Source of the DNA: a virus
DNA length: 64,000 nt
Virus record (IMG/VR): IMGVR_UViG_3300010316_000005
Span: 96,001 to 160,000 of that record
Strand: one strand, 5' to 3'
Of this stretch, positions 1 through 64,000 are shown piece by piece (position 1 is the first letter of the stretch; each line of letters begins with the position of its first letter). Under the pieces are notes generated by a model that was not told the DNA's origin, searched no databases, and saw only the letters and a list, made by a program, of their open reading frames with translations. The position numbers and the translations under genes were made by a program.

Positions 1-438
1 ATAAGGGCGATAATCGTCGCCCGTTAATGGATCTACGTAAATTGGCCTGTAACCAAGCTTTTCTACATAACTACCAATCAACAAACTATAACTCCCATCT
101 AGATATTCAACACCTGGTTTGTACGCTTTGCCATGAATAACAATATCGCTCATGCGAGGATTTTGCTGTGCTGCAAAGACCAAACGGTCAGCAATGTTTT
201 TTGCCTGAATCTCTCTTGCGTTCATTATAGCATCAAATAAATCGTAGCCTAGATCTAATTCACTTGCCATGTATCTTAATGCAATATTATCACGCGGATG
301 ACAATTGTGAACAACTACTCCGGTATTACTTTGTAGAAAGAATTGATCATCTTTTACTAGATGGCTTGGTTCAACTTCTACATTATAAACAGGACCGTTG
401 TAGTCGAAAGTTTCTATTTTTTTAATTTTTGTTTTCAT
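1..438 (-). CDS. ugd: Split-intein C-fragment (45 aa) fused to the C-terminal part of UDP-glucose 6-dehydrogenase (runs off window; missing from the ORF track)
   Basis: Manual translation from the ATG at 438: MKTKIKKIETFDYNGPVYNVEVEPSHLVKDDQFFLQSNTGVVVHN|CHPRDNIALRYMASELDLGYDLFDAIM...IHGKAYKPGVEY. Shows intein block F (VYNVEV), block G (VVHN/C), then the UGDH catalytic C-HPRD and a GKAYKP motif. ATG overlaps the upstream TGA (ATGA). Confidence 0.93.
   Translation of the reverse strand, partial: MKTKIKKIETFDYNGPVYNVEVEPSHLVKDDQFFLQSNTGVVVHNCHPRDNIALRYMASELDLGYDLFDAIMNAREIQAKNIADRLVFAAQQNPRMSDIVIHGKAYKPGVEYLDGSYSLLIGSYVEKLGYRPIYVDPLTGDDYRPY
304..438 (-). mobile_element. Split intein, C-terminal half (IntC, 45 aa)
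   Basis: Basic N-terminus (MKTKIKKIE), VYNVEV block F, ends His-Asn (Asn codon 306-304) followed by +1 Cys (303-301). Confidence 0.92.
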
Positions 439-1244
439 AATTTAATTCCTAGATTTTTTAAATCACTTTCTAACATTATTTTTAATTTTAAGTCTGGATG
501 TTGTTCGTTAAGTAACTCAAATTTTCTTTTTTGTATTCTATACCAATGACTTGCTTTTGGATCAACGTATGACCCCCATGCGTACACATAGAAATCGGGA
601 AAATAATGATGAGTTAGCCCGTCGTCACCTATATAAGGAATTTTACCTTTATGACATTCAAAGGATAAATTGTTATCGTCTAAATATTCTATAAACTTTA
701 ATTCGTATCTTCCTTGTACTTTATATGTAGCACCGTTACTATGTTTATATTCGTGCCAGTGCGCTTGTCCAGAGGTATTAGCATTATCATAACATCCTCG
801 CTCCCATGCATCAAGTGATCCTCGTTTAAACTTAGCACGAAATTCCGGGTCTTCCATAAGCTTAGATCTTGTAGCAGAAACCTTAGCTCTTATTTCCAGA
901 CGTTTCATTCCATTCTTGTCTCCGGCATTTACACCTTTTAGTTTTTTAGATATCTTATCTTTTATTTCAGTGCCGCGAGAAGTGTATGCATTTCTTACCC
1001 CTTGCGATACTTTCTCTCTAATTTCCGGTCTTGCTGCTAATATAGGACGCCAACATTTGTTACAATAATCTTTATCAAAATATTCATTTTTTTTCATTTT
1101 ACAATAATGACCTTTTAATCTGTTGTGCAAGTTCCCGCAAGAATCACATAACAGTTCAATATATTGAAGATTAACTTCTCGATATCCTGTTTTATTTTGC
1201 TTAGATTTTTCTTTTTTTCTTATAATGTATTCATTTACAATCAT
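435..1244 (-). CDS. Free-standing putative homing endonuclease (Zn-ribbon, NUMOD3-like repeats, C-terminal PD-(D/E)xK-type nuclease)
   Basis: CDSC...CNKC; EIREKVS/EIKDKISKKLKG/EIRAKVS helix repeats; YELKFIEYLD...YFPDFYV...YVDPK. Lies between the two halves of a split intein. Confidence 0.75.
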   Translation of the reverse strand: MIVNEYIIRKKEKSKQNKTGYREVNLQYIELLCDSCGNLHNRLKGHYCKMKKNEYFDKDYCNKCWRPILAARPEIREKVSQGVRNAYTSRGTEIKDKISKKLKGVNAGDKNGMKRLEIRAKVSATRSKLMEDPEFRAKFKRGSLDAWERGCYDNANTSGQAHWHEYKHSNGATYKVQGRYELKFIEYLDDNNLSFECHKGKIPYIGDDGLTHHYFPDFYVYAWGSYVDPKASHWYRIQKRKFELLNEQHPDLKLKIMLESDLKNLGIKL

Positions 1245-1249
1245 AATAT

Positions 1250-1255
1250 TATTTA
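1250..1255 (-). promoter_or_regulatory. T4-type late promoter core (gaTAAATA), 5 nt upstream of the endonuclease ATG
   Basis: Minus strand reads GATAAATA-ATATT-ATG. Confidence 0.6.
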
Positions 1256-1288
1256 TCTAAGCAGAATAAAACGAGCATGACAAGCGGT

Positions 1289-3421
1289 TCAGTCATCCAA
1301 TACATACAATTTGTCAGTTTTTAATACATTGTCTGCTCTTACTACAATTCTCAAATTATTGCGCCAAACTGGAATTAAGTGGTCAGCAGTTGTTATTAAC
1401 TCTGCGTCATCTATTATAAACTTATACATTTTTCCTGTATAATGCCTAGACGTTACTTGATCTATTTTTTTATAATCAATTTTAGAACAAGCATAGTTGG
1501 CTGATTTAATAATTCGAGTTTGATCAGTATCATTTATATAACAATCATACAACTCGGCAATACAAATTTCTTTATCGTCTACATTCACAAGAAAATCACC
1601 TAACACACAGCCGCCTCCGTCGCCCATGCCTGCCTTCATGTACTGTGGGCCCATAATTCGCATCGTAGACTGCGCTAGAGCGTCTGTAACAACGTCTACG
1701 TTAATGTTGCCCTGTTGCTCTGCTACGTCCTGCACCATGTTTACAAGACCGATTTTGGCACTGATGAATGTGTTTCCTTGCCACGTACATTTGCCGTTTC
1801 TCCGTGTAAGAAAAATATGATTCTTTGGAAGCATAGCACAGTATACTTTTCCGGTATAATCAACTGAATTAAATTTGAGGCCGACACTAGAAGAACTTTG
1901 ATATAATGATGTTTTATTAACTAACTCGTATATTAAATGACAATCTTTATTTGATAATTCAGTCCTTGTAGTTCTATATGACGGGGATCTGCCAACTTTA
2001 ATAATTAGTTCACCGAGATCTGCTGCCATTTGATCTGAACTAGAAGCATAATATTTATAACGTTGGTCGTCTGGTGATTTTGTACCATTAAAATGTGTAG
2101 TATGTAGAGCAGCGCCATCAGCAAGGTTATATGTATCTAGAAATAAACGAATCATGTCTTTTCCTAAATCTTTAATAATGCCAGGAATAAATTTATCAAA
2201 CGATTTTCCAAATTGGCTCAAGTATGTTGACAATTCGGGCCATAACACTGATATGCCTGTTCTTCCTGTTAATAGTCGGTATCTATCTTTTTCAGGATGA
2301 TTATTATATATATTAGAGAACACTTCATTAATCATTTCGTATTTGTCGGGATTCACATCCGAGCATTGCGAAATAATAATTCTTCCTGATTGATTACAAA
2401 TACATCCTTCTGATAAAAACCAAGCCATAAATTGTACATAATCTTCAGTTGCAAATGTCATTTCATTTACTGTAACCGTCTTTGGTGAATTGTTGTGCCA
2501 TTCAGTTGATCGTTGAAACACAAATCCTTTGCGCTTGATCACATCATGCGCTGGTTCTAACTTCCAATTATATCCATAATTTTTTCCAGGCAATTTGTTT
2601 TTTGTTGACATGCTACCAACAAACATATTATGCCCAGAAGTAACTAATACATCATCTTTGCTACTGTGAAAATGTATCATACTTCCATTGTAATCTCTTG
2701 AAACCCATTTATCAGGTGTTAACCATTCAGGGAGCATAGTAGCAGGATCCAATGACAATACTTGATCGGTATCGATTGCGTCTTTAAATAATTTCCACCC
2801 AGTTGAGGTTAACACCTCGGTATCATCTGAGTAGCAATTATAAAAAACCTTGATACATTCGCACTCGTCCCATGTTCCTACTACATAGCGCGGTTCATTT
2901 TCCATAATAGTTTTGTAAAAATCCACAAGCTGTTTTGCGTCGCCGGTTTCTGATCCGTCATTAGTTCCAATCATTATCATTTCTGGATTGACCATGTCCC
3001 AAGCCACACTTCCCATTGCAATTAGGTACGGATTATACACGAAACGGGTATTAGTTACTAGTGGTTCTAGTTCTCGTCTAACTGTGCCCGGCAGCACTGT
3101 TGAAATAAGGACCAGCAACTGATTTTCATTCATATGCTCGTTGGCTTGCGTCAGCACTTGCTTCACAATATCGTAGTCAAAGTCTTTTGGCGGTAAGTGA
3201 GCAGTAGGCTCTCTTCCGTCATATGACGGATCATGCGGCGTTGGTACTGCAACAAATACAATGTCTCTGCCTGCTATTGCACCTTTAACTGTTGGAAACA
3301 TAGTAACCAACTGGCTCTTGCGACGTTCTGTATCATATCCCGATACTTCATGTCCTTTTTGCGCCATTACTTCGGCACAAGGCATTCCAAGTTTTCCGAC
3401 GCCTATAAATCCTATTCTCAT
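1289..3421 (-). CDS. ugd: UDP-glucose/GDP-mannose 6-dehydrogenase N-terminal part, containing a cis intein and ending in a split-intein N-fragment
   Basis: Rossmann GxGxxG (GFIGVGKLG), FVAVPTP, ISTVLPGT, YNPYLIAMG, ECIKVFYN, then GMGDGGG followed directly by intein sequence. AGGAG RBS. Confidence 0.93.
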   Translation of the reverse strand: MRIGFIGVGKLGMPCAEVMAQKGHEVSGYDTERRKSQLVTMFPTVKGAIAGRDIVFVAVPTPHDPSYDGREPTAHLPPKDFDYDIVKQVLTQANEHMNENQLLVLISTVLPGTVRRELEPLVTNTRFVYNPYLIAMGSVAWDMVNPEMIMIGTNDGSETGDAKQLVDFYKTIMENEPRYVVGTWDECECIKVFYNCYSDDTEVLTSTGWKLFKDAIDTDQVLSLDPATMLPEWLTPDKWVSRDYNGSMIHFHSSKDDVLVTSGHNMFVGSMSTKNKLPGKNYGYNWKLEPAHDVIKRKGFVFQRSTEWHNNSPKTVTVNEMTFATEDYVQFMAWFLSEGCICNQSGRIIISQCSDVNPDKYEMINEVFSNIYNNHPEKDRYRLLTGRTGISVLWPELSTYLSQFGKSFDKFIPGIIKDLGKDMIRLFLDTYNLADGAALHTTHFNGTKSPDDQRYKYYASSSDQMAADLGELIIKVGRSPSYRTTRTELSNKDCHLIYELVNKTSLYQSSSSVGLKFNSVDYTGKVYCAMLPKNHIFLTRRNGKCTWQGNTFISAKIGLVNMVQDVAEQQGNINVDVVTDALAQSTMRIMGPQYMKAGMGDGGGCVLGDFLVNVDDKEICIAELYDCYINDTDQTRIIKSANYACSKIDYKKIDQVTSRHYTGKMYKFIIDDAELITTADHLIPVWRNNLRIVVRADNVLKTDKLYVLDD
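1292..1609 (-). mobile_element. Split intein, N-terminal half (IntN, 106 aa)
   Basis: Starts CVLGDFLV after GDGGG, has block B (LITTADHLIPV), ends ADNVLKTDKLYVLDD-stop with no block F/G. Confidence 0.9.
1772..2836 (-). mobile_element. Cis intein (355 aa) with LAGLIDADG-type endonuclease domain in UGDH
   Basis: KVFYN|CYSDDTEVLTSTGWK (block A), LVTSGHNMFV (B), FMAWFLSEG (C), FLDTYNLADG (E), KVYCAML (F), WQGN|TFISAK (G). Confidence 0.92.
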
Positions 3422-3440
3422 AAAGAATCTCCTTCTATCA

Positions 3441-3476
3441 TACTTATCTATGTAGTTAATGCAAGTTTAATAAATA
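3441..3476. promoter_or_regulatory. Divergent late-promoter-like cores (TAAGTA on minus at 3441-3446; TAAATA on plus at 3471-3476)
   Basis: Located in the divergent intergenic between ugd and the aminotransferase gene. Confidence 0.5.
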
Positions 3477-3498
3477 TGACTACGAAGGAATTTTATCA

Positions 3499-4086
3499 AT
3501 GTTTCACAAAATAAAAGAATTTGAAGAGCAGATTGCAGAATTTACCGGAGCGACTTACGCAGTAACTACAGACTGTTGCACTCACGCTATTGAATTGTGC
3601 TTGATACTTGACAAGATCAAGCAGTGCCATTTTAGTGCATACACATATCTGAGCGTAATACAAACTATGCACAAACTAGGAATTGAGTACACACTGATTG
3701 AAGAACCGTGGAAAGGTGAATATCAGTATTACCAAACACGTATTTGGGATAGCGCAAGGCGTTTAGAGCCGAATATGTATAGACATGGACAATTACAGTG
3801 TTTAAGCTTTGGTTTTGGAAAACCGGTTGACATTGGTAGAGGTGGTGCTATACTTTGTGATAACTATGATGATTATAAATTGCTGTCAATGATGAAATAC
3901 GATGGCAGAGATTTAGATATCAGTCCTTGGATTGATCAAACTTATTTTGTCCAAGGTTATCACTATAAACTAAATCCCGAGGAATGTATACGAGGTATGG
4001 AAGCACTAAAACAATACAAGCTAACCGGAGAGTATACTCCTAAAGAAGTATCATACCCAGACTGCCGGAGTGTAAAGATACAATGA
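3499..4086 (+). CDS. DegT/DnrJ/EryC1/StrS-family PLP aminotransferase-like protein (short)
   Basis: EFEEQIAEFTG..YAV..DCCTHAIEL, WDSA, LSFGFGKPVDIGRGG (SFxxxK...GG PLP-lysine motif). Confidence 0.8.
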   Translation: MFHKIKEFEEQIAEFTGATYAVTTDCCTHAIELCLILDKIKQCHFSAYTYLSVIQTMHKLGIEYTLIEEPWKGEYQYYQTRIWDSARRLEPNMYRHGQLQCLSFGFGKPVDIGRGGAILCDNYDDYKLLSMMKYDGRDLDISPWIDQTYFVQGYHYKLNPEECIRGMEALKQYKLTGEYTPKEVSYPDCRSVKIQ

Positions 4087-4742
4087 AGATACTTTGCTTA
4101 GGAGATAGTTGGACCAAAGGTTACGGAGTTATGCGTGACTGGACAAGATATTTACCTTTTGACGTTAAGAATGGCGCAGGAGACGGTGCAGGCTATGTAG
4201 AAATACTTAAACAATTCAAAAGATCTTATAACGATAGCTACGACTTAGTGATTGTAGGCTGGAGTGGTGCAACTCGTGACGACTATCTTGAATTTAGTAT
4301 AACTACTGACGAATCTATTGAACACTTTAAAGATAAAAGCTTAGACGATATACTCAATCGGTGGCACGAACACATTGATGAAATTGTGAATACTGCTAAA
4401 TGTCCAGTTATTCACTTTTCTGTATTTGGCGACGTGCCCGGAAAGCATTATGATAACTTTCTTGAGACTAGCTTTTTAGAATATCTAGCAAATCAAGACG
4501 GCATATATTTTAAGTACAACATTCCCTTATTTGAATTTGATTGGCTTAACGAAAACAATTTCAAAGTTACTGGCCCGTTTGGTAAAAAATATTTTCCAAA
4601 GAATTGGAAACGTGCTTGTGTAGAACGAGAAGCTGTGCGAGACCAAGGGTCATTCTTATACTGCGGACATCCTAATCAGCGCGGACACAAGCTATGGGCA
4701 AAATTTATGGAGATGGAAATTGACTGTTTATTCGCAAAATGA
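4083..4742 (+). CDS. SGNH/GDSL hydrolase-family protein
   Basis: N-terminal LGDSW and C-terminal GHPNQRGH. Confidence 0.7.
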   Translation: MKILCLGDSWTKGYGVMRDWTRYLPFDVKNGAGDGAGYVEILKQFKRSYNDSYDLVIVGWSGATRDDYLEFSITTDESIEHFKDKSLDDILNRWHEHIDEIVNTAKCPVIHFSVFGDVPGKHYDNFLETSFLEYLANQDGIYFKYNIPLFEFDWLNENNFKVTGPFGKKYFPKNWKRACVEREAVRDQGSFLYCGHPNQRGHKLWAKFMEMEIDCLFAK

Positions 4743-5637
4743 GTGGAGCCAACTAAAACGAATCGTAGTAGGTTCCGCAGTAAACGCACACTGGCCTGCC
4801 GAGTGTCCTGTGTACCGAGCGCAAGAAAAAACCACCAAGTGGACAGAGACTCCTGTACCCAGTGGCCCAGTTAATCCGTTTGTTATAGATCAGGCCAACG
4901 AAGACTTAAACAACTTTTGTAACAAACTACTCGACGCAGGTGTTACTGTATTGCGACCTACAATAATGGACTTTGCTAGCTTCGATGGTATGTACAATTA
5001 TTGCCCAAGAGATCGTGTACTCATTGTAGGCGATAAGATTATCAATGCTCCGATGTTGTATCCGACTCGTACTAGAGAAATCGAAGCACTTGAACATATG
5101 TTTGATACCGATATAATAACGTGCGACGATGAAGACGCTACGTTTGACGCAGCTAACGTATGTCGCCTAGGAAATGATTTACTGTACCTAGTTAGTGAGA
5201 GTGGCAACCTGGCAGGTGCACGGTGGTTACAGCGCGTCTTAGGCACCGACTACCGCGTACACATCCTCGACAACATCTATGCAGGAGTACACATCGACAG
5301 TACTATCACACCTGTACAAGAGGGACTAGTTGTGCTCAACGGTGACAGAATAAACGACGGCAATCTGCCTGAGGTATTTAAAACGTGGGATAAGATTTAT
5401 GTCACCGGCGATGACATTGCTGCACAGTCATTTATTGAATATCCTTACGCAAGTAAATACATTGCGCTAAACTTTTTAACTGTTAATCCAAATCTTGTAA
5501 TGTGCGATCCGTATCAAGAATTTTTAATACACGAACTATCAAAGCGCAACGTAGAAGCAGTAGGTGTACCGCTAAGGCAAAGCAGAACATTAGGCGGCGG
5601 ACATCATTGCGTTACACTAGACTTGGAGAGAGAATAA
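4720..5637 (+). CDS. Amidinotransferase (glycine / scyllo-inosamine-phosphate amidinotransferase family)
   Basis: SQNEWSQLKRIVVG, YCPRD, FDAAN, HIDST and C-terminal LGGGHHCVTLD with the catalytic Cys. TTG start. Confidence 0.88.
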   Translation: MTVYSQNEWSQLKRIVVGSAVNAHWPAECPVYRAQEKTTKWTETPVPSGPVNPFVIDQANEDLNNFCNKLLDAGVTVLRPTIMDFASFDGMYNYCPRDRVLIVGDKIINAPMLYPTRTREIEALEHMFDTDIITCDDEDATFDAANVCRLGNDLLYLVSESGNLAGARWLQRVLGTDYRVHILDNIYAGVHIDSTITPVQEGLVVLNGDRINDGNLPEVFKTWDKIYVTGDDIAAQSFIEYPYASKYIALNFLTVNPNLVMCDPYQEFLIHELSKRNVEAVGVPLRQSRTLGGGHHCVTLDLERE

Positions 5638-6134
5638 TGTGGTCAATAGGACAAATTCCAGAAGGAATTATTACAGACGAGTTTAAAGAACTTGATTACA
5701 TCAACGAACCATTTAATGATCCTAAGATAGCCGAAGAATGGGACAAAACATATGGTCCGATATATAGCACAGGCGAGATGGTTGACTACCGACATTACCA
5801 GCCTGCTTGGTATAACAATATTGTTGATTACCTTAAGTTGGGAATAGCAGGAGCCAGTTTTTACAAAATGGGACCTGGTAAGATACTTCCTTATCACAGT
5901 GATGCATATGTGCGCTACATTGAGTACCACAAGATTAAAGACACTCGGTGCATTCATCGAGCAGTTGTATTTTTAGAAGATTGGCAACCCGGGCATATTT
6001 TTGAAGTAGATGGAGTTCCGCTGTATAATTACAAAGCAGGCACATATGTTCTATGGCAGTACAACACTCCGCATATGGCTGCTAATCTAGGGCCGACCAA
6101 TAGATACACTTTACAAATTACAGGTATAAAATGA
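5637..6134 (+). CDS. Cupin / 2OG-Fe(II) oxygenase-like protein
   Basis: True start is probably the ATG at 5637 (TAATG coupling). PYHSD...PHMAAN...R metal-binding pattern. Confidence 0.65.
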   Translation: MWSIGQIPEGIITDEFKELDYINEPFNDPKIAEEWDKTYGPIYSTGEMVDYRHYQPAWYNNIVDYLKLGIAGASFYKMGPGKILPYHSDAYVRYIEYHKIKDTRCIHRAVVFLEDWQPGHIFEVDGVPLYNYKAGTYVLWQYNTPHMAANLGPTNRYTLQITGIK

Positions 6135-7240
6135 TATTTCCAAATTTAGAAATTATAGATAAAGACGATGCCGTTTACTTTCATAACGATGGAGATGAGG
6201 GAGTTCGGCGTTATTTTTATATACGTAATATCTATCAGCCAGACGAAACTACTGCGTATCTTTTTCTTTCTCAAGAATTTACAAATATTACTAACGCATC
6301 AAACTATATTATCAAAAAGGGCTACACTAAGCTGTTTATCTTTATTGACGATATATTTAGAGATCACTTGATGTTCACCAACGCGCAAGCCGAAATTAAA
6401 GCAGTTAAGGAAATCTTAGAAAAAACTAATATCAAAGACTACCGGATATTCCATTGCGAAATGTTAAATAAAGGCAATTACGAAAATCCATTTGACGTCG
6501 ACATTGAATATTACGACATGTTCCTTACGCACTGGATCAAAAAAAATCCTTACGATCACGAACTAAATATTAACTTCGAAAACAAGATTAGCTTTTACAA
6601 TAATAGAGATGACTATCATCGGCAGTATATGGCAGCAATGCTAATCAACAACAATGACATCGATCTCACATTGAATCAAAAACATCGTTACACATATATA
6701 GCCAACCAATCCAAATTTCCTATCAATCAATTTAGTAAAGGTTTCCAGCGTAGATTAAAGTCAAACTTAATACAGCTGGATAAAGTACATCGCAACTATG
6801 TCGACGGCAATAATTCTGAACTTAAGATGATAGACAACTACAAAGAACAACACGACGACAAAGTTGTTCGTTGGATAGAAAATAGCTTTGTTAATCTCGT
6901 AGGCGAAACAACCTATTATCTTCCCTATCCATATATCAGTGAAAAGTCACTAAAGCCCATGCTCGCACATCGTCCATTTATTATGCTTGGGCCACATAAG
7001 AGTTTAGAAGTATTACGCGAGCTAGGATTCAAAACGTTTGATAAGTGGGTTGACGAGGACTACGACAAGGAGCCGGATCCCCATAAGCGACTTGAAATGG
7101 TTTACAAACTTACACAGGATGTACTACGCAAGGACCCCGACGAGTTAAAAGAAATGTTGCTCGCTATGGGAGGGGTACTGCGGCATAATAAAAAAGTCGT
7201 AGACAGATTACCGCACGATATTTGGGAAAGCCTTTTGTAG
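6131..7240 (+). CDS. Phage glycosyltransferase-like protein (GT10-like C-terminus)
   Basis: LVGET...ISEKSLKP...PFIMLG...LGFKTFD..DEDYD motif; paralogous to 7208-8449. Confidence 0.5.
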   Translation: MIFPNLEIIDKDDAVYFHNDGDEGVRRYFYIRNIYQPDETTAYLFLSQEFTNITNASNYIIKKGYTKLFIFIDDIFRDHLMFTNAQAEIKAVKEILEKTNIKDYRIFHCEMLNKGNYENPFDVDIEYYDMFLTHWIKKNPYDHELNINFENKISFYNNRDDYHRQYMAAMLINNNDIDLTLNQKHRYTYIANQSKFPINQFSKGFQRRLKSNLIQLDKVHRNYVDGNNSELKMIDNYKEQHDDKVVRWIENSFVNLVGETTYYLPYPYISEKSLKPMLAHRPFIMLGPHKSLEVLRELGFKTFDKWVDEDYDKEPDPHKRLEMVYKLTQDVLRKDPDELKEMLLAMGGVLRHNKKVVDRLPHDIWESLL

Positions 7241-8449
7241 ATCTGGCATTAAGTTAGGATGCTCTTTAGCACTCTTACTTAGAGTAAAATAATTGTGTAT
7301 AAAGATTGGTAGCATATCTTTCATTATTTGATGCATCTCTTCTTTGTCTTTCTTAATAAACTTTTTTACAGACTTTAACGCAGCATACAATCTGTCTTGA
7401 TCATTTTCTATTGCGTCATACGACTCGTCTATAAATTCACCGCAGGTCTGATACCCTAATTCTTGTAAACGCGTTAAGCTATGTGCTTCGCCAAACAGCA
7501 CAAACGGCTGCAAGAACACAAACGGCTTAATAATCTTTTCACTAAAGAAAATTCGCCCTTCTTCGTTTTGGTGAAAGGTTTCGCTTACGATGTGAAGGTA
7601 ACTATCTAAATACTTTTCAACATTGTCGTCACTTGTTGGATTTTCAGTAGCAAGATTTACATCATATTCCCGAGGAATTGTATGTAAAAGGTTCTTAAAT
7701 TTTTCCACTACCTTCGGATAAAATAAGTTTAAATTGTATAAAGAACCCTGTAGCGCATCACCTTCAAAGTAATTATCACTAAAATCGCCATTTCCCATAG
7801 TAAGAATACCATCGTCTCTATATTTGTACATTTCAGCATATATAGCCATCCTGTGCTCATGCGGACGACGTTGTAAGCATAAAAATTTATGCGGGAGTAG
7901 TTTGTCATTATGAATTCGTTCAACACATTCTCTGAATAGATGCGGCGCTGAACCTTCGTGGTGAATAATAATGTTTTCCCATTCATTGTAGTACACGTTA
8001 GGAATACCGTTAATGTACGGCTCTGTATTTCCAGAAATAAATACAACATGACTTAATTTCAAATTATGAGGGACTATTATCTTTTTCATTAAAAAATGTT
8101 CGAATTGTTTCCAGCCGTGACCTTCGTAAATATTAATAAGTAGCAGCTTGGCTCTATTATTTCTAAGATCTGTTTTTACTTTAGATGGAATTTTTATATA
8201 CACTGAATCATTCATAAAATAGTCAGCTGGACCCGATGCCGCGACGTGTACATAAATTGGATAATAGTAATATCCTTTGTATGTTGAATTTACTCGTTTC
8301 ATTGTATCTTTTAATGGCCACGGGATGAACGACTCTGCGTCATCATCATCATATGCAATGTGATGACAATAGTCTAAATCCCAGCCATTGAACTTCTTAA
8401 TATTTTTTGTATTTGTATCAAGGTAATCGAAGTACATTGGTATTGTCAT
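7208..8449 (-). CDS. Phage glycosyltransferase-like protein (GT10-like C-terminus)
   Basis: IVSET...FSEKIIKP...PFVLFG...LGYQT...DESYD. Confidence 0.5.
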   Translation of the reverse strand: MTIPMYFDYLDTNTKNIKKFNGWDLDYCHHIAYDDDDAESFIPWPLKDTMKRVNSTYKGYYYYPIYVHVAASGPADYFMNDSVYIKIPSKVKTDLRNNRAKLLLINIYEGHGWKQFEHFLMKKIIVPHNLKLSHVVFISGNTEPYINGIPNVYYNEWENIIIHHEGSAPHLFRECVERIHNDKLLPHKFLCLQRRPHEHRMAIYAEMYKYRDDGILTMGNGDFSDNYFEGDALQGSLYNLNLFYPKVVEKFKNLLHTIPREYDVNLATENPTSDDNVEKYLDSYLHIVSETFHQNEEGRIFFSEKIIKPFVFLQPFVLFGEAHSLTRLQELGYQTCGEFIDESYDAIENDQDRLYAALKSVKKFIKKDKEEMHQIMKDMLPIFIHNYFTLSKSAKEHPNLMPDLQKAFPNIVR

Positions 8450-9894
8450 TGTATGTTCCTTTTCTGCTGGGCGCAGACATTATAAAAATCAGCCATCTCC
8501 GGAAATGTTTCCAGAAAGTTTACGTTTCGTCTTTTGTCAAGTGCGTTAACAAAATCATAAAATTTAGCTCTCATTTTATTTATTTCAAGGACCGACTCTT
8601 CGGTGTACTTAAAGTTAACTCGATTCATTAAAATTCTTTCAAGCTTCTTAACTTCATATGGTTCAAACTTCCAGCCACAGTTATCATCATTGACATTAGC
8701 TTCCATAAACTCTAAACATTCTTTAATGTATGCTAGCAAGCCGTCGTCGCAATACTGTGCATCTAATAACTGAGGATGGCGTACATACGGAATATCTATT
8801 CCTATTCTCGACCGGCGCGTATTATGTTTGTTTTTAAGTTTAAGTACATGTTCTAGAACTTGCTTAAAGCTAGTAATTGCAAATAAGTTGTACGCAGCCA
8901 TTACTGTTACTCTAACAGACGTTTCGTCAAGTAACTGATTTATGCGTTTAAGAACATTGTCAAATTCAATTCCTGTCCTTGCGTACTCTGCCCGAGATCC
9001 CCAGCTTTCGAAGCTAGTAAAAATAGTAATCTTTTTGAAGTTTACGTCTTTTTCTAATATCTTAATTTTTTCTAGAAAATTATCCCATATCTGGTCCGGC
9101 ACAGAAAGATTAGTATTAATGCTAATTTCTAATTTATCAGACGGATGTACTACAACATAGTCAAGGCTGCGCAATGTGTTTTTATTTAACAATGGCTCGC
9201 CTCCTGTTATCCTAAAATGTCGTAACTTAGGATATATTTCCGGAAACCATTCCCAAAATGCATCAATATAAGGATTGTGTTCCCTGTTAGGAATGACTAA
9301 ATTGTCAAGATCCTGCCATCCTTGCACCCATTGATCTTCTGTATCCTTGCCATCAGTTACTTTAATTGGTCCGTGCTGCTTGAGTTCTTCTGCCCACTTT
9401 GAACTAAATTCAGGACCACAGTACGCACACTTCATATTACACGTATTACCGAAGCTTACTTCTAAATAAGTAGGCTTGAATATGTCGTCACCTTTAGATT
9501 TAGCAATGTTATCGTATTCTAATATTGCCCAGTCTTCGGTGCTCTTTAAATGACGATCACTTAAATTTTTGTTGTCCTCAATTCTCCAACAATAGTCACA
9601 CTCACCAGGACGCTTTCCGTTAAGCATTTCAGTTCTAGCAGCTTTTAATATTGTAGTATTAAAAAGTGCTGCTGGATTTTCTTTAAGTTCGTCGAGTGGT
9701 ATTTTATGTGGTACGGGATGATGACAACTATGCACCTGACCGGTACCTAAGTGCATAGTTACCTGAGTGAACTTTGCTAAACACATACTTGGACTAATAT
9801 GCGCCAACGCTTCTGTTACTTTATTAAGATTGTAATTGCTTTGATTAACTCTTCCGTGCTCGTCAAAGTCTATATTTAAGTCGTCAAGGTTCAT
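8446..9894 (-). CDS. Radical SAM protein with extra Cys-rich (SPASM/twitch-like) N-terminal domain
   Basis: CNMKCAYC (CxxxCxxC), ITGGEPLL, INTN; N-terminal C..SCHH..CDYCW. Confidence 0.9.
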   Translation of the reverse strand: MNLDDLNIDFDEHGRVNQSNYNLNKVTEALAHISPSMCLAKFTQVTMHLGTGQVHSCHHPVPHKIPLDELKENPAALFNTTILKAARTEMLNGKRPGECDYCWRIEDNKNLSDRHLKSTEDWAILEYDNIAKSKGDDIFKPTYLEVSFGNTCNMKCAYCGPEFSSKWAEELKQHGPIKVTDGKDTEDQWVQGWQDLDNLVIPNREHNPYIDAFWEWFPEIYPKLRHFRITGGEPLLNKNTLRSLDYVVVHPSDKLEISINTNLSVPDQIWDNFLEKIKILEKDVNFKKITIFTSFESWGSRAEYARTGIEFDNVLKRINQLLDETSVRVTVMAAYNLFAITSFKQVLEHVLKLKNKHNTRRSRIGIDIPYVRHPQLLDAQYCDDGLLAYIKECLEFMEANVNDDNCGWKFEPYEVKKLERILMNRVNFKYTEESVLEINKMRAKFYDFVNALDKRRNVNFLETFPEMADFYNVCAQQKRNIQ

Positions 9895-10829
9895 TATTTT
9901 TCAATCTCAATTAATCTATTAGATATTCTTTCAGGGTTTTTATAAACTTCTTTGAAAAACTTACTTTGCTGAACGTCAAACGGATTTTCAGCAATTGGCA
10001 GGTCTAATTCCTTAATAAGCTTCTTGCCTAAATCGGCAGTTTCGTCAAGGACCTCGTGGGCGCTATCAAATAGTGTCGACACTTCTGTTTCCCAGTAAGC
10101 GTTGAGCCATTTAAAGTCTCGTACATTTACATAATCCCAATCTGTACACATTGTTTTATACAGTCCTTCGCGGGCTCCAAATATCGCATACATACCGTTC
10201 TCTACATCAGCACCTGCCATAGTCCAAATATACAACCTATGCATATTCTTCCAGTGATTTTTAAGCAGTTGCTCTTTAGAAGTAGGACGAACTCCTTGAT
10301 CTAGACACATTTTTACACCTTCTCTAAATCCTGCTCTCCAAGCCTGTTGTGGAGAAGCATTATTGTGTATAGTGCTAAAGTTGCCTTCCATTTGAATATA
10401 TCGCACGTCCCAGCAGAATTCTACTTGCGCTGCTTTATTTCTTGGATCTGCTGCTTCGTGAGTTTTCATCGTTAATACGTGATTTTTAGGCCAACATTTT
10501 AAGCCGCCGTTGCCATACACTAATCCGTTAATTTGATTAACTGCGGCCCAACTAATAACACAGTTTTCTAGATCTTCATTTTGACTAAAATCTATTTCTT
10601 GTTCAAGGAATTTTCCATCAACAATGTTGTCGCCGTCAACTGTAATAAATCTATCAGTTTCACTTAGTCTTGCGCAAGCTTTGTGAGCAGCGTCGCTTCC
10701 TTCTACTCCGTGAACTCGTTTAGCCCAAGGAACTTTCTGGCACAAGTCGGCATAATTCTTCTCTGCGTTAGGTTCGTCGTATGACAAGTATATAATGTCA
10801 TAGTCTAGTACTCGAAATTTTTTGGTCAT
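9894..10829 (-). CDS. Putative glycosyltransferase (GT-A fold-like)
   Basis: YLSYDEP, AHKACA, ITVDGD (DxD), YGNGGLK, AWRAGFRE. Confidence 0.6.
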   Translation of the reverse strand: MTKKFRVLDYDIIYLSYDEPNAEKNYADLCQKVPWAKRVHGVEGSDAAHKACARLSETDRFITVDGDNIVDGKFLEQEIDFSQNEDLENCVISWAAVNQINGLVYGNGGLKCWPKNHVLTMKTHEAADPRNKAAQVEFCWDVRYIQMEGNFSTIHNNASPQQAWRAGFREGVKMCLDQGVRPTSKEQLLKNHWKNMHRLYIWTMAGADVENGMYAIFGAREGLYKTMCTDWDYVNVRDFKWLNAYWETEVSTLFDSAHEVLDETADLGKKLIKELDLPIAENPFDVQQSKFFKEVYKNPERISNRLIEIEK

Positions 10830-11449
10830 AGTTTAACCTCGTGTTTATAATTATCAAAATATTTGTTAGTGTAGATGCTCACTTCTAGATGATTAGATTC
10901 CCATTCGTTTTCGTAAGGAAATTCGATAACATTTTTATAAATTAGTTCTAATACTGCAACTTCAAACCTTCTAATAAGTACGTTTGGATCGTTTTTCTTA
11001 GTTATAGTAAAAGTTAGTTGCTTATGCTGATTGTATCCAGTTTTTTCAAGGAGCGACTGTATCTTCTTGTTTAATGAAACAGCCCATACTTTGTCCTGAA
11101 CGCGCTGTACTATTTTTAATTCGTAATCAGAAGTTTTGGAAACTTTTATCTCAAACAATCTATCATTGATTGACAGATTGTTGACGTTGTTATCTTTTTC
11201 AACTACTGCAAAATCCTTCATTGACGGAATATATGACACTACATAATCTTCCAGCCGTTTATAGCCGTGTAGTACCGGCAAGACGTCTTGCCGAGGCGAT
11301 AGTACCAATTCACTATTTGCTAACTCCGGCACAAGCTTATTAGCAATTCGAATAATTGCGCCTGTTTCTTTAGTATAGTACACAAAAACTTTGCCGCCAG
11401 TTTCAACTTGTTTTGCAATAGTATTAATTAAATCGTTAAGATCCGACAT
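10826..11449 (-). CDS. Hypothetical protein
   Basis: 207-aa ORF overlapping both neighbours. Confidence 0.6.
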   Translation of the reverse strand: MSDLNDLINTIAKQVETGGKVFVYYTKETGAIIRIANKLVPELANSELVLSPRQDVLPVLHGYKRLEDYVVSYIPSMKDFAVVEKDNNVNNLSINDRLFEIKVSKTSDYELKIVQRVQDKVWAVSLNKKIQSLLEKTGYNQHKQLTFTITKKNDPNVLIRRFEVAVLELIYKNVIEFPYENEWESNHLEVSIYTNKYFDNYKHEVKL

Positions 11450-12281
11450 TTAGTTCTCCCCTATATAGATCTTCTAACTTTTCAGTTAAAAAATCTTCTT
11501 CTGTATAGTGAAAGATTCCTTGCTGTAAATAGTTGCCAATCTTAATTTCAATGTTTTCGTTGATGTACAGCGCAGCTGAGTCAATCCAAGATGTATTAGA
11601 TGTTTGCCAATTTTGTATCTTCGATTTCATATGTGTAAATGTTACAAAATCCATTGACCCATTTGTAATCTCATGAGAAACATCTAAGATTTTAGCAACT
11701 AACGCAGCATTTACATCTACGCTGTTGCGAGACGGTGTTTCATTAGGAAGATATAGCTGGTAAAAATTCTGCCAGTTGTTGTTAACTACCTCGAGCCATG
11801 TGTAGAATTCGTGAGCTTTGTCGCACTTCTTAAAATAATGCATTCCTGAATATAGATTTGGAAGATTGTTGGCTACAAATGTCTTTCTATAAAAGTCCGA
11901 TGTAACTTTTTCGCCGCGATATGTATATACATCCGAAGCAAAAAACAATTCATAGTTTGACATAATATCAAATATGTGACTAATATCGCTTAGTATTAAC
12001 ATGTCGGCATCTAGAACCATAGTTTCATCATACGGAGTGGCATGATATATTTTCCAACGATTCTCGATCTTCCATAATGCATCTTCTGCGTCATCTTGAA
12101 AGGGGATTAAAATTATCTTATCAAAAAATTCCTGGTATTCTTTAGGAACTCTGTCATTAGTAATGATGCTAATTTTTTCTGTTGGATTCGTTTTACGTAA
12201 ACTCATTGCTAATACGCACGCCTGGCGAACGTAATCAGAGCCAATTGTGTTTTGCGCTAGTACAACTATACCTCTACTCAT
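11436..12281 (-). CDS. Putative glycosyltransferase (GT8-like)
   Basis: LAMSL, TPYDETMVLDADML (DxD), YSGMHYF, FTHMK. Confidence 0.7.
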   Translation of the reverse strand: MSRGIVVLAQNTIGSDYVRQACVLAMSLRKTNPTEKISIITNDRVPKEYQEFFDKIILIPFQDDAEDALWKIENRWKIYHATPYDETMVLDADMLILSDISHIFDIMSNYELFFASDVYTYRGEKVTSDFYRKTFVANNLPNLYSGMHYFKKCDKAHEFYTWLEVVNNNWQNFYQLYLPNETPSRNSVDVNAALVAKILDVSHEITNGSMDFVTFTHMKSKIQNWQTSNTSWIDSAALYINENIEIKIGNYLQQGIFHYTEEDFLTEKLEDLYRGELNVGS

Positions 12282-13135
12282 TTTGCTTGCTCCTGATCGA
12301 TAATTCTTCCTAAGCTAAACTTATTCATTACATGAAGGTCAACGCCTTGCGTAGTTATTGCAGTATATTGACCAAGATAATTCTCTTTTTCGACTAGAAT
12401 TGTCAATGTATCATCGTTAAGTTCTTCTAGTACATCTCGGTCAAGAGTATAATGATGACGACCTGGAAGAGGCTGGACAATGTCGCCTTTACTAAAACCA
12501 TTAATTATATGAATTGCAATACTAAAGGCGTAGTCGTTTCTAAACAAAGGATTATTGATTTGATAAACATCCCTGTAATGATCCCACTGTTGCTCAATGA
12601 AGCAAATTAGATTAAAAAATATTTCAGTAAGTAAGGTCTTTCTAAAGAACACAACAGTTGCCCACCAAAAATCAATGCCCTGGTCACTAGTTCTTGTAAA
12701 TTCAAATTTGTCTCTAAATTCTGCTAGATCTTGCGATTTATCAAATGCCATTATATCACTGACACTACCAAAACAGTTCTTAAGAATATCACTGCAAATA
12801 ATGTAGTCCGTGTCCATTAATAATGTTTCTTTATAAGGGGACAATTGATATGCTGAAGCGCGGTCACTGTTCTTAAATGGCAGTTGTCTTTTAGACATTG
12901 TGCCGTCAAAGTAATTACGAATGTTTGTTGCACTGGCTGTATAGTCAACTGCAATAATTTTATCAAATAGATCAGGGCCTGCTTCAGTTAATAAATAATC
13001 GTGCGAGTCTGTTATTACTGATACAGGCACATCTAAATATTGCTTAATACGTTTAGCAGAAAAGATAGCTTGTTTTACATAGTCAACTGTTCCGTTATTT
13101 TTTGCTATTAGCAGTGCGCCTTTACTTTCTGTCAT
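12278..13135 (-). CDS. Putative glycosyltransferase (GT8-like), paralog of 11436-12281
   Basis: SPYKETLLMDTDY, WATVVFF, RNDYAFS, HVMNK. Confidence 0.7.
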   Translation of the reverse strand: MTESKGALLIAKNNGTVDYVKQAIFSAKRIKQYLDVPVSVITDSHDYLLTEAGPDLFDKIIAVDYTASATNIRNYFDGTMSKRQLPFKNSDRASAYQLSPYKETLLMDTDYIICSDILKNCFGSVSDIMAFDKSQDLAEFRDKFEFTRTSDQGIDFWWATVVFFRKTLLTEIFFNLICFIEQQWDHYRDVYQINNPLFRNDYAFSIAIHIINGFSKGDIVQPLPGRHHYTLDRDVLEELNDDTLTILVEKENYLGQYTAITTQGVDLHVMNKFSLGRIIDQEQAK

Positions 13136-13481
13136 GATCGATTAACGCTTCTACAGTTCTCTTGCTTTTTATTTCGGTAAATTTATTATAGTAGTCGTTT
13201 GATGCTGAGAAATAAACGTCGAGAATATCGTCATAAAATTTACTCAAGTCCTCGATTTTAATCGGAGTGCTATTGTCGTCTAATAGTACAACATCTTGAT
13301 CTGTTCCGTGGTCTACTAAGTAGCCAACAAATGTAATCAAATCTTTAGATACTAAAAACTGACATCCGCCGTGATAAAATAATAGGTCTTCAAAATACTT
13401 TTCTTTAATCATTCTTTTTTGGTTATTAAGTGTAACCATATAGTTAGAAATGTCTAACGCTTGCTTTAATCTTTCATCCAT
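13122..13481 (-). CDS. Hypothetical protein
   Basis: 119-aa ORF with GAGG RBS, directly downstream of a sigma70-type promoter. Confidence 0.7.
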   Translation of the reverse strand: MDERLKQALDISNYMVTLNNQKRMIKEKYFEDLLFYHGGCQFLVSKDLITFVGYLVDHGTDQDVVLLDDNSTPIKIEDLSKFYDDILDVYFSASNDYYNKFTEIKSKRTVEALIDHDRK

Positions 13482-13502
13482 TAAGAGTCCTCACTTTACT
13501 CG

Positions 13503-13531
13503 ATTATATACTAATTTATCAAGAAAGTCAA
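13503..13531 (-). promoter_or_regulatory. Sigma70-type promoter (TTGACT-17-TATAAT)
   Basis: -35 at 13531-13526, -10 at 13508-13503, 17-nt spacer. Confidence 0.75.
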
Positions 13532-13538
13532 GTGGTTA

Positions 13539-14465
13539 TTATAAAATTGATATGTTTGCCGATGCCGGGGCAGTCAGTGATACAGTGTCGTATGGAGAAC
13601 CGTCAATGTTTACTGTTCCGTCTGGAAGCGCAATAGAAGCACTGCTAGTTAATGTTCCTTGTACTAGATCGTCTACTGTTCCAGTAGCATCATCGTTAAA
13701 TTCTACTAATACACGTATTCTCAAATCGCTGTCTTCTCTAATTCTTATACGATAGTCATTTCCTGAATAGCTAGATGCAAAACGCTGATAACAAGTTTGA
13801 TATGATCCTGTTAAATCATAGTTACCAATTGACGATCCTGTTCCTATTCCATTGTTACTAAAAGTAGCATCGTAATCAAAGCTAATAACTCCAGCAGTAC
13901 TTAACATATTCTGCCATTCTAAAGTCTTTGAGTCCGACCCATTATAAGCAATATTAGCACTTATTCGTAATTCACCGCCTGCGTTAAAAAAGTGGCGTCT
14001 TGCTACTATAGACGGCCACGTTACTGTAAACTGGTGGGTTAATTGTGTATTCCAACCCGTCGATCTAGAGCTCGACACTAATCCTTGTATAGTAGCCTGC
14101 GTCGAAATATCCATTGTGAATTTATTATTTTCAATGTCCGTCATCAACGATTCGAGTGTAATTATGAGACTTTCTAATGGTTTATCAGTCGATCCCCCAT
14201 TGGTTAAAAAGTCTCCAATTGGCAATGCGTCAACACTAAACGCTGATCCAATTTGGTGCGTTCTAGCACGAGCAAGATCAATATATAAATTGCCCCACTG
14301 CGCTGCGGTTATTTTACTTGTACCTGAAACTACAGGCGAAGTCGCTGCACTTTCAAGACTTTGGCCATAGCCTGTTGTAGGGGCTCCGCTAGTCGACGTC
14401 CCCATAATAGCTGCTATTCTGTCTTGTAAATTATTAAATCTAGTGCTAGTGACTAATGTGGGCAA
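13539..14465 (-). CDS. Virion structural / fibre-associated protein
   Basis: NNLQ.RI..I.G...GYGQ and RRHFFNAGGELRIS motifs shared with 14493-15959; TAAATA at 14489-14484 upstream. Confidence 0.65.
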   Translation of the reverse strand: MPTLVTSTRFNNLQDRIAAIMGTSTSGAPTTGYGQSLESAATSPVVSGTSKITAAQWGNLYIDLARARTHQIGSAFSVDALPIGDFLTNGGSTDKPLESLIITLESLMTDIENNKFTMDISTQATIQGLVSSSRSTGWNTQLTHQFTVTWPSIVARRHFFNAGGELRISANIAYNGSDSKTLEWQNMLSTAGVISFDYDATFSNNGIGTGSSIGNYDLTGSYQTCYQRFASSYSGNDYRIRIREDSDLRIRVLVEFNDDATGTVDDLVQGTLTSSASIALPDGTVNIDGSPYDTVSLTAPASANISIL

Positions 14466-14492
14466 ACTGATTCTCCTTAAAGTTATTTATTC

Positions 14493-15959
14493 TTAAGGAA
14501 CAATGTTAGTATTAAATACACTAATCCAGTCTTCTGCCGAGCCCATGTCTAATTCGTAAATAGTAATGCCTCTAGCATTGCACTTAGAAACTAGTAAGTC
14601 AATACTTGCTTGTACTGTACTTCTACGCATTGAGCCAGAATTATCAATCGCTAGCGCAATTTCTGCGCCCGCAGTAACTTGATCTACATTAGCTAATGAA
14701 TACCAATCAGATGCTTTATTTACATCGCTATCATCTCTTGCTACACCCCTATAAGTAAATAACGGATCATTTTGAGTAACTGTTGGAATATTTAGATCGT
14801 TGTCTGCATCTGAAAATGCTCCGTCTGGTCCTGGTTCAAATAGATAGAATGGACGATCTGGCCAAGTATTTCTAAATTGTATCCAATTACTCTCGTTTTG
14901 CTGAACTCCTGAATTTGACGCTTCGTCAATAATAGCAATTACCGGAATTAATTGATCTGCTGTTGCTGCTGGAGGAGGTGGAGGCTGAGCAGGAGTTGAG
15001 AATGAGCTTAATGTAGTGTCGTTTGCGTATACCGGACCTGTTACTCTAACAAAGTCTGTATCAGCCCTTAATTGCTGCACGGTGCTAGTTAGCGTGCCGT
15101 CGACGTCATTGTCAATTGTTCCGCCTACTACTACGTCGTTGAGTTCAATTCTAAATTGCAGCTGAGTCTGACTTATCTCTCTTGCTTTAACAATATAGAT
15201 GTTTCCTGCGTAGACGCCACTTACAGAACCTTGCCCTACTTTTTGATAAATTGTTTGATAATTAGTTGTTAATGAATAGTTACCAATCGCGGTTACTGTC
15301 ACTCCGCCTGAGTTTGGTAACGTACTAGTAGTTTCATTATAGTTAAACTTAATAACTCCAACTTCAGCTAACAATGCATTCCAGTCTTGTCCCTTTGTTC
15401 CAGCCGCTCCGCTATTATTTCCACTAATTCTTATTTCGCCGCCTGAGTTAAAAAAGAATCTACGCTGATCTGAACTGCTAAATGAAACTGTAAATTCATG
15501 TACAATCAATCCGTTCCAAGGCTGACTTCTTGTGCTGCTAATTCCTGTCTGCAATGTGCCACTAAAGATTTCAAACTTATCTGCTTCAATTTTTGACATT
15601 AATATTTCATAATCAGTAATACCCTTTGCCGTTCCAAACGGGTCAGTAGTAACATTTCCTGTTCCGTCGTCGATATTACTAGTATCCTCGCCGGCAATAT
15701 TTCGTGATGCACCTTCTGCTAACACTTTCATAATTTCAGCAGTTTCTACACCCGTTTGGTGCGCTCTTGCTTTAATCATATCAGTGTATAGTGAATTTAA
15801 ATCAGTAGCACTAATTGTTGAATTGTTTGCTGTAGGTTGACTGCTAACTGGATAACTTGCTACAGTTTGTCCATATCCCGACTGACCTGATCCGACGCCA
15901 AATATATTATCAATTCTAGCTTGTAAATTATTATGTCTTGTTGCTGTAATGTCAGCCAT
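14493..15959 (-). CDS. Virion structural protein with Pro-rich linker and C-terminal vWA-like domain
   Basis: Paralog of 13539-14465, extended by TPAQPPPPPAA and LAIDNSGSM (DxSxS). Confidence 0.6.
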   Translation of the reverse strand: MADITATRHNNLQARIDNIFGVGSGQSGYGQTVASYPVSSQPTANNSTISATDLNSLYTDMIKARAHQTGVETAEIMKVLAEGASRNIAGEDTSNIDDGTGNVTTDPFGTAKGITDYEILMSKIEADKFEIFSGTLQTGISSTRSQPWNGLIVHEFTVSFSSSDQRRFFFNSGGEIRISGNNSGAAGTKGQDWNALLAEVGVIKFNYNETTSTLPNSGGVTVTAIGNYSLTTNYQTIYQKVGQGSVSGVYAGNIYIVKAREISQTQLQFRIELNDVVVGGTIDNDVDGTLTSTVQQLRADTDFVRVTGPVYANDTTLSSFSTPAQPPPPPAATADQLIPVIAIIDEASNSGVQQNESNWIQFRNTWPDRPFYLFEPGPDGAFSDADNDLNIPTVTQNDPLFTYRGVARDDSDVNKASDWYSLANVDQVTAGAEIALAIDNSGSMRRSTVQASIDLLVSKCNARGITIYELDMGSAEDWISVFNTNIVP

Positions 15960-15968
15960 ATTGCTTCC

Positions 15969-17432
15969 TTAAACTTTTAGTACGCACTCAACTAGTTTCT
16001 CACCATCATCGAGATTTGTCTCTAATGCAATACCTACTAGCGCCTTAGTTGCTAAGGTAGTACTTACTCCGTCTGACATTGCGTAAACAGCTTGGCCTTT
16101 TTTAACAGCGCCTTTTACTCTTACTGGAAGACGTCCTTTTAGTCCAATGTACTGGCCGTCTGCTTCACTGTTCATCATATAAGCCGGATCGGTTGACACA
16201 ACTCCTACACAAAAATCACTTGCACTAGCTGGGCCAACTTCGTGATCACTGTGTGCGCAAACTGCTACTGCTGTCCCCGGTGCTAGATCATCGCCTGTAG
16301 TATATTTTTCCGCTAAGTCAGCGTATCTTGCTTGCGTAGCAATACCTTGGAAAAGGTTTGCTGTTAAGTTACCTGATGCGTCTCTTGCTGCAATTGTGTT
16401 AGCAGTTGATGCAACCGCTGCTGAGCGATACGAAGCACCGTCAACTCTTAGTGCGTTAGCTTGGGTTGCTGTGCCGCTGAGCGTAGTTGCATAAACAGTG
16501 TCCCACTTTAATGATGCTGTGCCTAAGTTGTATGTGTTGTCGCTTCCTGGAAGTAATCCAGATGATCTAATCTCAACTGATGTTGTAGCTGTGCCGCCTG
16601 CATCTCTTGCCTTAAATCTAATAACGTTAGATGATCCTAGTTGGTTTTCAATAACTGCATCGCTGCTGTTCTCGACATACAGTCTAAACGGTAAGCTATC
16701 ACCGATTGTAATACCAGCATCACCAAATACGTTGTTGCCGCCTGCTTGAACAAAATCGTTAGCAGTAAAGCCACCTAGTCTATCAGCGTTTGACGCAGTT
16801 CCCCACCAGCGATAATCAGTTGATGTTACTCCAGTAGCTGAATCTTTTAAAGTTAAGCCTTGTCTAATGTATGTAAAACCTGTATATGGCCCGGTATTAG
16901 CAAACGATATACCTAGTGTAAATGATGCGTTGTTGCTGATAACATAAACAGACTGATCGTCAAGGGTAGCACGAATAACTGTTTTTGTATTGCCTACATC
17001 ATCAAGTACATTTTCGCTAACTAGCTGCGTTACACCTGTACCTGCTGCCTGCGGGCCAATTAGTATGAAGATTGCTCCATTGAATACATAAAGCTGATCA
17101 TTAGCAGTATCCCACCAAAAGTCGCCTATTGATAAGCCGCCTGGTTCCGAGGCTGCTACTTCTGATCCGCCTGTAGTTCTCCACTGCGTTCCATCGTAAA
17201 ACTTTAGTTTACTATTTGCGCTGTCAAACCAAACCTGACCGCTTAGTGCTCTTGGCGGAGGGTTTGCTCCGGCAAAGTTTTCTAAAAGAAACAAGAAGTT
17301 TTCGTTTACTGTTTCTCCGTAGCCTGCGTAGTTCTTACCGATAAATTTAATATCAGTAGCAGTCGAATCTATAGTTCCATCTTCTACTATAGTTAGAACT
17401 GTGTTGTTATATCTGTCAATTTGATAAGCCAT
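15969..17432 (-). CDS. Tail fibre-like protein with C-terminal chaperone-like domain
   Basis: Shared N-terminal GKNYAGYG..ENF..LLENFA..GQVW module; C-terminal YADLAEKY...GVVSTDPAYMMN...GRLPVRV. Confidence 0.7.
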   Translation of the reverse strand: MAYQIDRYNNTVLTIVEDGTIDSTATDIKFIGKNYAGYGETVNENFLFLLENFAGANPPPRALSGQVWFDSANSKLKFYDGTQWRTTGGSEVAASEPGGLSIGDFWWDTANDQLYVFNGAIFILIGPQAAGTGVTQLVSENVLDDVGNTKTVIRATLDDQSVYVISNNASFTLGISFANTGPYTGFTYIRQGLTLKDSATGVTSTDYRWWGTASNADRLGGFTANDFVQAGGNNVFGDAGITIGDSLPFRLYVENSSDAVIENQLGSSNVIRFKARDAGGTATTSVEIRSSGLLPGSDNTYNLGTASLKWDTVYATTLSGTATQANALRVDGASYRSAAVASTANTIAARDASGNLTANLFQGIATQARYADLAEKYTTGDDLAPGTAVAVCAHSDHEVGPASASDFCVGVVSTDPAYMMNSEADGQYIGLKGRLPVRVKGAVKKGQAVYAMSDGVSTTLATKALVGIALETNLDDGEKLVECVLKV

Positions 17433-17474
17433 TATTTATGAACCCTTCGTGTGCTTTACTATTATTTATCGTTT

Positions 17475-19358
17475 TTACGGATAAGTGAACGAGTCCCCAA
17501 CGGAGTAGTTCCATGATGATCCATCTGATATGTAAACCATTAACTGCCTTGTCGGAATAAGGGTTACTGTACCAGATGATGTGTTAGAATTTTGAATATC
17601 TTGTATTACAGATTCGTTCTGTGTGCCATTGCTATCAACAGCGATTCTTGATACTGTAAGAGACTCGCCTGCGTCAGCGTCAGTACTGTCTCGAATAGTT
17701 ACTTCAACTCCCGACACAGTTGCGTTTGTATAGCCCGCAGCGTGAATTCGTACTATCTTGGTACTGTTTGTAGGGTCGGGCGGTATAAGGTCGTCTAAGA
17801 AGCTCTCTACATTGTTTATCAGCGTTGCTCCTACACCTAATCCACTTATGTCCATTGTAAGAATAATTGGTGCTTGTATAACTTGATCGTCAACATACTG
17901 CTTAGTAGCAGCATCTTGCGGGCTTGTTGGATCTGCAACTCCTTGTATAGGAGCATCATCAAGAACAATAGCATTGTTGCTAGTATTGATGTTTAATGCC
18001 GTTCCGTTAGTAGAAATAGTATTTCCAACAAAATTCATACCATCTACGTTTAGTTCAGTTAATGTTCCTATTTCAGTTAAACCTGTAGCTCTAGTTATAG
18101 TTGGTCCAATTTCTGTAGGTGTAATTTTGTCAACGCCGTTGATTCTATAAACCTCTCCGTTTAATAGATCCATTCCAACGTTCGAAGTCCAGCTATTTGT
18201 AAGTATGCGCCAAGTAAGGGTCTTGTCACCGTTTAGCGATCTAAGAATGATGCCGCCGTCTTCTACTGCAAAGTCAGAAAGCAATGTATTGTCGCCCATT
18301 GTAGCAAGTTCAATCTGGTGATCCTCTACTCTAAGAGTAGTAATATCTAATGATACTGTTTCACCTTCAATTAACAAATCTCCAGTAACTCTTAAATCTC
18401 CCGAAACGTCTAGAGTGTATTCTGGTTCGCTGTTAAAGATACCTACTCGAGCTGTGCCTGCATCAATATACACCGCGTCCTCAATAGTTCCACCAAGTGC
18501 TGATGAATTTACCCTTAGAATTAAGTCTTGGTTGTTGATTTGGTTCTGCATAATAAAGTTATTAGTACCTGGTTCAACAAACTGTCTGTGGTTCTGAGAT
18601 AATCCGATAGAAATACCACCTTGGTTTTGAATAGTTAATGTACCAACTGTAATACCATTTCTATTAGCAGGAAGGAACTGGTCAACTGATACTGCGTTTC
18701 CGCTAGCATCTACTAACGCTCTTGCTCTAGCAGCCGTTCCTCTAAATTGGAAATTTGTTTGATCGAACACATTAAGCCCACTAAATACCTGCCCACTTAA
18801 ATTATCATCAGTTACTAATTCAGTAATCAGGTCTGCCGTCGACGGTACAAATTGACTGTCACTATACACAGCAACTCTATTGCCGCCGATGTATAAGCCA
18901 AGTACAGTAATAAGTCTACCGTTAATGTCTACTAAATTCTCAGCTTTGAATCCGCTTGTTCCCTGGTTGTTAGTATACTCTGGGCCAATTAATGTTAGGT
19001 CAGTGCCGTCAAATGTGTAAAGTTGATTGTTTACATTGTCAATCCAGAGGTCGCCTGCAACCATCTGTGGACGATCTGGCTGAACAAATGGACCGCCTGC
19101 TGCGTTCCATTGTGATCCGTTGTATACCTTTAATCTTTGTTCTGATTTATCCCACCACACTTGCCCAGTCAACGGGTTGCTTGGTGCGGCAGTATTAGCA
19201 AAACTTTCTAACAGTTTGATAAAGTTTTCATTAAAAGCTTCACCATAGCCATTGTAATTTCTACCAACTAATGTTAAATTAGTACTAGTATCATCAATTT
19301 GCCCATCGATTAACTCTGTTAGCAATGTACCGTCTGTTCTGTTTAGTTGATAACTCAT
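17475..19358 (-). CDS. Tail fibre / baseplate fibre-anchoring protein
   Basis: Same N-terminal module; PEYTLDVSGD and DAATKQYVD fibre motifs. Confidence 0.7.
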   Translation of the reverse strand: MSYQLNRTDGTLLTELIDGQIDDTSTNLTLVGRNYNGYGEAFNENFIKLLESFANTAAPSNPLTGQVWWDKSEQRLKVYNGSQWNAAGGPFVQPDRPQMVAGDLWIDNVNNQLYTFDGTDLTLIGPEYTNNQGTSGFKAENLVDINGRLITVLGLYIGGNRVAVYSDSQFVPSTADLITELVTDDNLSGQVFSGLNVFDQTNFQFRGTAARARALVDASGNAVSVDQFLPANRNGITVGTLTIQNQGGISIGLSQNHRQFVEPGTNNFIMQNQINNQDLILRVNSSALGGTIEDAVYIDAGTARVGIFNSEPEYTLDVSGDLRVTGDLLIEGETVSLDITTLRVEDHQIELATMGDNTLLSDFAVEDGGIILRSLNGDKTLTWRILTNSWTSNVGMDLLNGEVYRINGVDKITPTEIGPTITRATGLTEIGTLTELNVDGMNFVGNTISTNGTALNINTSNNAIVLDDAPIQGVADPTSPQDAATKQYVDDQVIQAPIILTMDISGLGVGATLINNVESFLDDLIPPDPTNSTKIVRIHAAGYTNATVSGVEVTIRDSTDADAGESLTVSRIAVDSNGTQNESVIQDIQNSNTSSGTVTLIPTRQLMVYISDGSSWNYSVGDSFTYP

Positions 19359-19361
19359 GTT

Positions 19362-21461
19362 TTAGATTCCAGTGTAAATAATGTAATTTAGTGCTACGTA
19401 TGGGTTCATAACATCTAGTGAGGCGCCTAGGCGCTCATCGCCTACTTCTCTGTAAACGTTGTCGCCTTCTGCTCCACCGCCTACTAATCCACCTGATGTC
19501 GGTAGACCTTGCGCACTCAGCGTACCTGTTTCAAATGTCAAGTCAGTAACGTCAGTGTCAGGTGTACCAGTAGTGGGGTTAACTGCATAATGTTGTGTTC
19601 CTGCATCACCCTTTAGATCATGTTCGTGATCTGGAAGATGTCTTTTCTCAATGTCCGACGTTTCAATACCGCCTGATGCACCGAGTATATCAGCTAGATC
19701 ACCTGTGACAGTATTGGCGCTGACGCCGCCCATATTATCAAGACCCAACGGAAATCTGCCGCGCATATCCGGAAGCGCAAAGCTGTTAACACCTAAGTCA
19801 GCTAACAAATCTGGATTTCTAAATGAATACTGAATAACATCAAACAATTCGTTAAACGATGAAATAGCAAGTACTGAACCGTTACATAATAGCCATCCAC
19901 TTGGGGCGTCGGCTCCACCGTATGGTAGAATAATGCCTACAGGGAAAATAGGCACTGATTTAAGAAAGTTTGTTTTAGTAATCTTAAATAAGCCAGTGTC
20001 ACGACTTAGCACTATTTCGTCTGTATTCGGTGAATCAAACGTTTCTGATTTAGTTGAAATAAATGAGTTTGATATTTGAATATTAAGTGTCTTATTTGTG
20101 CCGCCTGTTTGCCCATCAAATGCAAAACTAGCATTTGCTACGTCGCCCGTAACACCAATTGTAGTAGCAGTAGTTAATTTATCCGATGAACTCGATCTAC
20201 CAGTTAGAGTACCGATTACATTACCTTGAACATTTCCAAATATATTATTTGCATATAAGTTTAGATATCTGTTTCCAGTTGCGCCGATGCTATACACATT
20301 ATTTGATGTTGGCTCAATATTTTTTGTTTTTAGCAATCCCGAGTTAGTAGACGAATCGTCTACTCCAACTTGTAGTTCGCCGCCTACATACATGTTGCCG
20401 CCAATACCGGCTCCGCCTTCGACGATCAAAGCACCTTCGTCTACTGCGGTACTATTTGTTGTTCCATTAATTCTAAGGATGCCAGTATCTTCGTTGCCTA
20501 ATTCTGGAGAGATTTGGACGTTACCAACAACATCTAAGGTTTCTGCAGGAGCAACATTGTTAATCCCCACTCTTTTCGAAGCATCAATTCTCATTACAGT
20601 ATTGTTCGACACGCCAGAACGCAGTCTAAAGTCGATGCTCGCACCGCTTGATGCGTTTGTCATAACTGCTGCTTGACTTTCTACTTTAAGAACTAACTGG
20701 CCGTTTGAGCCTAGTGATATTCCTTTGTCGGTGTTAACTTTAACTTGGTCGAGGAAATTAGCAACCGTGTCATTTCTTACAAATTTGTCCGACGGTACTA
20801 TTTCACTACCGACAATAAGGTTTTCAGCTTTTTGTGATGTGCCGTTAAACTTGTAAATCGTAGTCAAGTCATCATACAAGTTTAATCCAATTTGAATTGG
20901 CTGTCTTGTAAAACCAAGTATAGCCGACTTAGGCGTAAATTTATCACTACTTAAAATTGCTACGGTTTTGTTTTGAATTTTTAGAGTTAATACAACATAT
21001 GTTAAATTATCAGTTCCGACAATTTGTTCACTAGCTATACCAGTCAACAAACCATCACTAAATTCCGGACCTACTAGAATCCAGTCAGTACCAGTAAATA
21101 AATATAACTGCTGAGTATCTGTGTTTGCCCAAAGATCTCCTGCAATTGAGTTTGATACTTCTGGTGCTATTGCGCCCTTTTTTAGGCCGCTGGCGGATAG
21201 CCATTGGACGCCGTCATATATTTTAAGCTGATCGATGCCTTGAGTATTATCATACCAAAGTTGCCCTTCAACTGGCCTTTCGGGAGCAGTTGTGTTAGCA
21301 AAGTTTTCTAATAGATGCAGAAAGTTTTCTGCAACAGTTTGTCCGTACCCTGGAAAACTGCGTCCCGGAAATCCTAGACTAGTGTCTTCATTTAGGGTAG
21401 CATCTTCAACGATAATATTACTTTTATTAATACTATCTGTATATCTTATTTCATATGCCAT
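19362..21461 (-). CDS. Short tail fibre-like protein with tail-collar domain
   Basis: Same N-terminal module; PVGIILPYGG..APSGWLLCNG...LPDMRGRFPLG collar motif; ends NPYVALNYIIYTG. Confidence 0.8.
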   Translation of the reverse strand: MAYEIRYTDSINKSNIIVEDATLNEDTSLGFPGRSFPGYGQTVAENFLHLLENFANTTAPERPVEGQLWYDNTQGIDQLKIYDGVQWLSASGLKKGAIAPEVSNSIAGDLWANTDTQQLYLFTGTDWILVGPEFSDGLLTGIASEQIVGTDNLTYVVLTLKIQNKTVAILSSDKFTPKSAILGFTRQPIQIGLNLYDDLTTIYKFNGTSQKAENLIVGSEIVPSDKFVRNDTVANFLDQVKVNTDKGISLGSNGQLVLKVESQAAVMTNASSGASIDFRLRSGVSNNTVMRIDASKRVGINNVAPAETLDVVGNVQISPELGNEDTGILRINGTTNSTAVDEGALIVEGGAGIGGNMYVGGELQVGVDDSSTNSGLLKTKNIEPTSNNVYSIGATGNRYLNLYANNIFGNVQGNVIGTLTGRSSSSDKLTTATTIGVTGDVANASFAFDGQTGGTNKTLNIQISNSFISTKSETFDSPNTDEIVLSRDTGLFKITKTNFLKSVPIFPVGIILPYGGADAPSGWLLCNGSVLAISSFNELFDVIQYSFRNPDLLADLGVNSFALPDMRGRFPLGLDNMGGVSANTVTGDLADILGASGGIETSDIEKRHLPDHEHDLKGDAGTQHYAVNPTTGTPDTDVTDLTFETGTLSAQGLPTSGGLVGGGAEGDNVYREVGDERLGASLDVMNPYVALNYIIYTGI

Positions 21462-22072
21462 TATGCGTTACCTCCGCTTAGGCTTTGAATTCTTACAGTG
21501 TAGTCAATTTGAATAAGTCTGTTTAATGACTTCTGTACAGGATGGAAAATAACATGAGTAATTAAACGTCCTGTTCCACTTGGTGAGTAGCTTCTTAACC
21601 CTAACTCATCAAACACGAATTCGTCATCTGCTGAAGTAGCAGTGTCAAATGCTTGCTGTCCATTTGGTTCACCGTAGTCTAACAAACATCTAACTAGCAT
21701 GTCAGTATAGTTTGTACCACTAACGTGTCTTGTTTCAATAAAGTTTCTAGCAGGATCTAAGTTGTTAGCCGAACGGGCGTCGACTACTTTTGAATATGTT
21801 TGATTATACAATGTAGCATTTGTGCCAGTTGAGTTAGGAGTCAAGTAAGTAATAATACCTGTAGGGTCAACACTAGTGCCGCCGTTACCAAAGCTCATTT
21901 CATACACAAAACCTTCGCCTGCGTTGCTCATGCTTTCTGCTAATGCAATGCTCATATTTTCATAATGGATCGCATTTCTTTTGTTTATAAACACTGTACC
22001 AGATTCTGGATCTGATATCTTAATGTGTCCTTGTACTGAAATTCCGCTAGTATCTTTCATATTGTCACTCAT
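21461..22072 (-). CDS. Virion structural (baseplate/fibre attachment) protein
   Basis: FDELGL...LITHVIFHPVQKSLNR.IQIDYT; late promoter core at 22095-22090. Confidence 0.6.
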   Translation of the reverse strand: MSDNMKDTSGISVQGHIKISDPESGTVFINKRNAIHYENMSIALAESMSNAGEGFVYEMSFGNGGTSVDPTGIITYLTPNSTGTNATLYNQTYSKVVDARSANNLDPARNFIETRHVSGTNYTDMLVRCLLDYGEPNGQQAFDTATSADDEFVFDELGLRSYSPSGTGRLITHVIFHPVQKSLNRLIQIDYTVRIQSLSGGNA

Positions 22073-22107
22073 TTTTGTTTCCTACATTGTATTTATTCTG
22101 GTAGCTG

Positions 22108-25100
22108 TTAGTTTCCGGCACGTATAAACGACCCTATGTCAGTTTTTGTTTCACCTAAGGTTTCACCAGTTAATGTCCAAATTCTTCCTGTTTTTCTCAT
22201 CACAACAATCTTTTCATTGTTTAATGGTATACCGTCGGCATGTATATCGTCCTGAATGTCAAAGCTAATAATATCACCGTCGATTGTAAATTCTGCTTGC
22301 TGCACAAGATCACCATCTGGTGAGTCAAGCGCCACTACTTCACTAAACTTACTTATCTCATTCTTCCTTAGTCGGCGGCCACCTACGAAAACTTCAACTT
22401 CGTTAATACCATATGATGCCTGCAATGTAGAATCTTTGTAACCGATAGTTATGCTCTGGCTTCCATCTCCGATAAAGTTACGCAGAACTGTTCTATCATT
22501 GTAAGGAACAGTTTTTCTAGCGCCTTGATCAAACACTTCTTCTCCTGCTGAATATGTATCTTTAACTCCTGTACCAAGTGTACCTCTGCGAAGTTGCCTT
22601 AGTAGATTACCGTCTTTTACTAGGTATTCAATGCGCTCGCCATCAATCCAAACAATGCCCGGTTTATTAGACTTCTTGTCCGGTGCTGGTAGCAACGATG
22701 CGTCTTCTACTTCAACTCTTAAATCATAGTAATTTAGGTCCTTGCTAAGAACTGTTACAGCATCGTTAATTCTCTTGTAGTGAGTTCTATTAAGAACATC
22801 CTTAAAGATTCTGTAGGCAAATTTAGGCACCGAAACAGGAGTAGCAAACTGCACTACTTCTATAACATCGTTTGTTCCCGGAGGAGTTGTTAGCTGGACC
22901 TTTAATCTGTCGTCAGTAATATAATAGTCAACGCTCGGAGATAGTAAGATTCCATTTTTTGCAACCCATACGTATTGCGCATCTTCTGCCGGCTTTCTCA
23001 GTTTGATTTCACCGTATGATAGACGCTGATAAGTTTTTGCTTCCTTGCTTCCCGGAACAATAGCAAATCTTGACACAACATCATAGTTCTGTTTTTCAAT
23101 ACCAAGGATGTCGTGGTTTGAGAATTTAATAATTTCAATTCTTTCATTTACACCAGGTGCATATTTAAACGTAATATTGTTGTTGTCAAATGTATATTCA
23201 CTATCAGAAATTAGGTAAATTTCCAGTAAATCGCCTACGTCACCTGTACCGTCATTTAACCTAATCGAGTTGGTATTCGGATTCAGAAGCCACCTGTTAG
23301 GCGTCTCTATTATTGCGCCATTTAAAAATACGCGCAGATTAGTAGTGTCAATAGTCGTTGACGGAAACTGGAATGATTCAATTGCATATTCTCTAACATC
23401 AATGCTTTTGATTTCATACTGAATATTGTATCCAGAACTTAGAATCTTATTTCCGACTTTTACCAAGCAGTTGTGTTCGGTTGGCTCAACAAAGAATGGC
23501 GTTTCAGCAATCGGAAACACCGTAGATGCTCCGTCACCGATTAATACTTCTTTATTAACTTGACTATAATTTACTTCAGTGTTATTATCAAACACAATAT
23601 AGTTGATTGTCTGTCCAGTTTCTGGTGTTACTGTTAGGCTAATAGTTAAAGTATCTTTACCTTCTGTTTTAGTAGCACCGATCTCAACGTTTTCGCCATC
23701 AAGAGTTAAGAATACACCGTATCCATCTTTGAAATAAGTGTTAATTTCGTACTCATCAGTATCGGCAACAGTCATAGCCTTTCCAAAATCAATAACATTT
23801 TGTACACCCGCTTCCAGTGTTACTATCGATAGAGCGTGCCCTTCAGTTAAGTCAGGAATATTAATTGTTAAGTTGCTCCAATCAACGTCATAATCGCCTC
23901 GGGTTAATATTATGCCGTCTACTTTTACAACAATTGCGTCAAGACTCGACGGAGTTGCACCTAAGTCAAACGTTTCATTTACTCCGTCAGTAATGTGATA
24001 CTGGCTAACAATCTTACCTGGACCGGTCGAGTCTCTTGTATACACTCTTAAATCCAGTGTATCCATTACTTGACCTGGTACCATTTCTTCTGGTCCAGTT
24101 GACGTAGTAGCAGTAACAAAGCTGTCGCCGTCTACAATAATATCTTCTGCTTTTAACCCAGTCGCAGTTGTCTTGTCAAATGCTCCACCTGTTAATTGAG
24201 TATCATACGATGCCGGATCCGGTGCCACAGTACCATCTGATGTTATTTTTCTAATAATCATTATGTCGCCGTCTTCAGTGGCAATATCGTAATCACTCAG
24301 AATAAACACATCAGTTGTGCCGTCGCCTGTAATACTTTCTAGTTTAGCATCTTCGTTAAGTTGTTCTTCAGTGCCAAAATTAGGATCATCAATTCTGACT
24401 CCATTCAAATAAACATTGTACACAGTGCCGCTTTCAAACGGTTCGTCTAGACCTACTGCAACAGTTGAGCCGTCAAACGTAAACACATAGTCTTCATATG
24501 AATTATCAAATTCGTCCCATGTATCCGTATACCAATCATTTGTGTTCCAACCTTGCTCTTCACTAAATCCAAACGATGTAACTTCAACACCGCCATAGTC
24601 GACACCAGTCATTAACTGTGCTAAATCTTTACCGAGCATACCGCTCAGTGCTGTATAGCCAAATTGTATTCTGTCTTCTGCACTTAACATCGACAGTGGC
24701 TTCTGGTAGCTAATTACGATATTTGCGTCTAATGCAGGTGGATTAGTAAACGTAACTTGTCCTTGCTCTCTAATATATCCAGCATCTGTGTTTGTTACGT
24801 TACGGAAAGTAAACTGACTACGAAGCATTTCTTTTCCGTCTACTGTTACTGTCACAGTGTCTAACCGTAAGTTCATTGGCCATTCTAAGTTAAACGTTGT
24901 TTGAGAATTCGAACCAACGAACGTTTCAGTTTCTGCTAGCGAGTTAATGTAGTACTTGCCCGACGTTCTATCAAACTTGATAGTGATGCTCGGAGATCTC
25001 ACTACGCCGGAGCCAAGTATTGCTGATGCTCTAGCCACAACGCCGTTTTCTACTTGGGGAACAGCAATATTAATAGCAGGAGCACTTGTATAACCTTGGC

Positions 25101-28100
25101 CCGGGTTAGTAACTTTAATTGCTGTTACCTTTCCGTAGCCAATGTACGCTTTAGCAGTGGCGCCGGTTCCGCCGCCTCCTACTAATTCTACAGTTGGTGC
25201 AAACACATATCCGCTGCCTGCATCTCCAATCATAATATTAGTAATTTGTCTACCATAGTTGTCAAGCCAATTCTTCCTTGGGTATTGACTTACATTAGGA
25301 TCAACATTTAGCAATCCGCCATCTTGGAAGATTGCTCTATTTGGCACAATCTTCTTTTCAGTTTCACTGTAGAACGGTGGCAAGTCAAAATCTGTTATAA
25401 CACTATTTGTAGGCTCTAGTCTTTCTTTTACGCTTACAAATTCTCTAATAACAGTCTTGTACGGCTTCACTTCGTTTACATATGCTTCGTAGCTTGAGAG
25501 TGTATTGCCGTCGAAAGTAACATCTTGATCAAACTCACCAAGATTGTGATTAATTTTAACATAGCTTGTCTTGAATAGCCAGTCAACATATTGCTGCTCA
25601 GACATCACATAACGCAAGCTTGCGAAGAATAGTTGGTTATACTCTCTTCTCAAGTTGCTTGTAAATATACTGTCGCGGATTGCTTTAAATATAATTCTCA
25701 ATTCAACTTGAGCATCATTGTCATAAAACGTGCTATCATAACTACGGTTGTCAAAACCAACCTTATTCTTAGCTGTGTTATATAGAGATTCTTTAAACTG
25801 TATTGTACCGTCTTGACGTCCAATAGTTTTATAGTCTACTGTGTAATCTTCAGATCCAGTGTTGTCAACTTTTTCAAGTAGCAACCAGCCGCCTGTTCCG
25901 ACGTTTTGAATTTTAACAATATCACCTATGCTATCTGCCAACGCGGTTAATTCATATGACTCAGTTATAATAAAGTCACTTGATGTAAATTCATTATACC
26001 CAGTTGCATACCAATCAGCATAATCCCAATACAACGGAACATTGTAGTCTTGCACACTTCTTCTAAACCATTCTGATGCTTCTTCGTTCCAGGCCCATAT
26101 TGCCCATCTGCCATCAGCATCAGTGTCGGCATTAACAAGTACTGAGAATCTTCTTACTGTAATTCTAGTATTTTCGTCGTACCCTGTTCCTCTGCTTAGT
26201 ATCTTAACTGCGCTAATTCCACCTACGTTAGTAAGTGTAAGCTCTATTTCAGCATCTGTGCCTGCGCCGACAATTGCATACTTCGGAGCAGAACGATAAC
26301 CTCTACCTGCACTTAGAATGTTAACTTTAGCTAATTTACCATTTCTAATCACAGGCTCAAGTATTGCAGGAGTAACCTTGTTTGTACTAATGAATCGTAA
26401 TTCATCAACTGTGTCAACTGTTAAGTCAAACTCTTTCGAAGCCGACGTCGGCTTAGGTTCTGTTTCAAACAATGCCGATATATCATACTCGTCAACTACA
26501 ATGTTTTCGAGCAACACAAGGTTAACTCGTTCAATATATTGCTTTAGAGCTTCTTCGCGGTTTACAAATATACCCTGACGTGGCTTATTTTGAATTCCGT
26601 ACTTTTGTTTAGGTGACAGGTCTGGGTTAGGCACTGGGCGACCTTGTTCGTCATAACCAATTAAGCTATCAAACCACTTTCGTTCAATCTCACTATGCGG
26701 TACACTATTCTCGTCACCATCGCTAATAATCTGATATTGACTGTGCGTATTTTGCTCATCTCTTTCGTTTTCAGTATATCTGATATTTAGAACAATATCT
26801 TCGTTATAGATTAAGCTGCCTATGTTATTTAGAACAATTCTGTCCGCAGCAAGCAAGCTAGCAAATCTGTAGCCTTCTTTTCTCGGCTGCGCAATAAGTC
26901 TACTTACGTCAAACGCACTAACCTTTCTATCAATTACTGCATCAGTTGGAATTGTCTTCTTGTTAGCGACCCAGAAGTAGTACTTTGGAATAAACCGTTG
27001 GGCAACGCTGTCATAGTCAAATGTCTGACTGAAGAAATCATCACCATACAGAGATTTACCACTAATGCCTCTTTGAATGCCTAACTCTGAATCAGCAATC
27101 TGATCCCAGTTTGACGGAGGCACTGCGCTCTCAACCCATTCAAATACGTTAACAAAGGATCCTGGTTGTAGTTCATTCCAGTTTGCTTTTTGATACTGGA
27201 TGTCTCCCTGATAAGGATAAGTGAATCTTGTTGTTTTTGTATACCACCATAATTTACCAACATGCTCCGGGCCCCAGAATGTATCTTCTGTTACTTCTGG
27301 CCCTGCTCCTACGTTATATGTTGCCGGATCAATTCCCATTTCATAATGCAGTTCTTGCTTTGCAGGACCGGCAATCTTTCCTTGTATTGGATCAATGTAA
27401 TCCAGGTATTGAACAATGCTGTTTGTTCTCTTATTATAAAGGAACATGCCTTTAATCTTAGATACATCAACTGGCGGAATAAGTTCTCTTTTCTTATTCC
27501 ATGCAAATTTTTCATTTGGCTTTCTATATTCAATTAACTTGCCTTTCTTAGGCATTCCGATGTATACGTGGTTACCTTTGGCAAATATGTTTTCGCCAAA
27601 GTCAAAGTCTGCTAGGTCATAGCGGAATGACTCTGAGAATATTAACGCATTTTCTATTTCTTCGTATACGTAAACTGTACCCGAATCTAGTATGATATTA
27701 TTAAAGTCAGTATAACCTTTATCAAATGTAGTTATAACACCCGAGTCTGCGTCAAACGTAGTTGGTATTATCATGTCACCTCTGGCACTACTTACGATTA
27801 GGTTGTCGCTACTAAATGACATCTTATCGCCAAAACGTTCTGCTAACTCATTCTTAGGTGACTTTAATTCCTGCGACAATACAAATTGCTGATTTACTAA
27901 TGAATATATATAAATCTTGCCTTGGTTGTACTTTACATCATCGTTAAACTGATCTGATATAGCAATCTTTGTACCTGCTGGATTAATCACAACCGAAGAA
28001 CCAAATGTATCTCTGTCATCAGGTGGGTTAATTTCTTGTACTTTTTCATACTTATTATCACGTTGACGATATACCAGGACCTTACTAATAATAGAACTGT

Positions 28101-31100
28101 CAAACGCTGCTCGCTTTTCAGAAATTATAACATAGTTGCCTGATTCTGTAACAGCGAAGTCTGAGTCAACTACTGTTGGATCGTTTTCTGACATTGCCGA
28201 ATCAAAGTTTGTTGGAAAATACTCTGATTCTCCAAGTAACGCTTGGCCTTCGTTTACAGGCAATACGCCTAAGTAATCAACTCCTGACGAAATTGCTTCC
28301 CAATTAGTAGAGCCAGTATTAGGAGTTGCTGCGCCGATTGGTACGTTAGTAAGAGCTCTAAATAATCCCACGCCAGTGACATTTACAATCGAACCTTCTC
28401 CGTAGGCTGCATCGGTGCTGTTGAAAGTTCCCCTAAAGTTGTCATCGACTCCACGTCTCCAGCTTACTTTTCTCCACAATAGTTTATCGCCAATTGACAC
28501 TGACGTTTGGTTAAACACCGGCTGCAATGCTTTATAGTAATCACCTAGGAAATATACAATATCATTTGTTTCATAAACATTGTTTTCTCTCCAGTTACCT
28601 TTAAATGTGTCGTCTCTAGTGTACCCGTGCTTGAATATTTCAACGCTGCCTTGGGCATTTGACACATACAATGTATACTCGTTGTCTTTCTTGATAAGTT
28701 CAACTTTAGTACCAAAGTTTGTAGTATCTGAGTCGTAAGCATACTCTGAAACTAAGTTCAATAGCAATTGATAACTACCTGGTGCATCTTTATAGTAAAT
28801 TGCTACTGCACCTTCGTTAGTTTTTGACGAACTACCAAACTGGTCTGCTACAATGTTATAAATCTGAGTATAATTCTTGTTTAGTACTGTTGGATAAACG
28901 CTTCTAAAGCTGCCTGCATTATCATCCTCTTCGGTATAGATCCAATATTCTTCATTAATAATTGGATCAAACCCGTCAGCTGGATCAAAGTCAGTATCTT
29001 TTTCAAAAACTAAGAACTGTAAGTTGTTAGTGCTAGTGTTTACAACAAAGCTGTCTTCGACATCATTAACTTTTCCTATTACTCTGTTGACTGTATTGCC
29101 ATTTGCAACACTTGGGTTGAGAACAATCTCTGTAGTAGCTAGGTTGTTAATAGTTGCATAAGTTCCAGCAGTGTACTTAATGTACACTCTAACATTTGTT
29201 AAGCCTGTTTGATATGCGACTACTTCAGCAGTAAATGTTGATTGTGCATCAGCCGCCGACGGCTGGCCAAACTGATCAAATGGTGTCTGTCTATCTGTAA
29301 TAATATCAGATATGGATGGTTCAAACGTGTTGCCAAGGCCGTCGGCAACTAGTTGAATGTCAATAAATCCATCCCATTTGTCAACTAACGTCTGGGTTGC
29401 ATTTAAAATGCCATAATTTAGCCCTGTGTTAGCAAAGTCAATTGTTCTGTTACTTAGGTCATAAAGGTAAAAGTTTAATTCTTCAGTTAAAGAAAGCGTG
29501 TCAGCAAACGATTTGTTTACTCTAGAAATCCATCTGCTGTCTGCCACAGGAGTAATATCATTAAAATAACTTAGATTTTGAACATAGCTAGATGTGTTAA
29601 TCAAATCAGTTGTATTGTTTTCATCGTCATTTACATTATAGTACACAGCATTAGTCGTGCCGCCGTTGGCGTAAGCATCAACGTATACTAATCCTTTACC
29701 AGCATCAGTATAGTTTTCATTGTTTATGTAAGAAAAAGGACTAGTATCAATCTGCCACCAGCCGCCGAGGCTTTGATTTTCAGTTGGCTCAATTTCTACA
29801 TAATTACCAATTAATGGCCCCGAAGCTGTTTCGTATTGAATGAATATCGAACCACTTACTGCAAAGACGCCAGTTGTATCTGCAAGATAAATTATAAGGT
29901 TTACACCTGCAATCTTAGTATAAACAACAGTTGCACTAGCAGTCGACGTTGTTAATATATCGCCTACTTGCGGTGGGTTAATGTAGCTATCTACTCGAAC
30001 AATATGATCTACTTTATTAACTATGCTATGGCCGTTGCCGTTGTTATCAATAAGTTCTTTACTAATAATTGTTGAATCTTCAAACGTAATAGCACCATCA
30101 AAAGGTTCCCTAACATCTAAATCGCCATTTGTATAAGACTGCAAATTCCACTGCAATCTAACTTCGTCGCCTGCAATTAGAGCCTCGAACTGATCTGCTG
30201 GCGCTCTAACTAAGATGTGATCAGTTGCCTGAGCTTCTTCTAGCTGTAGACTAGGGTCACCTGTAAGTAATAGGCTAGAGTCAAGATCAGCATCTCCGTT
30301 TGCTGTTCTTAATTCAACATACGAACTAAACGAATTAAAGTCTAATCCAGTTCCTTCGTCTACTTCTGGTTCAATGTCTCTGTGTGCTTGCCATAGCGTA
30401 TTTCTATATTTTACAATATCATTTTTGCCATAGGGTGCAGATGCCAAATATTCACCTCTGTATCTAGTCTTAACACTCGATGCTCCCGGAATACCTACTG
30501 CTATAAATGTATCGTCATCCGATATCGACACACTTTCGCCGAAGCGAGCATTGTCATCGTTAAACAATACTGTTTCTAACGTAAGAGGCTGTTGCTGAAT
30601 AAACATTGCAGTTTCTGTGTTTCTAGTGTATAGGTCAACCTTGCCGGGTGTGTTAAAGTTATCAATTTCAGGATCAGGGTTGACATCAATAGTATACCCG
30701 GGCGATGAAACTATCATAGTTGTTTGTTTTTTAGATACATCAACATCATAGGAGAAACCATTTTGCGATGAGCCGTCACCTGTTATATCTACTATAGTGC
30801 CTTGCTCCCTGTACACACTATTGTTTTCGAGCACACCCCAATGGGCGTTGCTATAGTCATCAATCCAAATTCTTTGGTTATCATATATATTTTGTTGTAT
30901 GATATCGTTCACCGAAGTCAAGTCAGGAATTCTTACTTCTCTAAGCTTAACCATAATTAACAATTCTTCATCAAAATCAATTATTTCGTTATCTTCAGGT
31001 ACAATAATTTGCAGTGTGTTAAACTTTGATTCGTACACTTCGTAGAATCCGTTAACATTATAATCCTGAGCAGCTCTTATTGCAACAAATTCTCCATTAG

Positions 31101-34100
31101 CTACTTCTTCAGCAACCCAGGCATCTACTGTAATTTCTTTAAGTGATTCGTTCTTTTCAGTAACGTCGTCAATAGTCGCTAACGTTGTTGCGTTTCCGAA
31201 GTTCTCGTGAATTTGGTAAACTGACCAGTCATCTCTGCCGTCGTCTGTTAACCAAATGTATTGACCCTTGTTTAACAAGTTAACATCAGTACTGTTAATT
31301 TCAGCTTTTGACCCTGCTTTGAATTCTACATCATTTTCATGTACATATCCACTGTCAATTACAAAACTTTTTAGAGTTGTTGTCGGGAATGGCGTACTAG
31401 TATAACCTTCTGGCTTGTCAATTAGATCCATTGGACGAATTCTGTAGACTTTATCTTCAATTGTAGGATCGATTGATTCTACAAATTCAATACCTTGAGG
31501 TTCTTCGTAGAACTGAGTTTCATCAAGTTCAAATTCAATTTGCTCTATGTCTGTAGTTGCTCCGTAGCGACCTAGCTGTATTGCCCAATCTTCAAAGAAT
31601 TCTAAGCTGTCTCTGTCTGAGCTGCCAAGGGGATTGAATAGCTTTTCAATAGCGTTCTTTGTACCCTTGTCTTGAATAAATCCTTGATAGAACTTATACT
31701 GACTCACATCATCATTAATGATATTTGCTAGATAGTCTCGTTTCTGGTACCCAATTAAGTGCTGCGCAAGACGCTGTTGTTCAGAGTCAAAATTATCCGA
31801 GTCTAGGTCATAGAAATCTGTAAATTGATTGATTCTATAATCAAAGTTTGTTAGCAGTTCTGCTACAGGCTTTTCATTTAATCTAATCCAGAAGTTTGGG
31901 TTAAAGTCTTTTGATCCTGGCACAGCAAAAGTTGCTACATAAAAGAATTGCTTGTATTTTACAAGACTACCAATTTCATAATCTTTCCAAGATTCCCATT
32001 CTGTTGCTCTGGCATCGTCATAAACAAATCCAGGAATGTTTAAGCTCCCGTCCCAGTTATCAGAACGATATCCTAGTACCTTGATTCTTTCTTGACGGTA
32101 CCCAGTAGTTGGCTGATAAATTACATCACCAAAGATAGTTTCATTGTCTAATAGAACAACATGTTCTTTTTGTACAAGAGGCAACACAATGTTGTACACG
32201 CCGTCGTTGTTTTCTCTAACCTTGATACCAAATTCATTGCCATTTCTTTGAACGCTGTTAAATCTGCGCTCTAACGGAAGTCCATCTGACTTTCTCAAAG
32301 AGTACTCATAAAAGTCATCAAAGATATCATCAACGACAGCAAAGTCTCTCTTAAAGTTTACTTCGTATGCACTTGGGCTCAGTGATATAGTTGTTCCTGC
32401 ACTCCATCCCTGGGTTGTCCAGAACAAGAATTCTCTTGCCATTTGACTCCAGTTTTCAATTGACTCATTTACATCATTGAAATAGTTAAAGTCAAATCCT
32501 TGTGATTCAAGGTATGCACCGTATCCAAGAATAAAGCTAACTACGTCTTGGCTTGTTTTTAGGCGTGTTCCATAAGATAGGCGCTTTGTTGTTCTAGTGT
32601 CAAAGTTTTTGTAAAACACTCCGCGTTTTCCGCCAACGATCGGAACTTCACTTAGCTTAATTAAATTTTGAGCATCAAACGAGTCACCACTTGTAAAGTT
32701 TGCTGTTGCTCTGTAATACTGGCTTTCAAACTCAACAACTTGACCGTCATAGAACGGCTTGTTAGGATCCCAATCCACACTCGTTTCTGAAATTCCTCCA
32801 ACTACAATAGTTCTGTCGTTAGTTGTAGGTATTGGGTCAAAGTAGTTCAAGAACGGATTGTTATCAAAGTAGCCTCTTACAACAAATCCGTTTGCTCGTT
32901 TTTCAACAATGATACCACTGTATACAGGTGCGTCAATTGGCGAACTTGTGTTTAAGAAAACTTGGTAGTTCTCTTCTGGCACAAATACGCCGTCTTCGAT
33001 ATTTTCGCGAGGTGAGCGGCTGTCTAGTAGCAATTGGAATTTACTCTTATCAGTAAATCCTCCAACGCGCAGTCCCATCTGTGTATTCATAGATGTTATG
33101 TCATTTTTATAATCATCATAAACACTAACAATGTTGCTCGATAGCAGATTGTAAATGTAGTTTACTAACCCACTTGTATTTACTCTTACATTATCTCGAT
33201 ATGTGTTTGGAAAAACAATTGACTTATTTGATATCTGTGTTAGTGTATCAGTATAAGTGTACTGTCCTGCTAGGTTTCTAAAGACTCTTGACAAGTCGAA
33301 CCCTAGTCCCATAACTCTTGCCGGGTTAGCTAGCAACCATGCTTTAATAAGTGCAAACGGATACTCAGCACTTTTTCTCCAAGCAGACTCAACTGGAGCA
33401 ACATCGCCAAATATAAAATCATCTGACGTATTTCTGTAAAAGAAGTTTTTAGCATATCCACTTTCAATCGGTGATTTTAATTTACCCTGAGAATCAACTG
33501 GAATATATTTTGTAAAGTCCGGACGGGCATATCTTGCTCTAGTTACTAATTCTTTATTTGGTTCACGGACATATCCATTTTCAATGTCCTGCCATAGTAC
33601 TAAGTTATTTGCACTATAAGGGGCTGGGCCATAAGTTGTATCCCACCATTTTGGCTTAAGAGTAAATCCTAGCATTTCCCATGGGTGTGAGTGTGGTCTA
33701 TCAGTGTCTAGGAATTCTCTGTAAACACCTCTCCAAAATCCTGGTAGTACTTCGCCGTCAATAGCAGACGTCATTTTGTAATAGTTATATGTGTACTGAT
33801 TTTCTCTTTCATAGAAGTCGTTTTCAGTATAATCACTTTCTACTACTCTCGACCATTGTATAAAATCTTTTAGGACTAGATCGTTAATTTCTTTCCTGTT
33901 GTACGCAGCCGACCTGTACTTGCCGCCTACAAAGTCGTGGATATTCAGCAGTGTGTTTTCGTAATCGACTTTAATGTTGTTGAATATTCTCTTCTCAAGA
34001 TCTAGCAGTAGGTTGTCTCTGTAGTCTTTGTATGCTCTGATTGTACTACCGTCATGTCCTTGAACCATAGCAATACCAACTGAGTATTCTTCAATCTCCG

Positions 34101-37100
34101 GATTGTCCTGGGCTCCAAAGAAACCATCAGTTGTTGGAATATAAAGTAGCTTACTTAAACCAGCAAATCTCAGAGTAGTAGCTTGGTCGTCACAGTCTGC
34201 TTGACCAGCGTACTTCTTGTTTGTATAAACTGGATAAAACCAACCAACGCAGCCATCTTCATTTTGACCATAGATCTTAAATGGACCTTGGGCAAATGGC
34301 TCTTCAGTTTGGTATGTGTCATCAATGACAATTTGTGGTTCGTACTTTGGATACATGCCTAACTTAGATGGAGTTGGCGGAATAAATGATCCGTCAGTTG
34401 TTTCGTATTCGTAAACTTCAATAGTATCGCCATCTTTTTGTCCAGCAGTAACTAAGACAAATCCTTCTTCACTGAAAGTATAATCTTTGCCATGGATCAG
34501 TTGCGAACCGTTTAAGTACACGTTGATTGCTCTACTCGATAGTTCTGTTAGATTAAACGGATTAGTTAGTGCATAAAATGGGTTGTCTGGATCTTCAACA
34601 TCAAACTCAATACGATTAGTAGTTGTGTATCCAATCATATCCGAGAAGTAAAACGGCTGAGTCTTAATTTTATCTCTATTAAGATCCTGCAATAGTCTGT
34701 CAACGTGCTGCTTAGCCGGAGCGTCAATGCCTAAGCTTTCTGCTCTACTTAAGAAAGTTCTCTTAAATGTAGCATACTCGTTCTTGGCAAATTCAATTGA
34801 TTTAACGATGTTGTACTCTTTGCTAGTAAAGTGATATAGTGCTAAGTTGATCGGACCACTGTGCTTTACAAATCTTCTTCCATAACGATCTACGTTTCCT
34901 AAGTCTCTTAGGTTTGACTGGCCAGGATACGTGCCAGTAAATTCACGAGTTTCTTCGACAATAGAACTAACATGGTCAATTGCTTCACCAAGTGTAAATT
35001 CGTTAATGTCTTCATTACTTGGATTTCTTTCAAAGTTGATTGGAAATTCGTAGAACCCGTTGTTATTCTTAGAGGTTGCTGAATGCGATTTCAAAACAAT
35101 TTTGTCGTCTACAGCAACATCGCTATAGAATCGCACTAATGCTTTGCCATTAACTCTGTCGATTTCGTAATCTGCGGCTGCTGTTTGAATCCTGTTGTTT
35201 CTGTAAACACTTACGGCAAGATCGTTCAAGTCGCCTGCTCTATTATAAACATCAACTTCGAAGTTGTTTAGTTGAGGACCAGCAACATACTGTCTAACTA
35301 CTTTTTGCTTAGTTATCTGAGCAACACTTGACCAGCCGTTGACCCACGCAAAATTTGTTAAGTCAGTGTACTTGCGCAGATTACCTTTGTTAGCTTCAAC
35401 TGTAATAATTTCTTCATCGTTTTGAACTGTGAAGCTATCAGTTGTTAGATTAAATTCAAATAGTATGTCACCTGAGTTGTTAATATTCTTGTATGTTAAT
35501 GGAAATCCTAGTTCTGGATCATTTGCTCCAGTACCTTCTTTGTACGAAAATACCTTCGTACCATTAAATGATGAACTGTCGAATGTTGCTAAATCACCAT
35601 AGAAGTTTCCTTCTGGGCAACATAAGTCAAACAACGGTGCTTGGTTTACATTGTCTTTTTGCTGAGCTACGTTCCATACATCATACTGGTAATAAAATGC
35701 TGTGCCGCCATACGTATCACCTGTTCTCACAAATACCACTTCTAGATCCTGCGGAAAGGTGTCGCTAACTTCTTGTAGCGTAATTTGCGGAACGTTTCCA
35801 ATTGTAACAAATTTAACTTCGTAAATGTTGCCTGTAACTAATATGTCAGTGTCAGCAGTAAACAACACTCGCATACCGTCGACTAAATCTACGCCGTCGA
35901 TATTGTATCCAAAAGATCCTTCAATAGTTGAAAACACATCTTTTGTAAATGTATCAACTAAATCGATATCTTGCTTTGCTTCTGATCCAAATCTGTAAAG
36001 TTTTAGTCCTGCTTCAAATTCGATAATAGGACGCTTGGCTCTAAATGACTCGTCAATTACAACAGGAAGTCCGTTATATTCTAGGCTCTTTTCTAGAACA
36101 TTTTTATGGAACCATCTGTTATAACGTGACCACGGGTTTCTATCTGGGCTAGCTCTGTTAACTACTAAGTAGTCTTTAGTTTTTGGATAAGCACTGGAAT
36201 TTTCAAAAGGCAGTCTGTCATACGGAGTGCCGTCCCACGGTACAAGGTCGTCTTCAGAAAACGCATTTAGAAGAACTAGATCACTTTCTTTAACTAATCT
36301 TATTTGGCCGCCTACACCTTCCACATACCAAGCATCTTTTTCATATATTGCCGGGGTCACATCGCCTTGGAAAAACACTTTTAATCCGTTTGTAAATTCT
36401 ACGCCGTTCGAACTTTTGTATGTTTTCTTACCGATAATGTCTTTATCAACGTCAAGGAACGTATTTTCTTCAATGTTGTTAATTCTCATTTGACCGCTTG
36501 TGTCGACGTTATTCTTTGAGATATAAAACAATCTGTCAGGTGCGTTAAGTGGAATAGTAAATTCAACTACTCCTGACTCAACGTATACTGTTGCCAACTC
36601 TTGACCGTCAGTTGCTTCTTTAGAAATGCCGTCATTGTAAATAGTGCTAACATTCTCGTCATCGCCAAACGATACTGATCCTGCGTCTGGCGTCACAATA
36701 AAGTCGCCGATGTCATAGTCGTTACCAAACAACTCTGAATCAAAAAGTCCCTGGCCTCGAATACCTTCACGTCCAGCTACTACGAGAACTTCTCCAGGCA
36801 GGAAAGTTCTCGATAAAGCAAATGCAATTGGGTGGCCTGGTGTATCAATTTCAAAGCGATACGTTTGTCCTCTATATAATTTTAGAGTCGGATTCTTTTC
36901 CAACGTGCTGTTAAAGACGTATGATGTGTTGTCGTCATCTTCTGCCAGAGTAACTGTATAAGTACTCACTACTTCCTTGCCTTGGCCGCGCACAGGAACG
37001 CTAATTGGTCCTGTAGGAGCCCAGTAGTACTCACGGAAGTTTACAAGCTTGTCCCAATCAACATTAGGGTTCCACGCATATGTTTCTTGTGCGTTTAATC

Positions 37101-37464
37101 TACTATGGTTGTCAACGTTTCCATTAAAGAACTTAATCTGGTTAATGTAGTCTGTATAATCTTTATAGAAGTCTACATTGTCGAGATTGTCTTTAACAAC
37201 TACTGCTGGCTCAAATTGGTAATTTTCTCTATTGCTGCTTACATCTGGCACATAGCTATCTTTAGACGAAAATGCTTTCGCATCACGGCGTCCGTAAAAC
37301 CCGTTTAGTTTCTCTGCGACACCAGGTTGAATTAACTGGTCAAGAGTTGCTTGTAAGAATTTGTTATTTGCTTCCGTTCTAAAGAACCTTGGAAGAAATG
37401 CTGAACTCTTTCTGTCGTCATTGTCAGGTGTTGGTAGACCGAACTCGTTTTGATCGTTTGCCAT
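22108..37464 (-). CDS. Giant (5118 aa) baseplate wedge / structural protein, gp7-like by position
   Basis: Uninterrupted ORF downstream of the gp6-like gene. YVNEVKPYKT motif, FG-GAP-like repeats, W..Y..GD.V.Y..Y.A modules, GxGY-rich repeats, RGTLGT near the C-terminus. Confidence 0.75.
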   Translation of the reverse strand: MANDQNEFGLPTPDNDDRKSSAFLPRFFRTEANNKFLQATLDQLIQPGVAEKLNGFYGRRDAKAFSSKDSYVPDVSSNRENYQFEPAVVVKDNLDNVDFYKDYTDYINQIKFFNGNVDNHSRLNAQETYAWNPNVDWDKLVNFREYYWAPTGPISVPVRGQGKEVVSTYTVTLAEDDDNTSYVFNSTLEKNPTLKLYRGQTYRFEIDTPGHPIAFALSRTFLPGEVLVVAGREGIRGQGLFDSELFGNDYDIGDFIVTPDAGSVSFGDDENVSTIYNDGISKEATDGQELATVYVESGVVEFTIPLNAPDRLFYISKNNVDTSGQMRINNIEENTFLDVDKDIIGKKTYKSSNGVEFTNGLKVFFQGDVTPAIYEKDAWYVEGVGGQIRLVKESDLVLLNAFSEDDLVPWDGTPYDRLPFENSSAYPKTKDYLVVNRASPDRNPWSRYNRWFHKNVLEKSLEYNGLPVVIDESFRAKRPIIEFEAGLKLYRFGSEAKQDIDLVDTFTKDVFSTIEGSFGYNIDGVDLVDGMRVLFTADTDILVTGNIYEVKFVTIGNVPQITLQEVSDTFPQDLEVVFVRTGDTYGGTAFYYQYDVWNVAQQKDNVNQAPLFDLCCPEGNFYGDLATFDSSSFNGTKVFSYKEGTGANDPELGFPLTYKNINNSGDILFEFNLTTDSFTVQNDEEIITVEANKGNLRKYTDLTNFAWVNGWSSVAQITKQKVVRQYVAGPQLNNFEVDVYNRAGDLNDLAVSVYRNNRIQTAAADYEIDRVNGKALVRFYSDVAVDDKIVLKSHSATSKNNNGFYEFPINFERNPSNEDINEFTLGEAIDHVSSIVEETREFTGTYPGQSNLRDLGNVDRYGRRFVKHSGPINLALYHFTSKEYNIVKSIEFAKNEYATFKRTFLSRAESLGIDAPAKQHVDRLLQDLNRDKIKTQPFYFSDMIGYTTTNRIEFDVEDPDNPFYALTNPFNLTELSSRAINVYLNGSQLIHGKDYTFSEEGFVLVTAGQKDGDTIEVYEYETTDGSFIPPTPSKLGMYPKYEPQIVIDDTYQTEEPFAQGPFKIYGQNEDGCVGWFYPVYTNKKYAGQADCDDQATTLRFAGLSKLLYIPTTDGFFGAQDNPEIEEYSVGIAMVQGHDGSTIRAYKDYRDNLLLDLEKRIFNNIKVDYENTLLNIHDFVGGKYRSAAYNRKEINDLVLKDFIQWSRVVESDYTENDFYERENQYTYNYYKMTSAIDGEVLPGFWRGVYREFLDTDRPHSHPWEMLGFTLKPKWWDTTYGPAPYSANNLVLWQDIENGYVREPNKELVTRARYARPDFTKYIPVDSQGKLKSPIESGYAKNFFYRNTSDDFIFGDVAPVESAWRKSAEYPFALIKAWLLANPARVMGLGFDLSRVFRNLAGQYTYTDTLTQISNKSIVFPNTYRDNVRVNTSGLVNYIYNLLSSNIVSVYDDYKNDITSMNTQMGLRVGGFTDKSKFQLLLDSRSPRENIEDGVFVPEENYQVFLNTSSPIDAPVYSGIIVEKRANGFVVRGYFDNNPFLNYFDPIPTTNDRTIVVGGISETSVDWDPNKPFYDGQVVEFESQYYRATANFTSGDSFDAQNLIKLSEVPIVGGKRGVFYKNFDTRTTKRLSYGTRLKTSQDVVSFILGYGAYLESQGFDFNYFNDVNESIENWSQMAREFLFWTTQGWSAGTTISLSPSAYEVNFKRDFAVVDDIFDDFYEYSLRKSDGLPLERRFNSVQRNGNEFGIKVRENNDGVYNIVLPLVQKEHVVLLDNETIFGDVIYQPTTGYRQERIKVLGYRSDNWDGSLNIPGFVYDDARATEWESWKDYEIGSLVKYKQFFYVATFAVPGSKDFNPNFWIRLNEKPVAELLTNFDYRINQFTDFYDLDSDNFDSEQQRLAQHLIGYQKRDYLANIINDDVSQYKFYQGFIQDKGTKNAIEKLFNPLGSSDRDSLEFFEDWAIQLGRYGATTDIEQIEFELDETQFYEEPQGIEFVESIDPTIEDKVYRIRPMDLIDKPEGYTSTPFPTTTLKSFVIDSGYVHENDVEFKAGSKAEINSTDVNLLNKGQYIWLTDDGRDDWSVYQIHENFGNATTLATIDDVTEKNESLKEITVDAWVAEEVANGEFVAIRAAQDYNVNGFYEVYESKFNTLQIIVPEDNEIIDFDEELLIMVKLREVRIPDLTSVNDIIQQNIYDNQRIWIDDYSNAHWGVLENNSVYREQGTIVDITGDGSSQNGFSYDVDVSKKQTTMIVSSPGYTIDVNPDPEIDNFNTPGKVDLYTRNTETAMFIQQQPLTLETVLFNDDNARFGESVSISDDDTFIAVGIPGASSVKTRYRGEYLASAPYGKNDIVKYRNTLWQAHRDIEPEVDEGTGLDFNSFSSYVELRTANGDADLDSSLLLTGDPSLQLEEAQATDHILVRAPADQFEALIAGDEVRLQWNLQSYTNGDLDVREPFDGAITFEDSTIISKELIDNNGNGHSIVNKVDHIVRVDSYINPPQVGDILTTSTASATVVYTKIAGVNLIIYLADTTGVFAVSGSIFIQYETASGPLIGNYVEIEPTENQSLGGWWQIDTSPFSYINNENYTDAGKGLVYVDAYANGGTTNAVYYNVNDDENNTTDLINTSSYVQNLSYFNDITPVADSRWISRVNKSFADTLSLTEELNFYLYDLSNRTIDFANTGLNYGILNATQTLVDKWDGFIDIQLVADGLGNTFEPSISDIITDRQTPFDQFGQPSAADAQSTFTAEVVAYQTGLTNVRVYIKYTAGTYATINNLATTEIVLNPSVANGNTVNRVIGKVNDVEDSFVVNTSTNNLQFLVFEKDTDFDPADGFDPIINEEYWIYTEEDDNAGSFRSVYPTVLNKNYTQIYNIVADQFGSSSKTNEGAVAIYYKDAPGSYQLLLNLVSEYAYDSDTTNFGTKVELIKKDNEYTLYVSNAQGSVEIFKHGYTRDDTFKGNWRENNVYETNDIVYFLGDYYKALQPVFNQTSVSIGDKLLWRKVSWRRGVDDNFRGTFNSTDAAYGEGSIVNVTGVGLFRALTNVPIGAATPNTGSTNWEAISSGVDYLGVLPVNEGQALLGESEYFPTNFDSAMSENDPTVVDSDFAVTESGNYVIISEKRAAFDSSIISKVLVYRQRDNKYEKVQEINPPDDRDTFGSSVVINPAGTKIAISDQFNDDVKYNQGKIYIYSLVNQQFVLSQELKSPKNELAERFGDKMSFSSDNLIVSSARGDMIIPTTFDADSGVITTFDKGYTDFNNIILDSGTVYVYEEIENALIFSESFRYDLADFDFGENIFAKGNHVYIGMPKKGKLIEYRKPNEKFAWNKKRELIPPVDVSKIKGMFLYNKRTNSIVQYLDYIDPIQGKIAGPAKQELHYEMGIDPATYNVGAGPEVTEDTFWGPEHVGKLWWYTKTTRFTYPYQGDIQYQKANWNELQPGSFVNVFEWVESAVPPSNWDQIADSELGIQRGISGKSLYGDDFFSQTFDYDSVAQRFIPKYYFWVANKKTIPTDAVIDRKVSAFDVSRLIAQPRKEGYRFASLLAADRIVLNNIGSLIYNEDIVLNIRYTENERDEQNTHSQYQIISDGDENSVPHSEIERKWFDSLIGYDEQGRPVPNPDLSPKQKYGIQNKPRQGIFVNREEALKQYIERVNLVLLENIVVDEYDISALFETEPKPTSASKEFDLTVDTVDELRFISTNKVTPAILEPVIRNGKLAKVNILSAGRGYRSAPKYAIVGAGTDAEIELTLTNVGGISAVKILSRGTGYDENTRITVRRFSVLVNADTDADGRWAIWAWNEEASEWFRRSVQDYNVPLYWDYADWYATGYNEFTSSDFIITESYELTALADSIGDIVKIQNVGTGGWLLLEKVDNTGSEDYTVDYKTIGRQDGTIQFKESLYNTAKNKVGFDNRSYDSTFYDNDAQVELRIIFKAIRDSIFTSNLRREYNQLFFASLRYVMSEQQYVDWLFKTSYVKINHNLGEFDQDVTFDGNTLSSYEAYVNEVKPYKTVIREFVSVKERLEPTNSVITDFDLPPFYSETEKKIVPNRAIFQDGGLLNVDPNVSQYPRKNWLDNYGRQITNIMIGDAGSGYVFAPTVELVGGGGTGATAKAYIGYGKVTAIKVTNPGQGYTSAPAINIAVPQVENGVVARASAILGSGVVRSPSITIKFDRTSGKYYINSLAETETFVGSNSQTTFNLEWPMNLRLDTVTVTVDGKEMLRSQFTFRNVTNTDAGYIREQGQVTFTNPPALDANIVISYQKPLSMLSAEDRIQFGYTALSGMLGKDLAQLMTGVDYGGVEVTSFGFSEEQGWNTNDWYTDTWDEFDNSYEDYVFTFDGSTVAVGLDEPFESGTVYNVYLNGVRIDDPNFGTEEQLNEDAKLESITGDGTTDVFILSDYDIATEDGDIMIIRKITSDGTVAPDPASYDTQLTGGAFDKTTATGLKAEDIIVDGDSFVTATTSTGPEEMVPGQVMDTLDLRVYTRDSTGPGKIVSQYHITDGVNETFDLGATPSSLDAIVVKVDGIILTRGDYDVDWSNLTINIPDLTEGHALSIVTLEAGVQNVIDFGKAMTVADTDEYEINTYFKDGYGVFLTLDGENVEIGATKTEGKDTLTISLTVTPETGQTINYIVFDNNTEVNYSQVNKEVLIGDGASTVFPIAETPFFVEPTEHNCLVKVGNKILSSGYNIQYEIKSIDVREYAIESFQFPSTTIDTTNLRVFLNGAIIETPNRWLLNPNTNSIRLNDGTGDVGDLLEIYLISDSEYTFDNNNITFKYAPGVNERIEIIKFSNHDILGIEKQNYDVVSRFAIVPGSKEAKTYQRLSYGEIKLRKPAEDAQYVWVAKNGILLSPSVDYYITDDRLKVQLTTPPGTNDVIEVVQFATPVSVPKFAYRIFKDVLNRTHYKRINDAVTVLSKDLNYYDLRVEVEDASLLPAPDKKSNKPGIVWIDGERIEYLVKDGNLLRQLRRGTLGTGVKDTYSAGEEVFDQGARKTVPYNDRTVLRNFIGDGSQSITIGYKDSTLQASYGINEVEVFVGGRRLRKNEISKFSEVVALDSPDGDLVQQAEFTIDGDIISFDIQDDIHADGIPLNNEKIVVMRKTGRIWTLTGETLGETKTDIGSFIRAGN

Positions 37465-37484
37465 TACTTAAATTAACCTCCGCA

Positions 37485-40400
37485 TTATGCGCTTTGTATG
37501 CCTGATGTGCTAGCTGATACACTTGTAATAATTGTGCCGTCAGCTCTTAAATTTGATGCTGTAATTTCATCAATTACTTCTACGTCCGAAACTTGTGCTG
37601 CATTAACAAAAATTTCGTCTACTTCTGATTTTATTTCAAACAAGCTACCAAAAGCTTTGTTTTCAGTTTTCGGAACAATAACAACAGAAACTAATTGCGG
37701 TGTAAGTGTGTTCATAACATATGCTGCTAATTCTTGGAAATAAAAGGTATCCCCGAAGTCCCAGTATTCTATACTAAAGAACTTGTTTACAGCGTCAATA
37801 ACTCCGGCTTTAATCTTATTATCATTAACTGATAATGATTTATTTTTCACAATTTTAAAAGTCACTTGTAAATCATCTTTTGCCTCTTCGCCGAATAACG
37901 GCTTGTATTTAACCGGATGATAAATCACTTCGTCGCTGATTGACTTAATTCTATTGATGTCTGCACCATAACTTCTAAACAGTTGATCTGTACTCGGAGG
38001 AAGTGGCTTCGTAGTAGTTCCGCCTTGTAGATATTTTCTATACTCAATATCATAATTTTTAGTTAACACATACGTATCAATAATGTTACTCGATGCTGGA
38101 TCAATTCTGTAGTTAGAGTCGGCAACATGGACGTAATGGAACTTTAATCCATCGCGGCCATAATAAGCACGGTAGTTGGTATTTGTAGTAACATTGTTTT
38201 TTGAAATGTTACTTTGCTTGAACACGTTTTCTGCAACTAGGTAAAATATCTGTCCATCTGGATAAGATGTTCTGTTCTTGTATTCATCGTCTGATCCGTT
38301 TTGAACAATTACAATTGTGCCGTCGGTATTACTAAAATACTTGAAGTCTTCTGTTCCGTCAGTTGTTAGGTACTTTTGCTGAAATACAATCTTGTCTTCT
38401 GAATTTATTTGTGGATCAACTAATGTATCAAACACTTCTGGATTATCGATAATTCCATCATTGTCGTCATCAAAGAAATCTATTTCAATTTTGCGAGTAT
38501 CAACATAGCTGTCAGCATCCTTAAATGCATCAGTAATTGACCAGTTAAAATCTCTAGTAAGAGAATCCAGTGAATCAGGCTGTGTGTTAATGTTCAATAC
38601 AGAGATTTTATCTTTTACAATTTGTCCAGTTCTTGGATTGTAAATCTTGTCTGCTGAATCAAAGAAGAATCTAATCTCGTCTGCACTTTCAAAAACATAA
38701 CGCAGGTTCCTATAGGTCATCTCATATGATTCGCCGTCGGATTTGAAATACAGTAACCAACTTGCGTCAAGGTTTGTTCCAGTTACATCGCCTGCTTTAC
38801 CAAGACTAAAATTGTTAATAGTGTTGATATCTTCTGCTTCTACAATAACCCAGGCGCGCTCTTCTTGATCGTAGCGCAGCGCAAAGTCTTTGTAAATAAA
38901 TGCTCTATCAATAATTTGTACTTTTACGTCATTTGAAATTGTTCTTGAAAATATCGGAATGATTTGGTCAACAATTGCACCTGCTGGTATTACGTCGTTG
39001 ACTACAATAGGTCCGAATCCGTCTAGATCAAGCTCTGTGCCATTTTCATATATCGACACAATTTTACACCATTTGTATTCCGATGCACCTTTTTTACTTT
39101 TGTTAGTAGTTAGTGTACCATCTGGCAAAAAGTATTGCGGATTGCCAGCTAGTGCAGGAGCAACAAAACGAATCAACGCATTCTTTTCTACGAATCGCAA
39201 ATTGCTTTCTGTAAATGTTGATACTGCATAGTACGAATTCGTCGTTGTAGCAAAACGTCCTGTGCTTCTGTTTGTAGCAGTTGACACTGGATCCCAAGTT
39301 GCGCCTAATTCGTCAACAAACACATTATTGTAATTCTTGAAGTAATAGTTTCTCATATTCTTCGACGACAGTGTTGGTTGTATCAGATTAAAGATTACAC
39401 CTTCAATATCAGTTTGAGTTGCAAACTTAAATTTCTTCTTGCTATTAAATTCTTCTCTATATAATACACCGTCGTCAGCAAACAAGCTAGTATTTGAATA
39501 CTTTCCTGTTGGATCTTTCAGATCGTAATACTTACTAATGCCACTTGAAATTCTGTTAACACTTTTAGTCTTAATGATATCTTGACTAATACCGAGAGGA
39601 CCAATATTATAATCCTCGCCAGTAATCAATCTATTTTGAGTATAATAAGTCGAAGGAGCGTTGGCTTTAATTTCGTTATTGGTCTCGCTAGTAGTTGCAT
39701 TTGACACAGTGTACTTCAAACTCATACCAACGGTTAATACTTCTCTACTATTGCTTCTGCTTATATACGGAATTTCAATTGTAATATTAGACATGGAATT
39801 AGGGCTAACAACAGAATTTCGATTGTCTGTTGTTCTATAATAAATCTTAAAGTTACCCGATGGTAGGTCTCCAAACACGCCATCACTAAATACTAGGTTA
39901 ATTCTATCATCAGTTCTTGTTGTAACAGCATAAACATTTCTTACGCCGCGGAATAAGCTATTGTAAATGATGTTGTTACCTTCAACTGCATCAAGCTTTG
40001 TCCATAGTCTGTTTTCTTGTCCATTTGAGTCAACTGTATAAAGCCACACGTCTGAGTCGTTGATATTCGGAGTATCAATGTTTACAATTTGGTTTGGAAT
40101 TGGATTGTTGATCGAGAACGTGCCTTCTTCTAATTCTCCCTGACGGAAGTGCATAAAGAATCCTGTATTTGAACTACCGGCACCTTGGCCATCATCTCTA
40201 TACAAGAACGACGGAGAATTTCCTAATAGGGGAGGTTCTTCGACAATTGATCCATTTGAGATAGCTGTACTTACAATTTCAAACTTTGTAGGAACGCCTT
40301 CGACGTTTCTTGTAAAGCTGTATTTTGGAACTTTGGTGTTTGTTGCGTTAAAGCGGTACTGTTCAGTCGAAACGTTTTCAATTCTTTCCGAAGCAAGTGG

Positions 40401-40916
40401 ACGTCCAATGCTGTTGTTAACAGGAAGCGCAGAGTTTAGCACTTTGACAAACTGCTCAAAATAGTTGGCATTTGCTCTGTCATTCCAGCGGATAGTTGAT
40501 CCCGACAAGTTAATTCCTGAACTGTCAAAGACTGATTCAGTAGTTGTAACCGTTTCAATTTTCAACAACCCGTTTGCTGACTGGTTTCTTTTTGGATTGT
40601 AAGAAATTAGTCTAGCAAGTCGCAATATGCTTTCGCGGCGTTCAGCAGTTTCGAGGAAGTTTTCTCTCGCATTTAAGTCAACGCGGAAACTTAGGTTTTG
40701 GCCCAAGAACGCAATCAAATCAATTAACGCAAGGTATTCAGAGCTTTCAATGTAGTCATTGAAATCTTCCGGATAGTTTTGACGTAGATAGTTAATCATT
40801 GTTCTACGTAGATTGTCAAAGTCGTAGCTCTGGAAGTCTGCGTTTCTGAATGATTGGTATATTGTTTTCCAGTCTTGTGTAACTAATAACCTTGACTGTC
40901 TGTCAGTTGAAGACAT
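37485..40916 (-). CDS. Baseplate wedge subunit, T4 gp6-like
   Basis: DFDNLR...DFNDYIESSE...ENFLETAERRES.LRLA...YNP, and QNRLITGEDY. Confidence 0.88.
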   Translation of the reverse strand: MSSTDRQSRLLVTQDWKTIYQSFRNADFQSYDFDNLRRTMINYLRQNYPEDFNDYIESSEYLALIDLIAFLGQNLSFRVDLNARENFLETAERRESILRLARLISYNPKRNQSANGLLKIETVTTTESVFDSSGINLSGSTIRWNDRANANYFEQFVKVLNSALPVNNSIGRPLASERIENVSTEQYRFNATNTKVPKYSFTRNVEGVPTKFEIVSTAISNGSIVEEPPLLGNSPSFLYRDDGQGAGSSNTGFFMHFRQGELEEGTFSINNPIPNQIVNIDTPNINDSDVWLYTVDSNGQENRLWTKLDAVEGNNIIYNSLFRGVRNVYAVTTRTDDRINLVFSDGVFGDLPSGNFKIYYRTTDNRNSVVSPNSMSNITIEIPYISRSNSREVLTVGMSLKYTVSNATTSETNNEIKANAPSTYYTQNRLITGEDYNIGPLGISQDIIKTKSVNRISSGISKYYDLKDPTGKYSNTSLFADDGVLYREEFNSKKKFKFATQTDIEGVIFNLIQPTLSSKNMRNYYFKNYNNVFVDELGATWDPVSTATNRSTGRFATTTNSYYAVSTFTESNLRFVEKNALIRFVAPALAGNPQYFLPDGTLTTNKSKKGASEYKWCKIVSIYENGTELDLDGFGPIVVNDVIPAGAIVDQIIPIFSRTISNDVKVQIIDRAFIYKDFALRYDQEERAWVIVEAEDINTINNFSLGKAGDVTGTNLDASWLLYFKSDGESYEMTYRNLRYVFESADEIRFFFDSADKIYNPRTGQIVKDKISVLNINTQPDSLDSLTRDFNWSITDAFKDADSYVDTRKIEIDFFDDDNDGIIDNPEVFDTLVDPQINSEDKIVFQQKYLTTDGTEDFKYFSNTDGTIVIVQNGSDDEYKNRTSYPDGQIFYLVAENVFKQSNISKNNVTTNTNYRAYYGRDGLKFHYVHVADSNYRIDPASSNIIDTYVLTKNYDIEYRKYLQGGTTTKPLPPSTDQLFRSYGADINRIKSISDEVIYHPVKYKPLFGEEAKDDLQVTFKIVKNKSLSVNDNKIKAGVIDAVNKFFSIEYWDFGDTFYFQELAAYVMNTLTPQLVSVVIVPKTENKAFGSLFEIKSEVDEIFVNAAQVSDVEVIDEITASNLRADGTIITSVSASTSGIQSA

Positions 40917-40971
40917 GCGATTTCCCTTACTCTATTATAAGGTATTTATCATATTTTAATATAAGAGTATT

Positions 40972-41406
40972 TTATTGTATCAGGGATTGATCGAAGCGAA
41001 ATAACAGCTCTTCTGAGATATTATAAGGCAAATAACTTAGGGTGCAACTTACTTCAATGCCGCTGTCATAGGTGTCTACAAAGATAGATTCTACTTTTAC
41101 TCTTGGATCATAATTTATAATTTCAGTTACGTCAGTTACTATAGCATCTCTTATGTTATTTGTAAATGGCTCAAATAGCACATCCCAAATAATTGTTCCA
41201 AATTGCGGATCGTTTAATTTTTCGCCCTGTCGTATGTGAAAGTGATTGATGATATCTTGCTTAATAAGTTCGAAATCATACAGCGCAAAGTTTTCTGTGT
41301 TTTCACTTACGCTAGAAAAGCCTCTATAGGTTCTGCCAGGTGCCGCTTTCTTTGGCCCTGATTCTACTTTAACTCTTTTATATAGGTTTTTCTCTAATCT
41401 ACTCAT
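40972..41406 (-). CDS. Baseplate wedge subunit, gp25-like
   Basis: YRGFS...LIKQDIINHF.IRQGEK..DPQFG...LFEP...YDPRV. Start revised to the ATG at 41406. Confidence 0.88.
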   Translation of the reverse strand: MSRLEKNLYKRVKVESGPKKAAPGRTYRGFSSVSENTENFALYDFELIKQDIINHFHIRQGEKLNDPQFGTIIWDVLFEPFTNNIRDAIVTDVTEIINYDPRVKVESIFVDTYDSGIEVSCTLSYLPYNISEELLFRFDQSLIQ

Positions 41407-41413
41407 AACGTAT

Positions 41414-43054
41414 TTAGCTCGCAGGCGGACACTTAGATATTGTAGTACCGTCACTGAATACTACTTTCATAGGACCAGGAATATCAGGAACAATCTCTAC
41501 AACAATAATATTATTGATTTTATCAAACTCTTCGTTTACCCTATAATCACCTTTAGGTATCTTGGATTCTTTTTCTTCAATTTTAGCCTGTAGCTCATTA
41601 TTGAAAAATACAACAGCCTTGACACAAAAATCATTACCATTGAATGGCACTGGAGCAGGTGCTGTAGCAATTGGCTCGCCGCCTGTAAAGCTGTCATTGT
41701 TTGATGTAGTCGATGTTTTATCTTCTTCAAACTCAGCAGGTTCCCTTTCGTCAAAATCTTCAACTACTTCATGTTGGGGTGTTGTTTGATTCCTTGGATC
41801 ATTAGCATCAGGATTACTCGGTGGCGCTGCCTTGTTGATTGATTGCGGAAGTGGCTTGCTAGTCAATGTAGTTGCTCCAGAGCCGTCGGGCCTAGTGTTT
41901 CCAAATTCCGATATATAACTAACTGGAGTTGGTTGTTTAACTTCAACTTCTTCGATGCCGCCCGGTGTATTGACTTTCTTGTATTGCTTAGTTACTTGTT
42001 GAGGTCCTCCAGGAGTATTGACGGTTTGAGTCTTTTCATATACGCCATTTGGCAGACCATTTTTAGTACCAGGAGTATTATTGCTCGTAACTTGAGCCTT
42101 TTGATCATCTGTAAAGCCGACTGCTCCAATATCATCATCGGGCACCATGCCATTGCCGTTTTTAAGACCTAAGTTAGCGCCGGGTGCTGTTCCGTTAAGT
42201 AATAAGTCTCTAACTTTCTTGCCTGTTCTAAAATCATATCTATCGTCTAATGGATCAATTTCTTCGTACACATACGGAGTATCTGCTTGGGGCAAGATGC
42301 CTGCGTAATCTTGTTGTATTTGCTCAGTTGCACTTTGAAAATTTGTTCCGCCGGCTTGTATTCTCCGCTGGGCTGCGGCAGTGTAAGGAGAACCTAGTCC
42401 GTAGTTCTGTCCTCCACCAGCTCTAATTGTTGCTTGAGATTTAGGAGAAATGCCCTGTACTGGATACGGGCGTGCCGATACACCTAATGTAACTGTGTGT
42501 TGGGTTCTTTTTCCATTGCGTCGATATTGTCTTAACTGATCTGTATAGATCTCAGGAGAGCCTCTTGCTTTGTTAACCGCACCTTCATAATAACTTTGTC
42601 CAGTTTGGCCTTTGTTGCCTGGATAAGGCAACGGAATGCCTGCCCATACTTTACAAAGATTAAAATGAAACGTTTGATCAGGTGTCTTGTCAGGTCCTTG
42701 GCCGGCTGCTTGCCAAGTTCGCAGTCCTGCTCCTTCTAATAATTTAAGAGCAAGCAAGTCTTGGGTTACATCATTAAAAATAGTGTTCAGGCTCATGCCT
42801 GTTTTTTTAACAGTGCGCTGAAGAGTTTCGTATACAAATTGATATCTACCGACCGCTTGCCAAGATACGCCCTTTTCTTGAATTCTCTGTTGTTGATATT
42901 GATAGATCTGAGCAATAGTAAATTGTATTAACCTTGGCTCCCATCCTCCGTACACACTCATATACGGGCTTGGTGCGCCGTGGTGTTGTTCAGGTTTAGC
43001 AACTAATCTTAAAACTTCGTATTCTTGTTCGTATATTGTATATTGAACTGACAT
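41414..43054 (-). CDS. Tail-associated protein with N-terminal lysozyme-like domain and low-complexity C-terminus
   Basis: AVGRYQF..ETL...QDLLALKLL...WAGIP muramidase-like motif; lies between gp5 and gp25. Confidence 0.6.
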   Translation of the reverse strand: MSVQYTIYEQEYEVLRLVAKPEQHHGAPSPYMSVYGGWEPRLIQFTIAQIYQYQQQRIQEKGVSWQAVGRYQFVYETLQRTVKKTGMSLNTIFNDVTQDLLALKLLEGAGLRTWQAAGQGPDKTPDQTFHFNLCKVWAGIPLPYPGNKGQTGQSYYEGAVNKARGSPEIYTDQLRQYRRNGKRTQHTVTLGVSARPYPVQGISPKSQATIRAGGGQNYGLGSPYTAAAQRRIQAGGTNFQSATEQIQQDYAGILPQADTPYVYEEIDPLDDRYDFRTGKKVRDLLLNGTAPGANLGLKNGNGMVPDDDIGAVGFTDDQKAQVTSNNTPGTKNGLPNGVYEKTQTVNTPGGPQQVTKQYKKVNTPGGIEEVEVKQPTPVSYISEFGNTRPDGSGATTLTSKPLPQSINKAAPPSNPDANDPRNQTTPQHEVVEDFDEREPAEFEEDKTSTTSNNDSFTGGEPIATAPAPVPFNGNDFCVKAVVFFNNELQAKIEEKESKIPKGDYRVNEEFDKINNIIVVEIVPDIPGPMKVVFSDGTTISKCPPAS

Positions 43055-43055
43055 A

Positions 43056-45632
43056 TTAGCCGCCTTCCATGATCTGTCTTAGCCACGTAGGAGTACTTCT
43101 ATATCTAGCGTTTCTGCCTCCCCAAGTGTAAGCAGCACTTACGCCCGGTTGGCCTTTAGCAATATCAAGATGTATGCCTGTGTTGCCCATGTATCCGTTG
43201 CCTGCGCCAATTGCAGTAGCGCCTGCGGATCTAGCTGCTTGAACAAAGGTTTTAATAATGCCTAAGTGATTGCTGTTTGTTGTGTTTAGGCGCTGGCCGT
43301 CGTTATAAAGCCATACGTCAGCAGCATAACCATTATCGTGCCTACGACTGCCTGTTCTGCGCTTACCAGGAGGTGCTTCTTGACCGCCACTAAAGACAAC
43401 AACTTCAACTTTAGCTTTGTTAGCAGCAGCATCAAGTATTTGAAGTAGACCGTCTTGTATTGGTTTGTTGCGAGTTTGGCCGGAATAACCCTTCATATAA
43501 GTAACACTCGGAGTAGTCTTACCAGTAGCTGGTCCTGTTGGAATAGCTTCTTTTCCAAGACGCTCATATGCCCCTACGTTGTATCCTGTTTGACCGCTTG
43601 TTCCTGCTACCACAACGCTGCTCTGTAGTGCTGCTTTATTTTTCAAGAATGTGTCAGGTGTTAAGATTCTATCAGCATTTTTGAGTGCGCCGGGGCGTTC
43701 TCTGTCAGTAAATTCTGACTTAAACATAATAGGATCTAGGTTTTCGTGTTGCGCCCAAGGTTCGTGTTGCGGTGCTCTTGGAACAATCGTGTCATATTCG
43801 ATAGTAACTTTTTCACCCGGTAGTACATACTGACCAGTAAGTGGCGTTAGCTTGTATGTCTTGTCAGCTGGATCTGGATTCTGCGGACTATTCTGTGTCA
43901 AGAACGCGCTAGCGTCTTTTGCTTGATCTGCGATTGCAGCGGTTGCAGCACCTTCGTTAAGTCTAATATTCGGACCACCTTGTATTCTAATATCACTACT
44001 TGACAATATATCAATTTGTCCTTCGGATGTGATTTTAGTTGCACCTTTTGTGTTTACATCTAGGTTACCTTCGGTATATTTTAAATTGCCGGAGAATACA
44101 AATTCATTGTTGTTTCCTTCAACTCTTAACGAATTAGTACCGTTGACTCTTACGTTTTTATTTGCCTCAACTGAAGTATTAAAGTCGTTGCCGATTGTAA
44201 AGTTGGAATTATTTGATACCTGGGCAAAATAGTCTTCACATTGGTCTACCATAGTATGCTTGGCTTTTCTGTACCAGTTAATTCCAGCAGTTTCGTGTAC
44301 ACTATCTTCAGCTCTTTGATAAATGCTGCCTTTAGCATACAAATGCATATCGCCGGCAGTTTGTAAAATTAAGTCAGCGTCGATATCAAGTTTAACTGCG
44401 CCTTCTGTTATTTCAAAATGCGTGCTGTTCACTCCTGAACTTATTCTTGAACTCGACAACGCTTCGATTACTACTTGACCATTTCTGATTTCATCATCAA
44501 CCTCATTGTTATAATAATTCTTTTGATGATCAGGCCAGCGGCCATCTGCTCGCATATTAATGTTTCTGCCTGCTTCCATATTAATGTCGCGTTCAGCAGT
44601 TACGTTAAAGTCAGCGTTAGTCATTAAACTAATGCTGTCCTCGGCGTGAATATCAATCTTGCCATCCGACGATAATTCAATCCAAGCAGTTCCTCGACTG
44701 TTAGCAATATAGATTAAATCTTCTGAATTATGTAAAACAATCTGATGTCCTGTTCTAGTTCTAAAGCGCATTACTTCATTTTGCGGGATAGTTTCGTCGC
44801 CACCTTGATCGCCAATTTCTTTGTTAACATATAGCGGCGGGCCATCTGCCGGGTGAGTTGCTCTGACAAATTTGTCATCGCCGTCATCCATTACAAAGCT
44901 ACTTCCGCCTAATCTGTTAAATGGTACATCAGCTTGTTCGTCGGCATGGCCGTACTTTGTCGTAGGGCGGCCCTTACGTTTATCCATCGGACCTGGCGTT
45001 GATATACCAAATACCATACTTGGTACTTCACGTCTTGCACTCGAGGTTGTTGTTCCTCGAGCCTCATCAAAAATTAAACCTTGTACTTCTAAGATTTCTG
45101 TAAAGTCTTTGTTATACGGCTTTGGATAAAGTGTAGGATCAACTGCTTGACCTTGTTCAATAGTTTTGTTATATTCACCAACAGGCACCTTTAATCCTTT
45201 TAGATTTTGTGGCGTTGATTCCGTTGTATTAGCAGTACTTGCTCTAGGATCAGGCATAGTAAAGTTCATACCTGTTTCAGGTATGCACCCGATCCAATAT
45301 CCATAGGCGCTGTGTCCTTCAGCAAAAATAACAAGTACCCTTGCTCCCGGATCCGGAGGAATCATCCACATACCGTAACTTTTTTGTGTGCTTTGGAAAT
45401 CGTCATTTGGTGTTAGCCCCTTAAACGGTGTTACTCCGTAAAATGGCGACAAATATCTCACTGTTAGCAGTTGGCCTGATCTCTCTGGAACACCACTAGT
45501 GCCGTTTACTCTTAGTAATTCAACTTCTAACGTTCCCATACCAAACGGATCAAGATGACTCACTACTATAGCTTCATAAGGACCAGTGTCCTTGATTTGT
45601 CCGTCTTTAACTGGAAATCTTACGTATTGCAT
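43056..45632 (-). CDS. Baseplate hub / spike protein, gp5(VgrG)-like, with C-terminal M15-like peptidase
   Basis: OB-fold GMWMIPPDPGARVLVIF..WIG, RTRTGHQI, beta-helix repeats, C-terminal SRRHDNGYAADV...GIHLD. Confidence 0.82.
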   Translation of the reverse strand: MQYVRFPVKDGQIKDTGPYEAIVVSHLDPFGMGTLEVELLRVNGTSGVPERSGQLLTVRYLSPFYGVTPFKGLTPNDDFQSTQKSYGMWMIPPDPGARVLVIFAEGHSAYGYWIGCIPETGMNFTMPDPRASTANTTESTPQNLKGLKVPVGEYNKTIEQGQAVDPTLYPKPYNKDFTEILEVQGLIFDEARGTTTSSARREVPSMVFGISTPGPMDKRKGRPTTKYGHADEQADVPFNRLGGSSFVMDDGDDKFVRATHPADGPPLYVNKEIGDQGGDETIPQNEVMRFRTRTGHQIVLHNSEDLIYIANSRGTAWIELSSDGKIDIHAEDSISLMTNADFNVTAERDINMEAGRNINMRADGRWPDHQKNYYNNEVDDEIRNGQVVIEALSSSRISSGVNSTHFEITEGAVKLDIDADLILQTAGDMHLYAKGSIYQRAEDSVHETAGINWYRKAKHTMVDQCEDYFAQVSNNSNFTIGNDFNTSVEANKNVRVNGTNSLRVEGNNNEFVFSGNLKYTEGNLDVNTKGATKITSEGQIDILSSSDIRIQGGPNIRLNEGAATAAIADQAKDASAFLTQNSPQNPDPADKTYKLTPLTGQYVLPGEKVTIEYDTIVPRAPQHEPWAQHENLDPIMFKSEFTDRERPGALKNADRILTPDTFLKNKAALQSSVVVAGTSGQTGYNVGAYERLGKEAIPTGPATGKTTPSVTYMKGYSGQTRNKPIQDGLLQILDAAANKAKVEVVVFSGGQEAPPGKRRTGSRRHDNGYAADVWLYNDGQRLNTTNSNHLGIIKTFVQAARSAGATAIGAGNGYMGNTGIHLDIAKGQPGVSAAYTWGGRNARYRSTPTWLRQIMEGG

Positions 45633-45660
45633 TATACACCTTTACTTTTAATTATTTGAT

Positions 45661-48600
45661 TTAGAACGGTCCAGTGCTGCTTCCTGGCCGCCTTACTGGT
45701 GGGCGATTTCCTGTTACTATACTACCGTCAGTAAGTATAACAGACTGTACTCCATTATTTTCAAAGCTACCAGTCTGCAGAAGTTGTCCTTGAGCTAAGC
45801 CTGGATCAACTTGCGCGTTGCCAAAACCTACTCCGGAATTATTTGAAAAAGCATTATCTACATCTGATTGAGTAACTACCATATTAGGATTGATAGTGTT
45901 TGTATCAGATGCCAAGCCCCGGCCTTTTGCTGAAATTCCTGAGTTTCCAGTAGTACCTGTTCTGTCATCAAAATTCTTTCTAATTAGCTTTAATTCTTGC
46001 GTAAATTTACCACCACTAAATTTGTTTGTTGCTGCCCAGATATGATATATTCCATGGAACGGTCTTGATAGTTCTGGAAAATCCATTACAAAACCGTTAA
46101 CAGGATAATCTAGCGGAGTTTTGAAATTAATATTACACCAGATTTCTTCTCTTACACTAGGCATACCTAATTCGCTGTTTATCAGTTTTGAACGCTGTGG
46201 TGCAGCATAGTTTCCAAGGTCAGTTGGAAGGTAATAAGGATCTCCCCAAATTTCCATATTAGCAGTAATCATATCAACTGGCGAATTAACAATAGCGTTA
46301 TGCACATATTCTGTAATTTCCATCTTTGCACTCGTTGTTAGATCTCGTCGCTTTCCGCCTAATGTAAAGAACTCGTGCCTAGGAGTAAATCCTAGAAATT
46401 TAGCACCTTCTAAATCGTTAGTAGCAGACGCTCCTGATTGCTTTGAAGGATTCTTTTCGGCAGAAGGACTGTCAGTAGTTTTTGCTGTTTGGCCGGATAA
46501 ATCTGTACGGCTATTTCCAATGTCGCCCTTTACTGCTTGAAAGTAAGCGAAATTAAAATTGATGTCAAAGTTAAGAACATCTTCGTTTTTTCCGGTATAA
46601 TAGTAGTTGTACTCCTTTGCCGCTTGTTCCTTAAACAATGCTGCACTATTTCCTACTTCTCCTGTTCCTGCTATCTTAGCTTCGTCATAATAATACGGAT
46701 GAACTGCATAAACGTAAACTCTTGGATGTCTGCCAAATTCTCTTTCAGCAGCATTATTTTTTTCTGTAAACACAGATGTTTCAATTCTAAAGTACAGTTT
46801 GCGGCCGTCACCATTATCCTCGTCGGGTGCGTCTCTAATTACCTTGGCGTTTTTAACTGTTTCTGTAATAAGGTCAGTAATTGCAGTATCGGCGTGAAAT
46901 TTTACACTTCTTGCTTGAGTAGTATTTGCTGGTTCTTGACTTCTATCGTAGAGTTGCTTTTCTATTGACCAAACTGCTAGCGGTCTATTAGCGTTAGCAT
47001 CAGTGCCGTCTGCAATATCAGAAACAAATTCACTTTCGCCAATTTCATTAACGTTATCAAACGCCCATGATCTTAAAAATTTATACATTCCGTTAATTGG
47101 TGCGCCTGGGCCCCCAAAAGCATCAAGCTGTTGTGCTTCGGAGACTTGTATGCCCCGGTTCACCCCAAGAGCCACGCCGCCTGCTATATTTTCTGTTAAT
47201 TCTGTTGTAGATCCCGATATTCTATTTTTAACTGCTTGATGTAAACTATCGTGATTAGGAGGGAAGCAGATTAAAAATCTGTCAAACTCACTAGCAACGA
47301 TTTCATTCTTTTCTGCTTGTTCCATTAATGCGTTTAAGCTATTAGTTACTGAATTATCAGCCGTTAGCAATAGTTCATGCGGGCTTTTGCCTGAAGTTTC
47401 AAGTGTAGTCAGAGTCTTGTTAACTCGGTCCTCGGTTGCTAAGTCACTTGTAACCACTGCTTCTACATCGTAAGTACATCCTGCTCCAGTAACTTGGAAT
47501 TGCATATTAGTAATAGCCATAGGTATATATCTAGGAACAGCAAAGTCATTTCTAATTTCGGCGCCGTATTCGTCCCATCCAATAAATCCAATTCTCAAAC
47601 AATAATAAGCTTTGAGGTGATTTTGATATCCTGCTTGGGCTGCTCCCGCGACCATCGTTTCTAAGAACTTTCCCATACTATAAGGTTCAGTTACCTTAAA
47701 GCTTATAGTTGTACCAAGTGCTAAACCTGTGTTTGGATTAGGGGCTAGAACGCTATCAATTTCTAAATCGTCAATAAAATATTCCAAGTACTCTGGCGGA
47801 GATTCTTCTGAAATAGTTACTTTATTTTCGTATTCGCCGCCGCCGCTTTTTAACAAGTTGTACTTAAATGTGCCTCTTCCTCTGTACAAGGAAGGGTCGT
47901 TCATTTCAGCATGATCAAGTACACCCATAGTTACAATATAGTTGTAGGTGTTATAATCTCGTAAAACATTTTTAAGTTTTGTTGATCCATTAAACCCTGT
48001 TGTTGCCACGGCCGCAGGTACTGCTGATGCGTTTGACGCACTGTTTAGATTTGACTGAAATGCAGCCGAGGTATTGTCAATATAGTTAAACAATCCGCCT
48101 ACTGAATTGCCTACTAGATTGTTTAAGTTTCCAGGAGTAATATTCAAATTTTGGGAGAAGTCATTGACTGTATTAAAAATACTACTAATGGGTCCTAGCA
48201 AGCTGTTTAATCCACTTTGCACTAAATTATTAAGAGTATTATTCAGCGCACTTGTTAGTTGCTGAGGATTTGACAATAGATTAGACACCGAATCAACTGT
48301 GCTTACTACATTGTTAACCTTGCTTGTAATACCTGTAATATTTTGATTCACTGAACTTTGAATGTTGTTAAACCCACTAGTTAGATTTCCGGCTGCTTTT
48401 TGGAATACCGGAATATTTGTGTTTAGTAAGCTTTGGTTAATATTACCTACTGCACCATTTAGTGTAGATGAAACTGCACTAGTGACTCCAGTAATATTGT
48501 TTATTGCACTTTGCGCTTGATTAGAAAAGCTATTTAATTGTCCGCCAATTTTAGGCAATCCTGCTGATAACGAACTACCAATAGAATCTGACAAATTACC

Positions 48601-48957
48601 TGTGTTAACAGTAATACTTGCTACTTCGCCGAGTATGTTTTGAACTCGACCAAGTGAATCTACTATTTGTTTATTGTTAGTTAATAACTGGTTCGAAAAG
48701 TTATTAACAACCTTGTCAACTTCGCCGGTAATACTAGATGTAAAATTGTTAATATTACTTAATGGTCCAGCAATTGAGCTATCGATGGTATTAGCAATCT
48801 TAGCAATGTCGCCGCCGAAATTATTTAAATTCGGAATACTTGAATTTAAATTGCGCACTGCAGAATTAAGATTTGAGTTAACTGTTGTAAAGTTTGAACT
48901 AACTGACTTTAAGCTGCTACTAAAATTTGAACCAATACTACTTAAATTAAATGCCAT
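45661..48957 (-). CDS. Baseplate hub / tail protein (gp27-like by position) with Ser/Asn-rich N-terminus
   Basis: NVLRDYNTYNY, ISFKVTEPYS, KEYNYYYTGKN, MEIWGDPYYL, G.Y...F..GKFTQ.L. Confidence 0.65.
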   Translation of the reverse strand: MAFNLSSIGSNFSSSLKSVSSNFTTVNSNLNSAVRNLNSSIPNLNNFGGDIAKIANTIDSSIAGPLSNINNFTSSITGEVDKVVNNFSNQLLTNNKQIVDSLGRVQNILGEVASITVNTGNLSDSIGSSLSAGLPKIGGQLNSFSNQAQSAINNITGVTSAVSSTLNGAVGNINQSLLNTNIPVFQKAAGNLTSGFNNIQSSVNQNITGITSKVNNVVSTVDSVSNLLSNPQQLTSALNNTLNNLVQSGLNSLLGPISSIFNTVNDFSQNLNITPGNLNNLVGNSVGGLFNYIDNTSAAFQSNLNSASNASAVPAAVATTGFNGSTKLKNVLRDYNTYNYIVTMGVLDHAEMNDPSLYRGRGTFKYNLLKSGGGEYENKVTISEESPPEYLEYFIDDLEIDSVLAPNPNTGLALGTTISFKVTEPYSMGKFLETMVAGAAQAGYQNHLKAYYCLRIGFIGWDEYGAEIRNDFAVPRYIPMAITNMQFQVTGAGCTYDVEAVVTSDLATEDRVNKTLTTLETSGKSPHELLLTADNSVTNSLNALMEQAEKNEIVASEFDRFLICFPPNHDSLHQAVKNRISGSTTELTENIAGGVALGVNRGIQVSEAQQLDAFGGPGAPINGMYKFLRSWAFDNVNEIGESEFVSDIADGTDANANRPLAVWSIEKQLYDRSQEPANTTQARSVKFHADTAITDLITETVKNAKVIRDAPDEDNGDGRKLYFRIETSVFTEKNNAAEREFGRHPRVYVYAVHPYYYDEAKIAGTGEVGNSAALFKEQAAKEYNYYYTGKNEDVLNFDINFNFAYFQAVKGDIGNSRTDLSGQTAKTTDSPSAEKNPSKQSGASATNDLEGAKFLGFTPRHEFFTLGGKRRDLTTSAKMEITEYVHNAIVNSPVDMITANMEIWGDPYYLPTDLGNYAAPQRSKLINSELGMPSVREEIWCNINFKTPLDYPVNGFVMDFPELSRPFHGIYHIWAATNKFSGGKFTQELKLIRKNFDDRTGTTGNSGISAKGRGLASDTNTINPNMVVTQSDVDNAFSNNSGVGFGNAQVDPGLAQGQLLQTGSFENNGVQSVILTDGSIVTGNRPPVRRPGSSTGPF

Positions 48958-49251
48958 TTATAGTCCTAAGCTTTGTTTTAAGTTTTGTTCTTGTGGTAGA
49001 TATATTTGCGTCCCTGCTGTGAAATCAAATACAGGATCTTTAATTGTATCTGGATTTCTCTGAGCAAATACCCACCAAAGATTCTTTGTTCCGTATAAGT
49101 CAAATGCTAGCAAGTCTGGTCGATAAGTGTACGCTGTCGTAACAGTGTATAATATATCATCCTTTGCTGCTGGCACAGAAACAACCTTCAATATATCTAA
49201 ATATCCCGACTGCGTAATGTCAGTTTTTGAATATGGGCTAAATGATTTCAT
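48958..49251 (-). CDS. Baseplate wedge protein, gp53/LysM-like
   Basis: YRPDLLAFDLYG..LWWVFA.RN...IYLP. Confidence 0.8.
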   Translation of the reverse strand: MKSFSPYSKTDITQSGYLDILKVVSVPAAKDDILYTVTTAYTYRPDLLAFDLYGTKNLWWVFAQRNPDTIKDPVFDFTAGTQIYLPQEQNLKQSLGL

Positions 49252-50147
49252 TAACTAAATCCCTCTGGTCCGTTAACAAATGCTCCATCTGCAAAGTCTT
49301 TCAAACTAAATTGAGAATGACTGCGGCGGGCATAGTTTGGTGTACAAGTTACTGATATTGTGCTGTGTGTTGGCACGTAATTTGGCTCTTCGCCGTTGAC
49401 TATTGTACAAGGCACATAGTCAACGTTACTTTGTAAGTCAACTGTAAAGTTGGTAATAAGAACCGGAATATTGTTTAACACATACTTTCCGTATCCGTTC
49501 AATCTCGACAGCGGAGGTGGTGCTCCAACGTTAGATCCATTGCCATAAAACATCTTCGTAATTGTTCTTAAGAAGTGAATACTAGCAATCCAATATCTTG
49601 CATCAGAGTCGTTCTCAACATAAAAGTCGCCGGTGATTGTAATATCATCAACTTGGCTGTTTTGATAAGCATGAAATGGATAGTTTGTATGCGTTACTGC
49701 AATGCTATCATAATTTGCTCGCTGACTTAACAGTACAACAGGGTTAAACGGAAATACCATTCTGCCCCCTGTTTGTGTTACCAACGGATCAAGTACATAT
49801 CCGCCGGATATTTGATCTGGAACTTTTAAGCTAACTCGCCAATCGCCTTCAGCAGCATCAGCAATGGCATTACCGTTTCTAACACTTGCAATTATCTGAT
49901 CAGGTCTTGCTGGGTTTGCTCCAGCATTAACACCTTGCAAGGCGTTTTGTGACATCCTAGATGCAGTACCTAGATTCTTTAATCCGTCTCTAGTACCTGA
50001 AATAATGTTGTCAATTGCTGCCGTTGCGGATCGTGCGTTGGTAATTGCCCTAATAGGCGTAGAAGACACAAAGGCATCTAATGCCCGTGCTCCTGCTTGT
50101 ATCCCTGTGCTAAAATTTGTAATAGCACCAATAATATTAATAGCCAA
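49251..50147 (-). CDS. Baseplate / tail-tube initiator protein (gp48/gp54-like)
   Basis: MVFPFNP, HTNY..HAY.NS, GAPPP..LNGYG, VP..S.ISV; GGAG RBS with TTG start; TAAATA at 50173-50168. Confidence 0.6.
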   Translation of the reverse strand: MAINIIGAITNFSTGIQAGARALDAFVSSTPIRAITNARSATAAIDNIISGTRDGLKNLGTASRMSQNALQGVNAGANPARPDQIIASVRNGNAIADAAEGDWRVSLKVPDQISGGYVLDPLVTQTGGRMVFPFNPVVLLSQRANYDSIAVTHTNYPFHAYQNSQVDDITITGDFYVENDSDARYWIASIHFLRTITKMFYGNGSNVGAPPPLSRLNGYGKYVLNNIPVLITNFTVDLQSNVDYVPCTIVNGEEPNYVPTHSTISVTCTPNYARRSHSQFSLKDFADGAFVNGPEGFS

Positions 50148-50174
50148 TTTTTCATTCTCCTACTACGTATTTAG

Positions 50175-50203
50175 TTGACAAAATTAAATACATACATTAT
50201 AAT
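50175..50203 (+). promoter_or_regulatory. Consensus sigma70 promoter (TTGACA-17-TATAAT) for gp55
   Basis: TTGACA at 50175-80 and TATAAT at 50198-203. Confidence 0.85.
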
Positions 50204-50225
50204 AAAGTAATGATCGGAGAATCAA

Positions 50226-51077
50226 TTGAGAAAGAAAAAATATCTTAATAACAAGGACTTGCTAGCAGAAATTCATAAATCAAAGGATTCGTACAACTCG
50301 TACACAGAACCTGATTATGCCAATTTTGACATCATATTACTTGACGTTGACAAGATTAACATTAGGACTATTGCTGAAGCAAAGCGCAATAAAGCCAAGC
50401 TTCAAAGTAGCGCGGAATATGAGAGACGCAAGCTACTAGGTGAAAAAGTAAAACAAGCAGAATGCGAGGTTGACTACAAATCTATTACCAAAGAAGAAAT
50501 TATTTTTCGAGTAATGACGTTTGATCACATACCTGAAGAACCAGGTCGCAAGAAGAACCCAAAGACAGTTGCTGACACAAAGACCAAGCTAAACTTTCCA
50601 CCGTTTCATCACTATAAATTCAACGACGACGGTGAGTTGATATGCGTCGGAAAAAGTCATTGGGTCGGCGGTATGGAGAACGGACACTTCTCGAAAGACC
50701 ACGGCAAAGCAACGAACAGTTTAGCTATGATGTGGATGAAGCTTGTGGACAGATATGCCACTCGAGGCAATGTTAGAGGTTACACTTACAACGATGAAAT
50801 GAAGGGGCAAGCCATACTTCAGCTATCGCAAATTGGCCTTCAGTTCGACGAATCAAAATCTAATAATCCGTTTGCTTATTATACCGCTGCGGTAACAAAC
50901 AGTTTTGTAAGAGTAATCAACTTAGAGAAAAGAAATCAAAATATCAGAGATGACATTCTTGAGATGAATGATCTCAAGCCTAGCTACACTCGACTACATG
51001 CCGGAGAGTGGGATGCAGCCATTAGACGCAATGAAGAAGCTGCGCCTACTGGAGTGTCAGGCAAAAAAACTAGTTGA
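50226..51077 (+). CDS. gp55: Late-transcription sigma factor, T4 gp55-like
   Basis: YLNNKDLL, N.RGYTYNDEM, FDESKSNNPFAYYT, F.R.I..EK. Confidence 0.88.
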   Translation: MRKKKYLNNKDLLAEIHKSKDSYNSYTEPDYANFDIILLDVDKINIRTIAEAKRNKAKLQSSAEYERRKLLGEKVKQAECEVDYKSITKEEIIFRVMTFDHIPEEPGRKKNPKTVADTKTKLNFPPFHHYKFNDDGELICVGKSHWVGGMENGHFSKDHGKATNSLAMMWMKLVDRYATRGNVRGYTYNDEMKGQAILQLSQIGLQFDESKSNNPFAYYTAAVTNSFVRVINLEKRNQNIRDDILEMNDLKPSYTRLHAGEWDAAIRRNEEAAPTGVSGKKTS

Positions 51078-51102
51078 CAAAAGTCTTTTATTATCATATA
51101 CT
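51074..51102 (+). promoter_or_regulatory. Sigma70-type promoter (TTGACA-17-TATACT) for gp47/gp46
   Basis: TTGACA at 51074-79 and TATACT at 51097-102. Confidence 0.8.
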
Positions 51103-51125
51103 TAGTGTATATAAGGAATAAAATT

Positions 51126-58147: not shown

Positions 58148-61100
58148 TTGGCAGATGATGTAAACATTCAGAACGTAGGCGGCGACAATGGCGTAGCCAG
58201 TGAGGTCACGCTTGAACGTCTAGTGAAGTCTATTGAGAAATTAGCCAAGAATAGCGGCCTTGATCCAAAAGCCGAAGCTGCTAAGGTTCAAAAAGAACAC
58301 ACCAAAGCGGTTAACAGTGATATCGAAGTTGTTAGAGAGTCTACTAAGGAGCAAAAAGAGTATACCGACGCTGTAAAGGCGAGTACAAGGGCGCTAGGAA
58401 GCCTTGCAAAAGGTCTTATTGGAATGGCTGCTAGTACATTAGGTGCCTTAACTGGCAGTATGTCAGGTGTCATCAAAGAACTTAATGCAGGATCACGTGC
58501 ATTAACTGACTACGTACAACATCTACCAATAGCCGGCGAGCAATTGTCACAATTAACAGGTGTAATTGATAGTTCCTTTGATGCATTCCAGTCAATGGCC
58601 AAAGCCGGTGGTGCATTTAACTATAGTTTAACTGATATGAGAATAGCAGCCAAGCAAGCTGGCATGGACTTGATGGAATATAGTTCATTCATCAATCAAA
58701 ATTCTGATATAATGGCTTCATTTGGCGGAACAGTTACAAAAGGTGCTAAACAAATTAGTCAAATGACTAGCACAATGGCAGATGACACTCGAGAACAGTT
58801 AATTGCTATGGGGTTGACTGTTGAAGAAGTTACAGAACAAATGGCATACTATCAAACCCTTGATAGAGCAGGCGCTAGAACTAGATTATTTGACGCACAA
58901 CAGCAAGCCGAAGCAGCAGCCGGACTTACTAAAAATATGTTAACTTTATCTAAGCTAACTGGTAAAGATGTCCAAAGTATGCAAGATAAATTAGCTGCAA
59001 ACCAAGCTGATGTTGCTTTTCAGATGAAAATTGCTAAAATGGAAGACGAAGAACGTCAAAAATTCCAAAAAGGACTCAACGAGGCTCAAGAATTATATGG
59101 CGATGCTGGTGCATTGTTCTATAAACAGCAAGTATTAGGAATGCCGGCTCTAACTAGAGAAACTCAGATGCTAGTTGCTACTATGCCCGGTATGGCTGCA
59201 CAACTTTCTAACATGGCTACTACTGCCGGGGATGCTAATGTAACACTGCAACAGTTCGAAGCTGCTAAAATAGACAGAATGGTCAAAGGAATAGCAGCGG
59301 CAGCAGAAGCAGCCGGAGGAATGGAGCATCTTCTTGATGCATCAGCAGCTGGGTTGGACGGAGAAATTGGAATCATTTCGGATGTTCTTAACGGCATGGG
59401 AATACAATTTACCAAATATATCAAAACAGTTAATGGAGTTACAACATTTGAAGAAGATAAACTACGTGAGGACATTATTGCAGCACAACAACAACCAGAT
59501 TCTAATAAACCTGCTAATGAATTAATTACTTCAATGGCAGAGTCTCGAGATGCATTCTATGACGCCGCAGTAGCACTAGAAAAGGATGTGATTTCACCTT
59601 TAATTGATACCGCAGGCCCTCTAGTTAAAGAATTTGCTAGCTTGGCAGGCGAATTTACCGAGTCTGCCGTGTTTGACGACTTCTTTGAAGGTGTTAGAAC
59701 TACAATTGAAAAGTTTCGACCAATGATTGCTGATTTTATCGAAGCATTCAAGCATGATCCTAAACAAGCTGTTGTTGATATGTTCTCAAACATAACTGAT
59801 GCTATGTTAGATGTATTGCTAGGTCCAAATACTAAAACAATCAATACTCCATCTGGGCCACAAGAAGTTGATATAGAGCGCGAAGGCGGATTAGTTTATA
59901 AAATGTGGGATGCAGTTGCGCCAGCAATGATAGAAGGTGTGAAATACATTTGGGAAAACACTTATTTGGTTGAAGCTATGGCAGCAGGAGTTGTTGCGTT
60001 ATGGGCAGCACCAGCAGTTATTGGGGCACTTGCAAGTGCAATAACTGCTAGAATGGCAATGTCAGCACTTGATCTACCAGGCGGCCGCCGAGGTGGCAAA
60101 GGTATGCTTGGCCGATTAATGTCAGGTACAGGAAATATGTTAAAAGGTGCGCCGGCAGCTGGAGGCAATCTGTTAAAGTCGCTTGCTCCTTTTGCTCGTA
60201 TCGGTGCCGCACCGGTTGCAGGACTTACTGCCGCATTAACACCGACTGAGATGGCAGATGGTACACTTACCGGTCCAATTGAAAAAGAAATGCGTATAGA
60301 AGGCATCACAGTTGAATCAATTGGTGGCATGGAGGCGTGGGCTGCTGAAGTTGAAGAGAGATTACAAATTAAGTTAAACGACATGTCTCAAATAGATCCA
60401 AACGTTGCTCATATAACTGGCGCTATGATTCCTGAATTACAACAATTGTTTGATAATGTTAATCAATCATTGTCAGGAGTAAATGTATACTGGGGAAGAG
60501 AATGGAAAGGTCGTCAAGAAGACAGAGAAAAAATGGCCAATCTAATTAACAGTATTCAAAATTATGCTGAAAATGCCGAAGTTGATTTAGCAGACATACC
60601 AGAGTTTGCTCAAATTGTAGAAAAAATTAACACACCACGCAAGTTTGATTCGAGCACTCTAAATGCTGCTGAAAAACTTATGGCAGATAAAAATCCAGAT
60701 TTACTTGATCCAAGAAAATATCCTCAATATAATAACGGCACACAAGGATTTGAAAACTTTGGCAACGGTACTTTAGCTATGCTGCACGGTATGGAAGCTG
60801 TTGTTCCGATAGACAGTCCACTCGGTAAAATGATATCTGATTTAAATAGCTCTACTAATACAGTAAGCTTCAATCGAACTAATTCTGACATTGAGGAAAT
60901 GATGAGTGGACTAAATCGTTCTGTTAACTCATTAAACTTTAGTGAAGCTAATAGTAGCATCAGTAAAATGATGAGTGGTCTAAATCGGTCTGTTAACAAA
61001 TTAGACTTTAGTGAAGCTAATAGTAGCATCAGTGAAATGATGAGTGGCTTAAACGAGACTACTAAAAAATTAAACTTTAGTGAATTTGATGATACCAAAG

Positions 61101-61360
61101 AAGATACAAAAGTAATCCAAACAGAAAGCAAAGTTGATTTAACTGGCTTGACATCTGTAGTAGAAGAGTTGAAATCTTCACTATCGAATACTATGTCTAC
61201 TGCCAGTCAGGCGTCAAGTGAACAGGTGAAAGAGTTAAATACAACTATGCAACATATCTTAGCGATATTAACTCAACAAAAAGAACTTGATGTGAAGATT
61301 GAAAGAAATACAAGCGGTATAACAGGCAACATAGCAAGAGGGCGTGTCTCGAACATTTAA
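58148..61360 (+). CDS. Tape measure protein (gp29-like)
   Basis: 1070 aa, Ala/Met/Gln-rich and helical; L..LSKLTGK motif, hydrophobic segment, adjacent to the gp26-like gene. Confidence 0.72.
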   Translation: MADDVNIQNVGGDNGVASEVTLERLVKSIEKLAKNSGLDPKAEAAKVQKEHTKAVNSDIEVVRESTKEQKEYTDAVKASTRALGSLAKGLIGMAASTLGALTGSMSGVIKELNAGSRALTDYVQHLPIAGEQLSQLTGVIDSSFDAFQSMAKAGGAFNYSLTDMRIAAKQAGMDLMEYSSFINQNSDIMASFGGTVTKGAKQISQMTSTMADDTREQLIAMGLTVEEVTEQMAYYQTLDRAGARTRLFDAQQQAEAAAGLTKNMLTLSKLTGKDVQSMQDKLAANQADVAFQMKIAKMEDEERQKFQKGLNEAQELYGDAGALFYKQQVLGMPALTRETQMLVATMPGMAAQLSNMATTAGDANVTLQQFEAAKIDRMVKGIAAAAEAAGGMEHLLDASAAGLDGEIGIISDVLNGMGIQFTKYIKTVNGVTTFEEDKLREDIIAAQQQPDSNKPANELITSMAESRDAFYDAAVALEKDVISPLIDTAGPLVKEFASLAGEFTESAVFDDFFEGVRTTIEKFRPMIADFIEAFKHDPKQAVVDMFSNITDAMLDVLLGPNTKTINTPSGPQEVDIEREGGLVYKMWDAVAPAMIEGVKYIWENTYLVEAMAAGVVALWAAPAVIGALASAITARMAMSALDLPGGRRGGKGMLGRLMSGTGNMLKGAPAAGGNLLKSLAPFARIGAAPVAGLTAALTPTEMADGTLTGPIEKEMRIEGITVESIGGMEAWAAEVEERLQIKLNDMSQIDPNVAHITGAMIPELQQLFDNVNQSLSGVNVYWGREWKGRQEDREKMANLINSIQNYAENAEVDLADIPEFAQIVEKINTPRKFDSSTLNAAEKLMADKNPDLLDPRKYPQYNNGTQGFENFGNGTLAMLHGMEAVVPIDSPLGKMISDLNSSTNTVSFNRTNSDIEEMMSGLNRSVNSLNFSEANSSISKMMSGLNRSVNKLDFSEANSSISEMMSGLNETTKKLNFSEFDDTKEDTKVIQTESKVDLTGLTSVVEELKSSLSNTMSTASQASSEQVKELNTTMQHILAILTQQKELDVKIERNTSGITGNIARGRVSNI
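60897..61087 (+). repeat. 69-bp (23-aa) tandem repeat, about 2.8 copies, in the tape measure gene
   Basis: AAATGATGAGTGG at 60897, 60966 and 61035; unit MMSGLNRSVNxLxFSEANSSISx. Confidence 0.9.
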
Positions 61361-61374
61361 TAGGATAAACAGCC

Positions 61375-61923
61375 ATGTCATGGAAAAAATTTTATGTTTA
61401 TCAATATATAAGAGAAGATGGTTCTCCGTTTTATATTGGTAAAGGATCAAAGAATAGGATAAATGAAAGCCATTCTCCTTGGATACAGGTTCCTTCTGTT
61501 AAGTATAGAGAAATTATCAAAGACAACCTAACAGAGTTAGAAGCCTTTGACTTAGAACTTTTATTAATTAAAAAATACGGAAGACAAATAGATGGCGGCT
61601 TGTTAGAAAATAAAAAAATATCAAGATGGGTTGCGCAAGCAGGATGGACGCATTCAGACGAAGCAAAAGAAAAAATATCTAAAGCAAATTCTGGAAAAGT
61701 CAGAACAACAGAACAAAAGAAAAACTATAAGGGAACTAAGTCAGTAGAACATGCTAATAAAGTTAAAAAAGCTGTTCAAGAATTATGGAATGATCCTGAA
61801 TATAAGGCACAACGGCTAGCTAAAATTAAAGAAAAGCCGTTTGCTCATAAAGGAAAGCCTTGGAGTTCTTTAAGAAGAGAAGCACAAATGAAAAAACAAA
61901 TTAATAAAGGGGCGTCGTTATGA
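61375..61923 (+). CDS. Free-standing GIY-YIG homing endonuclease with NUMOD3-like motifs
   Basis: FYVYQY...PFYIGKG..R, E..LI..YGR, L.N, HSDEAKEKISKANSGK. Confidence 0.85.
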   Translation: MSWKKFYVYQYIREDGSPFYIGKGSKNRINESHSPWIQVPSVKYREIIKDNLTELEAFDLELLLIKKYGRQIDGGLLENKKISRWVAQAGWTHSDEAKEKISKANSGKVRTTEQKKNYKGTKSVEHANKVKKAVQELWNDPEYKAQRLAKIKEKPFAHKGKPWSSLRREAQMKKQINKGASL

Positions 61924-63677
61924 GCTGGAAAAAGCATTTCCAACCAGTGCCTACAGGAAATAACCCAAGCGGGAGTTATTCACCATTAAGCACAAGAACA
62001 CACGGGACACAGCCTGGACCAGCTAAAGCTAACTACTCTAGCTACCTTCCTGACGTCTATGTCGGAACTCCAAACAGAGTTGAGAGATACGGTCAGTATG
62101 ACACAATGGACCTTGACTCAGAAGTTAACGCGGCTCTTGACATCCTTGCTGAGTTTTGTACTCAAAAGAATGAACAGAATGATACGCATTTCACATTAAA
62201 CTTTAGAAACAAAGCGACTAATACTGAGATTACAGTTATTCAAAAGTATCTACAGCAATGGCAGAAACTACAAAACTTTGAAATAAGAATGTTTCGTATA
62301 CTTAGAAACTGTTTCAAGTATGGTGATGAATTTTATGTACGCGACCCAGAAACTAAAGAATGGTTTCATGTCGACGCTGCTAACGTAACAAAGATTATTG
62401 TAAACGAATCAGAAGGCAAGAAGCCGGAGCAATACGTTATCAAAAACTTTAACATCAACTTCGGAACCCAAGTAGCAACAACTCCTCAGCCAACAGCAGG
62501 CGGACAAGGCACTGCCGGAGCAAGCGGTACAGGTTATTATACTGGCGGCGCACAAGGAATGGTCGGCGGCGCACAAGCCGGCGGCACTGGCAACAGATGG
62601 ATGAATGAAGATAATGAAATTACTGTTGATGCTGACAATGTCATTCACTTGAGTTTGTCAGAAGGATTAGACAACAACTTTCCGTTTGGTAACTCACTAC
62701 TTGAAACAGTTTTCAAAGTGTATAAGCAAAAAGAATTACTAGAAGATGCGATTATTATCTATCGTGTACAACGTGCGCCAGAACGTAGAGTGTTCTACGT
62801 TGACGTAGGCAACATGCCAAGCCACTTGGCAATGCAGTTTGTTGAAAGAGTCAAAACAGAGATTCACCAAAGAAGAATTCCTTCTTCGACAGGCGGAGGG
62901 CAGAATGTCATAGACAGTAGCTACAATCCGTTGTCAATCAACGAAGACTATTTCTTCCCGCAAACAGCAGAAGGTAGAGGATCAAAAGTTGAAACACTAC
63001 CAGGTGGCACTAACCTAGGTGAGATTGACGACCTTAGATATTTCACTAACAAACTAGTTCGTGGTCTTCGTATTCCGAGTTCATACCTTCCAACAGGTGC
63101 TGACGATTCAAACGCACAGTACAACGACGGACGTGTAGGTACTGCATACATCCAAGAGCTACGCTTTAACACCTACTGTGAACGCTTGCAAGGTCTCCTA
63201 GTAGGCCAGTTTGATACAGAGTTTAAGAGATACTTGCTAGAGAAAGGTGTCAACGTTGATACTAATATGTTCTCACTCAAGTTCCAGCCGCCGCAGAACT
63301 TTGCTGCTTACCGTCAGAGTGAAATTGACAACGCAAGAATTCCAACGTTTACACAGATGTCGGCTATTCCATATGTTTCAAATCGTTTTGCTATGAAGCG
63401 ATTCTTAGGTATGACTGATGAAGAAATTGCTGAGAATGAACGTCTGTGGAGAGAAGAAAATGATGAAAACCTATCTATGGAACAACCAGATGCTAGCGGA
63501 GAACTAAGAAGCGCAGGTATTAGTTCAGCAGGCCTTGAAGGCGACATGGGCGGAATGGAAGATGAAATAGAAGGTGGCGAACCACCTATTGACGGAACTG
63601 CCGCTGACGGTCCAGGTTCAGTAACAGATAGTGGAGGCGGCGCAACTACTCCACCACAAACTAACCAAACGATATAA
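61920..63677 (+). CDS. gp20: Portal protein, T4 gp20-like
   Basis: MD.DSEVNAALDI, LLEDAIIIYRVQRAPERRVFYVDVGNMP, EDYFFP..GRGSKVETLPGG.NLGEIDD, LRIPSSYL. Confidence 0.95.
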   Translation: MSWKKHFQPVPTGNNPSGSYSPLSTRTHGTQPGPAKANYSSYLPDVYVGTPNRVERYGQYDTMDLDSEVNAALDILAEFCTQKNEQNDTHFTLNFRNKATNTEITVIQKYLQQWQKLQNFEIRMFRILRNCFKYGDEFYVRDPETKEWFHVDAANVTKIIVNESEGKKPEQYVIKNFNINFGTQVATTPQPTAGGQGTAGASGTGYYTGGAQGMVGGAQAGGTGNRWMNEDNEITVDADNVIHLSLSEGLDNNFPFGNSLLETVFKVYKQKELLEDAIIIYRVQRAPERRVFYVDVGNMPSHLAMQFVERVKTEIHQRRIPSSTGGGQNVIDSSYNPLSINEDYFFPQTAEGRGSKVETLPGGTNLGEIDDLRYFTNKLVRGLRIPSSYLPTGADDSNAQYNDGRVGTAYIQELRFNTYCERLQGLLVGQFDTEFKRYLLEKGVNVDTNMFSLKFQPPQNFAAYRQSEIDNARIPTFTQMSAIPYVSNRFAMKRFLGMTDEEIAENERLWREENDENLSMEQPDASGELRSAGISSAGLEGDMGGMEDEIEGGEPPIDGTAADGPGSVTDSGGGATTPPQTNQTI

Positions 63678-63680
63678 ATA
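63673..63680 (+). promoter_or_regulatory. T4-type late promoter TATAAATA overlapping the portal stop codon
   Basis: Exact T4 late consensus, 5 nt upstream of the ATG at 63686. Confidence 0.7.
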
Positions 63681-63685
63681 ACATT

Positions 63686-63934
63686 ATGCTACTACGTGAA
63701 CTATTTTATTTTGACAGGGAAACATTAGAAACAACAGACGACGACTCATACGAGCCGGAGTATGATGATACACCTCTGGGCAAAGACGATACTAGAAAAA
63801 CACGTTTGAAATTATTTCAAATAAACAGAATTAGAAAAGCATCAGACTTACACAACGGCGAAAAACAAAAAGAACTTGAATTTGTAAGACAGATGTACGG
63901 CGTGGCAGCTAATGCAGATACTGGCGGCTTATAA
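63686..63934 (+). CDS. Conserved-looking small phage protein downstream of the portal
   Basis: MLLRELF...DTRKTRL.L.QIN.IRK...VRQMYG. Confidence 0.7.
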   Translation: MLLRELFYFDRETLETTDDDSYEPEYDDTPLGKDDTRKTRLKLFQINRIRKASDLHNGEKQKELEFVRQMYGVAANADTGGL

Positions 63935-63941
63935 TTAACTA

Positions 63942-64000
63942 ATGACCAAGATTGCTTTTGTTCTCGGTAACGGTACTAGCAGAAAAGATATTGATCCGAT
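63942..64000 (+). CDS. Partial ORF (MTKIAFVLGNGTSRKDIDP...), function unknown
   Basis: ATG at 63942 after TAATTA; GNGxSR motif; runs off the window. Confidence 0.55.
   Translation, partial: MTKIAFVLGNGTSRKDIDP

Follow-up and report, generated by a model that had tools for sequence, protein, structure and literature searches.

The window, a 64,000-nucleotide stretch of DNA from a marine T4-like phage, opens on a gene of the UDP-glucose dehydrogenase (UGDH) family that lies on the minus strand in three parts: an N-piece, an endonuclease gene and a C-piece. How could a gene so divided yield a single enzyme? A preliminary description had read it as a UGDH split at the catalytic cysteine, and we recovered the same open reading frames (ORFs) with the same sequences. 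We consider it very likely that this nucleotide-sugar dehydrogenase gene is fractured at its catalytic-Cys codon by a mobile cassette of IntN, a PD-(D/E)xK homing endonuclease and IntC, and that the two halves would be rejoined by protein trans-splicing.

Architecture of the locus

The features are collected in Table 1. The N-piece is an ORF of 710 aa (3421..1289, minus strand) in which ...GMGDGGG is followed directly by CVLGDFLV..., the start of IntN. The C-piece begins at position 438, runs for 45 aa to VVVHN, continues as CHPRDNIALR and exits the window; in full it comprises 205 aa (L001:1321-1938, minus strand). Across the split point, the UGDH-family sequence reads ...GMGDGGG/CHPRD... (slashes mark predicted splice junctions).

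Table 1. Features of the fractured UGDH-family gene, in window coordinates
Feature	Position	Strand	Evidence
N-extein part 1, UGDH-family residues 1–194, end ...ECIKVFYN; NAD-binding and start of central domain	2840..3421	-	PF03721, PHROG 9148
cis intein no. 1, 355 aa, C195...N549, +1 Thr, LAGLIDADG motifs	1775..2839	-	...VFYN/C...QGN/T...
N-extein part 2, residues 550–604, central domain, end ...KAGMGDGGG	1610..1774	-	PF00984
IntN, 106 aa, CVLGDF...LYVLDD (1609-1292), and TGA stop (1291-1289)	1289..1609	-	Conserved splicing residues, 9hth match
Spacer, 44 nt, IntN stop to endonuclease start	1245..1288	-	ATAAATA box at 1256-1250
Putative free-standing endonuclease, 269 aa	435..1244	-	PF05367, 1m0d, VIA-align
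IntC, 45 aa, MKTKIKK...GVVVHN	304..438	-	Conserved VYNxEVEP and VVHN/C motifs
C-extein, first residue catalytic Cys, CHPRDNIALR...; ~180 nt more past the window start	1..303	-	PHROG 9148, alignment to 3vtf

A second intein, overlooked in the preliminary description, lies in the same gene. This LAGLIDADG intein (residues 195–549 of the N-piece) is in cis and sits directly after the Asn of a conserved K-x-x-x-N motif; it is missing from all 80 of the 80 related UGDH loci, which read ...VFYN-TFISAK... unbroken. A copy with 66% identity occupies the same site in another locus, L084, which has no split intein. Against NCBIfam, the cis intein gave a weak match to an intein-bearing helicase model.

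The host enzyme and the extein junction

By its sequence, the enzyme falls within the UDP-glucose/GDP-mannose dehydrogenase family as one of its divergent members. The Pfam models PF03721 and PF00984 matched N-extein part 1 (E 5e-18) and residues 550–609 of the N-piece (E 7e-8), respectively. PHROG 9148 (UDP-glucose dehydrogenase, 382 profile positions) matched N-extein part 1 with an E of 1e-68, its best stretch in the N-piece placing residues 1–198 on profile positions 1–212, and the C-piece from residue 45 onwards corresponds to positions 261–358. The NCBIfam model for nucleotide-sugar dehydrogenases, TIGR03026, reached 151 bits where its cut-off is 189.8, so ‘UDP-glucose’ serves here as a family label only; the NCBIfam equivalog models scored far under their cut-offs.

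Identity to uninterrupted homologues is 72–79% for N-extein part 1 and 82–96% for part 2. Around 57 uninterrupted homologues, colinear with the exteins, read gaplessly through the junction as ...GMGDGGGCHPRD..., and the extein junction is therefore exact and no chance resemblance. The Cys of GGGCHPRD aligned with the Cys of GGsCfPKD in the solved UGDH structures 3vtf and 4a7p. Among GenBank phages, megablast with positions 1–6000 found no match, and tblastn with the C-piece found only intein-free homologues (Bellamy, HTVC008M). A split gene had been suspected in HTVC008M and was ruled out by a single ORF of 381 aa.

The intein halves and their predicted fold

The two intein halves are encoded on separate polypeptides, with a stop codon after IntN, a change of frame, and an ATG and Shine-Dalgarno sequence belonging to IntC itself; the same holds at no fewer than 19 loci. 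Across seven lineages, whose mutual identity is merely 41–68%, the residues of the splicing chemistry are kept: Cys1 is invariant (Cys or Ser in distant relatives), as are T74 and H77 of block B (TTADHLIPV), the VYNxEVEP motif of IntC is present in all lineages, and VVHN/C, comprising the terminal His-Asn and the +1 Cys, occurs in 19 of 19 loci.

A phmmer search of the PDB with IntN matched 9hth, the Aes123 PolB1 split intein (E 4e-5). A word-based protein search with IntN returned only five close relatives, whereas an exhaustive profile search reached further, to 188 relatives, many of which terminate just after the IntN domain; the profile also finds PolB N-pieces that end in an IntN-type domain. 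Scanning GTDB genomes with the IntN profile found none, which, as a search with one pattern only, is weak evidence of absence. The Pfam model Intein_splicing scored 21 and 12 bits, under its gathering cut-off of 35.8.

For structure prediction we used a relative, L024, which has lost the endonuclease, and read through its stop codons (translation table 6), giving an artificial single chain of IntN, linker and IntC. The AF2 model (pLDDT 84, pTM 0.79) was compared with the PDB using Foldseek, and the top matches were all inteins or related HINT domains, mostly with TM scores of 0.6–0.7; the best was 9hth, in which the Aes123 PolB1 split intein is fused (E 2.8e-9, TM 0.70), followed by NrdJ-1. 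IntN and IntC together are thus predicted to adopt a HINT fold. With all class 1 splicing residues kept and the halves on separate polypeptides, the element is best described as a naturally split class 1 intein, presumably active in splicing.

The halves might instead act as non-covalent association domains, or the enzyme might work as two chains with no peptide ligation, in the manner of the Aeh1 NrdA fragments. T4-like phages are known to carry split genes whose products come together with no splicing (PMC2677866, PMC3045599). Computed net charges of IntN and IntC are not opposite, and this lack of charge complementarity has been counted in favour of two unligated chains. Nevertheless, we regard such an arrangement as improbable, given that the residues needed only for splicing (Cys1, the block B Thr and His, and the terminal His-Asn) do not vary among such diverged lineages, where purifying selection on them is strong, and that an unspliced enzyme would carry 150 surplus residues directly at its nucleophile.

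The endonuclease

In the product of the middle ORF, a CxxC...CxxC region at the N-terminus is followed by a helical region and, at the C-terminus, by a PD-(D/E)xK domain of T7-endonuclease-I type, with E181, P216-D217 and D228-x-K230 invariant. The match to PF05367 is marginal (29.6 bits against a Pfam cut-off of 29.1), and among PDB entries T7 endonuclease I (1m0d) was matched with an E of 1.2e-6. A model of the whole protein gave no Foldseek match at E ≤ 0.001; the nuclease domain was resolved by VIA-align, which aligned it with TnsA (Z 8.8), Vsr (Z 6.0) and I-Bth0305I (Z 5.3), the latter two sharing only the fold superfamily. We therefore describe the protein as a putative homing endonuclease of a T7-endonuclease-I-like PD-(D/E)xK type, which would be responsible for cleavage.

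Distribution, selection and mobility

The fractured layout is found in at least 29 viral contigs, made up of 19 loci and ~10 more that cover other UGDH subfamilies. All three ORFs are intact wherever the contig covers them (19/19 loci), and also in the ~10 further loci. Purifying selection acts on IntN, endonuclease and IntC, whose dN/dS values are 0.079, 0.081 and 0.043, and exteins and intein halves alike fall within 0.04–0.14.

A recent endonuclease invasion could in principle have wrecked a dispensable gene and left a dead remnant; the UGDH-family gene is auxiliary, outside the replication and structural core, and most related phages carry it uninterrupted. Both the intact ORFs and the low dN/dS argue against such decay, and so does L024, where the endonuclease is gone yet both intein halves are intact, IntC has its Shine-Dalgarno and ATG, and the 3′ tail of the endonuclease is retained. 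We consider a dead remnant very improbable.

The intein and endonuclease trees agree in topology and both conflict with the extein tree, with split alleles at four or more places among intein-free alleles. Extein identity between L003 and L010 is 83%, against ~99.5% for the cassette, where the IntN-endonuclease spacer has a 5-nt indel and a single substitution and the endonuclease one further substitution; the near-identical tract extends from the first intein base to 33 nt into the C-extein, those 33 nt forming a co-conversion tract. The boundary at the intein edge and this tract lend indirect support to site-specific cutting of the empty allele by the endonuclease. Synonymous divergence (dS) is 0.24–0.50 in the cassette against 1.7–3.1 in the flanking exteins, and a DNA run contains an allele that lacks exactly the cassette (joint 300->1608). 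These sequence comparisons indicate that the IntN-endonuclease-IntC cassette moves between diverged alleles as one unit, and provide unusually clean natural evidence of such mobility.

Expression signals

The IntC ATG (438-436) overlaps the endonuclease TGA (437-435) as ATGA, and its AGGA Shine-Dalgarno lies within the last endonuclease codons; the 3′ end of the endonuclease, TAGGAAT..ATGA, is kept in all lineages, including L024. An ATAAATA box stands 5 nt upstream of the endonuclease ATG. This heptamer occurs 15 times in the window where ~25 are expected, showing no enrichment, and to call it a promoter would be speculation. No significant hairpin was found in the IntN-endonuclease spacer (z 0.01); across loci, the region upstream of the endonuclease gave z values of ~0, except in L006 (−1.9). 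A promoter and terminator scan produced counts not above those of shuffled sequence and found no terminator.

Phage endonuclease genes often lie within group I introns, and the preliminary description had raised the possibility that 439–1291 is removed at the RNA level. That the endonuclease region is removed as an intron, or bypassed by recoding read-through, to give a contiguous intein is scarcely credible: Rfam returned no RNA family and no intron family in region 1–4000 at E ≤ 1; IntN, endonuclease and IntC occupy three different reading frames, with the ATGA overlap; the L024 spacer is just 21 nt and contains two stop codons and a Shine-Dalgarno; and an RNA-library contig (365–515) crosses the endonuclease/IntC junction unspliced with no RNA joint seen, in a run that may hold DNA and whose contigs miss the N-piece. 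Parts of the N-piece are without RNA contigs in run X11, an observation of no evidential weight.

Proposed mechanism

[quoted passage not shown] On this basis, two polypeptides would be made: an N-extein-IntN chain, from which the LAGLIDADG intein would also be removed in cis, and an IntC-C-extein chain, whose translation would be coupled to that of the endonuclease ORF through the ATGA overlap and the internal Shine-Dalgarno. IntN and IntC would come together in a class 1 HINT fold, and trans-splicing would draw on Cys1, the Thr and His of block B, the terminal His-Asn and Cys+1 to yield a 409-aa enzyme with ...GMGDGGG-CHPRD.... Dehydrogenase activity is expected only after splicing, because Cys+1 is the nucleophile of the enzyme and its two substrate-binding domains reside on different pieces. 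The endonuclease would cleave alleles that lack the intein close to where it inserts, with repair copying in the whole cassette (homing), and the L024 lineage would later have lost the endonuclease while keeping the split intein.

Splicing might further serve as a switch, the dehydrogenase gaining activity only once a single cis and a single trans event have taken place at two active-site positions and the C-half being made from the (late-type) transcription and translation signals of the endonuclease, such that sugar-nucleotide oxidation would be timed, or redox-dependent through Cys1/Cys+1, during infection, with L024 as a domesticated version. We think this elaboration unlikely.

Comparison with known systems

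Genes fractured by a split intein, with a homing endonuclease gene standing free between the halves, have been described since 2009 for gp41, IMPDH, NrdA, NrdJ, DnaE, ligase and terminase (Dassa et al. 2009, PMC2677866); the preliminary description had named gp41 helicase, NrdJ and IMPDH. The layout that defines them, N-extein-IntN, endonuclease ORF and IntC-C-extein, is found in the phage UGDH-family gene, which also shares with them a phage and metagenomic origin, a split in the canonical endonuclease-insertion loop and insertion at an active-site residue. Three differences stand out. All eight described host types are enzymes of DNA synthesis and repair (PMC2677866), whereas the host here is a sugar-nucleotide dehydrogenase, extending the arrangement beyond DNA metabolism. 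In all described cases the endonuclease is a GIY-YIG or Vsr-like (EDxHD) enzyme (Dassa 2009); the enzyme here, with its invariant E...PD...DxK, would be a third type. Finally, the hairpins reported upstream of fractured-gene endonucleases (Dassa 2009) were not found here. The split intein in a UGDH-family host and the T7-endonuclease-I-like endonuclease in a fractured-gene layout are new; in the open-access literature searched, we found no paper that pairs a split intein with UGDH, in agreement with the preliminary description.

The closest characterised relatives in sequence and fold are the PolB split inteins of T4-like phages (Aes123 PolB1, CL, CP21 and LCGC14; PMC12707363, PDB 9hth), which resemble the UGDH split intein in phage type and in size (IntN 115–120 aa, IntC 39–46 aa). 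They differ in host gene, share only ~18% identity in structural alignment, and are cysteine-less, using Ser1/Ser+1 in place of Cys1/Cys+1. DnaE-type split inteins, unlike the UGDH halves, carry opposite net charges. The Cys1/Cys+1 split inteins of this family, at least seven with mutual identities of 41–68% and far from the inteins in current use, could be candidates for orthogonal ligation, their junction having Gly as residue −1 and Cys-His-Pro as residues +1 to +3; the gain for protein engineering hinges on their kinetics, as many split inteins are already available.

Archaea, for example M. jannaschii, and some bacteria carry contiguous UGDH inteins, known as the ‘udp’ or UDP-GlcDH allele (PMC4071816, PMC4760082). 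They share the host family and, in the retrieved examples, the site, lying directly before the catalytic Cys as mini-inteins (P0055, P0058, P0083) or LAGLIDADG inteins (P0158, P0159); they differ in being single-chain and cis-splicing, and either have a LAGLIDADG domain nested within them or lack an endonuclease. P0055 aligns end to end with the L024 chain (E 9e-15) and is clearly homologous to the split intein by sequence, and P0158 probably is (hhalign probability 70%, E 4e-5). The earlier suggestion that the +1 splicing nucleophile is also the catalytic residue agrees with the alignment to UGDH, but the coincidence is not peculiar to the phage, since P0055, P0158 and P0159 occupy the same site. 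One position in UGDH appears to present a full evolutionary series, which includes a contiguous LAGLIDADG intein, a mini-intein and a split intein that has lost its endonuclease.

Organisation of the fractured dehydrogenase gene

The window covers positions 96001-160000 of a 175.7-kb IMG/VR viral record, and since its neighbouring genes encode a baseplate wedge protein, a baseplate hub protein, a portal protein and a gp46-like protein, we identify the virus by gene content as a T4-like myovirus. A single ORF of 5118 aa (22108-37464, minus strand) adjoins the baseplate and fibre genes. The dehydrogenase gene is divided into an N-piece (N-extein followed by the intein half IntN) and a C-piece (the intein half IntC followed by the C-extein), with an endonuclease ORF between them; IntN, endonuclease and IntC are referred to together as the cassette. 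The endonuclease TGA stop and the C-piece ATG overlap as ATGA (438-435).

Features of the fractured dehydrogenase gene in the window
Feature	Position	Strand	Description
N-piece ORF, 710 aa	3421..1289	minus	N-terminal and central dehydrogenase domains, in-frame insertion, IntN, stop
N-extein	N-piece residues 1-194 and 550-604	minus	Pfam PF03721 and PF00984; PHROG 9148; UDP-glucose/GDP-mannose dehydrogenase family
Intein 1 (in-frame insertion)	2839-1775; N-piece residues 195-549	minus	Bounds ...VFYN/C and QGN/T; LAGLIDADG-type motifs
IntN, 106 aa	After ...GMGDGGG, ending at the N-piece stop	minus	CVLGDF...LYVLDD
Spacer, 44 nt	IntN stop to endonuclease ORF	minus	
Endonuclease ORF, 269 aa	1244..435	minus	Frame other than that of IntN
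C-piece ORF	From 438, off the window edge	minus	45 aa ending VVVHN, then CHPRDNIALR...; whole piece 205 aa in locus L001
A slash in flanking sequences marks the intein boundary.

Two ATAAATA boxes resemble T4-type late promoters, one at 1250-1256 (minus strand), just 5' of the endonuclease ATG, and one at 3470-3476 (plus strand), in the divergent gap between the dehydrogenase gene and a plus-strand operon; the window has fewer such motifs than shuffled sequence does (15 versus about 25).

Scanning viral contigs with the C-piece gave 80 loci, 19 of them with the same interruption as the window and about 57 with a single uninterrupted gene reading ...GMGDGGGCHPRD..., gapless relative to both window pieces. 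Aligned with the solved UDP-glucose dehydrogenases (UGDHs) 3vtf and 4a7p, the ...GGGCHPRD of an uninterrupted homologue falls on ...GGsCfPKD, the cysteine of which is the thiohemiacetal/thioester-forming one of UGDH. The gapless homologues and this alignment bear out the preliminary description, which placed the break exactly at the catalytic cysteine. Trans-splicing would produce a 409-aa protein with the junction peptide ...AGMGDGGGCHPR. The window enzyme is divergent, scoring 151 bits against the NCBIfam nucleotide-sugar dehydrogenase model (cut-off 189.8), and 'UGDH' is therefore a family label rather than a substrate assignment.

The endonuclease region might instead be removed as an intron, the alternative that the preliminary description had named, or be bypassed by recoding. 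Both are unlikely. The IntN, endonuclease and IntC ORFs occupy three reading frames, and in L024, a related locus in which 21 nt separate the intein halves in frame, this spacer contains stop codons and a Shine-Dalgarno sequence. For an intron specifically, an Rfam search gave no match, and a contig from an RNA library spans the endonuclease/IntC junction unspliced, which is weak evidence since the library may contain DNA.

Residues and predicted fold of the intein halves

Across seven lineages, which are 41-68% identical, Cys1, the block B Thr and His (T-x-x-H-L-x-P) and the terminal VVHN followed by Cys are invariant, and the VYNxEVEP strand is conserved. Among solved structures, a match to IntN is the Aes123 PolB1 split intein in its fused form (PDB ID: 9hth, E 4e-5). 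For L024, two TAA codons were read as Gln (table 6) to give an IntN-linker-IntC chain, which was modelled with an alignment of the halves and contiguous relatives. The predicted read-through chain has a pLDDT of 84 (halves >90) and a pTM of 0.79, and its best PDB matches are all inteins or HINT domains, the top match being 9hth (E 2.8e-9, TM 0.70), followed by the NrdJ-1 split intein. The chain also aligns end to end (E 9e-15) with the contiguous mini-intein of P0055 (GFGGH/C...VSHN/CFPKD), positioned at the same site in a canonical UGDH. The invariant residues, the 9hth match and the predicted fold of this relative uphold the earlier assignment of the flanking segments as intein halves, with splicing itself predicted.

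The endonuclease and its probable loss in L024

Sequence and modelling identify the middle ORF as a nuclease. Over the last 90 residues the protein resembles T7 endonuclease I (Pfam PF05367, 29.6 bits, cut-off 29.1; PDB ID: 1m0d, E 1.2e-6), with E181, P216-D217 and D228-x-K230 invariant in six lineages, and the modelled nuclease domain superposes on the restriction-endonuclease-fold nucleases TnsA (Z 8.8), Vsr (Z 6.0) and I-Bth0305I (Z 5.3). In the N-terminal part, the cysteines of a CxxC...CxxC arrangement are conserved, and a long region is helical.

Every lineage bearing the endonuclease has the C-terminus ...LGI(K/D/N)(L/V), and at the DNA level this tail follows a conserved pattern of TAGGAAT, roughly 6 nt and ATGA, four lineages reading exactly TAGGAATTAAATTATGA. 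The stretch carries the Shine-Dalgarno sequence and start codon of IntC. L024 is without the endonuclease and keeps the tail directly after the IntN stop. The simplest reading of these sequences is that a fractured ancestor lost its endonuclease ORF by deletion and retained a stable split intein.

Selection and movement of the cassette

Every ORF is intact in all loci whose contig covers it, and in L043/L079, a pair with unsaturated dS, the dN/dS values are 0.079 (IntN), 0.081 (endonuclease) and 0.043 (IntC). It is unlikely that the fractured gene is a dead gene, given this purifying selection and intact ORFs in about 29 fractured loci.

In the same pair, dS is 0.24-0.50 for the cassette versus 1.7-3.1 for the flanking exteins. 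The intein tree is congruent with that of the endonuclease, and both conflict with the extein tree, in which split alleles fall at no fewer than four separate places among intein-free alleles. The clearest case is L003 and L010, whose exteins share 83% identity in protein and 60-83% in DNA. The only differences between the two cassettes are a 5-nt indel and a substitution within the spacer separating IntN from the endonuclease, and a further substitution within the endonuclease itself. Identity sets in exactly with the first base of the intein, the extein base before it being different, and extends 33 nt into the C-extein. In a DNA metagenome holding the window sequence (run X5), a contig joins 300 to 1608, its shorter flank at the joint being only 28 nt long, and we read it as a co-occurring allele that lacks exactly the cassette. 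The tree conflict, cassette identity, low cassette dS and empty allele form the footprint expected from homing of the whole cassette; taken with the intact ORFs and the purifying selection, they indicate that the parts of the fractured gene are functional and move together. Non-covalent assembly of the halves without ligation is improbable; it would leave the invariant residues that serve only splicing unexplained.

Intein 1 and another probable intein

Intein 1, a contiguous intein, lies directly after the Asn of a K-x-x-x-N motif, which holds the catalytic Lys and Asn of UGDH. It is absent from all 80 related loci, and a joint in a DNA run is consistent with an allele without it. In L084 (1919-4195), a 758-aa gene with no split intein has a 66% identical copy at the corresponding position. 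The two inteins therefore assort independently, and the window alone, among loci seen, carries both. Elsewhere in the window, residues ~48-413 of a gp46/SbcC-like ORF (947 aa, 52139-54982, plus strand) match PHROGs of unrelated proteins (terminase, primase, helicase loader), with a Pfam LAGLIDADG_3 domain at 280-346; this ORF probably carries another contiguous intein of the same genome.

Spread of the split intein

A search of 1.84 billion representative proteins with an IntN profile yielded 188 matches. Many of these proteins have their C-terminus only a few residues from IntN, including several UGDH subfamilies (flanks GMGDGGG/C, GFGGH/C and AGT/C) and family B DNA polymerases (PolB). The PolB N-pieces (P0062, P0075, P0118 and others) end in a homologous IntN with the flanks ...GVW/CCHPD and ...DTD/SVVGD, and the intein clade therefore appears to fracture PolB too, at two different sites. 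Scanning viral contigs with the endonuclease yielded about 10 further fractured UGDH-family loci (L095, L101-L108) and a more distant one, L110, in a canonical CFPKD-type gene. In L110 (1152-3269) the UGDH is fractured by a 35% identical endonuclease, and the IntN stop and endonuclease start overlap as ATGA. The contiguous mini-intein form is represented by P0055, from a related gene, which shares 35-44% identity with L110. No such split intein was found in cultured phages of the GenBank phage collection, and GTDB genomes scanned with one IntN pattern gave no match.

Comparison with known inteins and fractured genes

Contiguous inteins are already listed for the UGDHs of archaea and of a few bacteria (PMC4760082, PMC4071816). 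Two retrieved 900-aa 'UDPglucose 6-dehydrogenase' proteins carry a LAGLIDADG intein at the same site (GYGGS/C...N/CFPKD), and homology between IntN and the N-terminal splicing region of these proteins is probable (hhalign probability 70%, E 4e-5). These are single chains, whereas the window intein is split. The preliminary description stressed that the +1 nucleophile doubles as the catalytic cysteine; because contiguous UGDH inteins share the site, this coincidence appears to be a property of the classical insertion site and did not arise with the split form. The evolutionary series at this site is attractive.

Our search of the literature library found no paper pairing a split intein with UGDH or any sugar dehydrogenase, in keeping with the earlier remark that UGDH is not known as a described split-intein host. 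Computational support for a split intein in the dehydrogenase, from sequence and modelling, is strong; its activity is predicted, and it may find use in protein ligation. Dassa et al. anticipated further hosts and endonuclease types (PMC2677866). The fractured genes described so far carry endonucleases of two types, GIY-YIG and Vsr-like (PMC2677866), whereas the endonuclease of the window is neither.
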